DNA from: a virus
Taxonomy: Duplodnaviria > Caudoviricetes
DNA length: 64,000 nucleotides
Reading direction: 5' to 3' (one strand)
IMG/VR virus record: IMGVR_UViG_3300028887_000100
Location: 1-64,000 of that record
In this document: piece after piece, positions 1 to 64,000 of the stretch
Layout of the letters: each line of letters starts with the position of its first letter
How positions within the stretch are numbered: the first letter of the stretch is position 1
The notes under the pieces: model-generated
Told to the model about the DNA's origin: nothing
The model's database searches: none
What the model saw: only the letters and a program-made list of their open reading frames with translations
Position numbers and translations under genes: made by a program

Positions 1-21
1 TTTTTGTGTTTCTAGTTCTTC

Positions 22-47
22 ATTAAAGGAGATTTCTTTTTCGCGAG
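22..47 (-). promoter_or_regulatory. Phage-type promoter CTCGCG-N14-TTTAAT
   Basis: One of eight copies of (T/C)TCG(C/T)N-N14-(-10 box) in 1-2.8 kb. Confidence 0.55.
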
Positions 48-53
48 GGAGAT

Positions 54-84
54 AAAAGGATAGCAGAGAATCTCTCTACTACCC
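54..84 (-). terminator. Intrinsic terminator
   Basis: GGTAGTAGAGA-GAT-TCTCTGCTATCC-TTTT directly after the stop at 93. Confidence 0.7.
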
Positions 85-92
85 ATTTTGAA

Positions 93-374
93 TTACTCTG
101 TGAAATAGTTGTCTACTTCATCAACATTATGGAGTATTTCTTCTTCGGGAACTCCATTATCCCTTGCTCTTTCAACACTTTCATCAAGATCATCAATGTC
201 TTCGAAATCATCAAAGTCATCATCATCAGGTTCTTCTTCCGGCTCAAGGTCATCGTCTTCATCATAATCCTTCAGATAATCAGGTTTGATTACCTTATAG
301 GCAAAATATGCTCCTAATCCGATAACCGGAGCTGTTAAAAGTCCTGCTATAAATCCTTTTGCTTCTTTTTTCAT
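93..374 (-). CDS. Small protein with N-terminal membrane helix and very acidic tail
   Basis: Start MKKEAK after AGGAGG RBS; hydrophobic GFIAGLLTAPVIGLGAYFAY, then D/E-rich tract. Confidence 0.75.
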   Translation of the reverse strand: MKKEAKGFIAGLLTAPVIGLGAYFAYKVIKPDYLKDYDEDDDLEPEEEPDDDDFDDFEDIDDLDESVERARDNGVPEEEILHNVDEVDNYFTE

Positions 375-413
375 TTTTAAACCTCCTATTTTGTGTAAAG
401 TGTTTACAGTGTC

Positions 414-439
414 ATTATACAAGACAAAATTTTGGCGAA
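414..439 (-). promoter_or_regulatory. Promoter TTCGCC-N14-TATAAT
   Basis: Perfect -10 box with conserved upstream box at fixed spacing. Confidence 0.65.
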
Positions 440-440
440 A

Positions 441-472
441 GAACAAGAGGACTAGATTACTCTAATCCCCTT
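441..472 (-). terminator. Intrinsic terminator
   Basis: AAGGGGATTAGA-GTAA-TCTAGTCCTCTT then GTTCTTT, after the stop at 481. Confidence 0.6.
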
Positions 473-480
473 ATTTTGAA

Positions 481-804
481 TTACTTCTTCTCTCGATCAC
501 TCATAAACTGAGAGATTTCCGACAAAATGTCTAACTGTCCTACATAACGGGCCAATTTGTCATTGTTTTTCATGAACTGCTTCATACGCTCTTTAGCTTC
601 ATCTGTAGGTTCATTGTCATCATCTTTCTTGATTTGCTGCTTTAAGATTTCTGTCTCCATTGTTAACTTCATAGACTGCATCGTTACGTCTAAAGTTTTC
701 TTAGCGACGAAAACATAAAGCTCTTCTTCAAGCTTATCCGATTCCTCTTTACCTATACCGAAGTCTGCTTTTAAAGCTTCGTGTGCATCAAATTTCTCAC
801 TCAT
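481..804 (-). CDS. Hypothetical helical protein
   Basis: Start MSEK after AAAGGGG RBS; own promoter and terminator. Confidence 0.65.
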   Translation of the reverse strand: MSEKFDAHEALKADFGIGKEESDKLEEELYVFVAKKTLDVTMQSMKLTMETEILKQQIKKDDDNEPTDEAKERMKQFMKNNDKLARYVGQLDILSEISQFMSDREKK

Positions 805-820
805 AACTTTATCCCCTTTC

Positions 821-846
821 ATATAATGACACATAAAAATCGCGAG
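821..846 (-). promoter_or_regulatory. Promoter CTCGCG-N14-TTATAT (weaker match), overlapped by a terminator hairpin
   Basis: Same upstream box; hairpin CGGGGATCATA/TATGGTCCTCG overlaps it. Confidence 0.45.
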
Positions 847-879
847 GACCATAAATATCTATGATCCCCGTAATTTGGT

Positions 880-1128
880 TTAGTCAGTGGTCTTTTTTAT
901 TTTATTAACTATTAAATAACCTACTACAATTACAGACCAAAATACTGTAATAACCAGAAATCTGAAACAAATTACTAACCAGTCAAGACCGGGAATTTGT
1001 TCTATAAAAATTCCTTTTAATCCATTTTCCTTTCTTGACTTAATTATATAACGTGCATCAGAAAAATATTCTGGTATACTGAGCATTAAGCCCATAATTA
1101 AATAAATCTCTAATAAATTAATTAACAT
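880..1128 (-). CDS. Small membrane protein (two hydrophobic segments)
   Basis: 82-aa ORF with AGGAGG RBS; hydrophobic N- and C-terminal stretches. Confidence 0.7.
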   Translation of the reverse strand: MLINLLEIYLIMGLMLSIPEYFSDARYIIKSRKENGLKGIFIEQIPGLDWLVICFRFLVITVFWSVIVVGYLIVNKIKKTTD

Positions 1129-1143
1129 AGTAATTCACCTCCT

Positions 1144-1169
1144 ACTATATAACTGGAGATTTTAGCGAA
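1144..1169 (-). promoter_or_regulatory. Promoter TTCGCT-N14-TATAGT
   Basis: Conserved box and spacing. Confidence 0.6.
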
Positions 1170-1189
1170 TAAATAAAAATGCGTTCTAG

Positions 1190-1309
1190 AATGCCTCTGT
1201 AACGCACCAGAATGCCCATATTCGGCTTTTTAGGTATAAAGTGGTATAAATCTACACCAAAATATTAAATAGGCCTAAATAAGGCTTGTAGTGCGTCATA
1301 GAGGGTATT
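1190..1309. other. Long imperfect inverted repeat (about 120 nt stem-loop)
   Basis: AATGCCTCTGTAACGCAC (1190-1207) pairs with GTGCGTCATAGAGGGTATT (1291-1309); non-coding. Confidence 0.55.
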
Positions 1310-1313
1310 TAAA

Positions 1314-1342
1314 AACAGATAGGACTATTTCTAATCCTACCC
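1314..1342 (-). terminator. Intrinsic terminator
   Basis: GGTAGGATTA-GAAA-TAGTCCTATC-TGTTTTT. Confidence 0.65.
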
Positions 1343-1386
1343 ATTTTGAATGTTTTTATTTTTTACTGCTTGAACATTCTAAACAA

Positions 1387-1824
1387 TCAGTCTTTATTAC
1401 TATTTCTTTTTTCAATTTCTGCCTGTAACTGTTCTACTGAGAAGTCCTCAAGACCTGTAGTATCAACTTCTTTTACCGGTTTGGCGATGTTCTTTAAAGA
1501 ATCTCTAATACCACAAAGTTCTGATATAACTTTTCTAGTACAATCCTCACAAACGTTGTCTAACTTAAGTAAATATTTATCTGAAGCACGCGAATCTCTA
1601 TAAATTTCATGATTTGCATCTTCAAGATTTATATCTTCTTCCGGTACAATACATCTGTAATGATGACCATTTTTGTATATATCATATTGTGTATCTTTGT
1701 AGAGATCAGTATCATCTTTCCAATACGCCGTAAAAGTTGCATTTAATTCACTACTATGTTTATCAGTTTGAAAAATTCTCTTACCACAACAGTCACAAAA
1801 TGTGATTTTATAACTTTTTTCCAT
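1387..1824 (-). CDS. Cys-rich hypothetical protein (possible zinc binding)
   Basis: CDCC near the N-terminus and CEDC later. Confidence 0.65.
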   Translation of the reverse strand: MEKSYKITFCDCCGKRIFQTDKHSSELNATFTAYWKDDTDLYKDTQYDIYKNGHHYRCIVPEEDINLEDANHEIYRDSRASDKYLLKLDNVCEDCTRKVISELCGIRDSLKNIAKPVKEVDTTGLEDFSVEQLQAEIEKRNSNKD

Positions 1825-1865
1825 TTTTATTTCCTCACTTTCTGTAATAAAGTGTTTATAGTGTC

Positions 1866-1891
1866 ATTATATGGGACAAAAAATTAGCGAA
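1866..1891 (-). promoter_or_regulatory. Promoter TTCGCT-N14-TATAAT
   Basis: Perfect -10 box, conserved upstream box. Confidence 0.65.
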
Positions 1892-1894
1892 TAA

Positions 1895-1922
1895 AACAGA
1901 TAGAACCATAAGGTCCTACCCA
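1895..1922 (-). terminator. Intrinsic terminator
   Basis: GGTAGGACC-TTAT-GGTTCTATC-TGTTTT. Confidence 0.6.
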
Positions 1923-1942
1923 TTTTGAAGAGTTTAATTATT

Positions 1943-2263
1943 TCATGAAGCGAGTCTCTCCAATTCTGCTTCATACATGAGGACCTCTGCCTCATACTCG
2001 TGCTGGATTTCCAGCCAATCTTCGTCGTGCCTCTTTTCATAATTGGCCTTGGCACGCTCAACTCCGGCCTTTGCTTCTTTCAGCCTCCGATTATATCTAG
2101 CTATATCCTCGGTTCTTTCTTTCTGAGCTGCTATTTCGGCATTTCGTTCCTTAATAGCCCTTGTTTGTTCTTCTTCACGCTTCTTTCTTTCCTTCTTTTC
2201 TGCAGAAGCGACCATCGATAATCCAAACAGGGCGCCAATTCCTAATGCTAATTTCTTTCCCAT
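1943..2263 (-). CDS. Membrane-anchored coiled-coil protein
   Basis: Start MGKKL after AAAGGAG RBS; hydrophobic N-terminus then charged helix. Confidence 0.65.
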   Translation of the reverse strand: MGKKLALGIGALFGLSMVASAEKKERKKREEEQTRAIKERNAEIAAQKERTEDIARYNRRLKEAKAGVERAKANYEKRHDEDWLEIQHEYEAEVLMYEAELERLAS

Positions 2264-2303
2264 AAGTTTTCTCCTTTCGATATGTGAATTATTAATCGTT
2301 GCT

Positions 2304-2329
2304 ATAATATGACTATTAAAATTAGCGAA
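2304..2329 (-). promoter_or_regulatory. Promoter TTCGCT-N14-TATTAT
   Basis: Conserved box and spacing; preceded by terminator GGGAAC-TTATG-GTTCCC-TTT (about 2331-2354). Confidence 0.6.
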
Positions 2330-2368
2330 AAACGAAAGGGAACCATAAGTTCCCAATCATTTATGAAA

Positions 2369-2638
2369 TTATAAAACTTTTAATTCCTCATACCTTAGAG
2401 TGTATGTTCCATGAGGAAATGAATCAACCTCGATGTGTTCACCATAATTTTTATCATCTGTAAGATCTGGTATACGTCTGTCTTTGAGAATCAAAAAATC
2501 TTCTTCTTCATCAGAATTCTCTTTACAGAATTGTATAGCTTTCTCCTCAGAATCAAATACTGCCATTATACGATCATAATCCATTGGTTCATATCTGTCA
2601 TTATCATAAAACTCTAAATGTACTAAATAAATTTTCAT
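2369..2638 (-). CDS. Small hypothetical phage protein
   Basis: MKIYLV...IMAVFDSEEKA, a common small phage protein type; AGGAGG RBS. Confidence 0.7.
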   Translation of the reverse strand: MKIYLVHLEFYDNDRYEPMDYDRIMAVFDSEEKAIQFCKENSDEEEDFLILKDRRIPDLTDDKNYGEHIEVDSFPHGTYTLRYEELKVL

Positions 2639-2651
2639 TTTATCACCTCCT

Positions 2652-2677
2652 ATTATAATAACGGAGATTTTAGCGAA
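2652..2677 (-). promoter_or_regulatory. Promoter TTCGCT-N14-TATAAT
   Basis: Perfect -10 box, conserved upstream box. Confidence 0.65.
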
Positions 2678-2759
2678 AAAAAAGAATAGAAGGAACTACT
2701 CAAAAATATCTTTTTCGTTCCTTCCGTTCCCCTCCTTTTGTATGTTTACCAGACGTACT
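2676..2759 (-). ncRNA. Candidate small RNA of about 85 nt (promoter and terminator, no ORF)
   Basis: Downstream of promoter 2766-2791; ends in GGAAGGAAC/GTTCCTTCT hairpin plus U-tract; no ATG. Confidence 0.35.
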
Positions 2760-2765
2760 ACTTCT

Positions 2766-2791
2766 ATAATATAACATTACTTTTACACGAA
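2766..2791 (-). promoter_or_regulatory. Promoter TTCGTG-N14-TATTAT
   Basis: Variant of the same box and spacing. Confidence 0.5.
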
Positions 2792-2799
2792 GGGGATAA

Positions 2800-2838
2800 A
2801 AAAAATAGGGACGTTTTTAAAAGCGCCCCCTTTTTTTG
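2800..2838. terminator. Bidirectional terminator
   Basis: GGGACGTTTT/AAAAGCGCCCC stem flanked by A- and T-tracts. Confidence 0.65.
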
Positions 2839-2961
2839 TTTCAGCCATTCTCCCCCCTAACTCACACAAACCAGATGGGTAGAATCTTGGTTGGAGAAAC
2901 TACCCATTTTGATTTATGTGGAAGGAATATGTATTATATCGAACTAAGATAGTGAACTGAG

Positions 2962-4614
2962 TTAATCTTCATCATCTTTTGCCTTAGAAGCATTTGATGA
3001 CATAGCTTTATACTTATAGTTCTTACCTGAGTGTATAAGAATACACTGCTTCTTCTGCTCTTCCTCATATCTAGCATTCAGATCTGCTGCTGAGATAATG
3101 GAACTGTGAGATAATCTATTAGCTGCGGCGCCACGATTAGCTCTTTCCTTAAATGCTCTGTACTCATCAAGGATTTCGTCGCCATTCTTTGTTGACTGTA
3201 CTTTATTAATGTTCATTTCTTCCTCCTCTATTGCTGAGTGTTTTGCTTCTTTGTTGCTAGGAGCGTACTTTTTGCTAAGTCTATCAAACTTATTACTCAT
3301 TATAGTTCTAACTTCTTTCCAAAGTTCAGCGCCTTTTCCAGAATCTTCAGCGATAGCATCAATATACTTAGCCATATCACGATAAATCTCATTGACATAT
3401 TCATTAGCCTTGTTATATTTATTCTTATCACCCTTATTTGAACTAACTGCTACTAAGTCAGATCCGTCCCAAATCATAGCGCCATCTTTGATAGCTTCCT
3501 TTACTTCATGGTAAAGTTCGTCAATACCGAAATCTCTATTCTTGACAATTTCCTTAGCCACTTTCTTAGGATCTTCATTCTTAGCTTTCTCAGTGTAATC
3601 CTTTACTGCCTTATCAGACCTAACAGCATCATTTTCAGCTTTCTCTTCTCTAGTCTGTTTCTTGATAGGTCCTTCTTTCTTGACAGTTTCAGAATTATCT
3701 TTGGCTTCCTGCTTCTTAGAAGTACTCTCAGCCTTTACAGCATCATGTTTGGTAGTATCGGTAGTCTTAGGTCCATTTCCTTTAGCACCACCTGTAACTT
3801 TTTCCCACCTATTTTGAATTTCCTTGGTAACTGCATCCTGGAATTCCTTAGATCCGTAGAGATCGACTCCTGTAGAATCTGTGAATTTCTTAGCCCAGTC
3901 CTGAACACTCTTAACATAGTTTTCATCATCTTCAGTCATACCGGAAATTGTACCATCATAGTTAAGAGTCCAACCACTATTCTCAAATCCACCTTCAAAC
4001 TGAGTAAAGAATTCATCCATACGTTCGTCTTTGAGAAGTGCATTAACACCAGCCTTTAAACCGCTTTCTTTTGCAGTTCTCTCGATTTTACGATCGGCTT
4101 CCATCTTAGCACCTTCTCTAAACTGCTTAAGATCTGTAGGCAATTTAGTAGTGTTACCATTGGAATCAACTTTTATCATCTTACTATCTTCAGGATCAAC
4201 TTCGTAGGTAGATTCTTTTTTAGTCTCTGTAGTTGATCCATCAGCTTTGTGAGCAGCATCCCATTCCTCTTTAGTATAATAATACTTATAGTTTCCGGGA
4301 TCGCCTTCACGCTTATAGTACTTTGTGTTTTCACGCTCTGTACCATATAATGCCGACTGAGCATGAATTAAAGTACCATTAGAGGTTACTTCTTCATAAT
4401 ATCTATTATTGAGATCGGTAACATTGATTGTCTGTGTATGTGCCTTCTTATTAGCCTGAGAACCACTGAATACTTTCTTTCTAAAATCATAGAAATCTTT
4501 ATTCATATCAGTAGGCTTCTTACCTTCCTTCTCTTTTAATATGCTACTATGTCCAAGTTTTCCCCATTTTGATTCATATGCTTTAATTTTGTTTGTTAAC
4601 TCATCTAAAGTCAT
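2962..4614 (-). CDS. Modular array protein K (550 aa), HA...YYYTKEEWDA type, with internal repeat
   Basis: Shares Y(Y/F)YTK(E/A)EWDA with 8991-10487; two copies of a DLNxRYxEE...LIH unit. Confidence 0.8.
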   Translation of the reverse strand: MTLDELTNKIKAYESKWGKLGHSSILKEKEGKKPTDMNKDFYDFRKKVFSGSQANKKAHTQTINVTDLNNRYYEEVTSNGTLIHAQSALYGTERENTKYYKREGDPGNYKYYYTKEEWDAAHKADGSTTETKKESTYEVDPEDSKMIKVDSNGNTTKLPTDLKQFREGAKMEADRKIERTAKESGLKAGVNALLKDERMDEFFTQFEGGFENSGWTLNYDGTISGMTEDDENYVKSVQDWAKKFTDSTGVDLYGSKEFQDAVTKEIQNRWEKVTGGAKGNGPKTTDTTKHDAVKAESTSKKQEAKDNSETVKKEGPIKKQTREEKAENDAVRSDKAVKDYTEKAKNEDPKKVAKEIVKNRDFGIDELYHEVKEAIKDGAMIWDGSDLVAVSSNKGDKNKYNKANEYVNEIYRDMAKYIDAIAEDSGKGAELWKEVRTIMSNKFDRLSKKYAPSNKEAKHSAIEEEEMNINKVQSTKNGDEILDEYRAFKERANRGAAANRLSHSSIISAADLNARYEEEQKKQCILIHSGKNYKYKAMSSNASKAKDDED

Positions 4615-4628
4615 ATGGGTTCCTCCTT

Positions 4629-7289
4629 TTATCTTTTAAGACTGTTTATCTCAGCATTGATACGATCCCAATCTGCCTGAGTAAGTTCTGTATAGTCCTT
4701 ACCACCAAGATTGAGGTTGTTTACTGCTTTGTTTAATAATGCCCAACCACTAGCATCACTACCACATGAAGAAGACAGTTTCTTACTTATTTCTCTAGCT
4801 TCTTTTAATGTAGTATCTTTTACAGAATCATATTCACTCTTAGATGTATCTCCAGCATTATATAATGTCCAGTATGAACTAGGAACGGATTTATAATTGT
4901 AAATATGATCAACAATATCTTTCTTTGTTTCATCATCAAGTTTGCTTAATACCTTTGAATTGTATGAACCATCGTTTGATAAAGAACTAAGTAACTCATC
5001 TCTAGTCGAATTCTCTTTATTAACCATCTTTTCCCATCTATCCCAAGAATCATCAATTCCATTATCATAAGCCCAGATAGATTCTGCAGTTAAACTACCT
5101 TGATTAAGATCATCATATAAATAAAGACGAGGCATGTAAGAAATATCTTCCATTTTACCACCGTCATCCATTAAAGCCCTATTCAAACCAGCAAGAGCTA
5201 AATACTCATTTTCAACTTTATCAAAGTCTCCATAAGTCTTTTCTAACTCATCAAAATCATCTTTAAACTTCTCTTTGATCGCTTTATCAACGTTATTACG
5301 CTGCTCTTCAAATCTGGGATCATCATATAGTTTCTGGAGCGTTTCGGCACGCTTTCTATAATCTTTGTCATTTAAGTCAGCTAACATCTTTACAGCTTCT
5401 TTATTTGCTTTAGCGTCTTCTTTGGAATTTATTGAACCAATCTTTTGATCGTTAAACAATTTATTTCGTCTTGATATATCGTCTTCATATTCAGCTCTAG
5501 CTATATTCTTCACATCATCCCATTCATCATCAGATAAATCTTTTAAACCTTTTTCATTAAAGTTATTGTATTTTTTCTTATTATGTTCTTCTAATGCTCT
5601 TGTAACATAATAGTCACCAAAATCGTCAACAATATTAATATCTTTAATTTTTCCTCTTATTCTATCGATGTCCTGTAATATATTATTTTTATTTTCTTTA
5701 ATATACTTTTCAACATTCTCATTTAATTCTTCTTCTATTTTCTTTTGATTTAATTCTTCTTTAGCATTAGCTAAAGCAGCTTCTCCTTCAAATTTTACCC
5801 TCTTAGCACTTCTTGGAGGATATTTCATTGCTTTTTCATGCAGTTCTTTATATTGTTCTCTTAATTCTTCTTGTCCATCATAACCAGATACAAAAGGTTC
5901 ATTTTCGTCATGTAAAGTATTCATTCTTATAGTATTAGGATTCATACTAGGGTATTTTTCTTTCATTTTATTTGCAATATCAGCTTTTATATTAGAATAA
6001 TATTCTGAAATAATTGGATCTTCACTATAATATTTAAGTTCTTTTCCAGCTAAATAATCAACAAGTTCCTTATCTTTAGCCCAGTTTTTACCTTGCTGTT
6101 CTTTAACATTATCCCACATTTTATTTTCTTCATTAATATAAGGATTATATTTAGGATCACTATAACTTACATTCTTTTTATTAAAAATCGAACCGATTTT
6201 CTGATCAGGTTGAGAACCAAATCTATCTATATTAGTATCGTCTTTGCTAAATAAAGCATCAACAAATTTTTTACCTTCATCGTAATCTGTAGCATAACTT
6301 ATTTCCCAAGCACCAGGATATTTATCAAAGTCATCATTAGTCATTTTTTCAGTTTTATCTATAAACTGTTTAATATAATCTTTTGAATAACCTTTATAAT
6401 ATAAATCAGCTAATGCTCCAAGACCGATTGTTTGATCTTCATTTAATGCCCAAAATCTAGAATCATCATTACCAGGAGTTGCATCATTGTCTAACCATCC
6501 AGCTTTTTTTAAAGCAAGTAAAGTTAAATCTCCAACATCGTTGTATTCTTGTCTTTTACTATGATCCTGTCTTAATTCATACATACTAGTTGTATCGTTT
6601 AATATTGTTTTAAATTCTTCATCAGTAATATCTTTACCTTTTAATTCTTTTGTGGTTTGTATTTTATTATCTATTTCTCTAACAGGATTCCAGTATTTTT
6701 TCTCATCATATGCATCTATTTCTTCAGGGGTCATTTTAGATTTTTCATATAATTCAGCATCGGCAAAATCTTCAATATTTTTACCTTTTTTAAGCATCTT
6801 TAAACCTTTTTTAGTTAAAGTACCATCAGCATTCTGATACTTATCATTTATATAATAAGCTTTACCCCTTTTATCAAAACCTAAAGTTGTAGAACCTATT
6901 TTAGTATCTCCAAGAAAATCTAATCCTAATCTTTTATCAGGATCATAAGCAGTATTAGAGGAATAATTAGTTCCAGGAACTATTCGTTTATCTGGGTCAA
7001 ATGAACTATTTTGATCATTTTGCGAATATAAATTATATTCCCTATCTCTATTTTCTCTTATTTCTCTAAAGCCAAAACCACCAATTTTCTGGTTCTCTAA
7101 CTTATTCTTCTTAGTAGTCCCACTAGGACCAAAATATCTTTCTTTTCCAGCTTCATTAAAGGTACCATCAGCGTTTTGCCAGCGACGCTGTCCCCATTTC
7201 TGTCCAAGGATTCCATAATGCGATAATGCCTTACTGGAGTCTATGCCTTGGTATTTGTCTTTGTTATATAAGAATTCAATTTTATTCAT
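4629..7289 (-). CDS. Modular array protein J (886 aa), HYG leader and W-LLN...ADW C-terminal domain
   Basis: HYGILGQKWGQRRWQNADG; four KIG(G/S) motifs; C-terminus matches 10779-11645. Confidence 0.85.
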   Translation of the reverse strand: MNKIEFLYNKDKYQGIDSSKALSHYGILGQKWGQRRWQNADGTFNEAGKERYFGPSGTTKKNKLENQKIGGFGFREIRENRDREYNLYSQNDQNSSFDPDKRIVPGTNYSSNTAYDPDKRLGLDFLGDTKIGSTTLGFDKRGKAYYINDKYQNADGTLTKKGLKMLKKGKNIEDFADAELYEKSKMTPEEIDAYDEKKYWNPVREIDNKIQTTKELKGKDITDEEFKTILNDTTSMYELRQDHSKRQEYNDVGDLTLLALKKAGWLDNDATPGNDDSRFWALNEDQTIGLGALADLYYKGYSKDYIKQFIDKTEKMTNDDFDKYPGAWEISYATDYDEGKKFVDALFSKDDTNIDRFGSQPDQKIGSIFNKKNVSYSDPKYNPYINEENKMWDNVKEQQGKNWAKDKELVDYLAGKELKYYSEDPIISEYYSNIKADIANKMKEKYPSMNPNTIRMNTLHDENEPFVSGYDGQEELREQYKELHEKAMKYPPRSAKRVKFEGEAALANAKEELNQKKIEEELNENVEKYIKENKNNILQDIDRIRGKIKDINIVDDFGDYYVTRALEEHNKKKYNNFNEKGLKDLSDDEWDDVKNIARAEYEDDISRRNKLFNDQKIGSINSKEDAKANKEAVKMLADLNDKDYRKRAETLQKLYDDPRFEEQRNNVDKAIKEKFKDDFDELEKTYGDFDKVENEYLALAGLNRALMDDGGKMEDISYMPRLYLYDDLNQGSLTAESIWAYDNGIDDSWDRWEKMVNKENSTRDELLSSLSNDGSYNSKVLSKLDDETKKDIVDHIYNYKSVPSSYWTLYNAGDTSKSEYDSVKDTTLKEAREISKKLSSSCGSDASGWALLNKAVNNLNLGGKDYTELTQADWDRINAEINSLKR

Positions 7290-7339
7290 ATAGCTTTTAT
7301 AAATGAATTTCCATACCGTTTGTATGGTATGGTATTCAT
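7286..7339 (-). CDS. 17-aa leader ORF coupled to protein J
   Basis: AAGGAG RBS, MNTIPYKRYGNSFIKAI*, ATGA overlap with the J start. Confidence 0.4.
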   Translation of the reverse strand: MNTIPYKRYGNSFIKAI

Positions 7340-7353
7340 TATTTACTCCTTTC

Positions 7354-7397
7354 TATAAAGGGTATGGGTAGCACTCAGATTATTGAATACTACCCAT
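7354..7397 (-). terminator. Strong hairpin (terminator-like, weak U-tract)
   Basis: ATGGGTAGTATTCA-ATAATC-TGAGTGCTACCCAT. Confidence 0.5.
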
Positions 7398-7419
7398 TTT
7401 GAATTGTTGCAGAAAATAA

Positions 7420-7569
7420 TTAATCTTCTTTAGCATCGAACTTCATGTTCTCAATTTCCTTCTCTACTGCGATTGCAACAAAGATTGAAACTGCCTTCTT
7501 CTGCTCATCATTGAGTGTCTTAAGAACTTCCTCAACTGTCTTACCATTATCTAAAGTTGTCTTTGCCAT
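7420..7569 (-). CDS. 49-aa helical protein I (missing from ORF track), paralog of 12159-12302
   Basis: MAKTTLDNGKTVEEVLKTLNDEQKKAVSIFVAIAVEKEIENMKFDAKED; AGGAGG RBS. Confidence 0.75.
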   Translation of the reverse strand: MAKTTLDNGKTVEEVLKTLNDEQKKAVSIFVAIAVEKEIENMKFDAKED

Positions 7570-7584
7570 GTCTTTATCCTCCTA

Positions 7585-8697
7585 TTATTTACTAAGCATA
7601 TCGTAATATGCATCTGCTCTCTTTTCAAGCTTCTTGTAAAGTGCATTATCAATAGCTATTGAAGGTGCCGCTAAAGTTCCTGCTAATGCCGTTGCAATAA
7701 CTGCCGGAACACCGAAACCACTCAATGCTAATACTGCACCTGCTACAGGTAATGATGCTAATTCATATAACTTGAAGTTTCTTAAAGCTAAGAATACTGA
7801 ACTTGCAACATCTGATACCTTTCTATTAGATGCAGTTCTTCTCTTACCAGCTTCATTGAGAGTTCCATCAGGCTTAAGATACTGTCTTGAAACCTTAGGC
7901 TTACTAAGTGATCCGACCTTCTCATCAAATACTGAATCTTCAAGCTTCTTGGCAGTATCTTCATCAGGCTTCATTGTTTCGTTATTCTTCTTGTTATAAT
8001 CCTTTAAGAACTTCTCAACAGCTTCCTTATCGCCCTTCTTGATCTTGCCGACAAGTTTATTATACTTCTCTTCATCACCCATCTCAAGAGCATCCTGAAT
8101 CTTAGCGATCTTTTTCTTGTTATTCAGAACAGAAAGTCTTTCAGCATCGGAGTAATCCTGATCGCTATTCTTCATGAAATTACTATAAGATTCACGAAGA
8201 GCCTGAACATCGTCATAGTTGTTAATAGCCTTCTTAACAGAAACAACACCAGCAGCGATGTCATAGATACCAGCCATACCAATCTTCTGATCATTTGAAC
8301 TACCAATTCTAATACCTCTTTCGTCAGCTTCTCTTTCAAGTTCACTAAGTTCGGTATCATACTCATCATCATTTTCTGGATGATTATACATGTACTTAAG
8401 ACGATTTGAGATTTCTTTATCATTCATACCTTTTGTTGAATTCTTATAAAATGATTTAGACAATCCGAATCCGCCAATCTTTTCTTCCTTATTCTTCTTA
8501 GTGGTACCATTCTTGCCGAAATATCTTATTTTACCTTCCTCATTAAATGTACCGTCAGCATTCTGCCATCTTCTCTGACCCCATTTCATGTTCGGAATGC
8601 CATAGTGAGAAAGAGATCCGCCGTTCTGTTCTTTCTCTTCATTAGCTTTATCTGCTTTGTATTTATCAAGCTTAGAATAAAACTCTATTCTATTCAT
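7585..8697 (-). CDS. Modular array protein H (370 aa), HYG leader and hydrophobic hairpin tail
   Basis: HYGIPNMKWGQRRWQNADG; Gly/Ala-rich hydrophobic C-terminus ending ADAYYDML. Confidence 0.85.
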   Translation of the reverse strand: MNRIEFYSKLDKYKADKANEEKEQNGGSLSHYGIPNMKWGQRRWQNADGTFNEEGKIRYFGKNGTTKKNKEEKIGGFGLSKSFYKNSTKGMNDKEISNRLKYMYNHPENDDEYDTELSELEREADERGIRIGSSNDQKIGMAGIYDIAAGVVSVKKAINNYDDVQALRESYSNFMKNSDQDYSDAERLSVLNNKKKIAKIQDALEMGDEEKYNKLVGKIKKGDKEAVEKFLKDYNKKNNETMKPDEDTAKKLEDSVFDEKVGSLSKPKVSRQYLKPDGTLNEAGKRRTASNRKVSDVASSVFLALRNFKLYELASLPVAGAVLALSGFGVPAVIATALAGTLAAPSIAIDNALYKKLEKRADAYYDMLSK

Positions 8698-9001
8698 TAT
8701 CTTTGTCCTCCTTCTTAAGGTTTACTTCAGGATAATCTATCTCTGAATTGTGGTAGATCATTGTATCCTCATTTACAGCTTTCAGAAACCAATCAATTCT
8801 GGCATAAGGATTAGCATTAATTACAACATTACCAGGAAGTAACTGATAATAAGGTACTCCCATTTTGAATTCTTCAGGATTTTCTACTGCTCTAACAATA
8901 GTTCCTAAATCAGAATCATAAATCTCAGTTACTGTTAATAAAGGAAACTTTGCTTTGAACTGTGCTAATATCTTTTTAGCTTTAGGTTCGTTATTTTTCA
9001 T
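8690..9001 (-). CDS. Partner G, candidate immunity protein, paralog of 10494-10760
   Basis: Overlaps the stop of the papain-fold gene; FKxxxP...AVxxPxE...PYY shared with the paralog. Confidence 0.65.
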   Translation of the reverse strand: MKNNEPKAKKILAQFKAKFPLLTVTEIYDSDLGTIVRAVENPEEFKMGVPYYQLLPGNVVINANPYARIDWFLKAVNEDTMIYHNSEIDYPEVNLKKEDKDNE

Positions 9002-10487
9002 TATCAGAACCTCCTTTTGTCTTCATAGTCTTTTTACTAATCTTACCAGAATCTTTCATCTTTTGACTAGCTTTAAACTCCTGGTTATCAAGTCTCTTAT
9101 ATCTAGAAGTAAAATTCAGAGTACTATCATTCAGTTTCTTAATTGTGGATTCATCATACTCAAATCCATTCTGACAATCATAATAATGTACACCATCAGC
9201 TTTTACTTCATAGAATATACTATGACCACACCATTGCGTACCGTCAAAATACGACCAGTTAAAATCACCATATGATCCTACTGGTTCTTTACTTATATTT
9301 CTATAGGTATCTTTGTAATCATCATAATCTGTAAACTTTCCGGTCCAAAGATTATCATATGATGTTCCTATTTCAGGATCAGTTCCACTAGCCATTATGC
9401 CATCTACATCAGAACCCGGCGTAACGTCATACCCTTTCTTTCTCAAAGCCATTGCTTGAGTACATGCATAACAATTATTAGCATATTCATTAGGACCAAC
9501 ACCTATACCATATAATAATTCATCGACCATCTGCTGATCAGAATAATAATATCCAGGATTAACTATCTTCATTTCTTCTTCAGTTGATAGTTCATAGTTC
9601 TTTATTCTAAATCCAGTCTTAGGATCAATTTCCTCAGTTTCTTTATTTGCTTCTATCCATTCATAAACATCTTTAATTTTTTCATCATTTTCTGCTATTT
9701 TCATTTGGAAAATTCCAGCAGAGTAATCACTAACTAACTGATTAAACTCGTCTGTTGTTTCAGGAACCGTATAATCAATTATGTCAGTCATTACATTTAA
9801 AATACTATTAGAATCATTCTTCATCTGTTCAGAATTCTTCTCTATTTCAGCAGCATTCTTTTCTTTATACCATTTTATATAATCTTTATTTTTTAATGCT
9901 TCTTCTTTTTCGGCTTTTATCTTTTCTGCTTCTGCATTCACTTCAGCCTGTCTATTCTTTCTTTCTTCTTCAGTCTTCTTAGCATTCTTCTGGAAATTTT
10001 CTATATATGCTTTTCTTTTTACTTCTCTCTCAGCTTTAATCTGCTCAGCTTCTTTATTAACTTCAGCTTGTCTATTCTTTCTCTCGGCTTCTGCCTGTCT
10101 AGCTGCTTTTAAAGCCTCTTCTTCTTTACGCTTTTTCTCATTCTCCTGTGCCTGTTTTATAGCAGCTTCTCTACCAGATTGTGCCTGCTGTACAGGAGTC
10201 TTCTTTGCAGCATTCTCTTTCTCTTTAGCAGCTCTATCAGCACCAGCATTCTGTGCAGCTTGTTTATTCTTATTGTAAGCATCCCATTCAGCTTTGGTGT
10301 AGAAATATCTATGCTTACCTTTACCCCAGAAGTCTTCTAACTTAGCATAATAGCCAGGTTGATTACTTTGATAATGATTATAGCTAGTGCCAGCATGCAT
10401 GAAAGAGTCCATACTGTTTAATTCTTTTGTATCTTTCTGCTTTTCTTTATACTTTTTCAAAGCATCAAACATTTGATATCTATCCAT
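8991..10487 (-). CDS. Modular array protein F with C-terminal papain-fold (Tox-PL-like) domain
   Basis: NNCYAC...ALRKKGYDV...GHSIF...YDCQ gives a Cys-His-Asp triad. Confidence 0.8.
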   Translation of the reverse strand: MDRYQMFDALKKYKEKQKDTKELNSMDSFMHAGTSYNHYQSNQPGYYAKLEDFWGKGKHRYFYTKAEWDAYNKNKQAAQNAGADRAAKEKENAAKKTPVQQAQSGREAAIKQAQENEKKRKEEEALKAARQAEAERKNRQAEVNKEAEQIKAEREVKRKAYIENFQKNAKKTEEERKNRQAEVNAEAEKIKAEKEEALKNKDYIKWYKEKNAAEIEKNSEQMKNDSNSILNVMTDIIDYTVPETTDEFNQLVSDYSAGIFQMKIAENDEKIKDVYEWIEANKETEEIDPKTGFRIKNYELSTEEEMKIVNPGYYYSDQQMVDELLYGIGVGPNEYANNCYACTQAMALRKKGYDVTPGSDVDGIMASGTDPEIGTSYDNLWTGKFTDYDDYKDTYRNISKEPVGSYGDFNWSYFDGTQWCGHSIFYEVKADGVHYYDCQNGFEYDESTIKKLNDSTLNFTSRYKRLDNQEFKASQKMKDSGKISKKTMKTKGGSDNEK

Positions 10488-10493
10488 AACTAC

Positions 10494-10760
10494 TTATCCC
10501 TCCATAGATTTATCATGATAAATGAGGAAATTAGGTTTAGCTACTTTAGACACCAAGTTAGCATTATCTATGTAGCTAATTCCGTCAACTTTACCTTTGG
10601 AATAAACATAATAAGGATCCATCTCCATCTCCCATTCTTTAGGATCTTTAACAGCTAAGATTATTGATAAATCCCCTTTATTCCAAATTTTCATTATTGT
10701 CTTACCTGGACGAAACTTTTTGAATGCATCAAAGATCTGTCCAACTAAATCGTTGCCCAT
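10494..10760 (-). CDS. Partner E, candidate immunity protein
   Basis: Similar to 8690-9001; start MGND after AAAGGAG. Confidence 0.65.
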   Translation of the reverse strand: MGNDLVGQIFDAFKKFRPGKTIMKIWNKGDLSIILAVKDPKEWEMEMDPYYVYSKGKVDGISYIDNANLVSKVAKPNFLIYHDKSMEG

Positions 10761-10778
10761 ACTGTCTCCTTTCAAAGT

Positions 10779-11645
10779 TTATTTCTTCTTAAGTTCTTGT
10801 ATCTTTTCATTAACTCTATTCCAATCAGCTGCAGACATATTCTTCTGATCAGCTGAAGATATACCAAGTTCTTTCATTGCAGAGTTGAGTAAATCCCAGT
10901 TACCAATAATACCTCTGTCAAGATTCTTTTGTACAGCCTTTCTAGCTTCTTTAATTTCAGCTTTCTCTTGTTTTGTAGGCTTCTTATTTTCTTTCGTCGC
11001 GCCAATCTCTTTGTTGATCTTAGCAATATCGTCACCAGTTAAATTACCTTTCTTATCGAGAACTTCATTTATTTTTTTCTTAAATTCATCATTCTGTATA
11101 TTGGCAGTTTCTTTCTTCTCAACTGGTTTCTCAGCTTTAGGTTCTTCAGTCTTAGATGCAGGAGCAGTAGTAAGTCTACCTTTATCGAATGCCTGTGCAT
11201 CAAATTCCTGCATATACTTTCTTGGATTCTTTAAATACTTTGCGTATTCTTTATTTACATCATCATCATTATCAAGTGTTTCTGAATTCTGTATAGTCTC
11301 AACAAAATCTCTATCATACATATGTTTTTCAGTAGCATTACTTAGCTTTTCTTTTTGTTTATTCTCATCATAAACATGATTATCTTTCATACTATCAGGA
11401 TTATTAGCTTCTTTTTTATTTTGTGCATACTGGTATCTGTTATATGCACTTTTAATCTTAGTAGGAACTTTATCGCTTATGGAACCATCAGGATTAAGGT
11501 ATCTAGCTTTACCTTCTTCTGTAAGAGAACCATCAGGATTCTGGTATCTTCTTACACCCCATTTTTGTCCAAGAATTCCATGATGCATTAAGGAGTCTTT
11601 CTCATTAAACAATCTCAAATTGTCATAAAAGTCATTTCGTTCCAT
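10779..11645 (-). CDS. Modular array protein D, HHG leader and W-LLN...ADW C-terminal domain
   Basis: HHGILGQKWGVRRYQNPDG; GNWDLLNSAM...AADWNRVNEKIQELK. Confidence 0.85.
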   Translation of the reverse strand: MERNDFYDNLRLFNEKDSLMHHGILGQKWGVRRYQNPDGSLTEEGKARYLNPDGSISDKVPTKIKSAYNRYQYAQNKKEANNPDSMKDNHVYDENKQKEKLSNATEKHMYDRDFVETIQNSETLDNDDDVNKEYAKYLKNPRKYMQEFDAQAFDKGRLTTAPASKTEEPKAEKPVEKKETANIQNDEFKKKINEVLDKKGNLTGDDIAKINKEIGATKENKKPTKQEKAEIKEARKAVQKNLDRGIIGNWDLLNSAMKELGISSADQKNMSAADWNRVNEKIQELKKK

Positions 11646-11662
11646 GTTAATTAACTCCTTTC

Positions 11663-12172
11663 CTACTCATTTTGATTTTCTTCTTTTTCTTTTAATTGCT
11701 CTGCCTGATTCTCTTTGAGTAAATCGTAATACTTGTTAGCTTTCTTCTCACAATACTTTGAATCAATATGATTGTAACCAGCTTTAACTAAGTTTTTTGC
11801 AATCATTACTCCACCAACAACAGGAATAGTTAAAGTACCTAAGCCAAAAGCTGAAATAACTGGAATTACACCGCCTTCAGTTGCTGCATAAGCTAATCCT
11901 GTTAATCCCGCTTTAATACCAGCTTTTGTTAACTCCCAGTTTCTAGATCTCTTATCCTCTTCTGATCTATTGTTGTAGTAAGTCTCTTTTCTATTTACTT
12001 TGTGTTCATTGACTTTCTTAGAACCAAAATATCTTTGCTTACCTTCTTCATTGAAAGTACCATCAGGATTTTGCCAACGTCTTATGCCCCTCTTTTGTCC
12101 AAGGATTCCATAATGTTGAAGAGAATTACTTTTATACTCATTTAACTTATCATAGAATTCATTCCTGTTCAT
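11663..12172 (-). CDS. Modular array protein C, HYG leader and hydrophobic hairpin tail
   Basis: Start MNRNEF; HYGILGQKRGIRRWQNPDG; hydrophobic segment; ANKYYDLL matches protein H. Confidence 0.85.
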   Translation of the reverse strand: MNRNEFYDKLNEYKSNSLQHYGILGQKRGIRRWQNPDGTFNEEGKQRYFGSKKVNEHKVNRKETYYNNRSEEDKRSRNWELTKAGIKAGLTGLAYAATEGGVIPVISAFGLGTLTIPVVGGVMIAKNLVKAGYNHIDSKYCEKKANKYYDLLKENQAEQLKEKEENQNE

Positions 12173-12302
12173 CAGCTTCCACCTCAATTCCATGTTTCTT
12201 TAACTCTTCTCGAACAACTATAGCAGTAAAAGCTGAAACTGCTCTCATCTGTTCATCAGTTAAAGTCTTAAGAATATCTTCTATTGTTTTCTCTTTTTTC
12301 AT
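12159..12302 (-). CDS. 47-aa helical protein B (missing from ORF track)
   Basis: MKKEKTIEDILKTLTDEQMRAVSAFTAIVVREELKKHGIEVEADEQE; overlaps both neighbours. Confidence 0.75.
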   Translation of the reverse strand: MKKEKTIEDILKTLTDEQMRAVSAFTAIVVREELKKHGIEVEADEQE

Positions 12303-13228
12303 GCTATGATACCCTCCTTCTTTAAGTAATCATAATTAGGTGTTAAGTTATCTGTTCTTAAGAAGCAATGACCAGGTAAAGCCATATTAGCATGTTTAGC
12401 TATATCGTTCATACTATATTTCTTATTTGATTGTGCATCATATATAGTAGCTTTACCATCTTCAATTCTATAGAACATTGAATGCCCACCACCTTCAGCC
12501 CAGTATACCATAAAGTTACCATATGATCCTTCGGGCTGTTTGTTAAGCTGTTCAACAATACTATTGAAACGTCCCATTGTAGGATCTTTCTTCTCTTTAT
12601 ACCAATTCTTAAGATCCCTAGCATAGCAACCATCAGGACATATACCAGCTTTAACATCATATCCCCTTCTCTTTAAATCAAGAGCAGTTGTACAAAGCAT
12701 ACAGTTTTCAGTTCTACCTAATTTCTTTTCCGATTGTATTCCAGAAACAGATTCGGTAAATAAACCATAACCATATTCTCTGTTAATCATTTTGATGTCA
12801 TCTTCTACACTTGCATCAGGATTTGACTTAAGTTTTAAACCAGTCTTTGGATCTGTCTTTTCAAGTTGTCTATTAGCTTCCCAATTCTTAATATCTTTTG
12901 TGACTTTGGCATTGTGTATAGCATCTCCAATTTTAACACCAGCATAAGTTCCAGCAGATATACCGGCTAATGCTGCTAAAGCTGTTAATGATCCGATTTT
13001 CTCTTCAGGTTCTTTCTTAGTTTGAGTCTGATTTTTGGAATCCTCCTCTTTCTTAGGCTCTCTTGCAGGACCATATCCATATCTCTCTCGGCCAGCTTGG
13101 GTGTAAGAACCATCTTTTTCCTGGAAACGCCTTACACCCCACTTCTGACCGATAATACCATGGTGATACAATTCATTTTGCCTTTGTCTTGCTGCCTCTA
13201 ATTTGGTATAATATTCTGACTGTAGCAT
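12299..13228 (-). CDS. Modular array protein A, HHG leader and papain-fold (Tox-PL-like) domain
   Basis: HHGIIGQKWGVRRFQEKDG; ENCMLC...LKRRGYDV...GHSMF...YDAQ. Confidence 0.85.
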   Translation of the reverse strand: MLQSEYYTKLEAARQRQNELYHHGIIGQKWGVRRFQEKDGSYTQAGRERYGYGPAREPKKEEDSKNQTQTKKEPEEKIGSLTALAALAGISAGTYAGVKIGDAIHNAKVTKDIKNWEANRQLEKTDPKTGLKLKSNPDASVEDDIKMINREYGYGLFTESVSGIQSEKKLGRTENCMLCTTALDLKRRGYDVKAGICPDGCYARDLKNWYKEKKDPTMGRFNSIVEQLNKQPEGSYGNFMVYWAEGGGHSMFYRIEDGKATIYDAQSNKKYSMNDIAKHANMALPGHCFLRTDNLTPNYDYLKKEGIIA

Positions 13229-13253
13229 TGGTCCGCCTCCTCATTGAATATCT

Positions 13254-13523
13254 TTAGTTATTTAGTTTTGCTTCTAACTTGTCGACTCTTTTCTCCAAGT
13301 TTTTAATATCGCTTCTTATTTCTGGGATTTGTGTTCCGAAATTGTTGTGTTTGTCAACTGTTTCCTTTAGATTACTAATTCGTTCTTCGATTACTGCCTG
13401 ATTTTTGTCTAACTTTGCATCCATCTCTCGTGATTGTTTACCACTAATGATAACATTTGAGAATATGGTTGCAACTGCACCAATGATCGCTACGACAATT
13501 ACTGCAATTGAAGCTCCATCCAT
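13254..13523 (-). CDS. Holin-like / XhlA-like membrane plus coiled-coil protein
   Basis: One N-terminal TM helix then coiled coil; next to the endolysin. Confidence 0.65.
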   Translation of the reverse strand: MDGASIAVIVVAIIGAVATIFSNVIISGKQSREMDAKLDKNQAVIEERISNLKETVDKHNNFGTQIPEIRSDIKNLEKRVDKLEAKLNN

Positions 13524-13584
13524 GATATTGTACCTCCTTCCACATATTTTTGTTATTACCAAATTATTAACAGCATTAATATCT

Positions 13585-14445
13585 TTAAATAGGATTCCAG
13601 ATCATATCGAGTTTCTTAGCAGTATTTTTACCAACAATACCATCTGCAGTAAGTTTATTAGCTTTTTGGAATTTCTTTACAGCTGTATCAGTTTTAGTAC
13701 CAAAATCTCCGTCAATCTTTCCGCAAGCATAACCTTTCTTAGTTAATTGTTCTTGTAAAAGCTTGACATCAGTTCCTTTACTACCCATTTTGATTAATCT
13801 GTAAACAACCGGTTTAACATCAAGAGGTTCAGTATAATCTATAAAGTCAGCATAACCATAAGCAGACCAACCATGTTTATCTACTGATTCGTATACACAA
13901 TTCTCTGCAGAACTTTTCATATGTATACACATGCCATCACCTAAATAAATACCGGTATGCTTTATCGACTTTGATGATTTACCTTTAAACAGTAACACCA
14001 AATCATGAAGAGGAAGCGTAGTAATTGGGCCTTTTCTTTCAGATCTGTCATAGTATCCTTGAGCCGTAGTGTCATATCCTGAGAGTCCAGCATGTTCTCC
14101 TGAGCAGTCAGAACCAGGCTTTCCTTCTCCTTCCTTTAGTTTGTCATCATAGTATTTCCGATCATATGTAGAAGTATGGTAGTTACGATATGCTTTATCT
14201 ATAGTTTCTCTTGTTATGATCGTACAATAGTTAAAGCCCCAAACATATATCGTTCCATCTTCTTTGATTTGAACATAATACTTTCTTGCTTTCTTCTGCG
14301 GAGTTTTGTTGCCCATTTGGTTGTCTCCTTTCTTGTTATTTGTTTTTAGTAATTCACCGAGTCGTTCTAATCCTAATGTAAATATTATTAGCATCAAGAC
14401 TAGAATCAACCCGGCAAATGCTTGAAGGAATGGTAGATCTGTCAT
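13585..14445 (-). CDS. Endolysin: NlpC/P60 peptidase plus peptidoglycan-binding domain (second start at 14316)
   Basis: SDCSG...KHTGIYLGDGMCIH; DVKLLQEQL...IDGDFG...FQK...ADGIVG. Confidence 0.9.
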   Translation of the reverse strand: MTDLPFLQAFAGLILVLMLIIFTLGLERLGELLKTNNKKGDNQMGNKTPQKKARKYYVQIKEDGTIYVWGFNYCTIITRETIDKAYRNYHTSTYDRKYYDDKLKEGEGKPGSDCSGEHAGLSGYDTTAQGYYDRSERKGPITTLPLHDLVLLFKGKSSKSIKHTGIYLGDGMCIHMKSSAENCVYESVDKHGWSAYGYADFIDYTEPLDVKPVVYRLIKMGSKGTDVKLLQEQLTKKGYACGKIDGDFGTKTDTAVKKFQKANKLTADGIVGKNTAKKLDMIWNPI

Positions 14446-14708
14446 TACTGATTCATACCATTATTTGCTTTAAATTGTTCATCCGCAGCCTTCTTGTCTT
14501 TGTTGTAGGCAATAGTAGATACACCAATGAGTGCGCCTATCAAGCCTGCAGTTGCATTGATTATTATGACAATGGTATTAACAGTAGTGGGATCTACATT
14601 AAGAGCACCTAATACCAAAGATAAGAATGTAGCAAGAGCAGGAAGTGCAATAAGTGCAATCCACTTGAGCCAATTGTAAAGTGCATCAGGAATTTTAGGC
14701 ATAATCAT
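14445..14708 (-). CDS. Holin
   Basis: 87 aa with two TM helices and charged C-terminus, directly upstream of the lysin. Confidence 0.8.
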   Translation of the reverse strand: MIMPKIPDALYNWLKWIALIALPALATFLSLVLGALNVDPTTVNTIVIIINATAGLIGALIGVSTIAYNKDKKAADEQFKANNGMNQ

Positions 14709-15681
14709 TACCTCCTTTTACAATATCTTTGTGATTTGCTTTACCACTTTTGTTATAAATCTGGAAAGCCGTTTTAGCAGTACATTCTCGTATAAGATTG
14801 TCATGGATATGTATACCATTACAAATACCATCACCAGACTTAGCTTCAACTTTCTCTCCAGATGGTAAGTAGCTATAGTTCTTTGAATAGATTCTAGCTA
14901 CTCGGTTACAATAAAATACATTATTACAAACTTCAACATTCTCCATTGCAGTAAATGATAAACATGCCTGAACTAATTCAGAATTGAGTTTACAATTGAA
15001 GATGTTGTTATGTATCATAATGTTTTTGTGCTTGTGATTACCAGATAATTGACTATGTTCTCCTATACAAGCATAAGGATAATCTCTGTATTTTGACTTG
15101 TCAAATCCACAATTACAGATTCGTATATCTTTACAACAAGTACCGTCATAACATTTTGATTTCTTTGTTGAACCAGATAATACAAATCCGCTATATCCAG
15201 CATGGTCAATCTGTATCATTTCTTTGTAAGCTGACTCAATATCTTTAAGATTATAACCAAAGAAATAACAATGATTAACAAGCACACCTTCAGAAGAATT
15301 AATCTCTAAAGCATGACATAATGTATCTTTGAAAGTAACATCTTCTATAATAACATCATGAGAATGAAAGAATGTTAGGAGATTATCGTATGAATAACCT
15401 CCCATTCCTTCGATTGTCCCATTCTTTATAGTAATGTTACCAGCCCCAGTATACTTTGTAGTCTTTGTTGTTACCTTGTTGAGAAATACAGATTGTAAGT
15501 TTCCTTTTCTCTGTAAAGTAGAACCATTAAGATCTACAATAGTATCTGAAGGAATAATAAGCTGTTTTGTTATCTTGTAAGTTCCAGGAGTAAACTGTAC
15601 TATACCCTTATTATTTAGCTTTGATTGTATCTTAGACATAGAGTCTTTCGTTGTAATTACTGTAACTTGAGCTGGTGTCAT
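14695..15681 (-). CDS. Pectin-lyase-like right-handed beta-helix protein (possible depolymerase)
   Basis: VQFTPGTYKIT, NITIKNGTI, DVIIEDVTF, HALEIN-type coils. Confidence 0.8.
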   Translation of the reverse strand: MTPAQVTVITTKDSMSKIQSKLNNKGIVQFTPGTYKITKQLIIPSDTIVDLNGSTLQRKGNLQSVFLNKVTTKTTKYTGAGNITIKNGTIEGMGGYSYDNLLTFFHSHDVIIEDVTFKDTLCHALEINSSEGVLVNHCYFFGYNLKDIESAYKEMIQIDHAGYSGFVLSGSTKKSKCYDGTCCKDIRICNCGFDKSKYRDYPYACIGEHSQLSGNHKHKNIMIHNNIFNCKLNSELVQACLSFTAMENVEVCNNVFYCNRVARIYSKNYSYLPSGEKVEAKSGDGICNGIHIHDNLIRECTAKTAFQIYNKSGKANHKDIVKGGNDYA

Positions 15682-15703
15682 AAGGGTTCCTCCTTATTTT
15701 GAA

Positions 15704-17668
15704 TTATGTAACAGCATATACAATAAATACTGCATATGTATCTCCAGCTTTAAAAGTATATGAGCTGGATTTTGTTGTAAGTGTTATTAATCCATTCGTT
15801 GAATCAAAAGTAAATGCACCCGCATTAGCATTTGTGTTACCTGTTTCTGAAGTAGCATTATAATTAATAACAGTACCATAAATCTGTTCAAAATTTCCAT
15901 TTATGAAATTCATTTTACCCATAAGGAAAGTTTGTTCATACTTATCTCCTTGTAATGCTAGAGGAACAGCTAATACCATTTCAACAGTTTTAGTTTTATC
16001 ATATGAAACATCAAAAGATATAACATCAGAACTAATGTTTACTGTTGTCATTGTAATATTAGATGGCAATCCTCCACCTCCACCAGAAACATTGACAGAA
16101 ACATTAGCATAGTTTGTAATATCATATGTTCCATTATCAGTTATTGGATAAGTACCAGTAGGAACTATTCCAGGAACTGCAACATCTGCACTAGCATATT
16201 GTGAAACATCTATACCAGTTCCATTTTGCGTAATTTGTATCGTTCCAGAAACACTAGTAGGAACATTTACATAAGCACTTGCATAAGATTTCATATCATA
16301 TGTGCCATTTTCCGTAATCGTTTTAACTGCTAATGTGTCTGGTATAGGAACTCCTTCTTCATAAAACCAAGTTCTTATCTTAGTATTACCATCGTAACAC
16401 TCAATCTTACCAACATTATATACATCATGAATAACACAAGGTATATCAAAAGGTAAGTCACTCCATTTGCTAATTCCAGTCCAACCGTCATTAACACTAG
16501 GACAAGCTGGTATGTTAAATGTTTTAGTCGTATAACTTAAACCATCAATAGCATATTGTCTTACAGTAAGAGTTTTTGCAGAAGTATAGTCATTGCTACA
16601 GATAATAGTAATATCTTTACCATCGCAGAATATTGAAGAGACTAGCAATGTATCATATGTATCAAGTCCTTCATCTGTTAACTGATATACAGTATCACCA
16701 GGATAACAAGGCGTACTATAACCTGCACCAATTAAGTTACCTTCTAATAACAATGTCGAATTCTTTTTAATTGAAGTGCCATAAAGTCCACCACCATGGA
16801 ATATACAGTAATTCATATAAGAATCATTAGCAGCTGCCTGATAGAATACAGAATACGACCATCCACCTCCCTTAGGACTATATGGCATATTCATGCATTC
16901 AAATCTTACATTATATAAAATTGTACTATCAACATCACTACTAAACTGTAAACCGTCATAGTGTGCTTCTCCTGCAGTACTAACTTCAGGTTCAACATCC
17001 ATTACATATGAATTTATAATAGTATCATAGCTAAATAACTTAATAGCATCTTCAACATCAGTATCACCATATTTTGTTTTATAAAATGTTCTGTTACCTA
17101 TCAAACATCTTTCAACATAGGAATTAGATAATTTGAACATTTCCATAGAACAATTCATAAATGCAAACTGGATCATATCAGCTGATGCAAATGAATAAGC
17201 AGAGTTAACTTTCCTAAACAAACAATTTATAAAAACTATTTGTATTCCAGCTTTATAATATTGATCATTTTTACTGCATAAATTAACATTAGCTATTTCT
17301 AAACCAGTATATGCTGTGAAGTCAATATTTCTATAAACAATCGGCGCAGAAGTATCAACATTATATATTGTTTTCTTTGATGATGTGTTAAAATCAAGTT
17401 TTAAATTACCGCTAGAAGTATTCCATATTAATCCAGAAGTATCTGATAATTCATCAAATGGCTCTAAGTAACCATGCGATCCTACATTATATATATCTGG
17501 AATAATAAGTTTATCTCTGAAATCCAGATCAGAACTTCCACCAGTAGGAATAGAGGCAACCGCAGCCGCCATTTGTCCAACTTTATATGTATCTTGTGTA
17601 CCAAGTTTAGCACGAATAGCAGATGCGATTGCAGATATTGAGCTTTCTTCATATAGTTTATTACTCAT
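15704..17668 (-). CDS. Tail fibre / receptor-binding-like protein with beta-helix region
   Basis: N-terminal AIASAIRAKLG...QMAAAVASIP motif typical of fibres; repeated ITxNGTYD/YAxAxVNVP units. Confidence 0.7.
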   Translation of the reverse strand: MSNKLYEESSISAIASAIRAKLGTQDTYKVGQMAAAVASIPTGGSSDLDFRDKLIIPDIYNVGSHGYLEPFDELSDTSGLIWNTSSGNLKLDFNTSSKKTIYNVDTSAPIVYRNIDFTAYTGLEIANVNLCSKNDQYYKAGIQIVFINCLFRKVNSAYSFASADMIQFAFMNCSMEMFKLSNSYVERCLIGNRTFYKTKYGDTDVEDAIKLFSYDTIINSYVMDVEPEVSTAGEAHYDGLQFSSDVDSTILYNVRFECMNMPYSPKGGGWSYSVFYQAAANDSYMNYCIFHGGGLYGTSIKKNSTLLLEGNLIGAGYSTPCYPGDTVYQLTDEGLDTYDTLLVSSIFCDGKDITIICSNDYTSAKTLTVRQYAIDGLSYTTKTFNIPACPSVNDGWTGISKWSDLPFDIPCVIHDVYNVGKIECYDGNTKIRTWFYEEGVPIPDTLAVKTITENGTYDMKSYASAYVNVPTSVSGTIQITQNGTGIDVSQYASADVAVPGIVPTGTYPITDNGTYDITNYANVSVNVSGGGGGLPSNITMTTVNISSDVISFDVSYDKTKTVEMVLAVPLALQGDKYEQTFLMGKMNFINGNFEQIYGTVINYNATSETGNTNANAGAFTFDSTNGLITLTTKSSSYTFKAGDTYAVFIVYAVT

Positions 17669-17691
17669 ATCATACCTCCATTTTGAATTAT

Positions 17692-17820
17692 TTATTTAAG
17701 TTTTGAATAATGTTTTGAGATGTTAGTTAAAATATTAATAACAGGTCTTACAACATTATACATGAAAAACCTTACTTTCATCATATTCTTCTCAAAATCA
17801 CTTTTCTCTTTTTTCTTCAT
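17692..17820 (-). CDS. 42-aa basic peptide (missing from ORF track)
   Basis: AGGAGG RBS; MKKKEKSDFEKNMMKVRFF... Confidence 0.45.
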   Translation of the reverse strand: MKKKEKSDFEKNMMKVRFFMYNVVRPVINILTNISKHYSKLK

Positions 17821-17833
17821 AGTATTTTCCTCC

Positions 17834-18868
17834 TTATAAAACTATTCTCATTTCAGGTTTGATGTCTTCTCTAATACCATTTTCATCAAAGTATTTTTCA
17901 AAGATTTCATCTGAACTTAAGTCATTGTAAACATCTACCATTTCAACTGAACTCCAGCCAAAGAATTCTCGTATAACATGATATGGTAAATTTAGTTTTA
18001 TAAGTTTTGTATCAACGTAATGTCTAACAGCATGCCAATAGAAATTTTTATTAAGTAACTTTGAGAATACTTCTTTCCACCAATCCATAGTATCTATCGA
18101 AATAGGTTCATTTGGATTAGCTTGTTTTGGAAATAGCCATTCGCTAACTATTCCTTTTTCTTCTCTTTCTTTTAACCATAATCGTAAATATGGATCAAAA
18201 GTATGTTTAAGAGTATAACAATAAATCATTTTGCCTTTAGAAGTTCTACCTTTTGTTTTAACCTTTTCTGGCGTTTTATAAATAGAACCATATAAGACAT
18301 AATCATCATTAAAATACCATGATTTAAATCTAGGTATCTCAGCTTTTCTTCTTCCAGAATTCATAGCTAAACTCAAAGCACAAGCTTGTTTATATGCTTT
18401 ATGTTCAACTAAAGTATTAAGTAGCCATTCAAGTTCTTCTTCTTTTAATACTGTTTTGTCTCTAACAGGAGTTATTACTGGAGATTCAATTTTTCGTATA
18501 ACAGAATGGTAACCAGCATATTCTTCTTCCTCATCCAGAATATTTTCAATAAAGTTTGAGAAAGATGAAATAGTTGCTTTAACTCTTCTTAAACGATTAG
18601 GACTCCACTCCCAAAAACTTAAAGCCCTTAATTGAAACTTCATAAACTCTCGTTTAGTAATTTCAATAAAGAACTTATTGTTATTTTCTACAACATTCCA
18701 ACAGAAGAAAATGTTTAAATCATTTCTGTACTGGTATATTGTAGTTGGTGATTTGTCGACAGAAATTAAATACTCTTCAAAAGAATACATAAGTTTTCTG
18801 TTCTTTTCATTGATTTGCTTTAAGAGCTCCTCGTTACAGATGTTGTTGTGTTTTGTTTCTCGTGCCAT
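17834..18868 (-). CDS. Tyrosine recombinase (integrase/Xer family)
   Basis: Catalytic set present: GRRKAEI (R), KTKG (K), HAVRH (HxxR), GWSS (W), DVY (Y). Confidence 0.9.
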   Translation of the reverse strand: MARETKHNNICNEELLKQINEKNRKLMYSFEEYLISVDKSPTTIYQYRNDLNIFFCWNVVENNNKFFIEITKREFMKFQLRALSFWEWSPNRLRRVKATISSFSNFIENILDEEEEYAGYHSVIRKIESPVITPVRDKTVLKEEELEWLLNTLVEHKAYKQACALSLAMNSGRRKAEIPRFKSWYFNDDYVLYGSIYKTPEKVKTKGRTSKGKMIYCYTLKHTFDPYLRLWLKEREEKGIVSEWLFPKQANPNEPISIDTMDWWKEVFSKLLNKNFYWHAVRHYVDTKLIKLNLPYHVIREFFGWSSVEMVDVYNDLSSDEIFEKYFDENGIREDIKPEMRIVL

Positions 18869-18894
18869 TTTTTATTCGTCTCCTTTTAAAAATA

Positions 18895-18930
18895 TTATAG
18901 GAGACCATATGTTATATACAGTCTCCTATT
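18895..18930 (-). terminator. Hairpin upstream of the recombinase
   Basis: ATAGGAGAC...GTCTCCTAT followed by AATATTTTT. Confidence 0.5.
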
Positions 18931-18969
18931 TTGAAACGAATAAATTTTCGCGACACTAAAATTTTGGTT

Positions 18970-19071
18970 TTATTGGGTTTCATCTTCTTTCCATAACCGC
19001 TTTAATCCTATCATCAAAGCAATTAAAGTGATTGCAACGCCTACTAAAAATCCTATAAGAAAATTAATCAT
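18970..19071 (-). CDS. 33-aa single-TM peptide
   Basis: MINFLIGFLVGVAITLIALMIGLKRLWKEDETQ. Confidence 0.5.
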   Translation of the reverse strand: MINFLIGFLVGVAITLIALMIGLKRLWKEDETQ

Positions 19072-19090
19072 CTTCCATCCTAAAATAGTT

Positions 19091-19231
19091 TTATTGGGTT
19101 ACATCAGTTTCATCAAAAGGTGATGGATATTTTTCTTTCAATTTTTTATCTACTATCGGCAAAACAATAAAATGGAAACCCAATCGCATCACCAACATAA
19201 TTCCTAAACTAATTAATATATAAATATTCAT
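19091..19231 (-). CDS. 46-aa single-TM peptide
   Basis: MNIYILISLGIMLVMRLGFHFIVLPIVDKK...DVTQ; GAGAGG RBS. Confidence 0.55.
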   Translation of the reverse strand: MNIYILISLGIMLVMRLGFHFIVLPIVDKKLKEKYPSPFDETDVTQ

Positions 19232-19265
19232 ATCTTTCCTCTCCTAAAATGGTTATTTTATGGGG

Positions 19266-21044
19266 TTACACATTAATCAAGCCTTTTATGTAATCTGCAA
19301 AACGATTATAAGTTTCGGCTAATTGTGCTACATCCGCCAAACTTGCCAACTCGCCGTTGTGGTAATCAAACTGAATGTTTGTTCCGTTAGTAGACACATA
19401 AACGTAATCCTTTAAAAGGCTGATTTCCCGTGGTGTTAATTGAATGGTAAAGGGTGTGGCTAAAGGATATCCTACTTTCTGTCCTACAAGAGCAGTTTGT
19501 AAACTTGTTGCATCTGTGTATCTGCTATCAAAAACAATAAGCATTTGAGCATTGTTATAAAATCTTATAGAAGCATCTGGAATTTGCGGTGCTGGAACAG
19601 GTGCAGTTTGGTAACATGAACAAACTAAATCAGATGATGTATAAACCGCAGGGTACATATCTGTAATATTTTCACTTCTAAAATATGTATAACTTCCATC
19701 AACAATTTTTGTCCAAGCAAGATTCCCCATATCAACGGCGTTATGTGTAACCGTCAGCACACCCGTCCTAACATCCAAAGTTGCCCCATACACCGTCCGC
19801 CCCAAGGATTCCGATAAATCTATGATTTTAATGGGTGGTTCGTAAGTAGATTGTGTACTTCCATATTCAATTTGTGAATTTGCACAATTAGTAACTGTTC
19901 TAAACGCTATCCACCCTGTTATCGGAGCAATAATTGCTACACCGACGGTATATGTATATCGTGAAGAATCATATGCTTGACTTGTTGCCGTGGGCTTATT
20001 GGTAAACCAAGCCATTGTCGCATTTCCATCTGACGATATTACATATGATGCACCTTTTACAACAGGAGCATATACCACATCATATCCTGTTTCACTTGCG
20101 AAAGTTCCGTTTGCATTGATAGCATAACCCGATAATTTACCGTCAACAAGATTCTTCCCACACGATAAAACCTCAATTTTATCGTAGCCAGATATAGGAC
20201 AGATGTTTTCGTATGGAGCAAAACTTGAATCGCTTTCCGTGGAAAGGCGTATCATGGGCTTGAATAACTTATTTGTTGTCTGCCCTGCGAAACAAGTTAT
20301 AGCAATATTATTACTTGCATATGTTGACGGATATGTATATGATGCACCGTTTCCAATATCACTTACACTACCACCACCGTTCACCCATAAACCTAAAACA
20401 TAAGAGTTTGAAGAACCACCACTCGGACAACCACTTAATATTATAGACTTACCTGCTACAGTATTAAAATACGCTTCGACATTTTGTGTGATATAAAAAG
20501 TTGCTTGTGATGTAAAATTACCATTTGCTAAAATTCCTGTCACATTTCCTGCCGAATCAGTTTGTATGGTAAATGTTCCCCCATTAATTGTGTAAACATT
20601 ACCATTCCATGTTCCTGCTATATTTTGACCTTTAATAGCCGAAATCTCCAATGGTGCAAGGTTCTTTCCCCCACCTGCGGGATAAGGCTTTGATTGCCCG
20701 TGTAAGTCCTGTATAGGCTCAAAGGTGATAACGGGATTTACCGCTAATTGCGAGGATTTTAAACCGCTTATGGATAACGGATTGCCCGATACCGATTCCA
20801 ATGAAACGTCTATTTTATCCTGAATGTCGCTAATATCCTCTTCTATTTCGTCAATAGCATCCTGCACGTTGGTCGCAGACAATCCGCTTGATGTGTTGTC
20901 ATAATCAACGTCTTCGGCATCAGGTTTTACAACATCCACAATTCTTCCCAATTCTTCAGCTAATACATCTGCTATATTCCGTGGATTAGTCTCTGTGGTG
21001 TTTAAACTTTCATCCAATGCCATAGGTTTTGTAACTGTTGCCAT
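19266..21044 (-). CDS. Tail fibre / receptor-binding protein
   Basis: YDNTSSGLSATNVQDAIDEI, PYPAGGGKNL and YQLATP-type motifs; position after the baseplate genes. Confidence 0.75.
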   Translation of the reverse strand: MATVTKPMALDESLNTTETNPRNIADVLAEELGRIVDVVKPDAEDVDYDNTSSGLSATNVQDAIDEIEEDISDIQDKIDVSLESVSGNPLSISGLKSSQLAVNPVITFEPIQDLHGQSKPYPAGGGKNLAPLEISAIKGQNIAGTWNGNVYTINGGTFTIQTDSAGNVTGILANGNFTSQATFYITQNVEAYFNTVAGKSIILSGCPSGGSSNSYVLGLWVNGGGSVSDIGNGASYTYPSTYASNNIAITCFAGQTTNKLFKPMIRLSTESDSSFAPYENICPISGYDKIEVLSCGKNLVDGKLSGYAINANGTFASETGYDVVYAPVVKGASYVISSDGNATMAWFTNKPTATSQAYDSSRYTYTVGVAIIAPITGWIAFRTVTNCANSQIEYGSTQSTYEPPIKIIDLSESLGRTVYGATLDVRTGVLTVTHNAVDMGNLAWTKIVDGSYTYFRSENITDMYPAVYTSSDLVCSCYQTAPVPAPQIPDASIRFYNNAQMLIVFDSRYTDATSLQTALVGQKVGYPLATPFTIQLTPREISLLKDYVYVSTNGTNIQFDYHNGELASLADVAQLAETYNRFADYIKGLINV

Positions 21045-21055
21045 ATTTTGCCTCC

Positions 21056-21406
21056 TTATGTTGTTGTATACGTTATACAAACTTTACCATCTACAACAGA
21101 AAAGAAATCTGTTCCTCCACTACCTGAAGCCTGAATAGTAATCTTTTTGTTCTGTGCGTCAGGTGTAAGAATTATGTTATTCCCAGCTTCAAATTCAAGA
21201 GTATCTTCACCACTTGCTGTAAGGGTTGTACTTGCGATTTTGACAGATTTATAGGCATCATTGACAGCTCCACCTCCACCTTCCCCCCAAGTTCCATCAG
21301 CTTTGAGAACTTTACCATTACTAATATCTTGAGCAGTAGGCTTAGGCACTGTACCATTTCGGGAAGTATTAAAGGTCTCTTCTTCTTTAACGTATTTATG
21401 TCCCAT
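21056..21406 (-). CDS. Small tail fibre-associated protein
   Basis: VPKPTAQD...KVLKADGTW and EAGNNIILT fibre motifs. Confidence 0.6.
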   Translation of the reverse strand: MGHKYVKEEETFNTSRNGTVPKPTAQDISNGKVLKADGTWGEGGGGAVNDAYKSVKIASTTLTASGEDTLEFEAGNNIILTPDAQNKKITIQASGSGGTDFFSVVDGKVCITYTTT

Positions 21407-21407
21407 A

Positions 21408-22097
21408 TTACACCTCCAATACTCTTGCGTCAGCTAATGCTTTAACTTTTATAGCGTCTGGCAAGGCTATAAAATCACTTGCCACTAAATCAGATACAGG
21501 TTCGCCGTCATTAATAGATTCGCTATCAACCTGTGCTAATGTGTGTGTTTCATTATTACCGCTTATTGTCGGAACACTTTCCCAATTATATGTTATAAGT
21601 GGCGCTATATTACCCTTTATCCACTGATACATTTCGTTTCCTTTATTGTTAGGTGTCCAATAGCAAACCCAATCAGTAAAACCACCCGGCGCGTTTGCTT
21701 GATTTTTAAATAATAAACCAACTTTGCCACGTTGATTTTCTTCATCAATACCACAAACCAAATACGGTTTGTCGCCCTCCCAATACGAATTATTCGGCGC
21801 GCATGATAGCGCTTCACTCCAGCCACTTAAAATCTTGAATGAGCCTCCGGGTGGGTTAATATTATAATATGTAATTTGCACACTACCAACTGCAAGAGTA
21901 ATTGTTCTTGATGGGTTAGCATCTATTCGTAAATCGCCCAAAACAAAAGTCGACGATACACTCGCGTATGGTATGTACTGTCCTTGATTGGGATTTCCCG
22001 TTGGATATTCATTAGCAAAAAGTGTTGTATCAACCAAACCACAAGTGGCGCCTACACCAAGTAAATCATTACCACCTATTACATTTTCCCATGCCAT
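21408..22097 (-). CDS. Tail-associated protein with YNWxSV...INDGE module
   Basis: C-terminal module shared with 22125-23279. Confidence 0.6.
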   Translation of the reverse strand: MAWENVIGGNDLLGVGATCGLVDTTLFANEYPTGNPNQGQYIPYASVSSTFVLGDLRIDANPSRTITLAVGSVQITYYNINPPGGSFKILSGWSEALSCAPNNSYWEGDKPYLVCGIDEENQRGKVGLLFKNQANAPGGFTDWVCYWTPNNKGNEMYQWIKGNIAPLITYNWESVPTISGNNETHTLAQVDSESINDGEPVSDLVASDFIALPDAIKVKALADARVLEV

Positions 22098-22124
22098 TTC
22101 ATCACCTCCGATAAAACAATCGTT

Positions 22125-23279
22125 TTAAATGCTTTGATTACTTGCAGATAACCATGTATAAATATCACTCATTTGTTCATCAGTAGGCGTTTCCTGATTT
22201 ATACTGTAATTAGTTCCGTCAAAGTAAACCAAAGAAGGCTTTGCAATTTCGTTAGTATCGTCTTTTAAGAACTGAACATAAATCTTATTAGCATCTGATA
22301 CTGTCGAACCTGCATAAGCGTTAAAACTGTAAATAACTGTTTCTCCAGAATAAAGCTTAAACAGGATATGCCCGTCACTAATTTGTGCAGTCATTGTGTT
22401 ACTATTACCGCTATACAACAATATGACTTCTTCACCCATCCAACTTGTACGCACTGTATCAAAACTAACTGGTTCACTTTCGCTTATGTCAGTAAATATT
22501 ACAAACCAATATGTGCTCCCATCAGCTATGCCTGAAATAATCTTTTCAGTACTTGATTGTGTAATATCAATAGCTGTTCCATCCGTGTAAGAAGTAGGGA
22601 TATAGTCTTTTTTATAAACAAGTTTAATATAACTATAGGTTTCATCCGGGATAGAGTAAGATACTGTTACATTTGAATCTTCCTGTACTACAGCATCTAT
22701 CAAAGCATCCAAAGCCGAACTTGCTGAAAGACTTATATTACCACTTAAACCTACATCATCAACAGCCTCACCATCATTAATATTTAATATTTCTGTAAGC
22801 GATAAAATCCCATTTTTACCGCTTATTGCAGAAACACTTGTCCAGTTATATAATATAACTTGCTCGCCTATATATTCAAAATACGGCGTATAATCAACCG
22901 TATAGCCCGAGCCTGTCCCATGCAAGTGAAATGTCTCTAAAGCTGTCACGGGTTGCGAAGTGACTAAGCTATAGCCGCCACTTGTGCCAACAAGAGCGGC
23001 ATAATACCCTGTTGTACTATCGTATTGTATAGAGCCTAACTCACTATTCCCATTTACTTTTAGCATTGTCGGCTGGCTATCCCATATCATAAAACACGAA
23101 ACACCGGAAAACTCATAAATACTTACACGTTCGCGCCACCAAGCAAAAGCAGAATTATAGCCACCGCCTGCCCAGCCCGAAACCGTGCTCGTATAATGAA
23201 CAAATGCATCACAATTAACTATTGGCGCAATATCACACTCTATACCTGTAAAATAACCGGAAGGTCCTACTATTTGCAT
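22125..23279 (-). CDS. Modular tail-associated protein
   Basis: Contains the YNW module and a copy of the 100-aa C-terminal domain of 23327-25402. Confidence 0.65.
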   Translation of the reverse strand: MQIVGPSGYFTGIECDIAPIVNCDAFVHYTSTVSGWAGGGYNSAFAWWRERVSIYEFSGVSCFMIWDSQPTMLKVNGNSELGSIQYDSTTGYYAALVGTSGGYSLVTSQPVTALETFHLHGTGSGYTVDYTPYFEYIGEQVILYNWTSVSAISGKNGILSLTEILNINDGEAVDDVGLSGNISLSASSALDALIDAVVQEDSNVTVSYSIPDETYSYIKLVYKKDYIPTSYTDGTAIDITQSSTEKIISGIADGSTYWFVIFTDISESEPVSFDTVRTSWMGEEVILLYSGNSNTMTAQISDGHILFKLYSGETVIYSFNAYAGSTVSDANKIYVQFLKDDTNEIAKPSLVYFDGTNYSINQETPTDEQMSDIYTWLSASNQSI

Positions 23280-23326
23280 TTAATCACCTCCATAAATAAT
23301 CATTTTATATGGATAAAACCGTTATT

Positions 23327-25402
23327 TTATGCACTCGGTAATCCTGCCGAAAGCCAAGTATATATTAGACCCATTTCAGCATCAGTAGGACTTTCCTGAT
23401 TGTAGCTATATACATCTGTACCTGTATAGTAAACAAATGAAGGTTTAGCAACCTCGTTAGTGTCATCTTTAAGGAAAGCAACGTGGATTTTATCAACGTC
23501 AGCTACGCTACTGCCAACAGGACTTGTAAAACTGTAAATCTCTGTATCGCCTGTATAAAGCTTAAATACGATACTGCTATTGCTAATCTGAACTGTAAGG
23601 CTATTGCTGTCACCACTCCAAAGAATTTCTATTTCAGAACCATCCCATGTACCTGCACCACCCATGTGTACGTCTGTGATAAGTGGTGCTAAGATTTCCT
23701 TACTTGTATTTACAGATATTACTTTTGTAAATCTGTAATCGCCCTTATCATCATAAGGAAAAATACCATAATAATACTGTTTATTGATTTCGATATTACT
23801 ATCAACAAAAGGTGTATTAGCATAAGCGTCTCTTGTTGTGCTATTAACAAGAATAGTTCCGTCCCAAGGATACCAAGGTTCAGAACCTTCCTTACGCACA
23901 ACAACTGTGCCAGCCCAAGTAGCTGGTGCAGGACGAGAGTTGCTTATATCTTCCGGGTCAGTCCACATAATACCAACTTCACCGCTATCAGCATCATAGC
24001 TAACTGATATATGAGAAGGCTCTTGTAACATACGAAAACCTATATTTCGTATAGCTTTAACAAACTTTGTTTTCCAATCATCTTTAAGAACACTTATACC
24101 ATCAGCACCGCTACCACTTGTTGCTACATCACTATCGCCTTGTTGCCATCTATCATTAGTTATCTTATAACGTGGTTGCTTTCTATCTCCCTTTGCATAA
24201 TACACATCTGTAAACTCTTGTAGACCCGTAAATTCACGTTTTAGTATATAAGAGTATAAATTCTTCACGATAGGAGTCTCATCGTCAACTCCGTCTGTTT
24301 CCTCATCATAGGTGACGTTCTCAAGATTTATCCTATCTCCAACTTCATAGCATAAGTTTCCTTCGCACTCACTCTCAATGGGATAATACCACATATGAGT
24401 TATCGTATTTCTCAGATTGAGTGCGGCTTGCTTTATTGCTTCAAGTCTACCTTCGATTCCGCTATTGTTTGTGAATACAAAGCTGTTTACAATATTATAA
24501 ACGCTTGGATGAGTATAAGCTGAATTGCCCTCATAAGCAATTCTTATATTGTTTCTGTCCCAAATAGCAACATAGCCAATACCCCAAACATGATAGTCCT
24601 CATAGATGACAGGCTTAAAGCTGTCCTCTTCCGTAATAACTCTTTTAGGGTCTTGGTCGAATGTTTCAAGGCTAATATATCTAAATACGCCAGTTCTATC
24701 AATATGTCCAAATACTCCGTTTGCTTCAAGAAGTCCTTCCATTACAAAGCCAAAAGTGATAACATCGCTTTCAATACTGTTTTCTACTTCAAAGTCATCA
24801 TTTATAAGTTCAACGGTCTCTTGAGATAATGTATATTCATATCCAGCACCTTTTATACCAATTGATGTTGTCTGACTCTTGGATGTTGTCAGCCACTCAA
24901 ATATTGCATTTCTCCAATCCTCTATGGAGACAGTGGAATTTGACGCATACAGCTTGTTATACAACTTAGTGATATCATAATCATATAAGTCCTGTAAAAC
25001 GTCAAAACAAGTCAAATGGCGTGTTTCCCTGTCATCTGAATATTCATCCATCTTGACAACATACAAACCCACTTGGAAAAGTGTACTGCTATCCTCATCA
25101 AAATAGATATATACTTTTATCTCATCATCTTTTAAGGATGTAATGCTTATATCATTAAAGATATCAATTTCAAACTTTGACGGATGCATTGAACCAAACT
25201 TCAGATTCTGGCTTTCGTTAAGTGCTTCAGCAAGGGCTATTGAATCTCCGTCCATATTTGCTTCAGTCAATGTAAAATCAGCATCAGTTATTGTAGGTGC
25301 TGAATCTTCAACAGGAGTGACAGTAGCGGAAGAATTAACTATGATTAGATGTACTGTTTCATGTTCGGAAAACAGGTCTATGTAATCGTATGTATCTATC
25401 AT
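23327..25402 (-). CDS. Baseplate hub / Tal-like protein with C-terminal extension
   Basis: Follows Dit; FN3-like GTVVVRKEG...DGTILV segment. Confidence 0.7.
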   Translation of the reverse strand: MIDTYDYIDLFSEHETVHLIIVNSSATVTPVEDSAPTITDADFTLTEANMDGDSIALAEALNESQNLKFGSMHPSKFEIDIFNDISITSLKDDEIKVYIYFDEDSSTLFQVGLYVVKMDEYSDDRETRHLTCFDVLQDLYDYDITKLYNKLYASNSTVSIEDWRNAIFEWLTTSKSQTTSIGIKGAGYEYTLSQETVELINDDFEVENSIESDVITFGFVMEGLLEANGVFGHIDRTGVFRYISLETFDQDPKRVITEEDSFKPVIYEDYHVWGIGYVAIWDRNNIRIAYEGNSAYTHPSVYNIVNSFVFTNNSGIEGRLEAIKQAALNLRNTITHMWYYPIESECEGNLCYEVGDRINLENVTYDEETDGVDDETPIVKNLYSYILKREFTGLQEFTDVYYAKGDRKQPRYKITNDRWQQGDSDVATSGSGADGISVLKDDWKTKFVKAIRNIGFRMLQEPSHISVSYDADSGEVGIMWTDPEDISNSRPAPATWAGTVVVRKEGSEPWYPWDGTILVNSTTRDAYANTPFVDSNIEINKQYYYGIFPYDDKGDYRFTKVISVNTSKEILAPLITDVHMGGAGTWDGSEIEILWSGDSNSLTVQISNSSIVFKLYTGDTEIYSFTSPVGSSVADVDKIHVAFLKDDTNEVAKPSFVYYTGTDVYSYNQESPTDAEMGLIYTWLSAGLPSA

Positions 25403-25414
25403 ACAAATTCCTCC

Positions 25415-25846
25415 TTAGTATCCTATAAGCTCCATCTCTGTAGCACTATATATGACTTTATTGCCCTCAGTCCTTAAAATCGTAAATTCAATATCAGGAA
25501 TATAGAAATAGTCTGTAACATAGCCATTAATCTCAGGTATCCAAATGCTTGCTTTTACTTTTTTCTGACGCTTCTTGACATAATGTAGCTGTATCAATTC
25601 CAAGATACCAAAAAGCTGAGTATTGTCCATCTGTCTGAAAGTAAATTTACAATGACCGACTTTATGCGGATATGTTGTTCTTCTAAGTTTACCAGTGCCA
25701 GCTCGCTTTGCATCCTCATCCAATACTGAGTATGTGGCTTTATAGCTTTCATACACAATAGCTCCCATTGGAATCACGTAATCCCAATCTGCTGTTTGAC
25801 TTCCAGATATTGCCTTTATTTTAATCAAGTATCCTTCATAAGCCAA
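25415..25846 (-). CDS. Distal tail (Dit-like) protein
   Basis: Directly after the tape measure; size and sequence style. Confidence 0.65.
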   Translation of the reverse strand: MAYEGYLIKIKAISGSQTADWDYVIPMGAIVYESYKATYSVLDEDAKRAGTGKLRRTTYPHKVGHCKFTFRQMDNTQLFGILELIQLHYVKKRQKKVKASIWIPEINGYVTDYFYIPDIEFTILRTEGNKVIYSATEMELIGY

Positions 25847-25878
25847 TTATAACACACCTTCTTTCTATTTACAACTAC

Positions 25879-28551
25879 TTAAACAAGACTCTCATTGGGA
25901 AACTGCATTAAGTAGACTTTGGCTTCTTTCTGCCATGCCTTGAACAATCCTTTAGGGTCTCCCTTAACATCAAATGTAACTTTGACTCCCATCTTTGACA
26001 CTACATTTGCAACTGCCTGTTCTATTGTTGACAAAGGAGCTTCTACGTTTGTACCGTTCGTCTGGTCTCCAACCATCGCCAAGAATGGTTTATTAGGAGG
26101 AAGTACCATACCACTTGCTCCAAAAGGAATACGACCAAACTTCTTTTTTATATTTTCAAGCTCTTCTGGTGTAAGATTTTTCCATTTCTCTCCGACATCT
26201 CCAGCAACAAGCTGATGACGCTTTGCATCCTGTACTGCCTTATTATACTCTTCCTCAGTCTCGCCATATCTTGCAAGATGCACGTTATCAAGCTCTATAC
26301 CAATAAGACTACTTACAGCATTTGCGGCATCGATTGCGGCGTTAATTAACCACTCTATTGCTGATATAATTGCATTGAATGCTCCAAAGAATATCTTCTT
26401 GAGTCCTTCCATAGCTTGTTCCATATCGCCTGAGAACACGCCAGTTATGAAATCTACTATACCACTAAGTATCTGCTTGAAATCCTTAAATAGATTTCCA
26501 AGTGAGCCTATAGTGTTCTTTATAAGCCTTGCTACAGAACGTATAGCACTCTGTAATAGTATTGTAAGGAATCCAAACAGATATTCAAGTATTGGCATAA
26601 CGACTGTATCTAAGAAGTCAAACACACCTTGTAATGTATCTGAAAAATCACCATCTAAAAATTCCTGTATGTCCTCAATGATGTCTAAAAGTGCTTCTCC
26701 AAGAGTCTCAGCAATCGGCTTAATTACATTGTCAATCAACCACTCAAGCTTAGGTTCTACCCACTCTAAAAACTTAGTGATTTTGTCAAACACACTTCCC
26801 GCTAAATCACCTAAAACAGGAAGCAATTTTTCAACTAACCACTTGCCAAGGGGAAGTAAAATGTCTTTCCAAATCTTGCGTAAAAGCTTGAATATCGGCT
26901 GTAAAAATTCATGCACCTTTTCAAGTAGTCCTTTAACTGTCGTTAATAGTGGAGCTAAATCAAGGTCAACTGCCCACTCTGCTAAATCTTCTGTAATATC
27001 TGCAACAAAATTATAGATATCTGCAAATATACCGAGCAAAGCTTCAGCAATTCCATCACCGATTCCAGCTGTATTCCAAGCTTTGTCAAAAGCAGTTATA
27101 AGTCCGTTTACAAACTTTAAGATGCCTTCAAGCCTTCTCTGCATTGCTCCGAGTATCTTTTCGCCAGCACCATTTTCCCATGCTTTCTTGAATGATGCAC
27201 CAATATCCTTAATAAGCTTCAGCGCATTTTCAAGAGTCTTAAAAAGCTGATTATCCGCAAGACTTACTGTATCAAAGTATTTCTTAGCATAATGTACAGT
27301 ATCTTTAGTGAGTCCTACGCCGTTCTTCTGCTGAGATATTACATTCAGTTTATCAAATCCGGCAAGTGAACCGCTCGCTTCTTCCACGCTCTTTGCATAG
27401 TCTACATAATCTACAGATGCTTCATAGATGTAATTCTGTCCCGCAAGCATAGCAAAAAGCTGTGCCATCTTGTTCATCAATTCAGTAACCTTCTGAATCG
27501 CTAATGTAATTGCAGGCGCAAAAGCCTGTATAAATGGCTGTACAAGTGTTCCAACTGAAGCTTTCAAGCCCTTAAATGCTGTAACGATATCCGATACAGC
27601 TTTGTTCATCTCAGGTATCTCTTGTACCATTACTTTGATTGCTTCTTTTGCTACACTTCGCAAGCGTCTGAATAAAAAATACAAACTCCTGATACCAAGC
27701 GTGTATTTAAGCAAAGTCATAAGACCACGCTTCATTGACTTGCCTAAATCATCTGTGTGTCTGCTACTGCTTCTTGAATGCTTGGATAATAAACTAAGAG
27801 GATTAATCATGCGTAAAAGAGTTCTGGTTAATCCTGCCATAGCTGACGCTGTTGCTTTTGAAGCTTTTCCAAGACTTGCCAATGACAGCTTGTGTGATTC
27901 TTCCTCTTTAGTTGCTTCTTGTGCAAGCTGTATTTCTTCACCAAGCGTTAAATCAAGCTTTTCCTCATCATCGATGACCTGCTCGGCTCCCATATGTGTC
28001 TCTGCATACTTCTCTTTAAGTATATTGGCAGCCTGTACTGCTTGCATTAATGATGCGGCTTTATTTTTATACTCTTGAGTAGTTGTACCGCTTACAGTAT
28101 CCTGACCAAGCTCTTCCATCTTTGCTATATTGCCAGATACCTTCTCATATCGTTTCTGAAGTCTTTCCAGTTCTTCACCAAGCTCTTTATACTCAGAACC
28201 GTATTTCTCGCCTTTATTTAAAAGCTTTTTGCGCTCGGCTTCAACTTCTTCCATGCGCTTTTTTGTCTGTTCAAGTAGTTTGTTTAAAGATTCATAACGC
28301 TCCGTAGGTATTCTTGTATCCGCAAGCTTCTGAGCTTCACCAGCAAGCTTTTCCATGCGGTTAGCGACATTAGTAAGATTCTTGATATAAGACAAAGTTT
28401 TAGCATCAAGCTTACTCATATCGATATTGGATAAAATACGTTTAAGCTCGTTGCCTAACTGTTTTGCATCTTTTAAAGCCGTGTCAAAGTTAAGACCTAC
28501 TGGTATTTTTACACTTCCATCGGGCATAGTTATTGACCTCCCGTATTCCAA
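25879..28551 (-). CDS. Tape measure protein
   Basis: 890 aa helical protein with W/F periodic repeats; LAGFDKLNV and MVGDQ..VEAPL motifs. Confidence 0.9.
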   Translation of the reverse strand: MEYGRSITMPDGSVKIPVGLNFDTALKDAKQLGNELKRILSNIDMSKLDAKTLSYIKNLTNVANRMEKLAGEAQKLADTRIPTERYESLNKLLEQTKKRMEEVEAERKKLLNKGEKYGSEYKELGEELERLQKRYEKVSGNIAKMEELGQDTVSGTTTQEYKNKAASLMQAVQAANILKEKYAETHMGAEQVIDDEEKLDLTLGEEIQLAQEATKEEESHKLSLASLGKASKATASAMAGLTRTLLRMINPLSLLSKHSRSSSRHTDDLGKSMKRGLMTLLKYTLGIRSLYFLFRRLRSVAKEAIKVMVQEIPEMNKAVSDIVTAFKGLKASVGTLVQPFIQAFAPAITLAIQKVTELMNKMAQLFAMLAGQNYIYEASVDYVDYAKSVEEASGSLAGFDKLNVISQQKNGVGLTKDTVHYAKKYFDTVSLADNQLFKTLENALKLIKDIGASFKKAWENGAGEKILGAMQRRLEGILKFVNGLITAFDKAWNTAGIGDGIAEALLGIFADIYNFVADITEDLAEWAVDLDLAPLLTTVKGLLEKVHEFLQPIFKLLRKIWKDILLPLGKWLVEKLLPVLGDLAGSVFDKITKFLEWVEPKLEWLIDNVIKPIAETLGEALLDIIEDIQEFLDGDFSDTLQGVFDFLDTVVMPILEYLFGFLTILLQSAIRSVARLIKNTIGSLGNLFKDFKQILSGIVDFITGVFSGDMEQAMEGLKKIFFGAFNAIISAIEWLINAAIDAANAVSSLIGIELDNVHLARYGETEEEYNKAVQDAKRHQLVAGDVGEKWKNLTPEELENIKKKFGRIPFGASGMVLPPNKPFLAMVGDQTNGTNVEAPLSTIEQAVANVVSKMGVKVTFDVKGDPKGLFKAWQKEAKVYLMQFPNESLV

Positions 28552-29126
28552 TTTGCAAGAACCTCATCAAGAAATTCCTGCTCTTCTTTCGTAAAATTAT
28601 CATTACGCTTGAAAAGTTCGGGATTGCTATTAACATACTCCTGCTCATACTTCTCAAGCTTTTTACCTTTAATTATTTTTCTGCGTATATTAACTACAGT
28701 GGCTAATGTACATTCGCCTATCGCCATATAATAAGACATGAATGTCCACCAATGTAGATATTTTTCAGCTCTTATCTCTTTACCAGCAACATTGTTAATC
28801 GCTGATATTATCATTAATGCATCTTTGTCCCAATCAATAACTTTTGCTTCCGCTTTTAAGCCGGGTGTTTCTTCTTGACCACAATTAAAAAAGGAGAACA
28901 TTTGCTTGACTGCCTCTTCTATGTCGCCAAGCTGTTGAATGTCATTGATATCATTCAACCCATCATAGAATACCACTAAACAAGCCAATATTCTCTCATC
29001 TTCTTCAAGCTCTGCATCCTGTAATAATCTAAAGCAGTCCAGAACCATACGGAAGTCTCCGTCCCTCCGTATGGCGTGGGCTGTATCATTGAGTATCACA
29101 GAAGTTGGTAACTCATACTCAAGCAT
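28530..29126 (-). CDS. Tail assembly protein (A118 Gp15-like)
   Basis: DFRMVL...DWDKDALMIISA...YLHWWTF motifs. Confidence 0.85.
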   Translation of the reverse strand: MLEYELPTSVILNDTAHAIRRDGDFRMVLDCFRLLQDAELEEDERILACLVVFYDGLNDINDIQQLGDIEEAVKQMFSFFNCGQEETPGLKAEAKVIDWDKDALMIISAINNVAGKEIRAEKYLHWWTFMSYYMAIGECTLATVVNIRRKIIKGKKLEKYEQEYVNSNPELFKRNDNFTKEEQEFLDEVLANWNTGGQ

Positions 29127-29128
29127 GA

Positions 29129-29620
29129 TTATTTATTCCCATTCTTGACATAAGCGGGAAGCTTTTTATCGATACGGGACTTTAAAGCATAATACTCTTT
29201 GTTAATATTGTTTTCATAAAGCTTTGTGAGTGCGTTGATGATGTGTTCAAAACGTAACTCGCCATCAATTACATCAAACATATATCCGCTTCCTTCGGGA
29301 GCGCATACTTCAGATACTGGAGCACTGAATATATAGTCCATGATGTTTCGCATCTTTAAGTCCATCTCTTTCATTACATCTAAGAATTTTGAGATGTCCT
29401 CACCACTCTCATCAGCGGGCTCCTCTGACTCGGCTGTATCACCCATCTTTGTTTTAAGCTCTGCAAACGTATCATATAACTGCTTCAAACCGTCCTGCAT
29501 ACGATTGTAAACGCCAAAATCTGAAAGATTAAGTGTAAAGCTTTTGTCAGGGTTACCATCCACCTGAATCTTAGTACCTTTAGTTGACGATAAATCAAGA
29601 TTTAAAACCTTCTGTTCCAT
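29129..29620 (-). CDS. Tail assembly chaperone
   Basis: Position between tail tube and Gp15-like gene. Confidence 0.7.
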   Translation of the reverse strand: MEQKVLNLDLSSTKGTKIQVDGNPDKSFTLNLSDFGVYNRMQDGLKQLYDTFAELKTKMGDTAESEEPADESGEDISKFLDVMKEMDLKMRNIMDYIFSAPVSEVCAPEGSGYMFDVIDGELRFEHIINALTKLYENNINKEYYALKSRIDKKLPAYVKNGNK

Positions 29621-29687
29621 AATTCAATCCTCCTGTGATATCAAATGTTATTTAATTGTGTTAAAAAGTACGGAGCCTTATACTACA

Positions 29688-30221
29688 TCAAAGACCTGAT
29701 GTAGTAGTGGTAGTGCTGTCAGGTGTAAACTGGAAGTCTGAAGTAAGCTTATCTACAGTACCTGTAGTAATCTTGTTACTGAAGTAAACAGTAATAGGCA
29801 TATCAGTCTTGGTATCACCACCGATGCTGTTATAAACGATTGTACAACCGGTATGCTTCTCAGCCTGATATTCTCCATCCTGCTTCTTGAATGCTGTGAT
29901 AACATAAACTGTAAAATCGCCAAGCTCTGACAGTGCGTTTCTACGTCTCTTCTCATTCAGGAACTCTGCTAAATCATTTCCACCTGTGATGGTGAAAGGC
30001 TCGAAACTCTGCTGAGGCTGTGACTTGTTAACATCAGTATAGTTCTCACCAAGAATATCGGTTATGGTAGAAATATCATGATTGTAATCAATCTGTGATG
30101 ACTCGATACGCTGTCCGAGAATCTGTCTCTTGGGTGATACACTACCTGTTTCAGTCCACTCAGCCACAGTGATGAGAAGTTTTCTATCCGCTCTCTGACC
30201 TGTAGTCAACTCAAAACCCAT
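29688..30221 (-). CDS. Major tail tube protein
   Basis: 177 aa; TDILGEN..., SIGGD motifs; position. Confidence 0.8.
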   Translation of the reverse strand: MGFELTTGQRADRKLLITVAEWTETGSVSPKRQILGQRIESSQIDYNHDISTITDILGENYTDVNKSQPQQSFEPFTITGGNDLAEFLNEKRRRNALSELGDFTVYVITAFKKQDGEYQAEKHTGCTIVYNSIGGDTKTDMPITVYFSNKITTGTVDKLTSDFQFTPDSTTTTTSGL

Positions 30222-30235
30222 TGTATTTTCCTCCT

Positions 30236-30715
30236 TTAAGTAATTACTTTGCTATTGTCGATATAGTCAATCTGAATAGTAAAGCTGTATTTTGCTAACG
30301 CAGGTTTCAACTGCGTGTCCACTCCGTTCAATACAGGATTATCAGTTACAACACGCATTTCCTCAATCTGACATTTACTGCCAAAATTGGGATAGACTTT
30401 AGCTTCTTCCTGTTCGCCAATCCAATCGATAATCTCTTGTATATCTGCATACTCCTGCACATTCTCATTTGTATAACCTTGAGTCTTAACGATTGCCTGA
30501 TAACTGACTGACCTATAATCAATCAGCGTAAAGCTATAACGCTTCATCACACTGCCATCAATATAGGGTCTGTTGATGTTCTTATCATTGCCCATCGTGA
30601 CAATCTGCTTGTTATCATCTTTTGCATTGATAAAGTTAAAGAATAAAGGATTGCTCTGTATTGCTGGGCATGTGCATAAAAAATCTATGACTGCCTTTTC
30701 TTTACTATCTGCCAT
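30236..30715 (-). CDS. Tail terminator / connector protein
   Basis: Position before the tube; AKYSFTIQIDY ending. Confidence 0.6.
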   Translation of the reverse strand: MADSKEKAVIDFLCTCPAIQSNPLFFNFINAKDDNKQIVTMGNDKNINRPYIDGSVMKRYSFTLIDYRSVSYQAIVKTQGYTNENVQEYADIQEIIDWIGEQEEAKVYPNFGSKCQIEEMRVVTDNPVLNGVDTQLKPALAKYSFTIQIDYIDNSKVIT

Positions 30716-31163
30716 AAATCTCTCTTGCCCTCCTCAACAATATATTTTCAACGTCTTTGGTAAATTCATCACCCTGCTCCTGCATCATGACCTCATCCCA
30801 ATGTGCTGTAGCTCTCGGATGCTTTTCTGTGCTGTAGTTCATTGACCTACCTGTAGGTGATTTTGGCATATTTGGTATGCTGAACCATCCGACAATTACA
30901 CCATTTTCAAATATCGGGATATTAGGCCCGTAGACATTACCCTCATACAGATAATGTGCATACGGAACAGCTTCATTTCCCCATTGTACGTATTCTGGAG
31001 TTATCTGCGCAAATGCTGATTGTGAAAGGGCACCTTCGTCCATAGGAACATACGGGTCACATCGCTTTGCAAAAGCTGTATGAATTTCAAGCATAGTTGC
31101 ATCATCAACAATATCCTGTAACTGCTGTAATATTATGTTGCTGATATCAACCGATACTGACAT
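30705..31163 (-). CDS. Minor capsid / neck protein (A118-like)
   Basis: DPYVPMDEGAL...PYAHYLYEG...AHWD. Confidence 0.75.
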   Translation of the reverse strand: MSVSVDISNIILQQLQDIVDDATMLEIHTAFAKRCDPYVPMDEGALSQSAFAQITPEYVQWGNEAVPYAHYLYEGNVYGPNIPIFENGVIVGWFSIPNMPKSPTGRSMNYSTEKHPRATAHWDEVMMQEQGDEFTKDVENILLRRAREIYGR

Positions 31164-31164
31164 G

Positions 31165-31611
31165 TCATACTCCCTGCGCTCTGTAATGCGGAAGTCCTCG
31201 ACCGGGCCCAACATTTACTGCGGCGACTTCAATCTCAAAACAACCCTGCAATTCTTTGTACTTCTCAATCACATCAGATGAGCGATGTCCAGAAACATAT
31301 TCATTGATAGTATCATCAACTTCGCCTTTAACGATGATATCTCCCTGTCCAAGTGTAAAAAATTGAGCTTTAACATCAGCAGGAAGATTTATCCATACGC
31401 CTTTTTCTTTGAAGCTGTCAGACTCGCGTATTCTGCATACTGTACTGTTTGTCTCAAGAACTGTATCTCTGATTGTTATTTTATCATGTACATACTTCCA
31501 AAAACAACCATTAACAACATGCTTATACCATGTGACCAGCTGTGTGACTGCATCTGTGTGCTTGTTGTAGATTGTAACAGTGGTATCCCACCAAACAGGA
31601 TATTTACTCAT
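31165..31611 (-). CDS. Head closure protein
   Basis: TVTIYNK...TLGQGDIIVKG...HYRAQG; position. Confidence 0.65.
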   Translation of the reverse strand: MSKYPVWWDTTVTIYNKHTDAVTQLVTWYKHVVNGCFWKYVHDKITIRDTVLETNSTVCRIRESDSFKEKGVWINLPADVKAQFFTLGQGDIIVKGEVDDTINEYVSGHRSSDVIEKYKELQGCFEIEVAAVNVGPGRGLPHYRAQGV

Positions 31612-32023
31612 TCGGATATACTCCTCTATAAAGCACTTTCTGTCCAAGACTATTCTTGACAGCTGAAAGATACTGGTCGACTATCTGTTTAATCTGCGTC
31701 TTACTGTTTTCAACCACATCTTTTGCATTAAGCACATTATAGCTTACAGATACGCCATCGTTGGACTGACTCGCGATTCCAGCGCCTTCTGAATTGTTCT
31801 GCGCTGATGCTGTATCAAGCCCATTGACCTGCTGTTGTGCTACAATGTACTGAATAATCTTGTAAACACATCTCTTTACAGCTTCAGGATATTCGTTTTC
31901 ATTCTGAAGCCTGTTAAATGTGTACCAATCAACAACGGAAGAAGCTTCAAACTCTAAATCATTAAAGGTGGTCTCATCAGCTGTTCCACCATAATTCTGA
32001 TATTCAAGATATGTCAGATACAT
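31604..32023 (-). CDS. Head-tail adaptor
   Basis: MYLTYLEY...SQSNDGVSVSY...LYRGV. Confidence 0.8.
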   Translation of the reverse strand: MYLTYLEYQNYGGTADETTFNDLEFEASSVVDWYTFNRLQNENEYPEAVKRCVYKIIQYIVAQQQVNGLDTASAQNNSEGAGIASQSNDGVSVSYNVLNAKDVVENSKTQIKQIVDQYLSAVKNSLGQKVLYRGVYPNE

Positions 32024-32042
32024 TGACTACACCACCTTCCAA

Positions 32043-32393
32043 TTATTTTGCTTTCTTAGTTCTCTTAGATGCAGGTTTCTCGACTTCAGCTGTGGCTTCG
32101 GTCTCTACAACTGACTTTGAAGTTGGAGCATTAAGCTCCGCATTTTCAGCTTTGAGCTTTGCATTTTCAGCTTTAAGCTCTGCTATCTGCTTCTTTAAAT
32201 CAGCGATTTCTGCCACATGCTTATCATATGCAAACTTTAATGAGTTAGGGTCATTCGGAACATGCTCTTTAATCACGTTTCCAAGCGAATCCACGACATC
32301 ATAGCCCTTAGACATATATTTGTCTACTGCATCCACAGGAACGTCTAAATAGACGTTCCTGCGCTTTACTGTAACTGTCTTAGCGTCTGTCAT
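32043..32393 (-). CDS. Capsid-adjacent hypothetical protein (coiled coil)
   Basis: 116-aa ORF right after the capsid gene. Confidence 0.6.
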   Translation of the reverse strand: MTDAKTVTVKRRNVYLDVPVDAVDKYMSKGYDVVDSLGNVIKEHVPNDPNSLKFAYDKHVAEIADLKKQIAELKAENAKLKAENAELNAPTSKSVVETEATAEVEKPASKRTKKAK

Positions 32394-32415
32394 AACTGAC
32401 TCCTTTTATCAACTA

Positions 32416-33426
32416 TCATTCAGTTGTTTCTGTGGTCTCGGTAGTCTCAGTTGTCTCTGTAGTGCCGGTTGTGCCAGCATCAGTGATATTGAACTGAATT
32501 GCATCTGACTTCTTGTTAAGAATGAATGCGTCCTCGAAAGACTCCTCGTAGTAAACATACTTGCCTTCTGACATTGCTGAAGGAGCATCAAGTCTTGAGA
32601 AGGTGTAGCTTACAGGTGTGATGACTGCAAGCGGATGAACAAGGAACATGTTAATCTGCTTTGCTCCGGGAGCTACTTCCCAACCTGTAGTAAACTTATA
32701 AGCTGTTTTCATAAGTGTTGAAGGAACACCAATGATTTCAACCTCATCAAGTCTGTTTACTCTACGGTCGATTGCGTTAGGTCCTGAAGTGATGTCCATT
32801 GAACGTGAAATCTTATCAGCATTGCCGATGAGCTTCTTAACTTCATTGGTTACATACAGGATACGACCTGTAGGAGGTACCATTGCATTATCCATCTTCA
32901 GCATTAAGTCATCAAATACATTGAGGACATTCTGAAGAGTAAGAACTGTGGTATCAGGAGTATGAGTCTCCTGAGTACGAGGATTCTTTGTCTCAAGCCA
33001 ATCTGTGTAAATCTTGGAAATGAGGTAAGCATCCATTTCGGGGAACTTCTGCTCTGTATTAAATACGTTAGTGATGTTAGCGATGGTTGCTACCATGTTG
33101 GTCTGGTCAATGTCCATAGGATGAACAAGTGTAGACCACTTTCTCTGATTCTCAAGGGTCTTGGGCTCCCAAGCGTTGTCGTAATTACGCTGTGCAAATG
33201 CTACGGTATCTCTGTCAGCATTAACACGACCGGAAGTTGAAATGCTGGGAATCTCGATAGTCTTTGCACTTGTCCAACGATATCTACCATTGTTAGGTGT
33301 GCTGTAGAGCTTACCAAAGTTGAGGACGTAAGGCCACATCTGTGATAACGCTCTTGAATACTCGGTAGCATAATTGATGCCACCCTGTGCGGTTGTGCCA
33401 TTGTTTGCGGGTGCTACATAAGGCAT
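32416..33426 (-). CDS. Major capsid protein (HK97 fold)
   Basis: INYATEYSRAL, AKTIEIPSI, FPEMDAY, QINMFLVHP, YEESFEDAF. Confidence 0.9.
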   Translation of the reverse strand: MPYVAPANNGTTAQGGINYATEYSRALSQMWPYVLNFGKLYSTPNNGRYRWTSAKTIEIPSISTSGRVNADRDTVAFAQRNYDNAWEPKTLENQRKWSTLVHPMDIDQTNMVATIANITNVFNTEQKFPEMDAYLISKIYTDWLETKNPRTQETHTPDTTVLTLQNVLNVFDDLMLKMDNAMVPPTGRILYVTNEVKKLIGNADKISRSMDITSGPNAIDRRVNRLDEVEIIGVPSTLMKTAYKFTTGWEVAPGAKQINMFLVHPLAVITPVSYTFSRLDAPSAMSEGKYVYYEESFEDAFILNKKSDAIQFNITDAGTTGTTETTETTETTETTE

Positions 33427-33454
33427 AGTATTTTCCTCCTATATAAAAATGATT

Positions 33455-34129
33455 TTACGGCATAGGTCTAATCGGCGTAAAGTGCATCGCATTTAAAAAG
33501 CCTCCAGTCGGGTCACCTGCGTTTACATCTTCAGCTCCGGGTGTAGAACCTACGAACTGCGGTTTGCTCTCAGAACCTTCATTAAACTGATTTAAGTCAA
33601 TCTCAGTAATGAACGCGTCCTGATTGCTTTCGGTGTATGACTTCAAAAAGTCATCAGCACCAAGAATGGAGTCATTCTCCATCTTTAACTGCTTTGCAAG
33701 CATAGACTGTATGAAGTCTCTTTTAGCGGCCGTACTTGAGAACGTCTGTCCATCAGCATACCTATTAACTGCATACTTATAGGCCTGCTCCTGTAACTGC
33801 TTCTTATAAGCTTTTGAATCCTCATCATACTTAGACTGTAAAGTCTGAAGCTGTGTGGTAAGCTCGGCAAGCTTTGTAGTATCTGCGCCTGCACTCTCAA
33901 GCTGTTTCTTTAGAGTCTCCAAGTCTGTGTCGCGTGTTGAGATTGTACCTGTAAGAGTCTCAATCTCTCTTGCTTTTGACTCAAGCTCGGCATCAAACTT
34001 ACTCTTGGACACATATGCGCCCTCACTCAAATCAGCAAACTTAGCATTGCCAGCTTTAGCTAATTCGGAAAACTGTTCATAAGTCAATACGCCATTCTCT
34101 GCTTTGTCAAAAATTTCTTTGATGTTCAT
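33455..34129 (-). CDS. Capsid scaffolding protein (GP20-like)
   Basis: GAYVSKSKFDA, coiled coil, LGADD, KPQF; upstream of the capsid gene. Confidence 0.85.
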   Translation of the reverse strand: MNIKEIFDKAENGVLTYEQFSELAKAGNAKFADLSEGAYVSKSKFDAELESKAREIETLTGTISTRDTDLETLKKQLESAGADTTKLAELTTQLQTLQSKYDEDSKAYKKQLQEQAYKYAVNRYADGQTFSSTAAKRDFIQSMLAKQLKMENDSILGADDFLKSYTESNQDAFITEIDLNQFNEGSESKPQFVGSTPGAEDVNAGDPTGGFLNAMHFTPIRPMP

Positions 34130-34151
34130 AAATTTCCTCCATTCTTTATGT

Positions 34152-34233
34152 CTGTTATTTGTAAACGCGGATTACAGTGTCCGCTGAATGTGCGTTCTTT
34201 AAACGACTTTACGCTGGTCGTATATATCAACAG
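34152..34233 (-). promoter_or_regulatory. Structured 5' leader of the scaffold gene (candidate GP20-type RNA motif)
   Basis: CTGTT/AACAG closing stem enclosing ACGAC/GTCGT and GCGGA/TCCGC hairpins. Confidence 0.5.
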
Positions 34234-34238
34234 GCTAT

Positions 34239-34496
34239 TCAACCTTTTGATATCTGCTTTTCCGCTGATTCCATGCGTCTTTCAAGATTGTGTACTTTCT
34301 CAATTAAGACGGGTACCTGCTCGATACCAGCACTGTGTTTTTCCACCTGTGCTGTGATATAATCAAGCTTAATATTCATCTCCGACTGATTGATTTCCAA
34401 TTTATGCTCAATCTGTCTATTCGACATGATATTGGTAAAAATTATTCCAATCAACGCTAAAACACCAGTAATAATTGAGGGCAGTATGTTTTCCAT
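34239..34496 (-). CDS. Holin-like / XhlA-like protein, paralog of 13254-13523
   Basis: TM helix plus coiled coil; VEKH...QVP...NLERRM versus VDKH...QIP...NLEKRV. Confidence 0.65.
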   Translation of the reverse strand: MENILPSIITGVLALIGIIFTNIMSNRQIEHKLEINQSEMNIKLDYITAQVEKHSAGIEQVPVLIEKVHNLERRMESAEKQISKG

Positions 34497-34533
34497 AAGC
34501 GACCTCCTTTGAGAATATTTATTCTCACTTTGT

Positions 34534-34562
34534 AGTATAGCATCTTTTGGTGAAAAATACAA
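34534..34562 (-). promoter_or_regulatory. Sigma-70/SigA-like promoter TTGTAT-N17-TATACT
   Basis: Canonical spacing upstream of 34496. Confidence 0.5.
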
Positions 34563-34572
34563 GTGGTTTTTA

Positions 34573-35793
34573 TCATTTCACCGAAATTTTTTTGTAACCA
34601 TTTACCTGTATCTTGCCAAGCTTCATAGACAATCCACAAGCTTTGGAAAACGCGCTGTATTCTGCGGTATATCTATTTATCTTGACTTGATATTCCTTAG
34701 CTAATTCCATGTCTCCTGCGCTTTGTGCGGCTATCTGACCATCTTTAGCCTGTCTTATCTTTGTTTCAAGCATTCGCTGTCGCTGTGTGCATTCATACAT
34801 TGTGAGATGTTTACCATTTGGAAATGTATATCCCTCTTGATTCTTCTTGAGTATTTCCTGTAACTGTTTATCTGTGTACGTCTGACCTTCAACACCTATA
34901 ACTATTGATATCGCAAAGTGCCTACAGTTCAAAGTGCCTACAGCTCTTTCAAAGCCTTGATATTCTCTGCCTTGTACATCTTTGAAGTTTTCAGCGTTCT
35001 GCATCTTCTCAAATTCAGCTTTTGAGTACTGGTGCCCTTGCATCTCTGCATGGTCAGGAGCGGGATTCATATGTACTGAGATTTCAACACCATCAGCTCC
35101 AAACTCTTCACCGACTATATTCTGCATCTGCTGGTTTATAGCTCTCATTCCGTCTTGAAGATTTCGCCTGACAGCTGTATCAAGTCTCTGCGCGTATGTT
35201 CTTCCACTCTCTGTATTGTAGACTACATAACGTATACCATTCTCGCATAACTGCTTTAAAGTGTTGTGCATCGCTGTCCTGTAATCAACTCCACCAGATG
35301 CGGCCTGTACTGCTTCATCCACGATTCTTTGATATGTTCTGGCAACATTTGTTGGTATGAATCTCTTAGGATTTTTAGGGTCTCTGACCATAAAAGCCTG
35401 TGCTTTCGCGATGTTCTTATAGCTGTCTGATGTCTGACGCGCCATAGCTTCTACGCGTCTTTTCAACACTGTATTTTCATCATATGGTATATATGACTTC
35501 TTCCTAAAATCATAGAATGGCTTTGCGCTTCTGTATGCATCTTTAGCAACAAATCTTACCAGATTCTGTATATCTGCAACCTGTAAAGCTGTAAGACTTG
35601 CAAGCTCTTCCATTATCTTCTTTGCATCTGCGCCTGTATTTCTTAGATTAATCAGTGTTTGGACATCAGAAGGTAGCACCTCGCCAACTTCTTTTATGCG
35701 CTGTGCTATCTTCTTGATTAACCAAGTGTTTATTCTCTGCTGTCGATTGATTATAGGCTCTATGAGTCTGTTTAATGCATCATCTGGTAACAT
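34573..35793 (-). CDS. Phage minor capsid protein 2 (MuF-like), no toxin extension
   Basis: AVRRNL, VEISVH..PAPDH...QG, NCRH, QRQRMLETKIR. Confidence 0.9.
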   Translation of the reverse strand: MLPDDALNRLIEPIINRQQRINTWLIKKIAQRIKEVGEVLPSDVQTLINLRNTGADAKKIMEELASLTALQVADIQNLVRFVAKDAYRSAKPFYDFRKKSYIPYDENTVLKRRVEAMARQTSDSYKNIAKAQAFMVRDPKNPKRFIPTNVARTYQRIVDEAVQAASGGVDYRTAMHNTLKQLCENGIRYVVYNTESGRTYAQRLDTAVRRNLQDGMRAINQQMQNIVGEEFGADGVEISVHMNPAPDHAEMQGHQYSKAEFEKMQNAENFKDVQGREYQGFERAVGTLNCRHFAISIVIGVEGQTYTDKQLQEILKKNQEGYTFPNGKHLTMYECTQRQRMLETKIRQAKDGQIAAQSAGDMELAKEYQVKINRYTAEYSAFSKACGLSMKLGKIQVNGYKKISVK

Positions 35794-35794
35794 T

Positions 35795-36019
35795 TTACTC
35801 CTCTGCGTTTGTTGTGGTCGTAGTATCGATTATAGCCTTGATACTCAGCACGGGTGTTAAAAGCTCCCAATGCTTTACTTCGCTCTCCTTGATATCACTG
35901 GAAAGACTTTCAAAGCCTGTCGATTTCAAACTTACAATCTCAGCTCCCGTACTCATCTCATGAATATTGACTGTTACGCTGGGTGTGGTCAGTGTTGATA
36001 AAAGGTCTCTAAGTGTCAT
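35795..36019 (-). CDS. Small hypothetical protein
   Basis: 74-aa ORF coupled between portal and minor capsid. Confidence 0.55.
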   Translation of the reverse strand: MTLRDLLSTLTTPSVTVNIHEMSTGAEIVSLKSTGFESLSSDIKESEVKHWELLTPVLSIKAIIDTTTTTNAEE

Positions 36020-37686
36020 GAATCGAATCCTCCTTTGTTTTTGTTGAAGTTATTATTATCCTCGTTATTGCTTCCCATAATCATGTCATTTTCTGCGCTC
36101 TGTATGTTCTCTTTGTCGATTTCCTGAAGTGCCTGCTCTGCCTGTCTCTTTGTCTCTCCAAAATACCACATTCTGACTTCTACTTTGCTTGCAAGACCAG
36201 CATTCATGAGTGATAATCTCTTATTCAGCTCGGTATCTACATCTACCAAGATTGAATCGTCCCACTCAAATGATGCATCATAATCTCCATCGGGTGTGAT
36301 GTCGTATAAGTCACAGTATGCATTCATGATGTAAATGACATCGCGCAAAGTATCTTCCAATGAATCCTGTATGTCTTTATTCGTCTGGAATGCTCTCTGC
36401 TTCATGGATTTAATCTCTGTTGCTGTCTTAGCTTCCATTGTAGCGTCTGAAAGACTGCCTCGTCCTAATCCAGCGACATCTTCAATTCTCATGAGTATTG
36501 CATTAAGTCCTTGTATATAAGACGAATCCCGCAACGTAGGTGCGTAGGGCTGATATGTATTGGATTCGCCCAAGTCGATAGTTCTGAAAAGTCTTGCCTG
36601 TAAGTGGTTCATGACTGTCTGTCCGCCGCCCTTGCCATCTTCTCTAAACTGCATAGCATCACGGTCAATATCGATTGCCATCTCGCCTGCTTCATACTCC
36701 CACAGCATTCTTGAATACTGAAAATCTGCATCTTTGATGAGGTCTTTTACTCTGCTGTATCCAGATACACCAAGCGGTGATGATGTATCAATCGTATTAG
36801 CTTCTGGCATTCTGAAGTATGCAAAAAGCGGTTTCTGTATATTCTTGATAGTCACTGTCTCTTTTAAGTCTTTCCATGACGATACGCTCGACAGAGGAAC
36901 TTCCTGACCTAAATCCAATCCGTTTAAATCATCTTGATTTCCTTTGTTTGTCGTAGACTTGAATGCCTTGTTGATAATGGTCACTGTGTTATTCTTCCAC
37001 TTGTGATATTCAAGTCTCCTGAAAATGATGTCTTTTTCTATCTGAGTCTGTACAAAAGCGGCCTCTGTAATCTGTCCACTTGCGTCAAAAGCTAACGGGA
37101 AAAAGCTGTCTGCCTGTATGAAGTCAAATTCAATCTGCCAGTCAGTGTCTTTACCATCTACTTCATTAGCTACAAGATACGGCTTGATAACAAGTCCACC
37201 CTTTGCTATGCCATACTCTAACTGCTTTCTAAGCTGTTTCTTTAGCTTCTTGTATTGCTCGTTGAGATATTCAGCTCTATCAGTAGGACCAATAGCTCTG
37301 TCCTCTGTAATTGTCTTAGGCTCTAAGCTCGGCATGATATTGCCATACTCATCAGGCTCAGGCTCTTTGTATTTAGGATTAGGTCTTTCGACTTCTTCAG
37401 TAGGAGTGGTAATCTCGCTTTCAAACTCAAGCAAAGCTGTCCTTGCCTTCTCGCTTGCTATCATTGCAGGTAAGCCAAGCGATGCAATCCTCACAGGGTC
37501 CTGCGGAGTAGGTTCTTTAAGCCATGGAGCCTGATTCTTGTACATGTCAGCCCAAAGCTGTATAGCGTGTTCCATCTGTGATGACATAATAGGTGTTACG
37601 TGTAAAGTCTGTTCGATTGTCCTTGCTCCTATCATCTTCTTCAATATCTCCTTTAATTTTGATATTATACTTGACCAAAATGCCAT
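36016..37686 (-). CDS. Portal protein (A118-like)
   Basis: MIASEKART, GGLVIKPY, PLGVS, EWDDSI, MWYFGET. Confidence 0.9.
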   Translation of the reverse strand: MAFWSSIISKLKEILKKMIGARTIEQTLHVTPIMSSQMEHAIQLWADMYKNQAPWLKEPTPQDPVRIASLGLPAMIASEKARTALLEFESEITTPTEEVERPNPKYKEPEPDEYGNIMPSLEPKTITEDRAIGPTDRAEYLNEQYKKLKKQLRKQLEYGIAKGGLVIKPYLVANEVDGKDTDWQIEFDFIQADSFFPLAFDASGQITEAAFVQTQIEKDIIFRRLEYHKWKNNTVTIINKAFKSTTNKGNQDDLNGLDLGQEVPLSSVSSWKDLKETVTIKNIQKPLFAYFRMPEANTIDTSSPLGVSGYSRVKDLIKDADFQYSRMLWEYEAGEMAIDIDRDAMQFREDGKGGGQTVMNHLQARLFRTIDLGESNTYQPYAPTLRDSSYIQGLNAILMRIEDVAGLGRGSLSDATMEAKTATEIKSMKQRAFQTNKDIQDSLEDTLRDVIYIMNAYCDLYDITPDGDYDASFEWDDSILVDVDTELNKRLSLMNAGLASKVEVRMWYFGETKRQAEQALQEIDKENIQSAENDMIMGSNNEDNNNFNKNKGGFDS

Positions 37687-37696
37687 TTACTTCACC

Positions 37697-38578
37697 TCAT
37701 TTTTTGCGCTCTTTGCGGTCTGATTTTGACTCTATTGTAAGTGGTACCATGTATTCAAGCTCTCCATTTGTTGACATCTGTCCCCACGTATCAATTGGTC
37801 GTAACTGCATACTTGATACTTTTGGCTCTCCACCATGCTGTGAACCCGTAGCTCCATCTTTACCATATGCAAAATTCTCAGCTATCTTTTTATCTGGTGT
37901 ATATGATGTAAACACATCATCCGAAACAAGTTTTTGACCAGATGTTCCTCTATAAACTGTTATTGGCGTATATAACCAAGTCTTATAATCCATAGGTTTT
38001 TCATTTTTATCCAAACCAGTTTTATAATTGTGATATGCCACATTAAGTGATGCATTAAGTACGCCTTTATTATAAAACATTTGCTCGGCAATACGAGGCT
38101 TATATGATGAGTCTCCGTTTCTAAACCAGCCTGAAATATGACTTGCTTTAATTGAGTCCGTAATTTTATCAATCGCATCATCCATCGACATTTCATGTAG
38201 ATTTTTGATTTCTTCTTGACGCTTCATCTCGTACCACAACTGCCGTATGGAATCCAGACCCTCATTTGCACCAAACTGCTTAAACAATCTATTAGATAGA
38301 TTTTTATCTATAAACTCATCCACATCATCAGCATCTTTTAGTGGTCCTAATGACTTAATATCAAAATTATCAATCATGGAAGCATTTTTATCTTCGGCTC
38401 GTTTTTGTATCTCAGCTTGTTTCTTGCTTGCATCTATCTGCCGTTGCTTTTCGTCATTCTCTTTTTTGACCTCATTCTGACGCGCTGTAAAATTCTTGAT
38501 TGCATCGTCTTTCGATTGACCTTCCATAATGGGTATATGCTGTCCATTAATTGTTATCCAAGCTTTCACTCCTGCCAT
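37697..38578 (-). CDS. WIT-leader protein with ADP-ribosyltransferase domain
   Basis: WITINGQHIPI; ITVYRG (R), FTSYT (S), GELEY (ExE). Confidence 0.75.
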   Translation of the reverse strand: MAGVKAWITINGQHIPIMEGQSKDDAIKNFTARQNEVKKENDEKQRQIDASKKQAEIQKRAEDKNASMIDNFDIKSLGPLKDADDVDEFIDKNLSNRLFKQFGANEGLDSIRQLWYEMKRQEEIKNLHEMSMDDAIDKITDSIKASHISGWFRNGDSSYKPRIAEQMFYNKGVLNASLNVAYHNYKTGLDKNEKPMDYKTWLYTPITVYRGTSGQKLVSDDVFTSYTPDKKIAENFAYGKDGATGSQHGGEPKVSSMQLRPIDTWGQMSTNGELEYMVPLTIESKSDRKERKK

Positions 38579-39224
38579 GTATCTTCTCCTCAAGCTCTTT
38601 TATCAAGTCATCATCTGTCCAATACTGCGCTCTTACCGGCTCTTTACGTTTTCCACCACTGCCACCGCCTAAAAGATAGTCTACATGGTCAACAAGATTC
38701 GGCATTATATTTAAGGCACAGCAATCACGCTGAAACTCTTTTAAATACTGTCTGAATGCCCAATCATCATTGACTCCCTTTTCCCAATACTGACGGTAAA
38801 CAGGATTTCCAATGATGTATTTATTTACCCACTCAGCACACCAACGTGCCCACATGTTGGGTATTCTGATGCAAGGAAAACTAAACCACATACGCGCTCT
38901 CGGCACTGCTCCTCTCTTGTTTGCTTCATCACCATCGTAAAGCTTACTTGAGAATCCACACACAAGTCCGTTATCATACCACTCTGTCCTCTGCTTAAAA
39001 TCTTTACAGATGAGAACATCATCTTGCAAATGCCAAGTGCCTCCGATATCGTTTGGACAGCTTGCAAATGCGCTCATACAAGCCCGCAAGTTGCCTTCTC
39101 CCTTACTGTCATTATACACTGTAATGTCATCTTTTGCAATACCTTGTGCCAACATTGATGGAATTAAATATTGCTCTACATACCACAGCCTTTTCGGATA
39201 TGTGTGTATCATGTATTTTGCCAT
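38547..39224 (-). CDS. Glycosyltransferase (GT-A-like)
   Basis: WHLQDDVL (DxD-like), FSFPCIRIP, LVDHVD. Confidence 0.7.
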   Translation of the reverse strand: MAKYMIHTYPKRLWYVEQYLIPSMLAQGIAKDDITVYNDSKGEGNLRACMSAFASCPNDIGGTWHLQDDVLICKDFKQRTEWYDNGLVCGFSSKLYDGDEANKRGAVPRARMWFSFPCIRIPNMWARWCAEWVNKYIIGNPVYRQYWEKGVNDDWAFRQYLKEFQRDCCALNIMPNLVDHVDYLLGGGSGGKRKEPVRAQYWTDDDLIKELEEKIHGRSESLDNN

Positions 39225-40739
39225 TTACTTTCTCCTGTCTATCTCTGTCTGACTGCCTTTCCGCAACCAGTTATAGTAATACATCAAAGCATCAAATTCC
39301 ACCACTCTCAATCGCTTTGAAAACATCTGCCTATGAAACTGCACATCACTCTTGGAACGTACATTTCCAAATCTTGAATCTCCGATGCTTGTGCGTTTCC
39401 AAGCTTTATTCCATGTCGCTATCCAATACCCACCAGTTGGTAATTGTGGTCTTGCATACAGCCAATCTTTGAAAATAAAGCTGAAGCATAGAATATCTGG
39501 CTCGTTCTCTTCTCTCAGCTTTCGGTCAAGTTCTGTCAATACATATTCATGTATCCACCAGTCATCGTCATCCATGAAGAGTATGTAATCGCCTTTAGCT
39601 TCTTCAATACCTCTATTTCTCGTTGGTCCATCACAGTGATTTTCAACTGTAAACACTTTGTCGGTGTATTCTCTGGCTATGCTTTCAGTGTTGTCCGTAC
39701 AACTGTCACATACGATTATCAACTCGAAATCGCGAAAAATCTGCATTTTTATGCTTTTCAACGCTTTTCGGATGTGGTTTTCAGCGTTAAAAGCTGGAAT
39801 TATGATGCTGAATCTTGGCTGGTATATACGCTTTGCAAGTGCTTTTATACCCTCTTGGAATTGATGTCTTTCGTGTCTTATAGACTGTCGGTAACCATCA
39901 AAATCTGACTTACATGTCTCATAATGCTTCAGCACTTCCCGAATCTTCTCACATATTGCTGGCAAGTTCTTGCTGTCTCTGTCAAATTTGTATTCCTCTG
40001 GTATGTTCACATCGTCTCGATATTTGGCACTACCTTCTCTGTCTGTGATTATACAACAACCTCTGGACGCTGATTCTCTTGGCATTCTATCTTTGCCGGG
40101 ATGCTCACCAAAGTCAATATACAGCTTGCTACTGTCCATCAGACTTATAATCTGTGTCTGTGTCAAGTTGCATATTGGCATAAATGTCACATCAGGCATT
40201 CGTGATATTATCTGCTCCGTAAAATCCATACCCTTTTTAGGATTATACAGTACAATATCCGAACGCTCTGTGACGCTCATATTTGACAAATAAGCTGGGT
40301 TTATATAATCACCTGTATAAATTATCTGCTTCGCATCAATACCGCTCTTTATGAGAAAATCTGACGCATAAAATGACTGTGTGAGATGCAAAATCCTATT
40401 GTATTCTTTCGGAACTGCATCTCTGCCAGTCCACTTCTTGTAGTTATCTACACTTTCCCAGAAAATAATGCTTCGATTGTTCTTGAATCGCTCTATCTTC
40501 TTGGCCCAGATTTCTGGAAATATCAGAACTGCATCACTGTCTGGACTGTCTGTAACGATGTAATTACACCCATATGCTTTAGTATATCGCTCTGGCTGTG
40601 GATTGTTCAACTGCTTTGCGATATACCACATTTTTGCACATATATCGGCTTGCTGATTCAATTCCCAGCATAACTGATGTAAAAGCTCTATTCCACCTGT
40701 TTCGCAACGCTCTGGACATGCTACAAACACATTGACCAT
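39225..40739 (-). CDS. Two-domain glycosyltransferase (GT-B-like plus GT2)
   Basis: GGIELLHQL...GKDRMPRE; FSIIIPAFN...DSCTD...RNRGI...FMDDDD. Confidence 0.85.
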   Translation of the reverse strand: MVNVFVACPERCETGGIELLHQLCWELNQQADICAKMWYIAKQLNNPQPERYTKAYGCNYIVTDSPDSDAVLIFPEIWAKKIERFKNNRSIIFWESVDNYKKWTGRDAVPKEYNRILHLTQSFYASDFLIKSGIDAKQIIYTGDYINPAYLSNMSVTERSDIVLYNPKKGMDFTEQIISRMPDVTFMPICNLTQTQIISLMDSSKLYIDFGEHPGKDRMPRESASRGCCIITDREGSAKYRDDVNIPEEYKFDRDSKNLPAICEKIREVLKHYETCKSDFDGYRQSIRHERHQFQEGIKALAKRIYQPRFSIIIPAFNAENHIRKALKSIKMQIFRDFELIIVCDSCTDNTESIAREYTDKVFTVENHCDGPTRNRGIEEAKGDYILFMDDDDWWIHEYVLTELDRKLREENEPDILCFSFIFKDWLYARPQLPTGGYWIATWNKAWKRTSIGDSRFGNVRSKSDVQFHRQMFSKRLRVVEFDALMYYYNWLRKGSQTEIDRRK

Positions 40740-40742
40740 ATA

Positions 40743-42056
40743 TCAATTACCCTTTCTGTTAGCGTATTTCTGTAATGCATAACGCACCGCATCTATTGAA
40801 TGGTTGTTTTCGTCTGGATATGCGCTTATGAAGTTGCCATCTCTGTCCTGCTCATATTCATACTGAGTAAATTCCTTATAGGTCTCGGGACATCTTCTTG
40901 CATCGATGTAAATATGATTTAAGCCTTGCAACCACTTTATGCCATATCGTACCGAATCTGGTCCTTTGTCAGCGCCTCGAATGAATGCTCCATATGCTTT
41001 AAAGTCTGCGATTGATTTTTCCTCTGCGCTGTCGGCTATTACCAGCTCATCCTTGCGTACTTTCTTCAGGTCATTGTATAAAATATCGAATACAACCTGA
41101 TTTCGCGTTTTTACTGTGTTGTACTCATCAAAGATGTATAAATCCAAGTGCTTGATATCAAAATGCATTCTGACATAGCGGAACGGGTCTCTCGCAAAAC
41201 CCCAATCGATTCCATTGTATATCTCGCTGAACGTCTGCCACATCGGCACTTTTTTGTCCTCAATTCCCATGCCGTTGTAATGAGATACAAGCTTAGTCAT
41301 ATCCAAATCGCAAGCATTCGGAAATACATCTCCACCTGTTCCTACAGGAACTCCCATGTATTCATGCTCATACGCTCTCGGATTCTTCTCTTTCAGCTCG
41401 TTTGCTTCTTCAAGAAACTCTGGTCCTAACCAGCTCTTAGGCACTTGTAAATATGTGGTTCTTACTACCAGTGTAGACTTTTGAGGTCTCAGCTCATATC
41501 CTTCTACAAACTCATTAGCCCAATTATTCTTTGAGATAGGCGGGTTAAACGTTCTGAAATCCCAAAACAGCTCGCCACCACGCTTTGTAGACTGTGTTAC
41601 TTTTCTAAGCTCGCGCTCGCCCGCGAATTGGTCAAGCTCCTCGAACCAGTCTATACCGATGTATCCGAATGCCGGCTTTATTGATTTTACTTTGTCCGGG
41701 TCATCAAGTCCCATGAAGTAGATTTTCTGACCTGTTGGTATGTACTCGATTGGTGTTGAATAGTTTTTAGATATCTTAAATAAATCCTGCAATCCAAGCT
41801 GATAGATTCCCCAAACTACCTGTGGGAATATCGATGTCTGAATCGTATTGGCTATCTTTCTAAAACAGACTGCATGTATATTTGGGTATGCTGTGATTAA
41901 CAGCGGTATCGCTATTCCACCAACAAATGATGACTTTGTGCTTCCTCGTCCTCCCGGAAATATGTACCTGCTATGTCGATGGTCAAGTATATCTTCTAAA
42001 ACATCAAAAAAGTCAGGTATAATACAGTCACGGAGAGGGATATTAATTTGTGGCAT
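40743..42056 (-). CDS. terL: Terminase large subunit (PBSX family)
   Basis: GGRGSTKS Walker A, WFEE Walker B, TFNPP, GIDWG, NHSIDAVRY. Confidence 0.95.
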   Translation of the reverse strand: MPQINIPLRDCIIPDFFDVLEDILDHRHSRYIFPGGRGSTKSSFVGGIAIPLLITAYPNIHAVCFRKIANTIQTSIFPQVVWGIYQLGLQDLFKISKNYSTPIEYIPTGQKIYFMGLDDPDKVKSIKPAFGYIGIDWFEELDQFAGERELRKVTQSTKRGGELFWDFRTFNPPISKNNWANEFVEGYELRPQKSTLVVRTTYLQVPKSWLGPEFLEEANELKEKNPRAYEHEYMGVPVGTGGDVFPNACDLDMTKLVSHYNGMGIEDKKVPMWQTFSEIYNGIDWGFARDPFRYVRMHFDIKHLDLYIFDEYNTVKTRNQVVFDILYNDLKKVRKDELVIADSAEEKSIADFKAYGAFIRGADKGPDSVRYGIKWLQGLNHIYIDARRCPETYKEFTQYEYEQDRDGNFISAYPDENNHSIDAVRYALQKYANRKGN

Positions 42057-42109
42057 ATCTGACTGCATCCTTTCCTGTAAAATCAGCAAAAAGCAGGTTG
42101 GTAGCCTGC

Positions 42110-43270
42110 TTAGATGTTATACTGTTTTTTAAGTTTTAAAACGTCCTGCATATAATTATCAATCTGCTTTTCGTTAAGCGTGAACTCGCCAGATGACTCG
42201 CTGAAGCGTTTCCATGATGCTTGGTCTTTTATGCTTAGACCTTTTCCAGCTTTGCTCTCTGCTGTGAGTCTCAGATTTCTGCCAGCATTGTCATATACTT
42301 TAAGTGAATCAACAACACCAGACAGCTTTTGTACCGCGTCATATGCTTTTCTATGTGCGGCTGTCAGCTGATGCAATGGAACAAGTCTTTTCTGCTTCAC
42401 GAATCTATCCAAGCTGTTTTGTCTTACCGTTTTGAAATCGCTGTAAACAAATGACATCTCGGTCTTGTAACCAGCTTTCTTTGCGGTATCTAAAAGCTTA
42501 TAAACTCCACTGCCTGTAGCTGTACCGTCATACAGTGTCGGATAGTTGTTCTGTAAAGCTGTGTTGTATATCTGCTTTGCAAGTGCTGAAGATTCCTCAT
42601 GATAATACGCTGTGAGTCTTTCATCCATCTCTTTTCCATCAGCTTTAGCAAGTGCTTTTTTGATATCATCAGGGTCAATCAGCATCGGGTTTTTATTCTG
42701 TGAGTAAAAATCTCCAATATTCTTACTGAATACACCCTTACCAGATGCGGCACCACCACCCGTAAACATAGCGACTTTTTCCTCACCCGGCGCATACGGC
42801 TTATGGTCTTTGAAATAATTTTCCATAATCTGTCTGTGTACTTCAGCACGTTCAGGAGATAAATTACCATTTTTATCAAGATGGTCAGCAAATGATTGTT
42901 CACCAGCGTTTCCTGCTTCTGATGTGTCTATCTTATCAACTTCCTTGCCCTTAAACATCATCTTGCCATTGCTCATTGTGACTTTATCGCCTTTTGCCAA
43001 TTCATCTCTGTACTTAGACTCATTATTAAGCTTTTCCGCGTCTGTTTTGTTCTTAGCTATATCTTTATCTTTCTTATGTGCATCTAAGCTGTTTCCTGTC
43101 ATTTTAGAGCTATTGGAAGCTGTATTTGACTTGTTGCTCTGCGTAGACTTCTTTCCTGTTGCTTCCGCTACTCTGTTTTTGATGTCTGCGTCAGTATCAC
43201 CAGCATATATCGGAATATGTTTTCCACCCTTTAGTGTTATCCATCTTTCGGGTTCGCGCTCTTTTGCCAT
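42110..43270 (-). CDS. WIT-leader protein with zeta-toxin-like P-loop kinase domain
   Basis: WITLKGGKHIPI; GGGAASGKG, IDPDDIK, HEESS, YDGT. Confidence 0.8.
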   Translation of the reverse strand: MAKEREPERWITLKGGKHIPIYAGDTDADIKNRVAEATGKKSTQSNKSNTASNSSKMTGNSLDAHKKDKDIAKNKTDAEKLNNESKYRDELAKGDKVTMSNGKMMFKGKEVDKIDTSEAGNAGEQSFADHLDKNGNLSPERAEVHRQIMENYFKDHKPYAPGEEKVAMFTGGGAASGKGVFSKNIGDFYSQNKNPMLIDPDDIKKALAKADGKEMDERLTAYYHEESSALAKQIYNTALQNNYPTLYDGTATGSGVYKLLDTAKKAGYKTEMSFVYSDFKTVRQNSLDRFVKQKRLVPLHQLTAAHRKAYDAVQKLSGVVDSLKVYDNAGRNLRLTAESKAGKGLSIKDQASWKRFSESSGEFTLNEKQIDNYMQDVLKLKKQYNI

Positions 43271-43282
43271 GATGCTCTCCTC

Positions 43283-43531
43283 TCACATTAATCCATATTG
43301 TATCGCTGAAGCTGTCTCATATAATGCCAGATTGTAATACTTAAACTCTGCATCATTCTTGAACGCTGACCGTTCACGTGCCTGTTTCTTTGATGTGACA
43401 TCACTATTGGCCATATTGCTTATCTGTGTCAATCTGTCAGCATCTACCTGCTTCGCGTCTGCATCAGTAAACTCTGCGCCTTTGGCTTTACTCTTGTAAT
43501 AAGCTATCTCTTTATCATTCAGTTTCGCCAT
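43283..43531 (-). CDS. Small helical protein, candidate antitoxin for the zeta-like gene
   Basis: Immediately upstream of the zeta-like gene, as epsilon is in epsilon-zeta systems. Confidence 0.5.
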   Translation of the reverse strand: MAKLNDKEIAYYKSKAKGAEFTDADAKQVDADRLTQISNMANSDVTSKKQARERSAFKNDAEFKYYNLALYETASAIQYGLM

Positions 43532-44174
43532 TGCTCTTCCTCCAATCAAGCTTTATTGTCATGACGTTATCAGGTACACCCTTAACTCTGTTGTCTATGT
43601 CTACTGTCCTCTTTGCAAGCTCCTGACCAGCTTTTATTCTATCTGCTAATGTCGCATCAAGTCCAAATTGGTCTTTGATTTCGCCATTCATCACCTTGGT
43701 CAAAAACTTCATAACGTCTGCGGCTGTCGCGATTGCATGTTCCTCTTTCTTGGCATTGAGTCGGTCGATTTCCTTTTTCACCTTCTCCAGTGTCAACAAA
43801 CGCGATGCCTGCTTACACGCTGTTGTTTCCTTATACCCTGCTCTTATGGCTGACTGCTGTCCATTGCTTGTTTCTGCATAATAGATACAGAATAATTTCT
43901 GCTGTTGGTTAAGTACATCTGGACAGTTTCTTTTCTGCTTGAATCCTTTTTGTCTCTGTACTCTTGGTTTCTTTTCTTTCTTTGGTTCTTCTGTTTTCTT
44001 TTCTGTTTTTGCTTTCTTTTCTTTCTGCTTTTTTTCTTCTTCCTGTTTGTATGTATCTTGTAATAGTTTTAATGTACTTCTATGTGTTGTTTTGGAGCTT
44101 TTCGATGTGCTTTTCTTTTTTATGGATTTTCCCGCCGATTTTTTTGTTTTCTTCTTCTCAGTGTCTTTATCCAT
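43515..44174 (-). CDS. terS: Terminase small subunit with long basic N-terminus
   Basis: LNQQQKLFCIYY...NGQQSAIRAGY...ASRLL...DRIKAGQELAK. Confidence 0.9.
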   Translation of the reverse strand: MDKDTEKKKTKKSAGKSIKKKSTSKSSKTTHRSTLKLLQDTYKQEEEKKQKEKKAKTEKKTEEPKKEKKPRVQRQKGFKQKRNCPDVLNQQQKLFCIYYAETSNGQQSAIRAGYKETTACKQASRLLTLEKVKKEIDRLNAKKEEHAIATAADVMKFLTKVMNGEIKDQFGLDATLADRIKAGQELAKRTVDIDNRVKGVPDNVMTIKLDWRKSNGETE

Positions 44175-44192
44175 TGTATCAGCTCCTTTTTA

Positions 44193-44393
44193 TTAATACA
44201 TCATGTCTAAACAGCTTGCTGTTGCCTGTGGCATATATGCAGGTATATTTCTTTTACTGAATCCGTCATAATGCTTTTTTAACAGGCTGTCTACATCTGG
44301 TTGCTTAAAATAGGTATCTGTCTCTGCATCAGTATAATTACCGCACTGCTTAAAATATGTCTTTACCGACTGTGTATACTCCTGTAATGTCAT
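44193..44393 (-). CDS. Small partner protein, candidate immunity
   Basis: Directly downstream of the GNAT-like gene; start MTLQEY. Confidence 0.55.
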   Translation of the reverse strand: MTLQEYTQSVKTYFKQCGNYTDAETDTYFKQPDVDSLLKKHYDGFSKRNIPAYMPQATASCLDMMY

Positions 44394-44408
44394 CTTTAAA
44401 CCCTCCAA

Positions 44409-45209
44409 CTATTTTATGAATTTATCTCTATACTTCATTGCATCATCATATCCATTTTCACCCGTAAAGGGCTTATTATTATTCTTAAACTCTTCAAGGT
44501 CTGTATTCTTTACTTTACCAATACCAACATATCGGTAAAATACTACATCTTCACGACCACATCCGCTTTCTTTCCATCCTTTTGGCGCATATTTCTCATT
44601 GAACTTTGTATAACTTACAGGCTCAAATCCACAGCTTACATAAAATTCATGATTACCATCAAAACTATCAAGCTTTCTGCCTCCAAGTTTTACTGCTTCA
44701 GCCATCAGCTCTCTGCCTTTCATTTTATCATTGGTATTCTTGCATAGGCTGATTATATCACCATTTCTGTCTACTGCTACTGTAGAACCACCTTTACTGA
44801 CATAACATGCACAACCACGTGCTTTATAATCCTCTATTGTATGTGTATCATCTACTCTCCACTTATCAGCAATAGGACGGCTCTCTTTAGCAGTTACTAA
44901 TGATTTATTAAATGATGCTGGGTTAACTGTCTGTAAAGCTTTTGTGGTATTTTCTGATTGCTTCGCATTATCTGCTTCTTTCTGATTTCTTGCTATCTGC
45001 TGGTCTTTCTCATCTTCATTTTTGGCGATGCTCTTCTGGTCATCTGACTGCTTGGTCGCTGTCTTTTTATCAACTGTTTTGTCTGATACTGTCTTTGTCT
45101 TGCTCTGCTTTCCTACAAAGCTCTTTACTGCATCAGCTTTAGACTGACCTTTCATGATAGGGACTCTGTTACCGTTTACAGTTATCCACTGTTCTATCTC
45201 TTTAGACAT
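44409..45209 (-). CDS. WIT-leader protein with GNAT-like domain
   Basis: WITVNGNRVPI; DIISLC...GRELMAEAVKLGGRKLDSF...FYVSCGF. Confidence 0.65.
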   Translation of the reverse strand: MSKEIEQWITVNGNRVPIMKGQSKADAVKSFVGKQSKTKTVSDKTVDKKTATKQSDDQKSIAKNEDEKDQQIARNQKEADNAKQSENTTKALQTVNPASFNKSLVTAKESRPIADKWRVDDTHTIEDYKARGCACYVSKGGSTVAVDRNGDIISLCKNTNDKMKGRELMAEAVKLGGRKLDSFDGNHEFYVSCGFEPVSYTKFNEKYAPKGWKESGCGREDVVFYRYVGIGKVKNTDLEEFKNNNKPFTGENGYDDAMKYRDKFIK

Positions 45210-45210
45210 A

Positions 45211-45396
45211 TCATTCTACCTCTTCCAAATCTTCTTCTCCTACTGCGTAGACTTCATCCAAATCTGACATCACTCCCCACGCGTCAAGCTCTCTGTCATA
45301 TCCACGTACTTCATAAATCTTACCTTTTTCAAAAGCTCCATTAGTCTCTCCGATGTACTTAGCTTTACTTCCTTTGTGTAACATTTTCATCCTCAC
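45211..45396 (-). CDS. SH3-like small protein, candidate immunity
   Basis: KAKYIGET...KGKIYEV...DEVY...EDLEEV; overlaps the stop of the upstream effector. Confidence 0.6.
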   Translation of the reverse strand: MRMKMLHKGSKAKYIGETNGAFEKGKIYEVRGYDRELDAWGVMSDLDEVYAVGEEDLEEVE

Positions 45397-45941
45397 TTTC
45401 TGTCCTCAAGATTCTTCTCATGAATCTTGATAAATGCTTCACGAACATATCCATCTTTACCCTGTACCCAATGTACTTCTCTATCTAACACTTTAGAGCC
45501 GTTTGTTATCTTAGCGAATCCAGCACAATGTTGCCAATCTTCGGGATTTTTACCGCTCTCTGGATATCTCTTTGCGTACTTCTCTGCATCTCTGAATACT
45601 TTGGAACAACCTTTACCCGCAAATACATAAGCACCTGTAATACTTGTGCCTTCTTTAAATCTAAACCGCTCTTTTGTCTTGAGATGCAAGACGTCAGAAA
45701 ACTTGTTAGCATCTTTGGCAGGTATATCGCTGAGACGTAAACGCTTAGGCGGTTCTTGTTTATTTCTCTTATCTGCTTCAGCTTTACTCTTTGACATCTG
45801 ACTGTTTTTTCTTCTGTCATCTTCCATCATCTTGGTAAATCTGCCAACAGCGTCATCTTTTGACTCGCCCTCATATATTGGTACATGATGTCCGTTGACT
45901 GTTATCCACTCTGTTATGTTTTTCATGTCATCGTTCCTCAA
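45393..45941 (-). CDS. WIT-leader protein with putative nuclease-like toxin domain
   Basis: WITVNGHHVPI; FAGKG...RDA...EDWQH..G...REVHW. Confidence 0.65.
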   Translation of the reverse strand: MRNDDMKNITEWITVNGHHVPIYEGESKDDAVGRFTKMMEDDRRKNSQMSKSKAEADKRNKQEPPKRLRLSDIPAKDANKFSDVLHLKTKERFRFKEGTSITGAYVFAGKGCSKVFRDAEKYAKRYPESGKNPEDWQHCAGFAKITNGSKVLDREVHWVQGKDGYVREAFIKIHEKNLEDRK

Positions 45942-46260
45942 TCTTAACTAAGCTATAATCAATGTTTTTCCTCTTCTTGATTATTTCCCATTCTGCATTA
46001 TCTGTTGGTATTTCCTGACCTTGAATGTAACACCAGATATCACGTAAAAAGAATACTATCTGAATCATTGATGTGGACTCAAAAAGCTTCTCTTTCTTGT
46101 GCTTAGTCTCAGTATCTAACGATTGACAGATTTTGTATATAGTGATTGGTCGATTTTGGTCTTTACTGAAAAACTGCGATTTCTCATAGAGGATTCTTCC
46201 TCCACTTTGATTTATCGCGTTTTGTAGCTTGTGTATCATCACACGATTAGAAGCAGGCAT
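45928..46260 (-). CDS. Hypothetical phage protein
   Basis: 110-aa ORF with RBS, first gene after promoter 46300-46328. Confidence 0.65.
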   Translation of the reverse strand: MPASNRVMIHKLQNAINQSGGRILYEKSQFFSKDQNRPITIYKICQSLDTETKHKKEKLFESTSMIQIVFFLRDIWCYIQGQEIPTDNAEWEIIKKRKNIDYSLVKIEER

Positions 46261-46299
46261 ATCTCACCTCCTGCAAAAACCTATACTCATCTACAATTC

Positions 46300-46328
46300 A
46301 TTATATAACAAAATCAAGAAAAAGTAAA
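46300..46328 (-). promoter_or_regulatory. Sigma-70/SigA-like promoter TTTACT-N17-TATAAT heading the packaging operon
   Basis: Canonical spacing. Confidence 0.55.
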
Positions 46329-46469
46329 CAACTTTTTTTGTCGCTTACTCTTTTTTATTTTCTCCCAACATATCTTGCCATATCCTCGCTGTCTATATTC
46401 AAGCTTTTTCAACTTTTTACCACATCGCTTACAGACTTTATACAGCTCCACTCTTGATATCTCTATCAT
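46314..46469 (-). CDS. 51-aa DUF6011-like zinc finger (missing from ORF track)
   Basis: CKRCGKKL...RGYGKICW; GAGGTG RBS. Confidence 0.65.
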   Translation of the reverse strand: MIEISRVELYKVCKRCGKKLKKLEYRQRGYGKICWEKIKKSKRQKKLFTFS

Positions 46470-46478
46470 GATATCACC

Positions 46479-46961
46479 TCACTCATAACAGAATAATTCT
46501 GGTTTATCTCCTTTTACTTTGATGGTCAAATATACACTTGAACCGTTTTTACCTTGTCCTTGATATACTACATTTTTTGGACATACCCATTTAGTTCCAT
46601 ATATCAGTAGGTATTTTGCTAATAACACTGTTCGTTCTTTTGCTTGCCGTGTTTTAAATCCTTTACGTGTTACACTTGCATACTGACCTTTTGCAAGTAT
46701 GACTTTCTCTATTGTATCACCACTCCATCTTGGTGAATTTACTCGGTTTATTACAACTGCACCTGTCAATAGTAATCGTATCATATCTTGCAACTCACTA
46801 TAACCACCAGGATTTTCATTCTCTATCGCCATAGTTCCTGATAAGTGTTGAAGTGCTGTAGCATTTACATCTCCTAATTGTGATGGTGAAGTTATCACGC
46901 CTTTAAGTATCAGCACTAAGACTATAGGTGCTATACACTGCATCCGTATATAGTTTATCAT
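46479..46961 (-). CDS. Cell wall hydrolase (SleB-like)
   Basis: GAVVINRVNSPRW...TIEKVI...GQY. Confidence 0.8.
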   Translation of the reverse strand: MINYIRMQCIAPIVLVLILKGVITSPSQLGDVNATALQHLSGTMAIENENPGGYSELQDMIRLLLTGAVVINRVNSPRWSGDTIEKVILAKGQYASVTRKGFKTRQAKERTVLLAKYLLIYGTKWVCPKNVVYQGQGKNGSSVYLTIKVKGDKPELFCYE

Positions 46962-46970
46962 GTATTCTCC

Positions 46971-47213
46971 TCATGCTGTTATTGTTTGCTTTGTGCTTAT
47001 GCCTAACAAATAGTCTGTGCTGATATTCAGCACCACTGCTAATCTTGCTAATACTAAAGCACTTGGTGTTATCATATCGTAACGATACTGCCAAAGCATG
47101 TGTCTTGATATTTTAGCTCGGTTACATATTTCTGTTAATGTTAAAGGACATTCATTTATTGCCCGTTCAAGTTTCTCATGTAGTCCCTGCACTATTGTTA
47201 TACTTTTAGCCAT
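46971..47213 (-). CDS. XRE-family helix-turn-helix regulator
   Basis: LARLAVVLNISTDYLLG. Confidence 0.85.
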   Translation of the reverse strand: MAKSITIVQGLHEKLERAINECPLTLTEICNRAKISRHMLWQYRYDMITPSALVLARLAVVLNISTDYLLGISTKQTITA

Positions 47214-50200
47214 TCTTAATCTCCTTATCTTTCGCCCAATGCCGACACCAACCTGTCATAACCTCGGTGTAGCCTAAATATCTATCATTATCAATATCGC
47301 AAAGGCAAATAGTACCACCGTTATGTATATCCTTTTTTCTTACGTTATGCCGACAATTACAACAAACCTTTCCGTTTTCCACGCTCATTCCTGTACCTCC
47401 ATCTTGCTACCGCAGTTAGGGCAATATTTGCTTTTAATTGCGTGTTTTGGTGAATTACCACATTCAGAACATCTTAAAACAATACAAACACTTCTCTTAT
47501 TCAGTATCTTTATCCATTTTCCTGTCTTTTCCTTTGGTGTGACGGAGGGTAAATGAAGAATGTCTCGCATTATAGTTGCGGTACTTCTTCCTCTTGACAT
47601 ACACAATCTTTCATCACTTATTGCCCTTGCCAATTCATCAACTAAATCATTAACCGCCTGTCTGCTTATGGCATCCTCACAAGACTGTTGCTCTAATATT
47701 TCAGATATTGCTTCAAGATTTTCTATAATCTCTCCTAAGTTTCCGGCTTCGTATTGAGTAGGGCAATTTTCATCACATACTTTGCCACTTACTTCACATT
47801 TCATACAAGTGATTAAATGCTTTAGTTTTTTGTTTCTTTCTTCATTCGTCATTCACTCACCTCCTTGTCTGCCTCGACTACGCAAGGGAATCTTGCTATT
47901 ACATTACAATCAACATATTTATGTCCCTCTATCTGATTTTGGCAGTAATCCATAAGTTGACCTGCATCTAACAAAGCGTCATGCCCTTTAGGAAGTACAG
48001 TGCCATTTGCGATACTGCGATAAATATAATCTTCTAAAGAACTTATTTTAATTTCTGTACGTTTACAGTATCTCTTAATTCCTTCTATTTCTCGTTTCGG
48101 AATCCTAATCACAACCTCAACTGTTTCCATCTGTATCACCTGCCTCAAAATATTCTTTTACTATCTCTATTGCTTTACCGAAACCGATTGCTTCAAGCCA
48201 ATGCAGTTTTTTAACATTTCTTTCATATTCAGCATTAAGCCTTTGGATTAATTCATCCGTAGATTTAAGTGGACAATGTTCGGATTTAAAATTAGGTTCA
48301 CTCTCTAATTTTTTTGTATTGAACCATGATTCCGTTAAATATCCATCCTCGTTCATAGGGCATAATTGATAGTGGTCTTTATAATAGCCTGTATCGTCAG
48401 AAGGGAAATATATAACTTTTCGTTTCGGACAATGTATGCAATTTTCCGGCATTTCCATACCTGTTAATATCACACTCATTCTGTATCACCTGCCTCTGTA
48501 TAACTGTATATGCTCTCAATTTCGTAGCTGTTGGAACAACAATCTGGATATAACCCTGTACACAATTCTGTTAAATACTCATTAGCCATTTTCTCCGCTT
48601 CTTCCTTTGTGTCGCATAAAAATGATGTTTTAATCTCTATAGTTGCTTCAACTTTCCATTCTTTATCAAAGCTCATTCCTTACCTCACGTTCTGTCTTGT
48701 ACTTGTCAATTACGTCAAGACACCAACATAATGCTTTTGCTCTATCTATATTTGAATTTTGATTGATTTTTGTGTGCTCCTCAATCTCTGCCCTTATCTT
48801 ATCCAATGTTTCTTTCAACCTTTTAATCTCTTTTAATGCATCAAGATAACTCATGGATTCGTCTGTCATTCTGTATCACCTGCTTCGTCGGTTTTCAACA
48901 TCATTGCTTGACATATACAGCATTTTTCCTTTGGTTTATCCTCGATATTACCACATTCAGAACATTTATATACTATTTTATCTTTTATAACTAATTTATC
49001 CCAGCGTCCTAAACGTGTTCTCATTTTATCTCTCTCCATAGTTTTAAACAATCAGGATTCACATAGTTACCTCTAACTGGAATTCCCATAAATCCTAATT
49101 CTAACAACTCACTTAAAATATTATGATTCTCGGGCAGTAGTGCTCCAACAACGCTTCTGCCCATTTCCCATTCGTAGTTACCTTCCTGATGTACCAGCTC
49201 ATCATACAATTTTGAATCTGCTACAAGTGCTTTGCACTTAGTTATAATATCTTCAGCCTTCATCATTGTCCTCCTTCATACCCATAAGCTTCTGCATGAA
49301 CTCTGAAAAACTCATAGGTTCATCCTTTGTGAAATCTGCCGACTTGATATCCTCTTTATCATGCTCCTCATTAAGTTCTCTGTCAGCATCAGCAAGCGCA
49401 AAACTCAACAGCTTAATAAGTCTGCTCTGTATAGCCTCCTGTAATACAGGTAAAGATACAAATGGTATTGATGCTTTAGCATTCTTAATTGACTGCTTAT
49501 AAACACCACCAACTGCTGTTGCTACTGCTTCAAACATCTCTTTGGTTGTTCCTTCTGCTTCAATCATTACTCCATCTTTGTCTGCTTTAATATTCAACAT
49601 GTTAAATTAACCTCCTCTTGTGTAAGCGCGTATTTTGCGTTTTAAGCGTCTTTTGTGTCTCAGTAGTATATTTTATCGTCTGAGATATGAAATCGTCATT
49701 TCCAAGCGTTCTGATGCGTTCTATGATATCTTCATCAAGATTTATCCCGCTGTTTTCAAAATCATAAATGATTGGTATCTTATTCTGCATCAAGAAGTTG
49801 TACAGTCTGGTAGGTATCACCAGACTGCTACCTCTCTTTTCAAGTTTATATATCATGACTTCTCCCAAAGCTGAAATACTGTAAATCCATCGTATTCAAA
49901 CGACATACGTCCCATATCGTCATAAACGTTAGGCTCATATGTTATGGTCTTGCCAAGATAAAAAGCTAAAGTCTCAAGATTGTTATTTCCGTTGTTGTAA
50001 ATGTGTATTGACTTTTCTAATCCAGCAATCGTTATTCCAAACTCGTTGTAATTCTTGTTTCCGTAATGTAGTAAAGCTTTCTGGTGCTTTACTACATTAT
50101 CAAGCCAATTTTTTGCACCAACTCTCTTACTCTCAAACTCTGCACTAATCATACCTCTTCCTCCTTTGTAATCGCTGACTTTATTATCCAACCTTCCCAC
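47206..50200 (-). CDS. Cluster of ten overlapping small hypothetical genes, several with Cys-rich zinc ribbons
   Basis: ORFs 47206-47388, 47385-47852, 47849-48148, 48117-48479, 48476-48676, 48666-48869, 48866-49051, 49021-49266, 49253-49600, 49602-49868 and 49853-50200 region, tightly coupled. Confidence 0.6.
48131..48886 (-). repeat. Three copies of GA(G/A)GCAGGTGATACAG at gene junctions
   Basis: 48131-48146, 48481-48496, 48871-48886; encodes EAGDT(E/D) and the next RBS. Confidence 0.8.
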
Positions 50201-50715
50201 TTTACATCAACAAGCTTTTCGCTGATGCCATCAACATCATTTATATCAAGATTGATTCCTATCTTGCTAAGACAGATAGGACCGATTCCGTACTTTCTTG
50301 ATATTGGGTTAGTAAGCTCTTTGCCACAACAGCAACAAGTAATTGTAGGCTTAGCTAATCCATGAAGCTTCATGTAAACCATACCTCGCGTCTCTTTCTC
50401 TTTTGTACCTGTCATTATTCGCATGGGCATGGGATTATTATTGTTCCACTTAGCCATGAAGTCAAAAAGCGGGGTTGCTGTCTCTGTCATGTACTTCTTA
50501 ACAGTTATCTGAATCTCTCCAAGCTTTGGACTAATGCTCTGTATGCTCTGTGATGCATCAGAATCGATTTTAAGCACTGTTTCCTTCTTCGGTGATAACT
50601 TTATATGTATCGGGCCCTTAGACGTCTTAAAAGCTGAAATTGCGCTTTCTATGCTGTCATAGTTTTCTCCGTTGACTACTACCGAACCTTTCCAATTCTT
50701 TAATGCTGTAATCAT
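50149..50715 (-). CDS. Protein with DUF6011-like zinc finger
   Basis: CCCCGKELTNPISRKYGIGPIC. Confidence 0.7.
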   Translation of the reverse strand: MITALKNWKGSVVVNGENYDSIESAISAFKTSKGPIHIKLSPKKETVLKIDSDASQSIQSISPKLGEIQITVKKYMTETATPLFDFMAKWNNNNPMPMRIMTGTKEKETRGMVYMKLHGLAKPTITCCCCGKELTNPISRKYGIGPICLSKIGINLDINDVDGISEKLVDVKWEGWIIKSAITKEEEV

Positions 50716-50730
50716 GCAATCACCTCCGCA

Positions 50731-51785
50731 TCAAACAAGCTCTGTCATCTTTGTATCGCTCTTTGTATCGTACACGATGTAGGTCTTTCCATCTATCGTG
50801 TAGCTGTACATCGTGCTGAATAAGTACCCGTTCCTGCTGACAACTCGTAAGTCATCATTGTAGCCAGCTGTCTCTTTTGCTCTTTTCTCAATCGCTTTCC
50901 AGATGCTGACTTTCTTTGCTGAAGGCTTACCGTATGCATCGTAAATACTGCCTTTGTTGCTCCACTTCTTATCGTTGAAAATCGCATTGATGCTCTCAGC
51001 TTCTTTTGTCCATTTTTTAATCTCTCTCATAGTGTTTTCTCCTTTCGATGTCTTAGAATCTCGATGCTATGTAGTATCCAACAATCTTTACTGCGTTTTC
51101 CCACGGATAATCAATCTTGCTTTCACACATCTCAATATATTCCTCGGTAAACTCATCACGAATGAAAAGCACATATCCGAAATACTCATCTCTGTCCTGC
51201 TTGATTGATATCGGCGTTGTTTCGTAATCGCGCATCTTTATCCAAATCTCATTGTTATTGACCTTCTCGATAATGATGTCTTTCTTGGTAAAACCGCTTT
51301 GCTCGTCTTTAAACTTCTTAGCTAATGCGCTCTTGATTTTTTCGATGTTCATAGGCTCGCTCCTTTCAAGCTATTGCTGACTTAGGAATCCATACTTTGT
51401 AACCAGTGTACTCAGTAAAATTGACTCTCTGACTGTATGTTCCGTGATACCAATAACAGCAATCATAACAAATTGCCTTTTCTGTCTCTTTCACAACACT
51501 ATTAACCTTAATGCTGAAAAGCTCGATTTCCTCACCTTTATCATCGTAATCAAGAAGCTTTTCCCAAATAATTGTCTTACCTTTTGTAAATGCATCGCTC
51601 TGAATCTTCTTGTATATCCAATCTTTAATCTTAATTGTCATATCTCATCCCTCCTGCATCTCATTAAGCTTTTTATCTGCATTCTCAAGAACCATCTTTA
51701 CAAACTCAACCATCTTCCAAGCTTCCTGCTCTGTCAAATCTTTACCAGTATTTTCTTTCCAAATCTTGTTTAATTCATTCATCAT
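50731..51785 (-). CDS. Four small early genes
   Basis: 50731-51030, 51053-51352, 51366-51641, 51645-51785, downstream of a consensus promoter. Confidence 0.6.
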
Positions 51786-51833
51786 ATCTCGTACCTCGTT
51801 CTTTCTTGTGTCGTATCTCTCAATCACAATAAC

Positions 51834-51862
51834 ATTATATAACACGTTTAATCATTTGTCAA
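51834..51862 (-). promoter_or_regulatory. Consensus promoter TTGACA-N17-TATAAT
   Basis: Perfect hexamers, A-rich UP element; spacer contains AAACGTGTT. Confidence 0.85.
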
Positions 51863-51903
51863 CACTTTTTTGAAAAATTTTTGGTTAATTTTAAATTTCT
51901 TAC

Positions 51904-51941
51904 AAAAAAGAAAGGAAGTCGTTGTTTCTAACGACTTCCTC
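51904..51941 (-). terminator. Intrinsic terminator after recA
   Basis: GGAAGTCGTT-AGAAAC-AACGACTTCC-TTTCTTTTTT. Confidence 0.8.
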
Positions 51942-52015
51942 TCCCGGGTAAAGATAAAAATGTGTATGGGGTTACACTATGAAGTAAAAATGTCTGTTGA
52001 CGTATTAACAGTATA

Positions 52016-53065
52016 TCAATTTATACTTGCGTTGTCAAGCGCAATATTCATAGCATGGTCTACCAGCTCTTCTACGTACTTTAAAAGATTATCATCACAG
52101 CTCAAAGCGTCTTTAACCTTACTCATTCCCTGCAATTTATCGTTAATGACTTCTCCGCTCTCGATATCAACAATCTTATACCACGCTCCAGACTTCTCGA
52201 CAATATTGTATTTTATAGCCACATCAATAAGGTCGTGTATATAATCAATTCCGTCTGAATATGTCAGCGTATAAAATCCTGTTCTACGCGATGGCGGACA
52301 TGATTTCGTCTTTGTAATACTCATCAGCACGATATTTCCATACGGGTTCTCTGCACCTCGTGTAAGTTCATTTCCTTTATCATCAATGTATTTACCTTTG
52401 CTGAAGTGTAAGCGCATAGTACACATGAACTTCCAGCACTTACCGCCGGGTGTTTTCATACCACCCCACTGACTCTTTAAGTCCTCGCGCTCTTGATTGA
52501 TGCCTATCAATGTGCAATGATATTTATGGCAAGCTGTCTCAGCTTTCTTGCTAAACTTTGTCAGTGGTCCTGCAATACCTGCATATGTAGCATCTCCAAT
52601 CTCTTTTTCAATCTCTTGTGCTGACATCAAAGCGGCCAAACTGTCAATTATGACTAATCCTACTTCCTCACTCTCTATCATCACAAGAATCATCTGGAAA
52701 AGCTCTTCAGCTGATTGGGATTTTGGCTGTATGATATACAGTCTGTCTACATCAACACCAAGCTTTCTTGCCCACTCTACATCAAATGTGTTCTCAGAAT
52801 CTACCCACAGCACATCTTTGTCAGGATACATGTTCTGAAAGTTTGCTACAATGTCCAAAGCTGATGTAGTCTTGCCTCCGCTTTCTTCGCCGTAAAACTC
52901 AATCAGTCTGCCTTCAGGTATACCACCATATGTGCAATAATTCATTCTTGGACTCGTAAACGGAATGCGCTTAAACTGCTCATAATTAGTGAGTCCCCTG
53001 GTCATGATTTCTTCTTTTTGCTCTTTGTTAATACTCTTTATAAGCTCATCAAGCTTTTTTCCCAT
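52016..53065 (-). CDS. recA: RecA/UvsX-like recombinase
   Basis: YGEESGGKTT Walker A, VIIDSLAAL, INQERE, TPGG. Confidence 0.95.
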   Translation of the reverse strand: MGKKLDELIKSINKEQKEEIMTRGLTNYEQFKRIPFTSPRMNYCTYGGIPEGRLIEFYGEESGGKTTSALDIVANFQNMYPDKDVLWVDSENTFDVEWARKLGVDVDRLYIIQPKSQSAEELFQMILVMIESEEVGLVIIDSLAALMSAQEIEKEIGDATYAGIAGPLTKFSKKAETACHKYHCTLIGINQEREDLKSQWGGMKTPGGKCWKFMCTMRLHFSKGKYIDDKGNELTRGAENPYGNIVLMSITKTKSCPPSRRTGFYTLTYSDGIDYIHDLIDVAIKYNIVEKSGAWYKIVDIESGEVINDKLQGMSKVKDALSCDDNLLKYVEELVDHAMNIALDNASIN

Positions 53066-53252
53066 AGATTTCCTCCCGTGATTTTTCTGTAACCCAGCCA
53101 TTTTTAATCCATGCTGTAGGAACACAGAATTGATAATTTTCTTTGTACATCGGATGATTAGGTAAGTATTTTGACCTTATTCTACCTATCTTATTTCCAG
53201 CATCTGTAGGAACAAAACTATATCCGCCCTTTGCGTGTGTATAACTTACCAT
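53049..53252 (-). CDS. Small hypothetical protein
   Basis: 67-aa ORF coupled to both neighbours. Confidence 0.5.
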   Translation of the reverse strand: MVSYTHAKGGYSFVPTDAGNKIGRIRSKYLPNHPMYKENYQFCVPTAWIKNGWVTEKSREEIYGKKA

Positions 53253-53782
53253 CAGTTTCCTCCCATTCTCGTAAGTTCCATCTCTGTCATACGTCTTGTA
53301 AGAACCTTTTTACAGCTCTGTAAAAGCTCTTGCGCGTTCTCCACTTTTGCCTTCATTGTTTTCCACGCTCTTGTATAGCATATGCTCGTTAATAGCTCTT
53401 GCTGACTGTTAAGCTCGGCAATGCTGTCTTTATCAGCTACAGTGCCTTTGTCTTGCGATGCTCTTGTGGCATGATACATCTCCTTATATACAGCTCTTGC
53501 GATATCATCTCTGATTCCAAGCTGTTCTACCATACCTCCTGCAAAGTAGATGTATGTTGAAAGATTCATGCAAAAATCATCCAGCTCCGCATCTGTAGGT
53601 GGATTTTGTCCATCTGCAAGACAATCCTTGATAAAAAGCACATAATCATCTAAATCCTTACAATAGGGTTGAATTATACTGTTTACAATGTCATTAAGTT
53701 GCTTAGAACTGTTTTCAACATGAAGTTGTATATCCTTCACCTTGTCCAATTTAATCTCATCATAGAGATTTATTTTTGACAT
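53252..53782 (-). CDS. UvsY-like recombination mediator (helical)
   Basis: Long helical protein beside RecA; assignment by position and pattern. Confidence 0.45.
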   Translation of the reverse strand: MSKINLYDEIKLDKVKDIQLHVENSSKQLNDIVNSIIQPYCKDLDDYVLFIKDCLADGQNPPTDAELDDFCMNLSTYIYFAGGMVEQLGIRDDIARAVYKEMYHATRASQDKGTVADKDSIAELNSQQELLTSICYTRAWKTMKAKVENAQELLQSCKKVLTRRMTEMELTRMGGN

Positions 53783-54324
53783 GTAGTAGTCACCTCCTTT
53801 AAAAATTGTTCCACATCATACTCAAAAAATACACGTTTCTTTTTCCCAGATATCTCAATGGCACTTCGATTCAAGTATAGGTCAATCGTTGGTGCCTGTT
53901 CAATGAGATTGTATGGAATACTCTTAAATCCAGAATCATACAGATACTTTAACAAGTGAATGCTCAAAAACATTGTAACATCTTTGTCAACCCACCAACA
54001 TATAACTCCTGCTGTAACTCCCACTATCTTTGACTTCTCAAGCAACCCTTCCCACTGTGTATCTGTGATATTTCCATAAAAGCCATGCAACACACCATGT
54101 TTATCTGCTTTCGGAATACTGTGAATGCTCAAAGTGTTTCCATGTACACTCTTACACTCAAAGTAATACTCGAACGGCTTTCGGTACACGATAAAATCAC
54201 AGATATTTGAACTTCCCAGGTAACCATTTGTCTGGTCATGTAGTCTATCAATGCTGACTCCGTCAACTTTCTCAAATGCTTCTCTGATTTTGCTTTCAAA
54301 CTGCTTGCCCCTGTTTACTGCCAT
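53770..54324 (-). CDS. recU: Holliday junction resolvase RecU-like
   Basis: NRGKQFE...CDFIVY...YFECKS. Confidence 0.8.
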   Translation of the reverse strand: MAVNRGKQFESKIREAFEKVDGVSIDRLHDQTNGYLGSSNICDFIVYRKPFEYYFECKSVHGNTLSIHSIPKADKHGVLHGFYGNITDTQWEGLLEKSKIVGVTAGVICWWVDKDVTMFLSIHLLKYLYDSGFKSIPYNLIEQAPTIDLYLNRSAIEISGKKKRVFFEYDVEQFLKEVTTTCQK

Positions 54325-55127
54325 TATCCGTCCTTTCTGCACTGTGTTTTAAATCCACAATACTCACAAGCTTTCTTGCTGATATTCAAAGGCTTAGGCG
54401 GTATTTTAAGCTTCTTGATATAGCTGTCACAGTTTGAAATCAAGCCAACAAGGTCCTGCTTCATATCATCAGTTGGCGTAAACATAAACGACTTCATATC
54501 CGATGTATCTCTGTTGATATAAACAAAGACAACATCATCGATTCCCAACGCGATTGAATAAGCTATTCCTTGATTGAAGTGGTCAGGATTCACACTCTCG
54601 CGGTTATAGAACTTGTTCGCGTTCTCTGTTTTCAGCTCAAGTATATAATACTTACCCATATACTTGATTATACCATCACATAAAAAGCTCATGTTAAGCT
54701 CTTTGTGATAAAGCTTTGTCTCGTATGAACCATGCTCAAAATCCGGCTCCTGTTTAATTTCCAAATAATCAAGATTTCTGCTTTTCACAAAGTCGGCAAC
54801 ATTGATATACTCACAGTCCATGCCATTACTTTTCATATCAAGCACTGCCTGCTGTATTCTTTGATGTGTATCTGTTCCAGAATTGCATATTCCTATACTC
54901 ATATAAGATTCAGGCGTTTCATCTACAGGCTTTCCATAAATGATATAAGCCATCTGTCGTATGCAATGCATCGCGCTCGGCTTATATGTTCTACTGCCCG
55001 AACCTCTGTTTTTACTTGCTGTAAGCTCTATGCTACGCTTTAAGTCCTGCAAGAATGCTTTTTCTATTGGCATCTGCTCCGTAGCTTTGTTTACAAGCTT
55101 TACAAGATTTTTTAAATTTCTTGCCAT
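54324..55127 (-). CDS. Cas4-like PD-(D/E)xK exonuclease
   Basis: PSAMHC...GTDTH...CDGII...ELKT...Q..AY...CEYCGFKTQC. Confidence 0.85.
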   Translation of the reverse strand: MARNLKNLVKLVNKATEQMPIEKAFLQDLKRSIELTASKNRGSGSRTYKPSAMHCIRQMAYIIYGKPVDETPESYMSIGICNSGTDTHQRIQQAVLDMKSNGMDCEYINVADFVKSRNLDYLEIKQEPDFEHGSYETKLYHKELNMSFLCDGIIKYMGKYYILELKTENANKFYNRESVNPDHFNQGIAYSIALGIDDVVFVYINRDTSDMKSFMFTPTDDMKQDLVGLISNCDSYIKKLKIPPKPLNISKKACEYCGFKTQCRKDG

Positions 55128-55135
55128 ATATCACC

Positions 55136-56071
55136 TCATAAAATATTTACTAAAATCTGTGGTACTGCTACCTCTTCATCAATCAATCCTGACTTTATAC
55201 CAACCTCTGCATTGCGTATAATCTGCATTGCATTGATTAGCTCTTTGACAGAATAATTGCCTATGTGTTTTTTAGCGTTGTTTATCTGCCAAGTGTTTAA
55301 TCCTGTACTCTTTGCGATGTCTCGACTTTTGCACGATTTTACCTGCAATGTCGCTTTAAAGTTGCTGTATAGATTCGATATCATCACCAACGTAGCTTCA
55401 CCGCTGTCATAGCTTTCCTGCATCAGCTTAAATGCCGTATAGGCATCTCTCTGCATTACAGCATCTACAAAATCAAAGATAACATCTTTGGCGGGCTGAT
55501 ATATCGTTCCATCTTGAAGTAATGATATAAAAGACTGGTCGTATAATCGCTCTGTGACTATATGAAATCTCTTTATCTTATCAATCTCCAAAAGACATCT
55601 ACCATAATCGTTTTCACATATCTCCATCAATCTCGTACAGTTTTTATCTGACAGACCGATTTCCTTTTGTATGTACTTCTTCAGGATTTCGCTTTTAAGC
55701 GTCTCAAATTCTACGATGATATCTTTATACTGCTTGTACAGTTTAACGCGCTTATCAAGCGTTGTAAACATGCACACAAGCATATTTTTTCCTATGCATC
55801 TCTGCACTGCTTCAAGTGCTTTATCATTTTTCAAAATCTCTGATGATTCAGACAGAACATATAATGATTTTGAAGCTATCATGGATTTCTTTCTGCTTGA
55901 CTGTATTATGTCTGAAACTTCATCAATCCATTTGATTTCAAACTTGCCAAGCTTTGCTATCTGCTTTAGATAAATTCCTCTAACTTCAATCTCGGTGCCT
56001 GTAAAAATGTATATCTGACGCATTCTACCTGACATCATTTCAGCTTTCAGCTCTGCAAGTGTCATATACAT
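55136..56071 (-). CDS. holA: DNA polymerase III delta-like clamp loader subunit
   Basis: YIFTGTE, CENDYGRCLLEIDK, IFDFVDAV, AEVGIKSG. Confidence 0.8.
   Translation of the reverse strand: MYMTLAELKAEMMSGRMRQIYIFTGTEIEVRGIYLKQIAKLGKFEIKWIDEVSDIIQSSRKKSMIASKSLYVLSESSEILKNDKALEAVQRCIGKNMLVCMFTTLDKRVKLYKQYKDIIVEFETLKSEILKKYIQKEIGLSDKNCTRLMEICENDYGRCLLEIDKIKRFHIVTERLYDQSFISLLQDGTIYQPAKDVIFDFVDAVMQRDAYTAFKLMQESYDSGEATLVMISNLYSNFKATLQVKSCKSRDIAKSTGLNTWQINNAKKHIGNYSVKELINAMQIIRNAEVGIKSGLIDEEVAVPQILVNIL

Positions 56072-64000: not shown

Follow-up and report, generated by a model that had tools for sequence, protein, structure and literature searches.

A post-lysis array of DUF7211-tagged, polymorphic toxin-like genes in a temperate siphophage: candidate virion-loaded effector cargo

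Introduction

In phage T4 the proteins IPI-III and Alt carry a capsid-targeting sequence which is removed by the gp21 prohead protease at sites of the pattern L/I-x-E. MuF polymorphic toxins are phage-encoded as well; in these a constant N-terminal unit is combined with variable C-terminal toxins, Tox-PL1 among them, a small immunity-like gene lies directly downstream, and linkage to terminase, portal and capsid genes goes along with predicted loading into the head (PMC3482391; PMC5576092). PMC3482391 and the report on polyvalent proteins (PMC5512222) put forward the idea that multidomain proteins which are made late and linked to packaging travel with the virion; the latter also cites Alt of T4.

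Here we describe 11 co-oriented, tightly packed ORFs, A to K, which run from 13228 to 2962 on the minus strand of a 64,000-nucleotide stretch of viral DNA (the window). All 11, claimed in an earlier note on this DNA, were present in place and on that strand. Their products are predicted to be polymorphic effector cargo that is loaded into the virion independently of MuF; from the sequence we put the probability of this reading at somewhat below one half (about 0.45).

Results

The source of the window is a temperate siphophage of ~82 kb (81.9 kb in the complete record), the host of which probably belongs to gut or rumen Clostridia. The array is a late-strand operon right after the lysis genes, directly 3' of holin and endolysin. 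The lysis cassette starts with an 87-aa membrane ORF (14445..14708, minus strand), the orthologue of which is annotated Phage_holin_Dp1 in relatives. It is followed by an endolysin with NlpC/P60 and PG_binding_1 domains (13585..14445, minus strand; Pfam E 2.7e-18 and 2.9e-5; PHROG endolysin families). Between endolysin and A a 102-aa membrane/coiled-coil gene (13254..13562, minus strand) is kept in relatives; its orthologue is 72% identical at the equivalent position in the related loci L165 and L166. By Megablast the array had no match among GenBank phages. I and J are separated by 130 nt, and a terminator-like hairpin in this gap (7311..7332, minus strand) possibly marks a transcription-unit boundary; it is weak evidence because terminator-like sites in this region are no more numerous than expected from shuffled sequence.

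Because a post-lysis site is the classic 'moron' slot, the array might alternatively encode accessory proteins which remain unpackaged and act inside the cell late or during lysogeny, in takeover, anti-defence or superinfection exclusion. DUF7211, the leader domain described below, would then be a motif by which the proteins dock onto a conserved target, host or nucleic acid, and would bring varied activities to one place. We consider this unlikely, though well worth weighing. At the level of gene layout it is opposed by the packing and co-orientation of the genes with the late genes and by promoter-like sites which in the array region do not exceed expectation.

As to the head, the array is located ~30 kb away from the head genes and outside the head module, in which scaffold and capsid are separate genes. 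A MuF-like Phage_min_cap2 gene at 34573-35793 spans profile positions 3-364 of 366 and has no toxin extension, and a Pfam search detected the MuF domain (Phage_Mu_F) in none of the array proteins. A Peptidase_S78 or ClpP-type prohead protease was not matched across the complete 81.9-kb record.

Five array proteins, A, C, D, H and J, start with a leader that is Pfam DUF7211 (PF23847). These N-terminal units have 15 invariant columns and a mean column identity of 59%. The unit comprises ~32 residues around the core [DN]-x-L-x-H-[HY]-G-[IV]-x-G-[QM]-K-W-G-x-R-R-[YFW]-Q-N-x-D-G-x-L-T-x-x-G-x-x-R-Y. Compared with the PF23847 profile (25 positions, gathering cut-off 27 bits) D scored 27.2 bits and A 22.7 bits at the protein level. 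In a six-frame search five copies were retrieved at 12-31 bits; D (30.7) and H (27.5) were above the cut-off, J (26.5) and A (26.4) marginally below, and C (12.2) far below because in C an R replaces the W of KWG. The earlier note had read a uniform H(H/Y)GIxGQKWGxRR leader in these genes. The five copies are real, but besides the exchange in C the leader of H reads G-I-P-N-M-K-W-G. A profile from all five leaders retrieved thousands of PF23847-annotated proteins, and the leader matched PHROG families 32444, 7021, 11022 and 24711; neither these entries nor Pfam DUF7211 give a function. Literature searches with the DUF7211 name and motif strings returned nothing relevant, and searches for virion proteomics or cleavage data on tag-family members, the FP_oengus paper included, were likewise negative.

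F and K contain a second type of leader with the common motif RYFYTKAEWDAY / YKYYYTKEEWDAA (BLASTP E 6e-5), which has only the N-terminal helix and L-x-H in common with type 1. That F and K share a leader was borne out by this motif, but in K it is located at residues 82-123 and not N-terminally; the N-terminus of K carries L-G-H-S-S.

Structure prediction of the DUF7211 tag alone yielded a small hairpin plus helix with a mean pLDDT of 70 and no confident fold. Across relatives the tag is repeated, often internal and even C-terminal, and some proteins consist of tags and linkers only, without cargo. The proposal of a T4-like N-terminal address had to be given up on these grounds: a tag which is internal, C-terminal or alone is not a plain N-terminal signal, and a repeated, internal DUF7211 is not a classical one. 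A short, strongly basic core that is not predicted to fold alone resembles a linear binding motif and, like the tag-only proteins, would suit unpackaged accessory proteins. For virion-loaded cargo the same unit would serve as a common docking or processing element.

The two enzymes of the array are A and F. A (12299..13228) consists of the DUF7211 leader, a Gly/Ala-rich hydrophobic helix (aa 78-96) and a papain-fold Tox-PL1/Gln_amidase body, F (8991..10487) of a type-2 leader (helix, F-M-H-A-G, RYFYTKAEWDAY), a coiled-coil spacer and a papain-fold body. Gln_amidase (PF15644) was matched by A with 27.3 bits (cut-off 24.1) and by F with 15.7 bits, i.e. under the cut-off; the bodies of A and F align at E 3e-22 across ~230 residues. 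As had been noticed earlier, the papain domain is thus present on both leader types, type 1 in A and type 2 in F. The catalytic signature NC-H-DxQ described for Tox-PL1 (PMC3482391) is intact in both proteins. Across 11 sequences N, C, H and Q were invariant and D was present in at least 90%. The AF2 model of F had a mean pLDDT of 64.7, with 71-94 in the C-terminal core blocks (residues 151-240). In a Foldseek search of the PDB with this model YopQ was the top match (E 3.8e-5); ubiquitin clippase, CDI and papain-like toxin/immunity pairs, SpvD and OspI were matched too, all at low TM-scores of 0.28-0.47, and at these low scores neither NlpC/P60 nor CHAP was among the matches listed. A PDB sequence search using the papain profile gave no significant match. 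Endolysin-type amidases, considered as a candidate function, were rejected as improbable in view of the phage's own NlpC/P60 endolysin, the toxin/effector-type fold matches and the conserved immunity-like partner. Sequence and model together assign A and F as papain-fold (Tox-PL1) enzymes with an intact active site, probably of the bacterial toxin/effector type.

The immunity-like partners are E (10494..10775, 93 aa) and G (8690..9001, 103 aa), which match each other with an E-value of 5e-7. In the array A is followed by B and not by an E/G member, E precedes F, and G overlaps the end of F. In 5 of 6 other loci a relative of E/G is the next gene 3' of a papain gene, and in L165-L168 E/G relatives come directly after papain genes too. 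A Protein Atlas search with G was uninformative, with scores of only 0.76, to unnamed clusters. Judged by gene adjacency, E and G are candidate immunity-like partners of papain genes. An enzyme which requires a neutralising partner at home fits delivery elsewhere better than the unpackaged accessory proteins considered above.

This toxin plus immunity-like layout is also compatible with toxins that are freed by phage lysis and serve interbacterial competition. Accordingly, the tag would attach to the envelope of neighbours, the hydrophobic hairpins of C and H (below) would form pores and E/G would protect lysogens; signal peptides would be dispensable because holin/endolysin lysis frees the proteins. 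The array is directly downstream of holin and endolysin not only here but also in L165 and L166, and in L168 a papain gene comes directly after a holin. Short repeated units are typical for wall-binding modules, and a few tag proteins indeed carry wall-binding CW_7 or PG_binding_1 domains. Still, we hold such a release to be improbable: a receptor-binding or translocation domain is not recognisable, GNAT and kinase bodies of the family need cytoplasmic cofactors, and the fold matches are effectors that are injected or delivered by contact. Moreover, no pathway is known to carry such proteins through the Gram-positive envelope. Injection from a virion, as predicted for the array, would deliver the enzymes to the cytoplasm.

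The second small family comprises B (12159..12302, 47 aa), a stand-alone helical module of the pattern K-T-[VI]-x-[ED]-[VI]-L-K-T-L-x-[DE]-E-Q, and its paralogue I (7420..7569, 49 aa; E 8e-12). Thus the claim of two small partner families, each occurring twice, was correct. The spacer of protease-MCP fusion proteins was matched, with E as low as 2e-10, by an HMM made solely from B and I, and the iterated HMM found B and I again at E 1e-13. The module is otherwise seen in protease-capsid fusion spacers; in L028/L029 it is fused to a DUF7211 protein. A module in common with capsid-protein spacers is not what unpackaged accessory proteins would lead one to expect.

The remaining proteins are C, H, D, J and K. 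C (11663..12172, taking the second Met as the likely start of an ORF that reaches 12193) joins the DUF7211 leader to a hydrophobic hairpin ending YYDLL. In H (7585..8697) leader, spacer and a degenerate second DUF7211 unit (aa 259-293; domain E 1.7e-4) precede a hairpin ending YYDML. C and H align at E 2e-6 over degenerate second tag and hairpin, and their hydrophobic windows score 1.9-2.0. D (10779..11645) has a DUF7211 leader, a charged low-complexity body and a 60-aa tail which is common to J (E 2e-7). J (4629..7289) has a DUF7211 leader, an 886-aa multi-module body and the D-type tail; the body contains a degenerate second DUF7211 unit (aa 129-171; domain E 2.4e-4) and three more x-K-I-G-[SG] sites. 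Within the window such second-unit vestiges are confined to H and J, and the enzymes are single-domain genes. Together with the papain bodies of A and F this confirmed three body classes, each present twice. An iterated HMM search of 160 related loci found no homologues of the D/J tail or the C/H hairpin. K (2962..4614), a type-2 leader protein, contains L-x-H-[SA] at several sites and a single YKYYYTKEEWDAA unit; in its orthologue in L165/L166 (631-828 aa) the YKYYYTKEEWDAA-type unit is duplicated.

With the leader profile we retrieved 27,232 cluster representatives (clusters at 50% identity) when E was limited to <=1e-3, and 15,752 when it was limited to <=1e-10. The family ranges over phages and prophages of dominant gut and rumen Firmicutes only. 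Tag proteins have 2-6 units, giant fusions of array-like modules included, and a genome holds 2-11 tag genes with unrelated bodies. Bodies elsewhere are Ntox50 (E 1e-19), GNAT, a P-loop kinase (AAA_33) and, in one near relative, a Rossmann-like domain. The predicted interchangeability of the C-termini was observed when 422 tails were clustered: they fell into 146 clusters, 106 of which were singletons, and thus are not invariant. A subfamily of tag, helix and tail accounts for 94 of 441 tag ORFs, and a second widespread motif, M-S-D-E-E-L-R-x-x-I-N-R-L-x-L-E-x-x-Y with a hydrophobic tail, is present in 94/441 as well; an identification of the D/J tail with it was rejected, the motif being missing from the window proteins. 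In P0244, P0246 and P0250 5-6 tags are combined with GNAT and/or papain domains. P0244 has six tags, GNAT and Gln_amidase, is encoded between TerL and portal and has an E/G-like gene following it.

Variation was also evident among close relatives. A relative in which D is 97% identical possesses one more tag gene, of 385 aa, and H, J and K of other sizes, and the arrays of L165 and L166 differ mutually and from that of the window. The array changes by whole cassettes between near relatives. A constant N-terminal unit, variable C-termini swapped as cassettes and variation in near relatives, i.e. the pattern of polymorphic toxins, are all found here.

The genomic context was evaluated in 156 related loci, mostly of Clostridia phages and prophages, in which TerL, portal and capsid were labelled by jackhmmer. 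Tag genes were immediately upstream of TerL in 104 loci, the order TerL - tag genes - portal was present in 77, and only 18 loci had no head gene. In most related loci tag genes sit within the packaging/head block. A tally of Pfam neighbours listed portal (37), connector (26), S78 (12), capsid (11) and TerL (10-12). Using the leader and a three-tag protein, tblastn returned only FP_oengus, the one cultured phage with the tag, and unannotated faecal contigs; gp69 of FP_oengus occupies the same slot as the tag genes of relatives. Because in Oengus-like relatives the lysis genes adjoin TerL, 'upstream of TerL' means there also 'after lysis' and alone does not point to the head. The TerL-portal placement in 77 loci argues against accessory proteins without a link to the virion and is hard to account for by toxins released upon lysis. 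Two other aspects of context are in line with accessory proteins: Acb2/Tad1 hairpin genes of anti-defence type are neighbours in two loci, and the tag is found with two head types, either separate scaffold and capsid genes or a protease-capsid fusion, which would demand strong conservation of a virion partner. As for MuF independence, five complete tag-bearing phage genomes have neither MuF nor Phage_min_cap2, in agreement with the earlier note, but the source phage itself has the MuF-like Phage_min_cap2 gene.

The position just upstream of TerL is the slot expected for a small terminase. Conceivably, DUF7211 is a module that associates with DNA or the terminase; the small tag proteins would then assist packaging or condense DNA, and the enzyme-bearing members would be secondary fusions. 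The strongly basic core is compatible with this, and the tag-helix-tail subfamily loosely resembles small terminase subunits. Several copies per genome with unrelated bodies, toxin domains with immunity-like partners and, here, an array which is far from the terminase and varies among near relatives are unlike an essential factor, and we regard this explanation as very improbable.

Lastly, we inspected the L-x-H sites. All tags (100%) have H at position 0, and 96% have L at -2. The protease-capsid spacers (residues 130-330) contain 592 His, 280 of which precede an S or A; 174 of these 280 have L at -2; L-x-H-[SA]-[DE]-[DE] is enriched in these spacers. Since L-x-H of the tag resembles their L-x-H-[SA]-D-D, relatives which have a protease may cut the tag there during maturation. 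A general 'His-site' processing of the bodies was unsupported, H-[SA] showing no enrichment in the tag proteins beyond the core. In the source genome neither an S78 nor a ClpP-type protease is recognisable, hence protease-dependent loading or cutting could not operate here in the T4 manner.

Discussion

According to the virion-cargo reading the array products would be made late, enter the procapsid and leave it together with the DNA when the next host is infected. In that host the enzymes would be active in the cytoplasm, and proteins of the hairpin class would enter the membrane; within the producing cell E/G would block the papain enzymes. A wider interpretation is more tentative, and we hold it to be somewhat doubtful: DUF7211 may stand for a new, MuF-independent capsid-loading route for effectors and membrane-inserting proteins in phages of gut Clostridia, in which the tag and the scaffold-like B/I dock the cargo and L-x-H is a maturation cut that frees polyprotein modules in protease-bearing relatives.

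The tag family is unstudied and, exceeding 27,000 clusters at 50% identity, very large. Should the tag serve head loading or processing, thousands of phage genes of unknown function could be predicted to encode injected effectors, for which host defence, transcription and membranes are testable targets, and a handle of ~32 residues would be at hand for loading foreign proteins into capsids. Even without packaging, the tag flags a fast-evolving pool of toxin/immunity-like genes of gut phages that current annotation misses.

How does the array compare with the known systems? As with the capsid-targeting sequence of T4, a short common N-terminal element is attached to unrelated late proteins. L/I-x-E in T4 recurs at sites of head-protein maturation and L-x-H of the tag at candidate sites of this kind, cleavage of the tag being a prediction. 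Unlike in T4, the DUF7211 core that follows L-x-H is more conserved than a cleaved signal requires, copies are internal or C-terminal, and the source genome has no detectable prohead protease.

Polyvalent proteins, as far as described in the passages of PMC5512222 searched, resemble the relatives of P0244 type, in which GNAT, papain domains and hydrophobic hairpins are combined in one giant late protein adjoining the packaging genes. In the window, unlike in polyvalent proteins, the modules are separate genes, and a punctuation by DUF7211 was not found in those passages.

The MuF polymorphic toxins are like the array in being phage-encoded and in their constant N-terminal unit and variable C-terminal toxins, Tox-PL1 included; with the tag family they have in common the terminase/portal/capsid linkage, the predicted head loading and, probably, an immunity-like gene directly downstream (PMC3482391; PMC5576092). 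Unlike them, the array proteins are without a MuF domain, their tag of ~32 residues can be repeated and internal, and the cargo is split among many genes rather than attached to a single structural protein.

The array follows the lysis genes of a complete phage

The IMG/VR record comprises 81,871 bp and is rated 100% complete; the window covers its first 64 kb, and nearly all genes of the window are on the minus strand. In the direction of transcription the large terminase (TerL, 40743-42089) is followed by the portal (36016-37686), a MuF-like Phage_min_cap2 protein (34573-35793), the scaffold (33455-34129), the major capsid protein (32416-33426) and the tape measure (25879-28551). A tyrosine-recombinase-like gene among the late genes (17834-18868), the holin (14445-14708) and an endolysin with NlpC/P60 and PG_binding_1 domains (13585-14445) come next. 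Then follows the array of eleven co-oriented genes, A to K (13228 down to 2962). Its genes are spaced by gaps or overlaps of a few bases, except for a single 130-nt gap between I and J which carries a terminator-like hairpin.

The GC content is about 0.32-0.35 left and 0.38-0.42 right of a compositional junction at 18190-19271, near the tyrosine-recombinase-like gene. Possibly the left 18 kb, in which the array lies, were acquired separately as a block. Downstream of K (1-2960) are several small genes without family match (e.g. 2369-2638, 1943-2356 and 1387-1824). The product of 1943-2356 resembles a 114-aa protein of the related locus L165 (E 8e-8), thus the region past K is partly conserved in relatives.

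Leaders and bodies are combined as cassettes

The earlier note had grouped the large genes by leaders and tails, and these groupings were correct. The N-terminal unit of A, C, D, H and J, in which 15 columns are invariant, is Pfam DUF7211 (PF23847), here termed the tag. F and K share a separate unit, R-Y-F-Y-T-K-x-E-W-D-A (E 6e-5). Only the first helix and L-x-H are common to all seven leaders. The bodies pair as papain domains (A/F, E 3e-22), hydrophobic hairpins (C/H, E 2e-6) and D/J tails (E 2e-7), and the small families E/G (E 5e-7) and B/I (E 8e-12) are real. Degenerate second tag units are present in H (aa 259-293) and J (aa 129-171), each starting with x-K-I-G-[SG].

Both A and F retain the NC-H-DxQ signature which defines Tox-PL1. 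The model of the F domain had a mean pLDDT of 64.7, with 71-94 in 10-residue blocks of the C-terminal core (residues 151-240). At low TM-scores, the predicted fold resembles papain-like bacterial toxins and effectors, i.e. YopQ, CDI and papain toxin/immunity pairs, SpvD and OspI. A cell-wall amidase was considered for this domain and rejected; the listed fold matches include no NlpC/P60 or CHAP protein.

An HMM of E and G identified six relatives in the collected loci. Five of them, one being the gene that follows P0244 (a giant protein of a relative), lie immediately 3' of a papain gene; an E/G-type gene is directly 3' of the papain gene in L165-L168, too. Judged by gene order, this is the layout of a putative toxin with its immunity gene. 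In the window such an order fits F-G; E precedes F, and the gene after A is B.

Cassettes are gained and lost between relatives. In a relative with a 97% identical D, D and E are separated by an additional gene of 385 aa, a tag with a putative Rossmann-like body, and H, J and K have 467, 579 and 823 aa. More distant relatives (endolysin 73% identical) are without B, C, I and J, have a truncated or split A and extra type-2 (F/K-like) genes, and differ from one another. Together, this established that the array encodes polymorphic, cassette-built late phage proteins marked by a conserved unit, including toxin-type enzymes and immunity-like partners.

In one relative the A orthologue is leaderless and N-terminally truncated (L165:5827-6510), in another it is in two ORFs (L166:5579-6226, 6202-6480), which suggests decay of single cassettes. 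In the extra cassette of a close relative (P0346, L163:1797-2615), the body behind the DUF7211 leader contains a G-D-A-P-G-I-D motif; from its sequence this body appears Rossmann-like, possibly SLOG/DprA-like.

The tag is not a simple N-terminal leader

A profile of the five leaders matched 27,232 cluster representatives at E<=1e-3, of which 15,752 remained at E<=1e-10. The expected C-terminal diversity was borne out: 422 tails from 160 loci formed 146 clusters, 106 of them singletons. The notion of a simple N-terminal leader had to be abandoned. Proteins among the top matches have 2-6 tags each, placed N-terminally, internally or at the C-terminus, and some proteins consist of nothing but tags and low-complexity linkers. 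The conserved core has about 32 residues; of 565 internal copies, 96% have L at -2 and 100% have H at 0. No confident fold was predicted for the isolated tag. P0244 (1,583 aa) carries tags at residues 6, 238, 543, 916, 1066 and 1239; it also has a GNAT domain, two hydrophobic modules and, at the C-terminus, a papain domain. Such giant proteins look like a fusion of the window array into a single chain. Other tag proteins carry Ntox50, GNAT or P-loop kinase domains, rarely wall-binding domains. In the favoured reading, delivery by the virion, the tag would serve as a docking or processing unit. A shared docking motif might instead mark intracellular accessory proteins which are not packaged; we consider this less likely.

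In a common tag subfamily of 160-200 aa (94 of 441 DUF7211 ORFs, loci L008-L162; e.g. L016:4224-4712, L092:219-824), the tag and a linker are combined with the conserved helix M-S-D-E-E-L-R-x-x-I-N-R-L-x-L-E-x-x-Y, and the C-terminal tail is hydrophobic and rich in Gly and Ala. The window has no member of this subfamily.

B and I resemble a spacer module of protease-capsid fusions

An HMM built from just B and I matched a helical module in the spacer between S78 protease and capsid domain in Oengus-like fusions (E down to 2e-10), at one or two copies per spacer. In L028 and L029 a DUF7211 protein carries this module as a C-terminal fusion. The spacers are rich in L-x-H-[SA]-[DE]-[DE]; within residues 130-330, S or A follows 280 of 592 His, with L at -2 in 174 of the 280. 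The module K-T-V-x-[DE]-V-[FL]-D-T-L-T-E-E-Q occurs once or twice in the spacers of L058:8658-10625, L096:8108-9916 and about 85 similar ORFs, with repeated L-x-H-[SA]-D-D on either side, probably maturation cut sites. Type-2 leaders carry L-x-H-[SA] as the spacer sites do, and the spacer motif echoes the L-x-H opening of every leader. The parallel is only suggestive; H-[SA] is not enriched in tag proteins outside the core and no prohead protease, S78 or ClpP-type, is recognisable in the window phage genome.

Tag genes reside in late and head gene neighbourhoods

The related loci comprise 79 viral and 76 genome loci, and most of the genome records are MAGs of Lachnospiraceae, Oscillospiraceae and Ruminococcus. 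In 156 loci the genes for TerL, portal and protease-capsid proteins were labelled by jackhmmer. Tag genes are between TerL and portal in 77 and just upstream of TerL in 104 of these, in agreement with Pfam counts of neighbour genes. Only 18 loci, several of them short contigs, had no head gene. At least two tag genes were present in 125 loci (maximum 11). The genes for P0244 and for gp69 of Faecalibacterium phage FP_oengus, the sole cultured phage with a tag among 50,697 records, occupy the TerL-portal slot. A role of the tag tied to DNA or the terminase seems very improbable. In the P0244/FP_oengus lineage the lysis genes adjoin TerL; therefore, the slot upstream of TerL equals the slot after lysis, the place of the window array. 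Toxins simply freed by lysis would suit this slot, and tag genes also sit between TerL and portal; we regard such release as improbable.

Loci L092, L093, L103, L107, L125 and L136 are from MAGs labelled Prevotella, Muribaculaceae or Methanosphaera. Probably these are phage contigs misassigned during binning, since the tag is otherwise Clostridia-wide. Among 121 upstream-neighbour proteins two matched the Acb2/Tad1 hairpin domain (anti-CBASS/Thoeris sponge) and two HepT-like RNases, thus known counter-defence and toxin genes share the neighbourhood of tag arrays.

The earlier note had proposed that a leader addresses interchangeable effectors to the phage head for injection, independent of MuF. 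This proposal was supported in part. The polymorphic tagged cassettes were confirmed; the nature of the tag, the missing protease and the array position after the lysis genes did not fit. Independence of MuF would fit five complete tag-bearing genomes, which lack MuF and Phage_min_cap2, yet the window phage itself has the MuF-like Phage_min_cap2 gene. Taken together, delivery by the virion would be the most likely mechanism of the array proteins, with a probability of roughly 0.45. Virion delivery has been proposed before, in passages on MuF toxins (PMC3482391) and on polyvalent proteins (PMC5512222).

Follow-up and report, generated by a model that had tools for sequence, protein, structure and literature searches.

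A rumen-type virus record with an abrupt loss of restriction sites is probably a chimeric assembly of two unrelated phages

The first 64,000 nucleotides (henceforth the window) of the 81,871-bp IMG/VR virus record IMGVR_UViG_3300028887_000100 change abruptly in composition near 19 kb. We consider it likely (probability about 0.8) that the 81.9-kb record is a chimeric assembly path and that this boundary separates two rumen-type viruses, rather than being a junction inside one genome: a 62.7-kb siphovirus-type phage (phage A) and, to its left, an arm belonging to an unrelated phage of ~128 kb (phage B). No real molecule would then carry the join. The features on which the argument draws are listed below in window coordinates.

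1–19087, minus strand: arm, phage B fragment; GC 33.5%; GATC, CTAG and GCWGC at normal frequency
13585–14445, minus strand: endolysin of the phage B lysis pair, NlpC/P60 + PG_binding_1
14445–14708, minus strand: Dp1-family holin of the phage B lysis pair
14695–15681, minus strand: tail-spike-like protein of phage B, 328 aa; phrog_2234, 1.5e-37
17834–18868, minus strand: tyrosine recombinase/integrase of phage B; PF00589, 7e-14; phrog_1 integrase, 2e-27
18970–19071, minus strand: 33-aa membrane mini-gene, B-specific; diverged homologue (~75% nt) of a phage A 39-aa gene at record 81608–81727
19088–19214, no strand: segment S, 127 nt; identical to record 81745–81871
19091–19231, minus strand: 46-aa membrane mini-gene, in both phage A and phage B
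19266–21044, minus strand: distal tail fibre (P0001); 592 aa from ATG, 604 aa from an upstream TTG
20208–64000, minus strand: window part of phage A, siphovirus-type, without GATC or CTAG and with one GCWGC; runs on to record 81744

Restriction sites and composition change at the boundary

The window contains 66 GATC sites between 1 and 18193 and none from 18194 to 64000, nor does any occur up to the end of the record. The original prediction had described GATC as frequent on the left, which it is, and as apparently missing from some 45 kb on the right, which understates an absence that holds to the record end. Under a second-order Markov model, 20208–81744 shows 0 GATC against 292 expected (z = -22.1; the mononucleotide expectation is 204, with P(0) ~ 2e-89), and the arm has a normal count (66 observed, 78 expected, z = -1.6). 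CTAG is found 35 times in the arm, and 0 times in phage A against 73 expected (z = -9.8), and GCWGC 22 times in the arm versus once beyond, with ~114 expected in phage A. The corresponding counts for the arm versus the sequence beyond the boundary are 7 and 0 for CTGCAG, 1 and 0 for GAGCTC, and 15 and 4 for CCWGG. The integrase ORF holds the final GATC (18193) and the final CTAG (18330) as well as the sole GAGCTC (18824).

Other properties shift at the same place. GC content goes from 33.5% in the arm to 38–39% beyond, and promoter type switches as well: all seven matches to TTGAC-N17-19-TATAAT fall in phage A and none in the arm, while all three matches to TCGY-N15-TATAAT fall in the arm and none in phage A. 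Both changes had been anticipated from the letters alone. Tetranucleotide profiles, compared with GATC and CTAG excluded, correlate at only r = 0.32–0.34 between the arm and phage A segments, as against 0.70–0.75 among phage A segments. Site counts, tetranucleotides and promoters all differ, and the original proposal of two lineages, each with its own restriction history, meeting at this boundary is correct. When the two halves were compared separately with isolated phages by megablast, neither gave a match.

The loss of sites in phage A belongs to its lineage. Among 80 loci of the phage A family, observed over expected counts span 0/132 to 119/108 for GATC, 0/26 to 64/74 for CTAG and 0/25 to 55/56 for GCWGC, and the loci differ in the combination of these sites that is depleted, which makes avoidance a lineage-specific trait and not a general compositional bias. 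Multi-site restriction avoidance in phage A is real biology, extreme and of a known kind, and host Type II restriction would have selected against GATC, CTAG, GCWGC, CTGCAG and GAGCTC; phage B, judged by its arm, appears not to have been purged in this way. The virulent 140-kb Staphylococcus phage K has lost all its GATC sites, against Sau3A (PMC6532042). Phage A resembles it in having lost GATC across the whole genome despite hundreds expected, with depletion of other short Type II-like sites; unlike phage K, it nearly eliminates at least three sites together (GATC, CTAG and GCWGC), in addition to CTGCAG and GAGCTC.

Each partner assembles on its own

The last 127 nt of the record (81745–81871) are identical to window 19088–19214, so that 19088–81871 closes into a 62,657-bp cycle, phage A. 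Immediately to the left of the identity, 19048–19087 is only ~75% like 81707–81744, the similarity decaying gradually over 40 nt. Because the contig-end 127 nt recur internally and the flank differs, the record describes a rho-shaped path with a 62,657-bp cycle. The cycle carries genes for Pol, DnaB, primase, an initiator, an SNF2 helicase, TerL, portal, minor capsid/capsid, tail, a holin-like ORF and endolysin, and is self-sufficient, with its own replication, structural and lysis genes. A relative of 64,159 bp (G001), 96–99% identical to phage A and collinear with it, runs straight from tail to lysis genes with the arm absent, and genomes of the family measure 61–65 kb overall. An integrase search of the record recovered a single copy, the arm's own, and phage A is without one; with this search as positive control, five further family genomes (61.0–62.8 kb, three with terminal repeats) likewise proved to have neither the arm nor its integrase. 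A host search for relatives through the shared fibre domain in genome contigs returned none.

The arm, in turn, is contiguous elsewhere with other DNA. An independent ENA assembly has its genes on a contig of 128,131 bp. One end of that contig, 360 nt from the integrase, corresponds to window 19228 (19088 + 140); the other holds a second fibre (P0002) and, after it, 32 codons belonging to the 46-aa gene. By arithmetic on the contig ends and gene tables, the two ends overlap by ~93 nt within the same segment, so that phage B closes on itself. A Logan contig extends ~6 kb past window position 1 with gene orientation unchanged, and position 1 is therefore no natural end. The integrase is carried too by a 20–50-kb contig. 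Phage B also encodes DUF7211-leader proteins and a 1138-aa ORF that, judged by size alone, could be a tape measure; the nearest isolates to its tail-spike-like protein by tblastn are SPO1-like Bacillus myoviruses of 130–150 kb (~30% identity). In IMG/VR, the arm's 654-aa protein had no relatives and the integrase just four, all distant, and a protein atlas query with the phage B endolysin returned only 'Viruses' and no host.

The join lies in a segment common to both phages

Both partners thus assemble alone, each without the other (A as a 62,657-bp cycle, B as a 128,131-bp contig), and the join lies in sequence identical between them, of which 127 nt recur at the end of the record. In the same ENA sample, the lysis and early genes of phage A are on a separate 33.6-kb contig that starts at the same 141-mer, and the ENA contigs end at the equivalents of 19228 (19088 + 140) and 81885. 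A JGI contig (L011) begins exactly at the 127-mer (81871), and a Logan k=31 contig ends at 19117 (19088 + 29). Since these ends coincide, three assemblers branch at the same base, 19088. An exact search of IMG/VR with the arm-side junction 31-mer found nothing, and two JGI metagenome scans, one with a 32-mer from segment S and one with an arm-side 32-mer, gave no matches; as L011 contains S, the scanned set is probably missing near-identical records.

Segment S is most likely the graph node at which the path from the arm runs into the cycle; from the positions of the ENA contig ends, it would extend to ~19276. The segment common to both phages would run from 19088 to at most ~20207, with at least 127–189 identical nt and possibly 1.1 kb, and the switch between B and A is predicted to fall somewhere within these limits. 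The juxtaposition most probably arose as a de Bruijn graph path through sequence common to two genomes. The walk would start inside phage B, enter the stretch common to A and B (the 46-aa mini-gene and the 3' region of the fibre gene), exit on the phage A side, circle the complete 62,657-bp genome once and halt on re-entering the shared node. An exact repeat of 189 nt is short enough for paired reads to bridge, and the assembler's choice may have had some pair support. In viral metagenome assemblies, chimeric contigs arise from regions common to co-existing viruses (PMC5610896). The present record resembles such chimeras in that an identical stretch joins distinct genomes, a k-mer at the contig end recurs internally and other assemblers break there; it differs in that, instead of strain variants, two unrelated phages are involved (one of 62.7 kb and siphovirus type, the other of ~128 kb), which have only the fibre and mini-gene segment in common.

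The shared fibre and mini-gene segment

A triple repeat had been noted next to the boundary, and we recovered it at 18967, 19088 and 19250, each copy marking the conserved junction of stop codon and RBS between tandem mini-genes that encode 33–46-aa membrane proteins. The adjoining fibre gene appears to be shared in part. Residues 294–592 of the window fibre (19269–20165) are identical to the C-terminus of the phage B fibre, and over the C-terminal 313 aa the two proteins agree at 309 positions (99%), the identity beginning at a conserved linker motif, NI..ISGYDK.EV.SCGKNL, with unrelated N-termini before it. Other assemblies place residues 1–279 in continuity with the tail genes of phage A. 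The full window fibre was found in this record alone, and judging from where the ENA contigs end the two sequences would diverge from ~19277 onwards, so that this fibre too may be of chimeric origin. No near-identical pieces turned up when incomplete fibre products were sought in order to locate the switch. The 46-aa protein, the 592-aa fibre and the 286-aa endolysin were each looked up as exact sequences, and none gave a match.

Fibre C-termini are exchanged horizontally between unrelated phages, giving mosaic tail fibres and receptor-binding proteins. P0001 and P0002, with unrelated N-terminal anchors and near-identical C-termini, would fit this pattern. They depart from it in that ownership by phage A is putative, P0001 being known from this possibly chimeric record, and in that the shared block includes the downstream 46-aa membrane mini-gene. 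The shared module has a phage A-like composition, with 0 sites against 7.5 expected, and the phage B copy looks imported whether or not the window fibre is a chimera. We infer that phage B probably acquired the segment from a site-avoiding phage, by homologous recombination at the conserved fibre linker and the mini-gene array. The sharing of the tail-fibre and mini-gene segment points to a real earlier exchange. The origins first proposed for the boundary included assembly error, which we favour, and module swap; the third, integration, is unsupported.

Other explanations for the join

A and B might co-infect one host and recombine within the shared segment, so that joined molecules exist as replication intermediates or as a co-integrate of ~190 kb. 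The two phages do co-occur in at least three datasets and possess the identical stretch described above, phage-phage recombination in tail-fibre genes is well established, and the assembler picked the joined path, perhaps with read-pair support. We nevertheless regard such a hybrid as unlikely, since A and B each close on themselves, the join is absent from all other assemblies found, a co-integrate would be three times the packaging size of A, whose family genomes reach 61–65 kb, and the left end of the record is an arbitrary point within B.

On another reading, cassettes are truly exchanged at the mini-gene array beside the phage B recombinase, a hot spot akin to an integron or shufflon, and the record would be a real A–B recombination product. 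The conserved 18–28-nt repeats at mini-gene boundaries (18967, 19088, 19250 and the phage A copies) would then be recombination sites. We hold this to be improbable; if true, the boundary repeats would let co-infecting phages that are otherwise unrelated swap the receptor-binding ends of their fibres as well as small membrane genes.

The original prediction had placed the join at the recombinase, by integration. This is not supported: the integrase lies wholly on the left, in phage B, and the join falls 220–1340 nt to its right, in the common segment. No direct repeats flank either block at both ends, and self-BLAST links no repeat at the arm's left end to the cycle. The arm could still be a mobile element, or the end of a temperate one, that its tyrosine integrase placed site-specifically in A beside the mini-gene repeats, which would act as an att-like or integron-like site. 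The integrase (17834–18868) indeed adjoins the junction, 220 nt from the start of identity with A at 19088; an 18-nt repeat stands at 18967 and 19088, the identity beginning at the first base of the 19088 copy, and the element side carries a homologous mini-gene, as when insertions replace a gene's 3' end. Such an insertion is very improbable all the same: the arm's other end has no second junction or flanking repeat, the arm belongs to ~128 kb with its own fibre, 1138-aa ORF and lysis genes (far too large a cargo for a 62-kb headful), the gradual decay of similarity left of 19088 (~75% over 40 nt) fits a homologous and not a site-specific crossover, and relatives of A are without an insertion at this place.

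The record could also be a single genuine phage of ~82 kb whose parts differ in site content, for example through a recently captured 19-kb accessory module awaiting purge. CheckV rates the record 100% complete and every gene is on one strand. We give this little credence: through the 127 nt that the contig end has in common with the interior, A closes with the arm left out, 66 GATC sites would undo the benefit of purging ~290, relatives reach only 61–65 kb and in other assemblies the arm continues into ~110 kb of other DNA.

Least credible of all is a prophage–host junction, with the prophage on the right and a bacterial chromosome or other resident element on the left, for although such junctions classically show an integrase where composition changes, and resident host DNA, protected by methylation, has no need to avoid GATC, the left side has genes for phage functions (tail spike, Dp1 holin, endolysin, fibre), is without cellular genes or tRNA and is part of a closed ~128-kb entity, and the right-hand phage is without an integrase and has 61–63-kb relatives with terminal repeats. 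The likeness to prophage attL/attR junctions consists in a PF00589 integrase next to an abrupt shift in composition and to short direct repeats; unlike there, no att repeats surround either block, the integrase side belongs to a phage-like genome of ~128 kb that is itself closed, and the other side is complete without an integrase. Integration at a tRNA was dropped as a candidate, the whole window containing zero tRNA genes.

Implications

With a chimeric assembly path as the preferred reading, a record rated 100% complete appears to consist of a complete 62.7-kb phage plus 19 kb of another phage. Treating it as one genome would mislead about its size and about its lifestyle, since phage A does not own the integrase, and likewise about host defence history and the 'effector families on each side'. 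Such chimeras can be detected cheaply and generally by combining a break in oligonucleotide composition with a match between the contig end and the contig interior. For the phages themselves, the phenomena are of known kinds but cleanly displayed: a site-free receptor-binding segment sits in an unrelated ~128-kb phage that co-occurs with phage A, and the all-or-none loss of GATC, CTAG and GCWGC, in varied combinations across the family, could serve to match uncultured phages to hosts by restriction repertoire.

Two phage-like gene sets meet at a compositional boundary

The original prediction, that GATC is common on the left of the window and absent from the right, proved stronger than first stated: site counts gave 66 GATC in 1-18193 and none afterwards through the window end and the end of the record, an IMG/VR virus contig of 81,871 bp whose first 64,000 bases form the window. 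Under a second-order Markov model, 292 GATC are expected in 20208-81744 of the record and none is observed (z = -22), whereas the left 19 kb holds a normal 66 against 78 expected. Other sites change likewise from left to right: CTAG from 35 to 0 (73 expected), GCWGC from 22 to 1 (~114 expected), CTGCAG from 7 to 0, GAGCTC from 1 to 0 and CCWGG from 15 to 4. At the same place GC content rises from 33.5% to 38-39%, and tetranucleotide z-score vectors (GATC and CTAG removed) correlate at r = 0.32-0.34 between the left block and three right-hand segments, versus 0.70-0.75 among the right-hand segments themselves. The predicted changes in AT content and promoter type hold as well, with seven TTGAC-N17-19-TATAAT matches on the right side only and three TCGY-N15-TATAAT matches on the left side only.

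Features of the record (window coordinates up to 64000; long ORFs are all on the minus strand)
4629-13228, minus: at least five left-side proteins (886, 370, 288, 176 and 309 aa) with the same ~35-aa start
17562, 18193, 18330, 18824: final left-hand GCWGC, GATC, CTAG and GAGCTC, respectively
17834-18868: tyrosine integrase, left side
18897-18929: hairpin
19266-21044, minus: distal tail fibre (P0001)
25879-28551: tape-measure-sized ORF
39225-40739, minus: 504-aa protein with a family-2 glycosyltransferase domain (PF00535, 4e-23)
51778-51882, 59527-59650, 60295-60398 (window); 68048-68152, 68575-68694, 69238-69361, 76294-76375 (record): repeat family

Besides the integrase, left-side genes include those for a 654-aa protein without any match in the databases, a tail-spike-like protein, a Dp1-family holin, an NlpC/P60 and PG_binding_1 endolysin, and several proteins that share an N-terminal leader (DUF7211, phrog_32444; motif ..HYGILGQKWG.RRWQN.DG.F.EEGK.RYF). 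The parts behind this leader are mutually unrelated, and one is a papain-fold glutamine-deamidase toxin domain (PF15644). The right side carries a large terminase, an SPP1-type portal, minor capsid protein 2, the tape-measure-sized ORF and distal tail proteins within the window, and past its end a DNA polymerase, a DnaB-like helicase, a primase, a replication initiator, an SNF2 helicase, a holin-like ORF and a PG_binding_1 endolysin. The glycosyltransferase gene has the large terminase on one side and the portal region on the other, an unusual location for such an enzyme. The seven right-side repeats (~70-125 nt), each with TTGAC-N17-19-TATAAT on the minus strand, probably represent one early promoter/leader element present in several copies.

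The right side closes into a cycle entered by an arm, probably part of a second phage

Window 19088-19214 recurs without a mismatch as the final 127 nt of the record (81745-81871), and identity drops to ~75% in the 40 nt leftward (19048-19087 vs 81707-81744). When the end of a contig matches its interior exactly over 127 nt, this is the trace of a k = 127 de Bruijn path re-entering a used node. Thus, 19088-81871 closes into a 62,657-bp cycle (phage A) and 1-19087 is an entering arm. Around the cycle the genes run from the tail fibre to the 46-aa and then the 39-aa mini-gene, the holin-like ORF, the endolysin and the early genes; in the arm, what comes after this 46-aa gene is a diverged 33-aa mini-gene, then the integrase.

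We compared other assemblies through gene tables (exact-protein look-ups) and contig-end arithmetic. The arm integrase and its neighbours lie on a 128,131-bp ENA contig that ends 360 nt from the integrase, at the equivalent of window 19228 (19088 + 140), as fits a MEGAHIT k = 141 unitig stopping at a branch at 19088. A Logan contig (k = 31) ends at 19117 (19088 + 29). In the same ENA sample, the phage A endolysin is on a separate 33.6-kb contig starting at the equivalent of 81885 (81745 + 140), and a JGI contig starts exactly at the 81871 equivalent and continues into the 39-aa gene, holin and endolysin of phage A. These matching ends indicate that three assemblers branch at the same base.

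A protein search with P0001 found a 558-aa fibre, P0002, on the same 128,131-bp contig at the opposite end from the integrase, followed by a cut ORF of 32 codons that is the start of the 46-aa gene. By the same arithmetic, the contig ends overlap by ~93 nt inside the segment common to both phages, and the contig therefore represents a closed genome of ~128 kb (phage B), ordered B fibre, 46-aa gene, 33-aa gene, integrase, 654-aa protein, tail spike, holin, endolysin and onward. The B tail-spike-like protein is closest (~30%) to those of SPO1-like Bacillus myoviruses of 130-150 kb, and the A portal (~40%) to those of Clostridioides siphoviruses. The two are unrelated phages, probably both of Bacillota.

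We conclude, with a probability of about 0.8, that the record combines part of phage B, the segment common to both and all of phage A in one chimeric contig, so that the assembly error named among the original options is the best supported. Chimeric contigs from highly similar regions of co-existing viruses are documented, more often with metaSPAdes than with MEGAHIT (PMC5610896). The GATC boundary would then be the border of two viruses rather than a feature inside one genome.

A real A-B recombinant or co-integrate is unlikely: A and B are found together in three datasets or more, but the arm-to-A join is absent from the contigs of all three other assemblies (ENA, Logan and JGI). Insertion of an integrative element into A is far less probable. 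An integrase does lie beside the join, and the original prediction had named integration among the possible causes of a join there; this is not supported: similarity decays gradually leftward from 19088, as at a homologous crossover, flanking att repeats are lacking, and the integrase would belong to B and not be the agent of the join. Moreover, integrase relatives are missing from all five further family genomes searched (61.0-62.8 kb, three with direct terminal repeats), the same search on the record returning exactly one copy, in the arm. Slightly less credible still is a single 82-kb genome. The arm entity goes on for at least 6 kb left of position 1 with small same-strand ORFs, which means that the record does not begin at a natural end; searching with the portal gave 80 related IMG/VR loci, and many of these sit on 60-65-kb contigs. 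One relative, G001 (64,159 bp), shares 96-99% identity with nearly all of the cycle, and its tail genes run straight into the holin and lysis region. A prophage-host junction is the least plausible, as both sides are phage-like and neither holds cellular genes or tRNAs.

G001 differs from the cycle only in its distal tail cassette: window 22766-19088 plus record 81871-81595, with 384-, 229-, 116- and 604-aa genes and mini-genes, is replaced by ~3.2 kb of unrelated sequence (G001 24991-28203), which looks like a host-range cassette swap.

Phages A and B share a mini-gene segment and probably part of a fibre

A and B have a mini-gene segment in common that is identical in both, and probably also a fibre domain for receptor binding. 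From P0001 residue 294 (window 20165) to the stop codon, P0001 and P0002 match exactly; they differ at four of residues 280-293, and are unrelated upstream of 280 except for a short NPVITFEPIQ linker motif. Window 19088-20207 has no GATC, CTAG or GCWGC, where 7.5 are expected at the arm's combined 6.7 per kb (P ~ 5e-4). This block is thus of A-type composition though phage B carries it, and was most likely imported by B from a site-avoiding phage. To its left, the B-specific 18194-19087 (integrase 5' half, hairpin and 33-aa gene) has one marker site against 6.0 expected at the arm rate (P ~0.02); imported site-poor DNA may reach left of 19088, or sites may be scarce there by chance.

P0001 was found in this record only, and the ENA contig ends place the real divergence of B from the other path at ~19277. 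The switch from B to A may therefore fall near 20165-20207, within the fibre gene and not in the 189-nt segment from 19088, and the true fibre C-terminus of phage A may differ from the record's version; no partial fibre products that would place the switch are on record. Contigs of the A tail module (ENA, Logan) also break in the fibre N-terminal part, at ~20583 and ~20799, which points to more mosaicism here, or to variation among strains. The two large ENA contigs of A meet at ~48.3 kb, near the G001 ends (47.1-48.5 kb), a region in which ~0.9 kb of G001 is unrelated to the record. All three positions are additional points of variation, or possibly genome termini.

Restriction-site avoidance varies within the phage A family

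Phage A has rid itself of at least three short sites (0 GATC, 0 CTAG and 1 GCWGC in 20208-81744). The surviving GCWGC, at window 28028 inside the tape-measure-sized ORF, has an equivalent that is the sole site, or one of two, in G001 and the near-identical relatives L012 and L013. Among the portal-found relatives, each of GATC, CTAG and GCWGC is either essentially absent or normal, in combinations that vary by lineage (observed/expected): GATC 0/132 and GCWGC 55/56 in L026, GATC 0/52 and CTAG 64/74 in L039, and GATC 40/46 and CTAG 0/11 in L053. These patterns look like fingerprints of differing host restriction repertoires. Complete GATC loss is an anti-restriction strategy of staphylococcal phage K against Sau3A (PMC6532042), and phage A is likewise GATC-free. 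Of the two co-occurring phages that share the segment, only A avoids the sites; B must cope with them in another way, methylation and injected anti-restriction proteins being candidates. The loss of sites in the A family and a segment common to two unrelated phages remain real and mildly interesting.

Follow-up and report, generated by a model that had tools for sequence, protein, structure and literature searches.

A hairpin-helix tag shared by four effector-like proteins encoded in the packaging module of a rumen phage probably marks proteins carried in the virion

The choice of proteins for packing into the phage head and for injection is known in detail for only a few model phages, through the CTS of T4, the Dar proteins of P1 and gp7 of SPP1. 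In T4 the CTS, a short peptide at the N-terminus (some 10 residues in the best-studied internal protein), attaches to the scaffolding core and is cut off by the prohead protease gp21, of the S77 type; to our knowledge it occurs only in T4-type phages. Loading of the Dar proteins is hierarchical and protein-specific and is not known to proceed via a common short tag. It is established that the internal proteins and Alt of T4 are ejected with the DNA (PMC3012670, PMC5512222), and the P1 proteins DarA, DarB, Hdf and Ddr are head-internal, loaded in morphogenesis, ejected, and active in the next host (PMC12810830). For MuF toxins and polyvalent proteins, packing is presumed to result from their being fused to a head protein, and their cargo is predicted in the literature to be packaged (PMC5512222, PMC5576092, PMC3482391).

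In the window (the whole analysed stretch of 64,000 nucleotides of a rumen phage), the initial annotation had described four ORFs with a common leader. All four are present at the positions that it named, which are the stop-codon ends of the ORFs on the minus strand (Table 1, L1 to L4). Their N-termini are MAGVKAWITINGQHIPIMEGQSKDDA (L1), MAKEREPERWITLKGGKHIPIYAGDTDAD (L2), MSKEIEQWITVNGNRVPIMKGQSKADA (L3) and MKNITEWITVNGHHVPIYEGESKDDA (L4). The leader begins 6-9 residues past the Met in every case and follows the pattern W-I-T-x-N/K-G-x-H/R-[IV]-P-I-x-x-G-x-S/T-K/D-x-D, with W, I, T, G, P, I, G and D the same in 4/4 copies. When the complete virus record (81,871 bp) was scanned with the profile, it yielded these four copies and no others. 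At the DNA level the leaders are about 65% identical, with TGGATAAC as the sole exact common word, and the invariant Pro is written with four different codons, so the likeness lies in the protein and not in the DNA, which points to selection on the peptide. The second, loose helix reported behind the leader is also real; it is rich in K, Q and E and recurs in relatives with the consensus NEDxKxKQIAxNKxEAD. Each of the four proteins ends in a single C-terminal domain.

Table 1. Leader genes, small partner genes and surrounding packaging and head genes in the window
Feature	Coordinates	Strand	Description
Putative major capsid protein	32416..33426	-	Position after scaffold gene; 72-82% identity across related loci
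Scaffolding protein	33455..34129	-	PF06810, E=2e-17
Short MuF-superfamily minor capsid protein (MuF2)	34573..35793	-	PF06152, E=3.5e-55
Portal protein, SPP1 gp6 type	36016..37686	-	PF05133, E=3.8e-9
L1	37697..38593	-	298 aa by ORF, 293 aa from the likely start, ATG at 38578; WIT leader, helical middle domain, ADP-ribosyltransferase-like C-domain
GT2-family glycosyltransferase (504 aa) and conserved 225-aa protein	38547..40739	-	PF00535, E=3.8e-23 (glycosyltransferase)
Terminase large subunit (terL)	40743..42089	-	PF04466 and PF17288
L2	42110..43270	-	386 aa; WIT leader (KGG turn variant), S/N-rich linker, zeta-toxin kinase domain
p88	43283..43549	-	88 aa, small, helical; upstream of zeta-type gene; candidate antitoxin in epsilon position
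Terminase small subunit (terS)	43515..44174	-	PF03592, E=8.4e-24
p71	44193..44408	-	71 aa; small partner directly after L3
L3	44409..45209	-	266 aa; WIT leader, long K/T/S-rich linker, 170-aa C-domain (phrog_2563)
p61	45211..45396	-	61 aa; start overlaps L4 stop; candidate immunity/partner protein
L4	45393..45941	-	182 aa by ORF, 177 aa from likely start; WIT leader, linker helix, 110-aa C-domain without fold match

The interleaving of these genes with terS, terL and portal was confirmed by Pfam matches for all three, the portal being of SPP1 type. The short MuF protein had been said to lack a toxin extension, and this is borne out by the Phage_min_cap2 model, which spans residues 4-382 of 406 and thus leaves no C-terminal extension. 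The glycosyltransferase and the 225-aa protein belong to the module without being leader proteins and are kept between terL and portal in most related loci, while the putative major capsid protein has no Pfam match. Leader and packaging genes are tightly packed or overlapping; terminator-like sites are no commoner than in shuffled sequence, and none is prominent between them. Elsewhere the phage genome holds two copies of Tox-PL1, and a search for prohead proteases, which covered the two families S78 and ClpP-type, returned none.

We named the leader, a portable tag of about 35-40 residues with the following consensus, the WIT module: (R/K)-E-(V/I)-K-Q-W-I-T-V-N-G-x-H-(I/V)-P-I-(F/Y)-E-G-E-S-K-x-D-A-(V/I)-(K/N)-R. 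A profile of 40 positions matched 1,261 protein clusters (50% identity) at E<=0.001 among 1.84 billion representatives, 291 of them at E<=1e-10; by this independent search, the likeness of the leaders is not due to chance. Among the 147 best matches examined, 139 have the tag at the N-terminus, and 116 of the matches hold at least 69 unrelated C-terminal regions; a set of 60 leader proteins gave 35 C-terminal clusters. Identified domains behind the leader include Zeta_toxin, ADPrib_exo_Tox, ART-PolyVal and Gln_amidase, and many cargo regions are long, rich in K and E and not evidently enzymes. The initial description of the leader as beta-hairpin-like agrees with the fold predicted from a single sequence (pLDDT ~90), a two-stranded beta-hairpin with an N-G turn and then a helix, with a low-complexity linker and the swappable C-terminal domain behind. 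In 199 pattern-fitting aligned copies W, T and G were invariant, P reached 97% and H 92%; the invariance of W, T and G is partly circular, because the selection pattern fixed W and G and limited the T position to T, S or N, with P and H unconstrained. Independent profile alignments gave W, G and P as invariant and T and H at 90% or above.

No model in Pfam (including the LPD1-40 models), NCBIfam or PHROG matches the tag and we found no publication describing it; the tag is widespread and apparently undescribed. Compared with solved structures, the profile matched no DNA-binding fold, its sole match being a sortase-like strand pair (E=0.0018), and the module has no consistent Asn or other known self-cleavage motif. 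Leader-only mini-proteins exist, such as a 57-aa protein in locus L013, and some cargo homologues have a degenerate leader (L010, 17885-18406) or none (L027, 9303-9797, and the zeta-like protein of L025).

Four cargo identities had been proposed, of which the zeta toxin was verified and the ADP-ribosyltransferase (ART) is likely, while no support was found for the GNAT-like and nuclease-like readings. Residues 151-332 of L2 match PF06414 (E=4.8e-24; 85.3 bits against a gathering cut-off of 22.3), and the Walker A or P-loop motif GGGAASGKG is visible. The C-domain of L1 is likely an ART, judging from its motifs YRG, F-x-S-Y-T/S-P and E-x-E, which resemble the R/S/ExE motifs of the R-S-E clade and are invariant across 7 homologues, and from its closest named Atlas clusters, which are ART families; this part has no Pfam ART match and no PDB sequence match, and its AF2 model is poor (pLDDT <50). 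For L3 as a GNAT there was no Pfam match at E<=0.1, no PDB match and no named Atlas neighbour, the sole family match being phrog_2563, which has no functional annotation; a relative, P0007, has nearly the same leader and linker with a different C-domain. L4 as a nuclease or BECR RNase had no Pfam or PDB sequence match, and its best structural Z-score was 4.5 on a low-confidence model. C-domains of the L4 type are also found in P0169, which is bivalent, and at the C-terminal end of P0167, a polyvalent protein fused to portal.

Three of the leader genes had been credited with a small adjoining partner, and the linkage of p88, p61 and p71 to cargo type proved to be conserved. Of 7 distinct loci with a zeta-type gene, 6 have a p88 homologue directly upstream of it, and a p61 homologue lies directly downstream of an L4-type gene in all five loci (L005, L010, L011, L021 and L027). 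The sole other L3-type gene found (L010) is also followed by a p71 homologue (2/2). No match was obtained for p88 in Pfam, including the epsilon family, or NCBIfam.

Across phages, the leader profile returned the many C-terminal domains that the initial annotation had expected, and linkage to head genes. At every locus with identifiable neighbours (~40 of 45) the leader genes lie in the terS-terL-portal-head module, and leader homologues unlinked to head genes, which the annotation held to speak against its reading, were absent from these loci. The 31 IMG/VR loci have 1-6 leader genes each, in varying slots between a conserved upstream gene, terS, terL and portal, and in distant loci with other head types the leader genes are likewise found in the packaging/head module.

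The proposal that the system is MuF-independent had to be given up, as other phages carry WIT directly behind MuF, portal or a DUF2213 scaffold and before effector domains. The fusions are Phage_Mu_F-WIT-Gln_amidase/Tox-PL1 (L043, L048), Phage_portal_3-WIT-DUF5710 (L050), Phage_portal_3-NUDIX-WIT-WIT-ADPrib_exo_Tox-WIT-(L4-type domain) in P0167, a real ORF under table 11, and DUF2213-WIT (P0021, L040, P0152), where DUF2213 corresponds to gp24 of Pa193, a putative scaffold that was found in virions, attached to the inside of the capsid (PMC11456595). Within polyvalent proteins WIT is repeated, with 7 copies in P0023 (2,440 aa) and 3 in P0167. No domain is commoner than Tox-PL1 beside or fused to WIT (5 among 112 neighbour ORFs, plus L043 and L048), and the WIT-linked cargo that overlaps with MuF toxins and polyvalent proteins comprises zeta toxin, ART, Tox-PL1, LPD3, MuF_C, NUDIX and nucleotidyltransferase. 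What is new is that WIT, in other phages, links an anchor inside the capsid to an effector, and it therefore belongs to the MuF/polyvalent effector world and does not stand apart from it; WIT is a junction module of that known world, here split and free-standing.

Taken together, the placement of the genes in the head module, the varied cargo and the fusions behind portal, MuF and scaffold suggest that WIT probably marks proteins that travel in the virion. We give an even chance to the fuller reading, in which the phage carries a polymorphic effector system and each of the four genes is one of its free-standing effector cassettes, WIT-tagged for head loading and ejection. The cassettes would be made late, from the tightly packed operon shared with terS, terL and portal, and the tag would recruit the effector to the assembling procapsid or hold it at the exit route, with the conserved W/T/H/P face of the hairpin binding a head-internal component. 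The effectors would exit together with the DNA to act in the cell infected next, and p88, p61 and p71 would be small cognate partners restraining toxic effectors in the producing cell; packaging, docking partner, ejection, toxicity and immunity are what we infer here.

The fusions behind three different capsid-internal proteins, before effector domains, count for the tag, as do head-module linkage, the retention of WIT at the extreme N-terminus of stand-alone proteins, selection on the peptide, cargo overlap with MuF toxins and polyvalent proteins, partner-gene linkage and tight gene packing. Against docking counts the near-identical hairpin across phages with differing portal, MuF, scaffold, capsid and terminase families (SPP1_portal versus Phage_portal_3, PF06810 versus DUF2213, Terminase_3 versus Terminase_6); such constancy is unexpected for a docking peptide, unless the bound site is conserved to an unusual degree or WIT binds something other than a head protein, and a docking role would be redundant where WIT is already fused to portal, MuF or scaffold. 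The cargo homologues with a degenerate or absent leader and the many K/E-rich cargo regions also count against the tag. It is possible, if somewhat doubtful, that WIT is a general portable tag for capsid loading or ejection across very different tailed-phage head types, acting via a conserved internal site (e.g., portal or the MuF hub). If so, packaging and delivery along with the DNA would extend to any WIT-bearing protein, phages would carry tagged effectors in exchangeable cocktails, and proteins of choice could be loaded into phage heads by means of the tag.

The exact position of WIT at anchor/effector boundaries, and before each unit of P0023 and P0167, would also suit a junction or processing module without docking role, which marks the boundary joining effector cassettes to their carriers, as the VENN and DPxGL motifs do in CdiA and Rhs toxins. 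The effector would be released at WIT by a protease (e.g., a Tox-PL1-type papain peptidase) or by self-cleavage, and the free-standing genes would be fission products that retained the junction. The frequency of Tox-PL1 beside WIT fits such release, Zhang et al. having suggested that Tox-PL1 is possibly a releasing peptidase (PMC3482391), and the pair L3 and P0007 shows that cassettes are exchanged behind WIT; by the geometry of the predicted hairpin, T and H are expected to be cross-strand neighbours and might form a catalytic pair. However, a processing site would be useless 6-9 residues from the N-terminus, where most clusters keep WIT, the DNA identity of the paralogues is too low for a recombination site, and neither an S78 or ClpP-type prohead protease in the genome nor a known self-cleavage motif was found. 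On stand-alone proteins an N-terminal WIT has no junction to mark and must therefore serve the effector itself, and we regard a pure junction role as unlikely.

We consider it similarly improbable that the proteins are unpackaged and that WIT binds a highly conserved host factor or nucleic acid, or drives oligomerisation or regulation. In that case the site of action would be the producing cell, late in infection (host shut-off, superinfection exclusion, abortive functions) and the place in the head operon would reflect late timing only. A hairpin near-invariant across unrelated head families would fit a binding partner whose conservation lies outside the virion, toxin-antitoxin pairs that act inside the cell, such as zeta/epsilon, typically include a cognate antitoxin-like protein, and the leader-only mini-proteins point the same way. 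This leaves unexplained the repeated fusion of WIT to portal, MuF and scaffold, and the varying slots strictly inside the packaging module and not among other late genes; the structure search, moreover, gave the leader no DNA-binding fold.

Because WIT stands alone on single effectors or between anchor and effector, it makes the choice of packed proteins directly testable: one may ask whether 35 residues suffice for loading, and to which partner they bind. WIT also allows candidate injected effectors, most of them without known family, and their immunity partners to be catalogued in gut and rumen phages simply by sequence. Should the tag prove sufficient, it would be a tool to load proteins into phage capsids.

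In comparison with known systems, the T4 CTS and Alt resemble the WIT proteins in having a short N-terminal tag on otherwise unrelated proteins, with an ART among the cargo; on the proposed reading they would also share a place inside the head and ejection with the DNA. WIT differs in being a conserved hairpin plus helix kept across very different phages, without sequence likeness to the CTS, and in a genome where a search for S78 and ClpP-type prohead proteases found none. With the P1 Dar proteins, the WIT model would by analogy share several head-internal ejected proteins, without sequence relation. As in zeta/epsilon pairs, L2 has a bona fide Zeta_toxin domain with Walker A and a small helical protein directly upstream; unlike them, the zeta domain follows a 150-aa N-terminal leader and linker, lies between terS and terL, and has a neighbour, p88, outside the epsilon Pfam family.

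The polyvalent proteins of phages and conjugative elements (Iyer et al. 2017, PMC5512222) likewise have effector domains predicted to be packaged and delivered with DNA, are fused to MuF or portal, share LPD3, MuF_C, ART-PolyVal and NUDIX, and include the WIT-bearing giants P0023 and P0167, while that article's text makes no mention of such a junction hairpin. Each window protein has one effector, whereas two or more effector domains occur in the relatives P0023, P0167, P0121 and P0169. With the MuF toxins of temperate phages (Jamet et al. 2017, PMC5576092; Zhang et al. 2012, PMC3482391) the system shares packaging-module genes beside portal and terminase, an architecture in which the N-terminal part is constant and the C-terminal toxin domain varies, candidate immunity genes that are small and adjacent (the zeta-type partner here lying upstream) and an overlapping toxin repertoire (Tox-PL1, ART, RNase-type tips), and the MuF toxins of L043 and L048 contain WIT between MuF and toxin. 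In contrast to MuF toxins, none of the four proteins matches a MuF domain (PF04233, PF06152, MuF3/4) at E<=0.1, the phage's own MuF is a separate short form of 406 aa, the constant part is only ~35-40 residues long, and a single genome has several WIT cassettes, their number reaching at least 6-7, dispersed among terS, terL and portal.

The stretch from 32.4 to 46.3 kb of the window forms a single minus-strand operon whose genes are tightly packed or overlapping, and the four proteins L1 to L4, each of which carries the WIT module (a shared N-terminal hairpin and helix of about 35-40 residues), are distributed among its packaging and head genes. The initial annotation had described four toxin-like enzymes interleaved with terS, terL and portal, in the company of a MuF-like minor capsid protein without a toxin extension, and this arrangement was borne out by the Pfam assignments, in which the PF06152 model spans residues 4-382 of the 406-residue minor capsid protein. 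The leader cassettes begin immediately after the 110-aa phrog_33130 protein. In a consensus scan, promoter-like and terminator-like sites were no more frequent than in shuffled sequence, and no terminator-like site was conspicuous in the intervals separating leader from packaging genes; directly upstream of the operon, at ~46.3 kb, there is one terminator/promoter-like pair. The GT2 glycosyltransferase and the 225-aa protein between terL and portal are also present in most related phages, and this interval is an unusual location for sugar-transfer genes. A cell-wall hydrolase ORF of the SleB type is found immediately upstream of the operon; along with the relatives of terL in Blautia and Clostridium phages, this hydrolase points to a host among the Firmicutes. 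Judged by terL, Blautia phage Montmirail (45% identity) is the nearest cultured phage; its terL-portal-MuF-scaffold-capsid module is compact and lacks the leader, and the leader cassettes are thus regarded as insertions into a standard module.

Features of the window and of the related loci and leader proteins
Locus or protein	Feature	Position	Strand	Remark
Window, gene 1	110-aa protein, phrog_33130	45928-46260	(-)	conserved first packaging-operon gene in most related loci
Window, gene 2	L4	45393-45941	(-)	WIT leader
Window, gene 3	p61		(-)	after L4
Window, gene 4	L3	44409-45209	(-)	WIT leader
Window, gene 5	p71		(-)	after L3
Window, gene 6	terS		(-)	PF03592
Window, gene 7	p88		(-)	before L2
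Window, gene 8	L2	42110-43270	(-)	WIT leader
Window, gene 9	terL		(-)	PF04466/PF17288
Window, genes 10-11	504-aa GT2 glycosyltransferase, then conserved 225-aa protein	38547-40739	(-)	
Window, gene 12	L1	37697-38593	(-)	WIT leader
Window, gene 13	portal, SPP1-type		(-)	PF05133
Window, gene 14	74-aa protein		(-)	after portal
Window, gene 15	short MuF2 minor capsid protein		(-)	PF06152
Window, gene 16	107-aa protein		(-)	after MuF2
Window, gene 17	scaffold protein		(-)	PF06810
Window, gene 18	putative capsid protein		(-)	last in transcription order
Window	cell-wall hydrolase ORF	46479-46961	(-)	PF07486, SleB-type
Window	second array, seven proteins	2962-13228	(-)	
Window	Gln_amidase/Tox-PL1 domains in second array	12425-12706, 9165-9479		
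L036	Terminase_6, portal-polyvalent fusion, Phage_Mu_F, DUF2213, cement protein, PF09950 capsid protein			E217-like myovirus
L062	L036-type head			leader within scaffold gene
L066	two-leader protein			immediately after Phage_portal_3 portal
L065, L067	leader proteins			adjoining terS and terL
L039, L046	small leader ORFs	1434-2036 (L039), 1834-2223 (L046)		immediately after terL
L013, L014	57-aa ORF	4400-4570 (L013), 1565-1738 (L014)		
L023	SNF2-type helicase	1514-4120		
L043, L048	Phage_Mu_F - WIT - Tox-PL1			Phage_Mu_F ends ~30 residues before W
L050	Phage_portal_3 - WIT - DUF5710			
L040, P0021	DUF2213 - WIT - K/E-rich tail			W 8-10 residues past domain
P0152	DUF2213, two WIT copies			copies much later
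P0167	Phage_portal_3 - NUDIX - WIT - WIT - ADPrib_exo_Tox - WIT - L4-type domain			
P0023 (L037)	2,440 aa, seven WIT copies	8001-15323		

In L1 to L4 the leader reads W-I-T-x-N/K-G-x-H/R-[IV]-P-I and then x-x-G-x-[ST]-[KD]-x-D, starting 6-9 residues past the likely Met, and a profile scan of the 81,871-bp IMG/VR virus record, which is rated complete, found four copies, all in these four proteins. Because the leaders are only ~65% identical in DNA and their third codon positions differ (the invariant Pro is encoded as CCC, CCG, CCT and CCA), conservation is considered to act on the peptide; a DNA-level recombination site was rejected in view of the same low identity. The consensus of 199 distinct copies is (R/K)-E-(V/I)-K-Q-W-I-T-V-N-G-x-H-(I/V)-P-I-(F/Y)-E-G-E-S-K-x-D-A, with P conserved in 97% and H in 92% of the copies, while the 100% reached by each of W, T and G is partly circular, since the selecting pattern fixed W and G and limited the T position to T, S or N. 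In the profile alignments, which are free of that selection, W, G and P are invariant and T and H are at least 90% conserved. Asn-dependent self-cleavage of the module was also rejected, as Asn is unconserved at both candidate positions. AlphaFold2 predicted from the single sequence of L4 two strands (residues 9-15 and 18-23) and a helix (28-59) with pLDDT ~90, and the geometry of such a two-residue N-G hairpin would turn W, T, H and P to one side and I, V and I to the other. In the PDB the leader profile matched a single entry, 3psq, in its first strand pair (E=0.0018); this entry is labelled 'hypothetical exported protein', and we take it to be a class B sortase. The remainder of the 3psq fold is absent, and the match was judged a short-motif likeness. 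No model in Pfam, NCBIfam or PHROGs matches the WIT module, no description of it was found in the literature searched for motif strings and packaging tags, and the module appears to be undescribed so far.

Scanning IMG/VR with the four leaders gave 31 loci, presumably mostly from rumen metagenomes going by the sample numbers, with one to six leader ORFs per locus of 57 to 720 residues, in which a regular-expression pass located the motif nearly always at the N-terminus. A family profile (53 sequences, 40 positions) searched against 1.84 billion cluster representatives retrieved 1,261 clusters at E<=0.001, of which 291 pass E<=1e-10, showing that the leader noticed in the four window proteins is real; among the 147 best hits examined, the motif was inside the first 15 residues in 139 and present in several copies in seven. 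A tblastn search with two leader versions against 50,697 GenBank phages returned no match, probably because the query was short and low-complexity filtering was on, and scanning the genome collection with a narrow peptide pattern also found nothing. With a DNA pattern, 21 loci were found in 185,579 species genomes, 20 of them with the full motif, and their hosts were gut Clostridia, Christensenellaceae, Acutalibacteraceae, Melainabacteria, a Bacilli MAG, an Elusimicrobia MAG and Turicimonas. Among 399 scored Clostridia genomes the leader was present in the seed genome and in none of the 398 others, and bacterial genomes only rarely carry the tag. In the gut Clostridia loci (L038-L055) an additional conserved stretch L-x-(N/D)-G-K-G-E-(D/N)-x-D-(I/V)-x occurs ~8 residues upstream of the WIT W, in small ORFs directly after terL such as those of L039 and L046. 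The 57-aa ORF of L013 and L014 is complete and consists of leader and linker without a cargo domain, and a 111-kb contig with leader genes (L023) also encodes an SNF2-type helicase split by an intein that bears an HNH endonuclease.

Most of the 31 IMG/VR loci belong to one clade with terL 65-91% identical, in which leader genes occupy varying slots between the conserved 110-aa gene, terS, terL and portal. The contexts outside this main clade agree with linkage to the head module, so the association of leader homologues with head genes holds in both. Pfam assignments of the 112 ORFs neighbouring the leader at 21 further loci were led by Terminase_3 (6), Gln_amidase (5) and Phage_Mu_F (4), and portal, capsid, Phage_min_cap2 and DUF2213 families were also represented. 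The MuF2 proteins of the clade end in V-x-G-Y-K-K-I, a likeness to the WIT hairpin which is faint and too weak for use.

The regions behind the leader are highly polymorphic, as had been proposed: BLAST clustering gave 35 clusters among 60 locus proteins, and 69 clusters among 116 representatives after 65 more linker residues were stripped. Pfam recognises only a minority of them, as Zeta_toxin, ADPrib_exo_Tox, ART-PolyVal, Gln_amidase (Tox-PL1), LPD3, MuF_C, DUF5710, CCA-type nucleotidyltransferase and NUDIX, and the biggest cluster comprises long K/E-rich proteins without obvious enzyme signature. As regards the four activities initially assigned to the window proteins, the zeta-like kinase stands (L2, 85 bits by Pfam) and the ART is likely. 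The latter call comes from YRG, S-Y-T/S-P and E-x-E motifs invariant in the C-regions of L1 and its homologues (seven homologues), whose nearest named ESM Atlas clusters are ART families; the ART part has no Pfam or PDB match, and AlphaFold2 with the 7-sequence alignment modelled the helical middle confidently and the ART part with pLDDT <50. The GNAT-like label for L3 and the nuclease-like label for L4 found no support: sequence and profile searches of L1, L3, L4 and their family profiles against the PDB gave nothing meaningful, L3 fell into unnamed ESM Atlas clusters only, and the L4 C-domain had no fold match (best Z 4.5), its single-sequence model being confident in the leader alone. Exchange of cassettes is visible from several domain combinations. 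The leader and linker of P0007 are nearly letter-for-letter those of L3 with a different C-terminal domain, the bivalent P0169 carries a P0007-type and an L4-type domain behind a single leader, and the portal-fused P0167 ends in an L4-type domain. A search with the L4 C-domain for longer, MuF-fused forms brought up nothing beyond the bivalent P0169 and gave no confirmation that this domain is the usual end of MuF genes.

Small adjacent genes had been noted for three of the proteins, and these are consistent companions. Homologues of p88 lie directly upstream of the zeta-type gene in six of seven distinct loci, those of p61 directly downstream of the L4-type gene in all five loci, and a p71 homologue is downstream of the sole other L3-type gene found. 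The slots of these pairs vary between phages, which indicates that each pair moves as a unit, and the linkage is the pattern expected for toxin-immunity or toxin-antitoxin pairs, which the partners may represent. None of p88, p61 and p71 matches a known family. L1 has no cargo-specific partner, the upstream 225-aa gene being conserved with or without the ART cassette.

The system had been proposed to be MuF-independent, and this did not hold, as the WIT module lies between MuF and Tox-PL1 in L043 and L048 and also occurs in portal and DUF2213 fusions. These internal motifs came from the bacterial-genome loci and some large representatives. DUF2213 now takes its name from Pa193 gp24, a putative scaffold located inside mature Pa193 capsids by cryo-EM and mass spectrometry (PMC11456595), and the fusions thus indicate that the module joins three different capsid-internal anchors to effectors. 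The effectors behind the fused anchors are of the same kinds as the stand-alone cargo of the window. In P0023 the helix ARAQ(I/A)VLQYAKALL recurs in front of every WIT copy, which makes the repeating unit longer than the leader alone; the possibility that such giant multi-leader proteins are gene-calling artefacts of an alternative code was rejected, P0167 and P0023 being stop-free under table 11. Elsewhere in the window, seven co-oriented proteins form a second array and share a different N-terminal module, HxG(I/V)xGQKWGxRR(W/Y)QNxDG(S/T)...G..RYF; two of the seven carry Tox-PL1, the cargo type also found behind WIT where other phages have it fused to MuF.

With respect to function, we see about an even chance that the WIT module is a tag which each effector needs for head loading, retention or ejection, such that the tagged effector would be loaded into, kept in, or ejected from the head through the module. 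The fusion partners and the gene neighbourhood tie the module to the capsid interior, and its being kept at the extreme N-terminus in over a thousand clusters of free-standing proteins speaks for its working on behalf of the effector and not of a junction. A processing or demarcation module would fit the junction position and the frequent association with Tox-PL1, yet leaves both the N-terminal stand-alone form and the low DNA identity among the leaders unexplained, and a search of the genome for S78 and ClpP-type prohead proteases found none; we consider it unlikely.

What counts against a tag for the head is that the hairpin hardly varies between phages with different structural-protein families, which implies either that the putative binding site is unusually conserved or that the module binds something other than a head protein. 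Such extreme conservation, as well as the antitoxin-like partners, would be accommodated if the module bound a conserved host factor or nucleic acid, or regulated or oligomerised effectors active in the producing cell, but the anchor fusions are then left unexplained, and this explanation seems to us improbable. With the fusions taken into account, the window system is a split version of the polymorphic and polyvalent effectors fused to MuF, portal or scaffold proteins (Zhang et al. 2012, PMC3482391; Jamet et al. 2017, PMC5576092; Iyer et al. 2017, PMC5512222).
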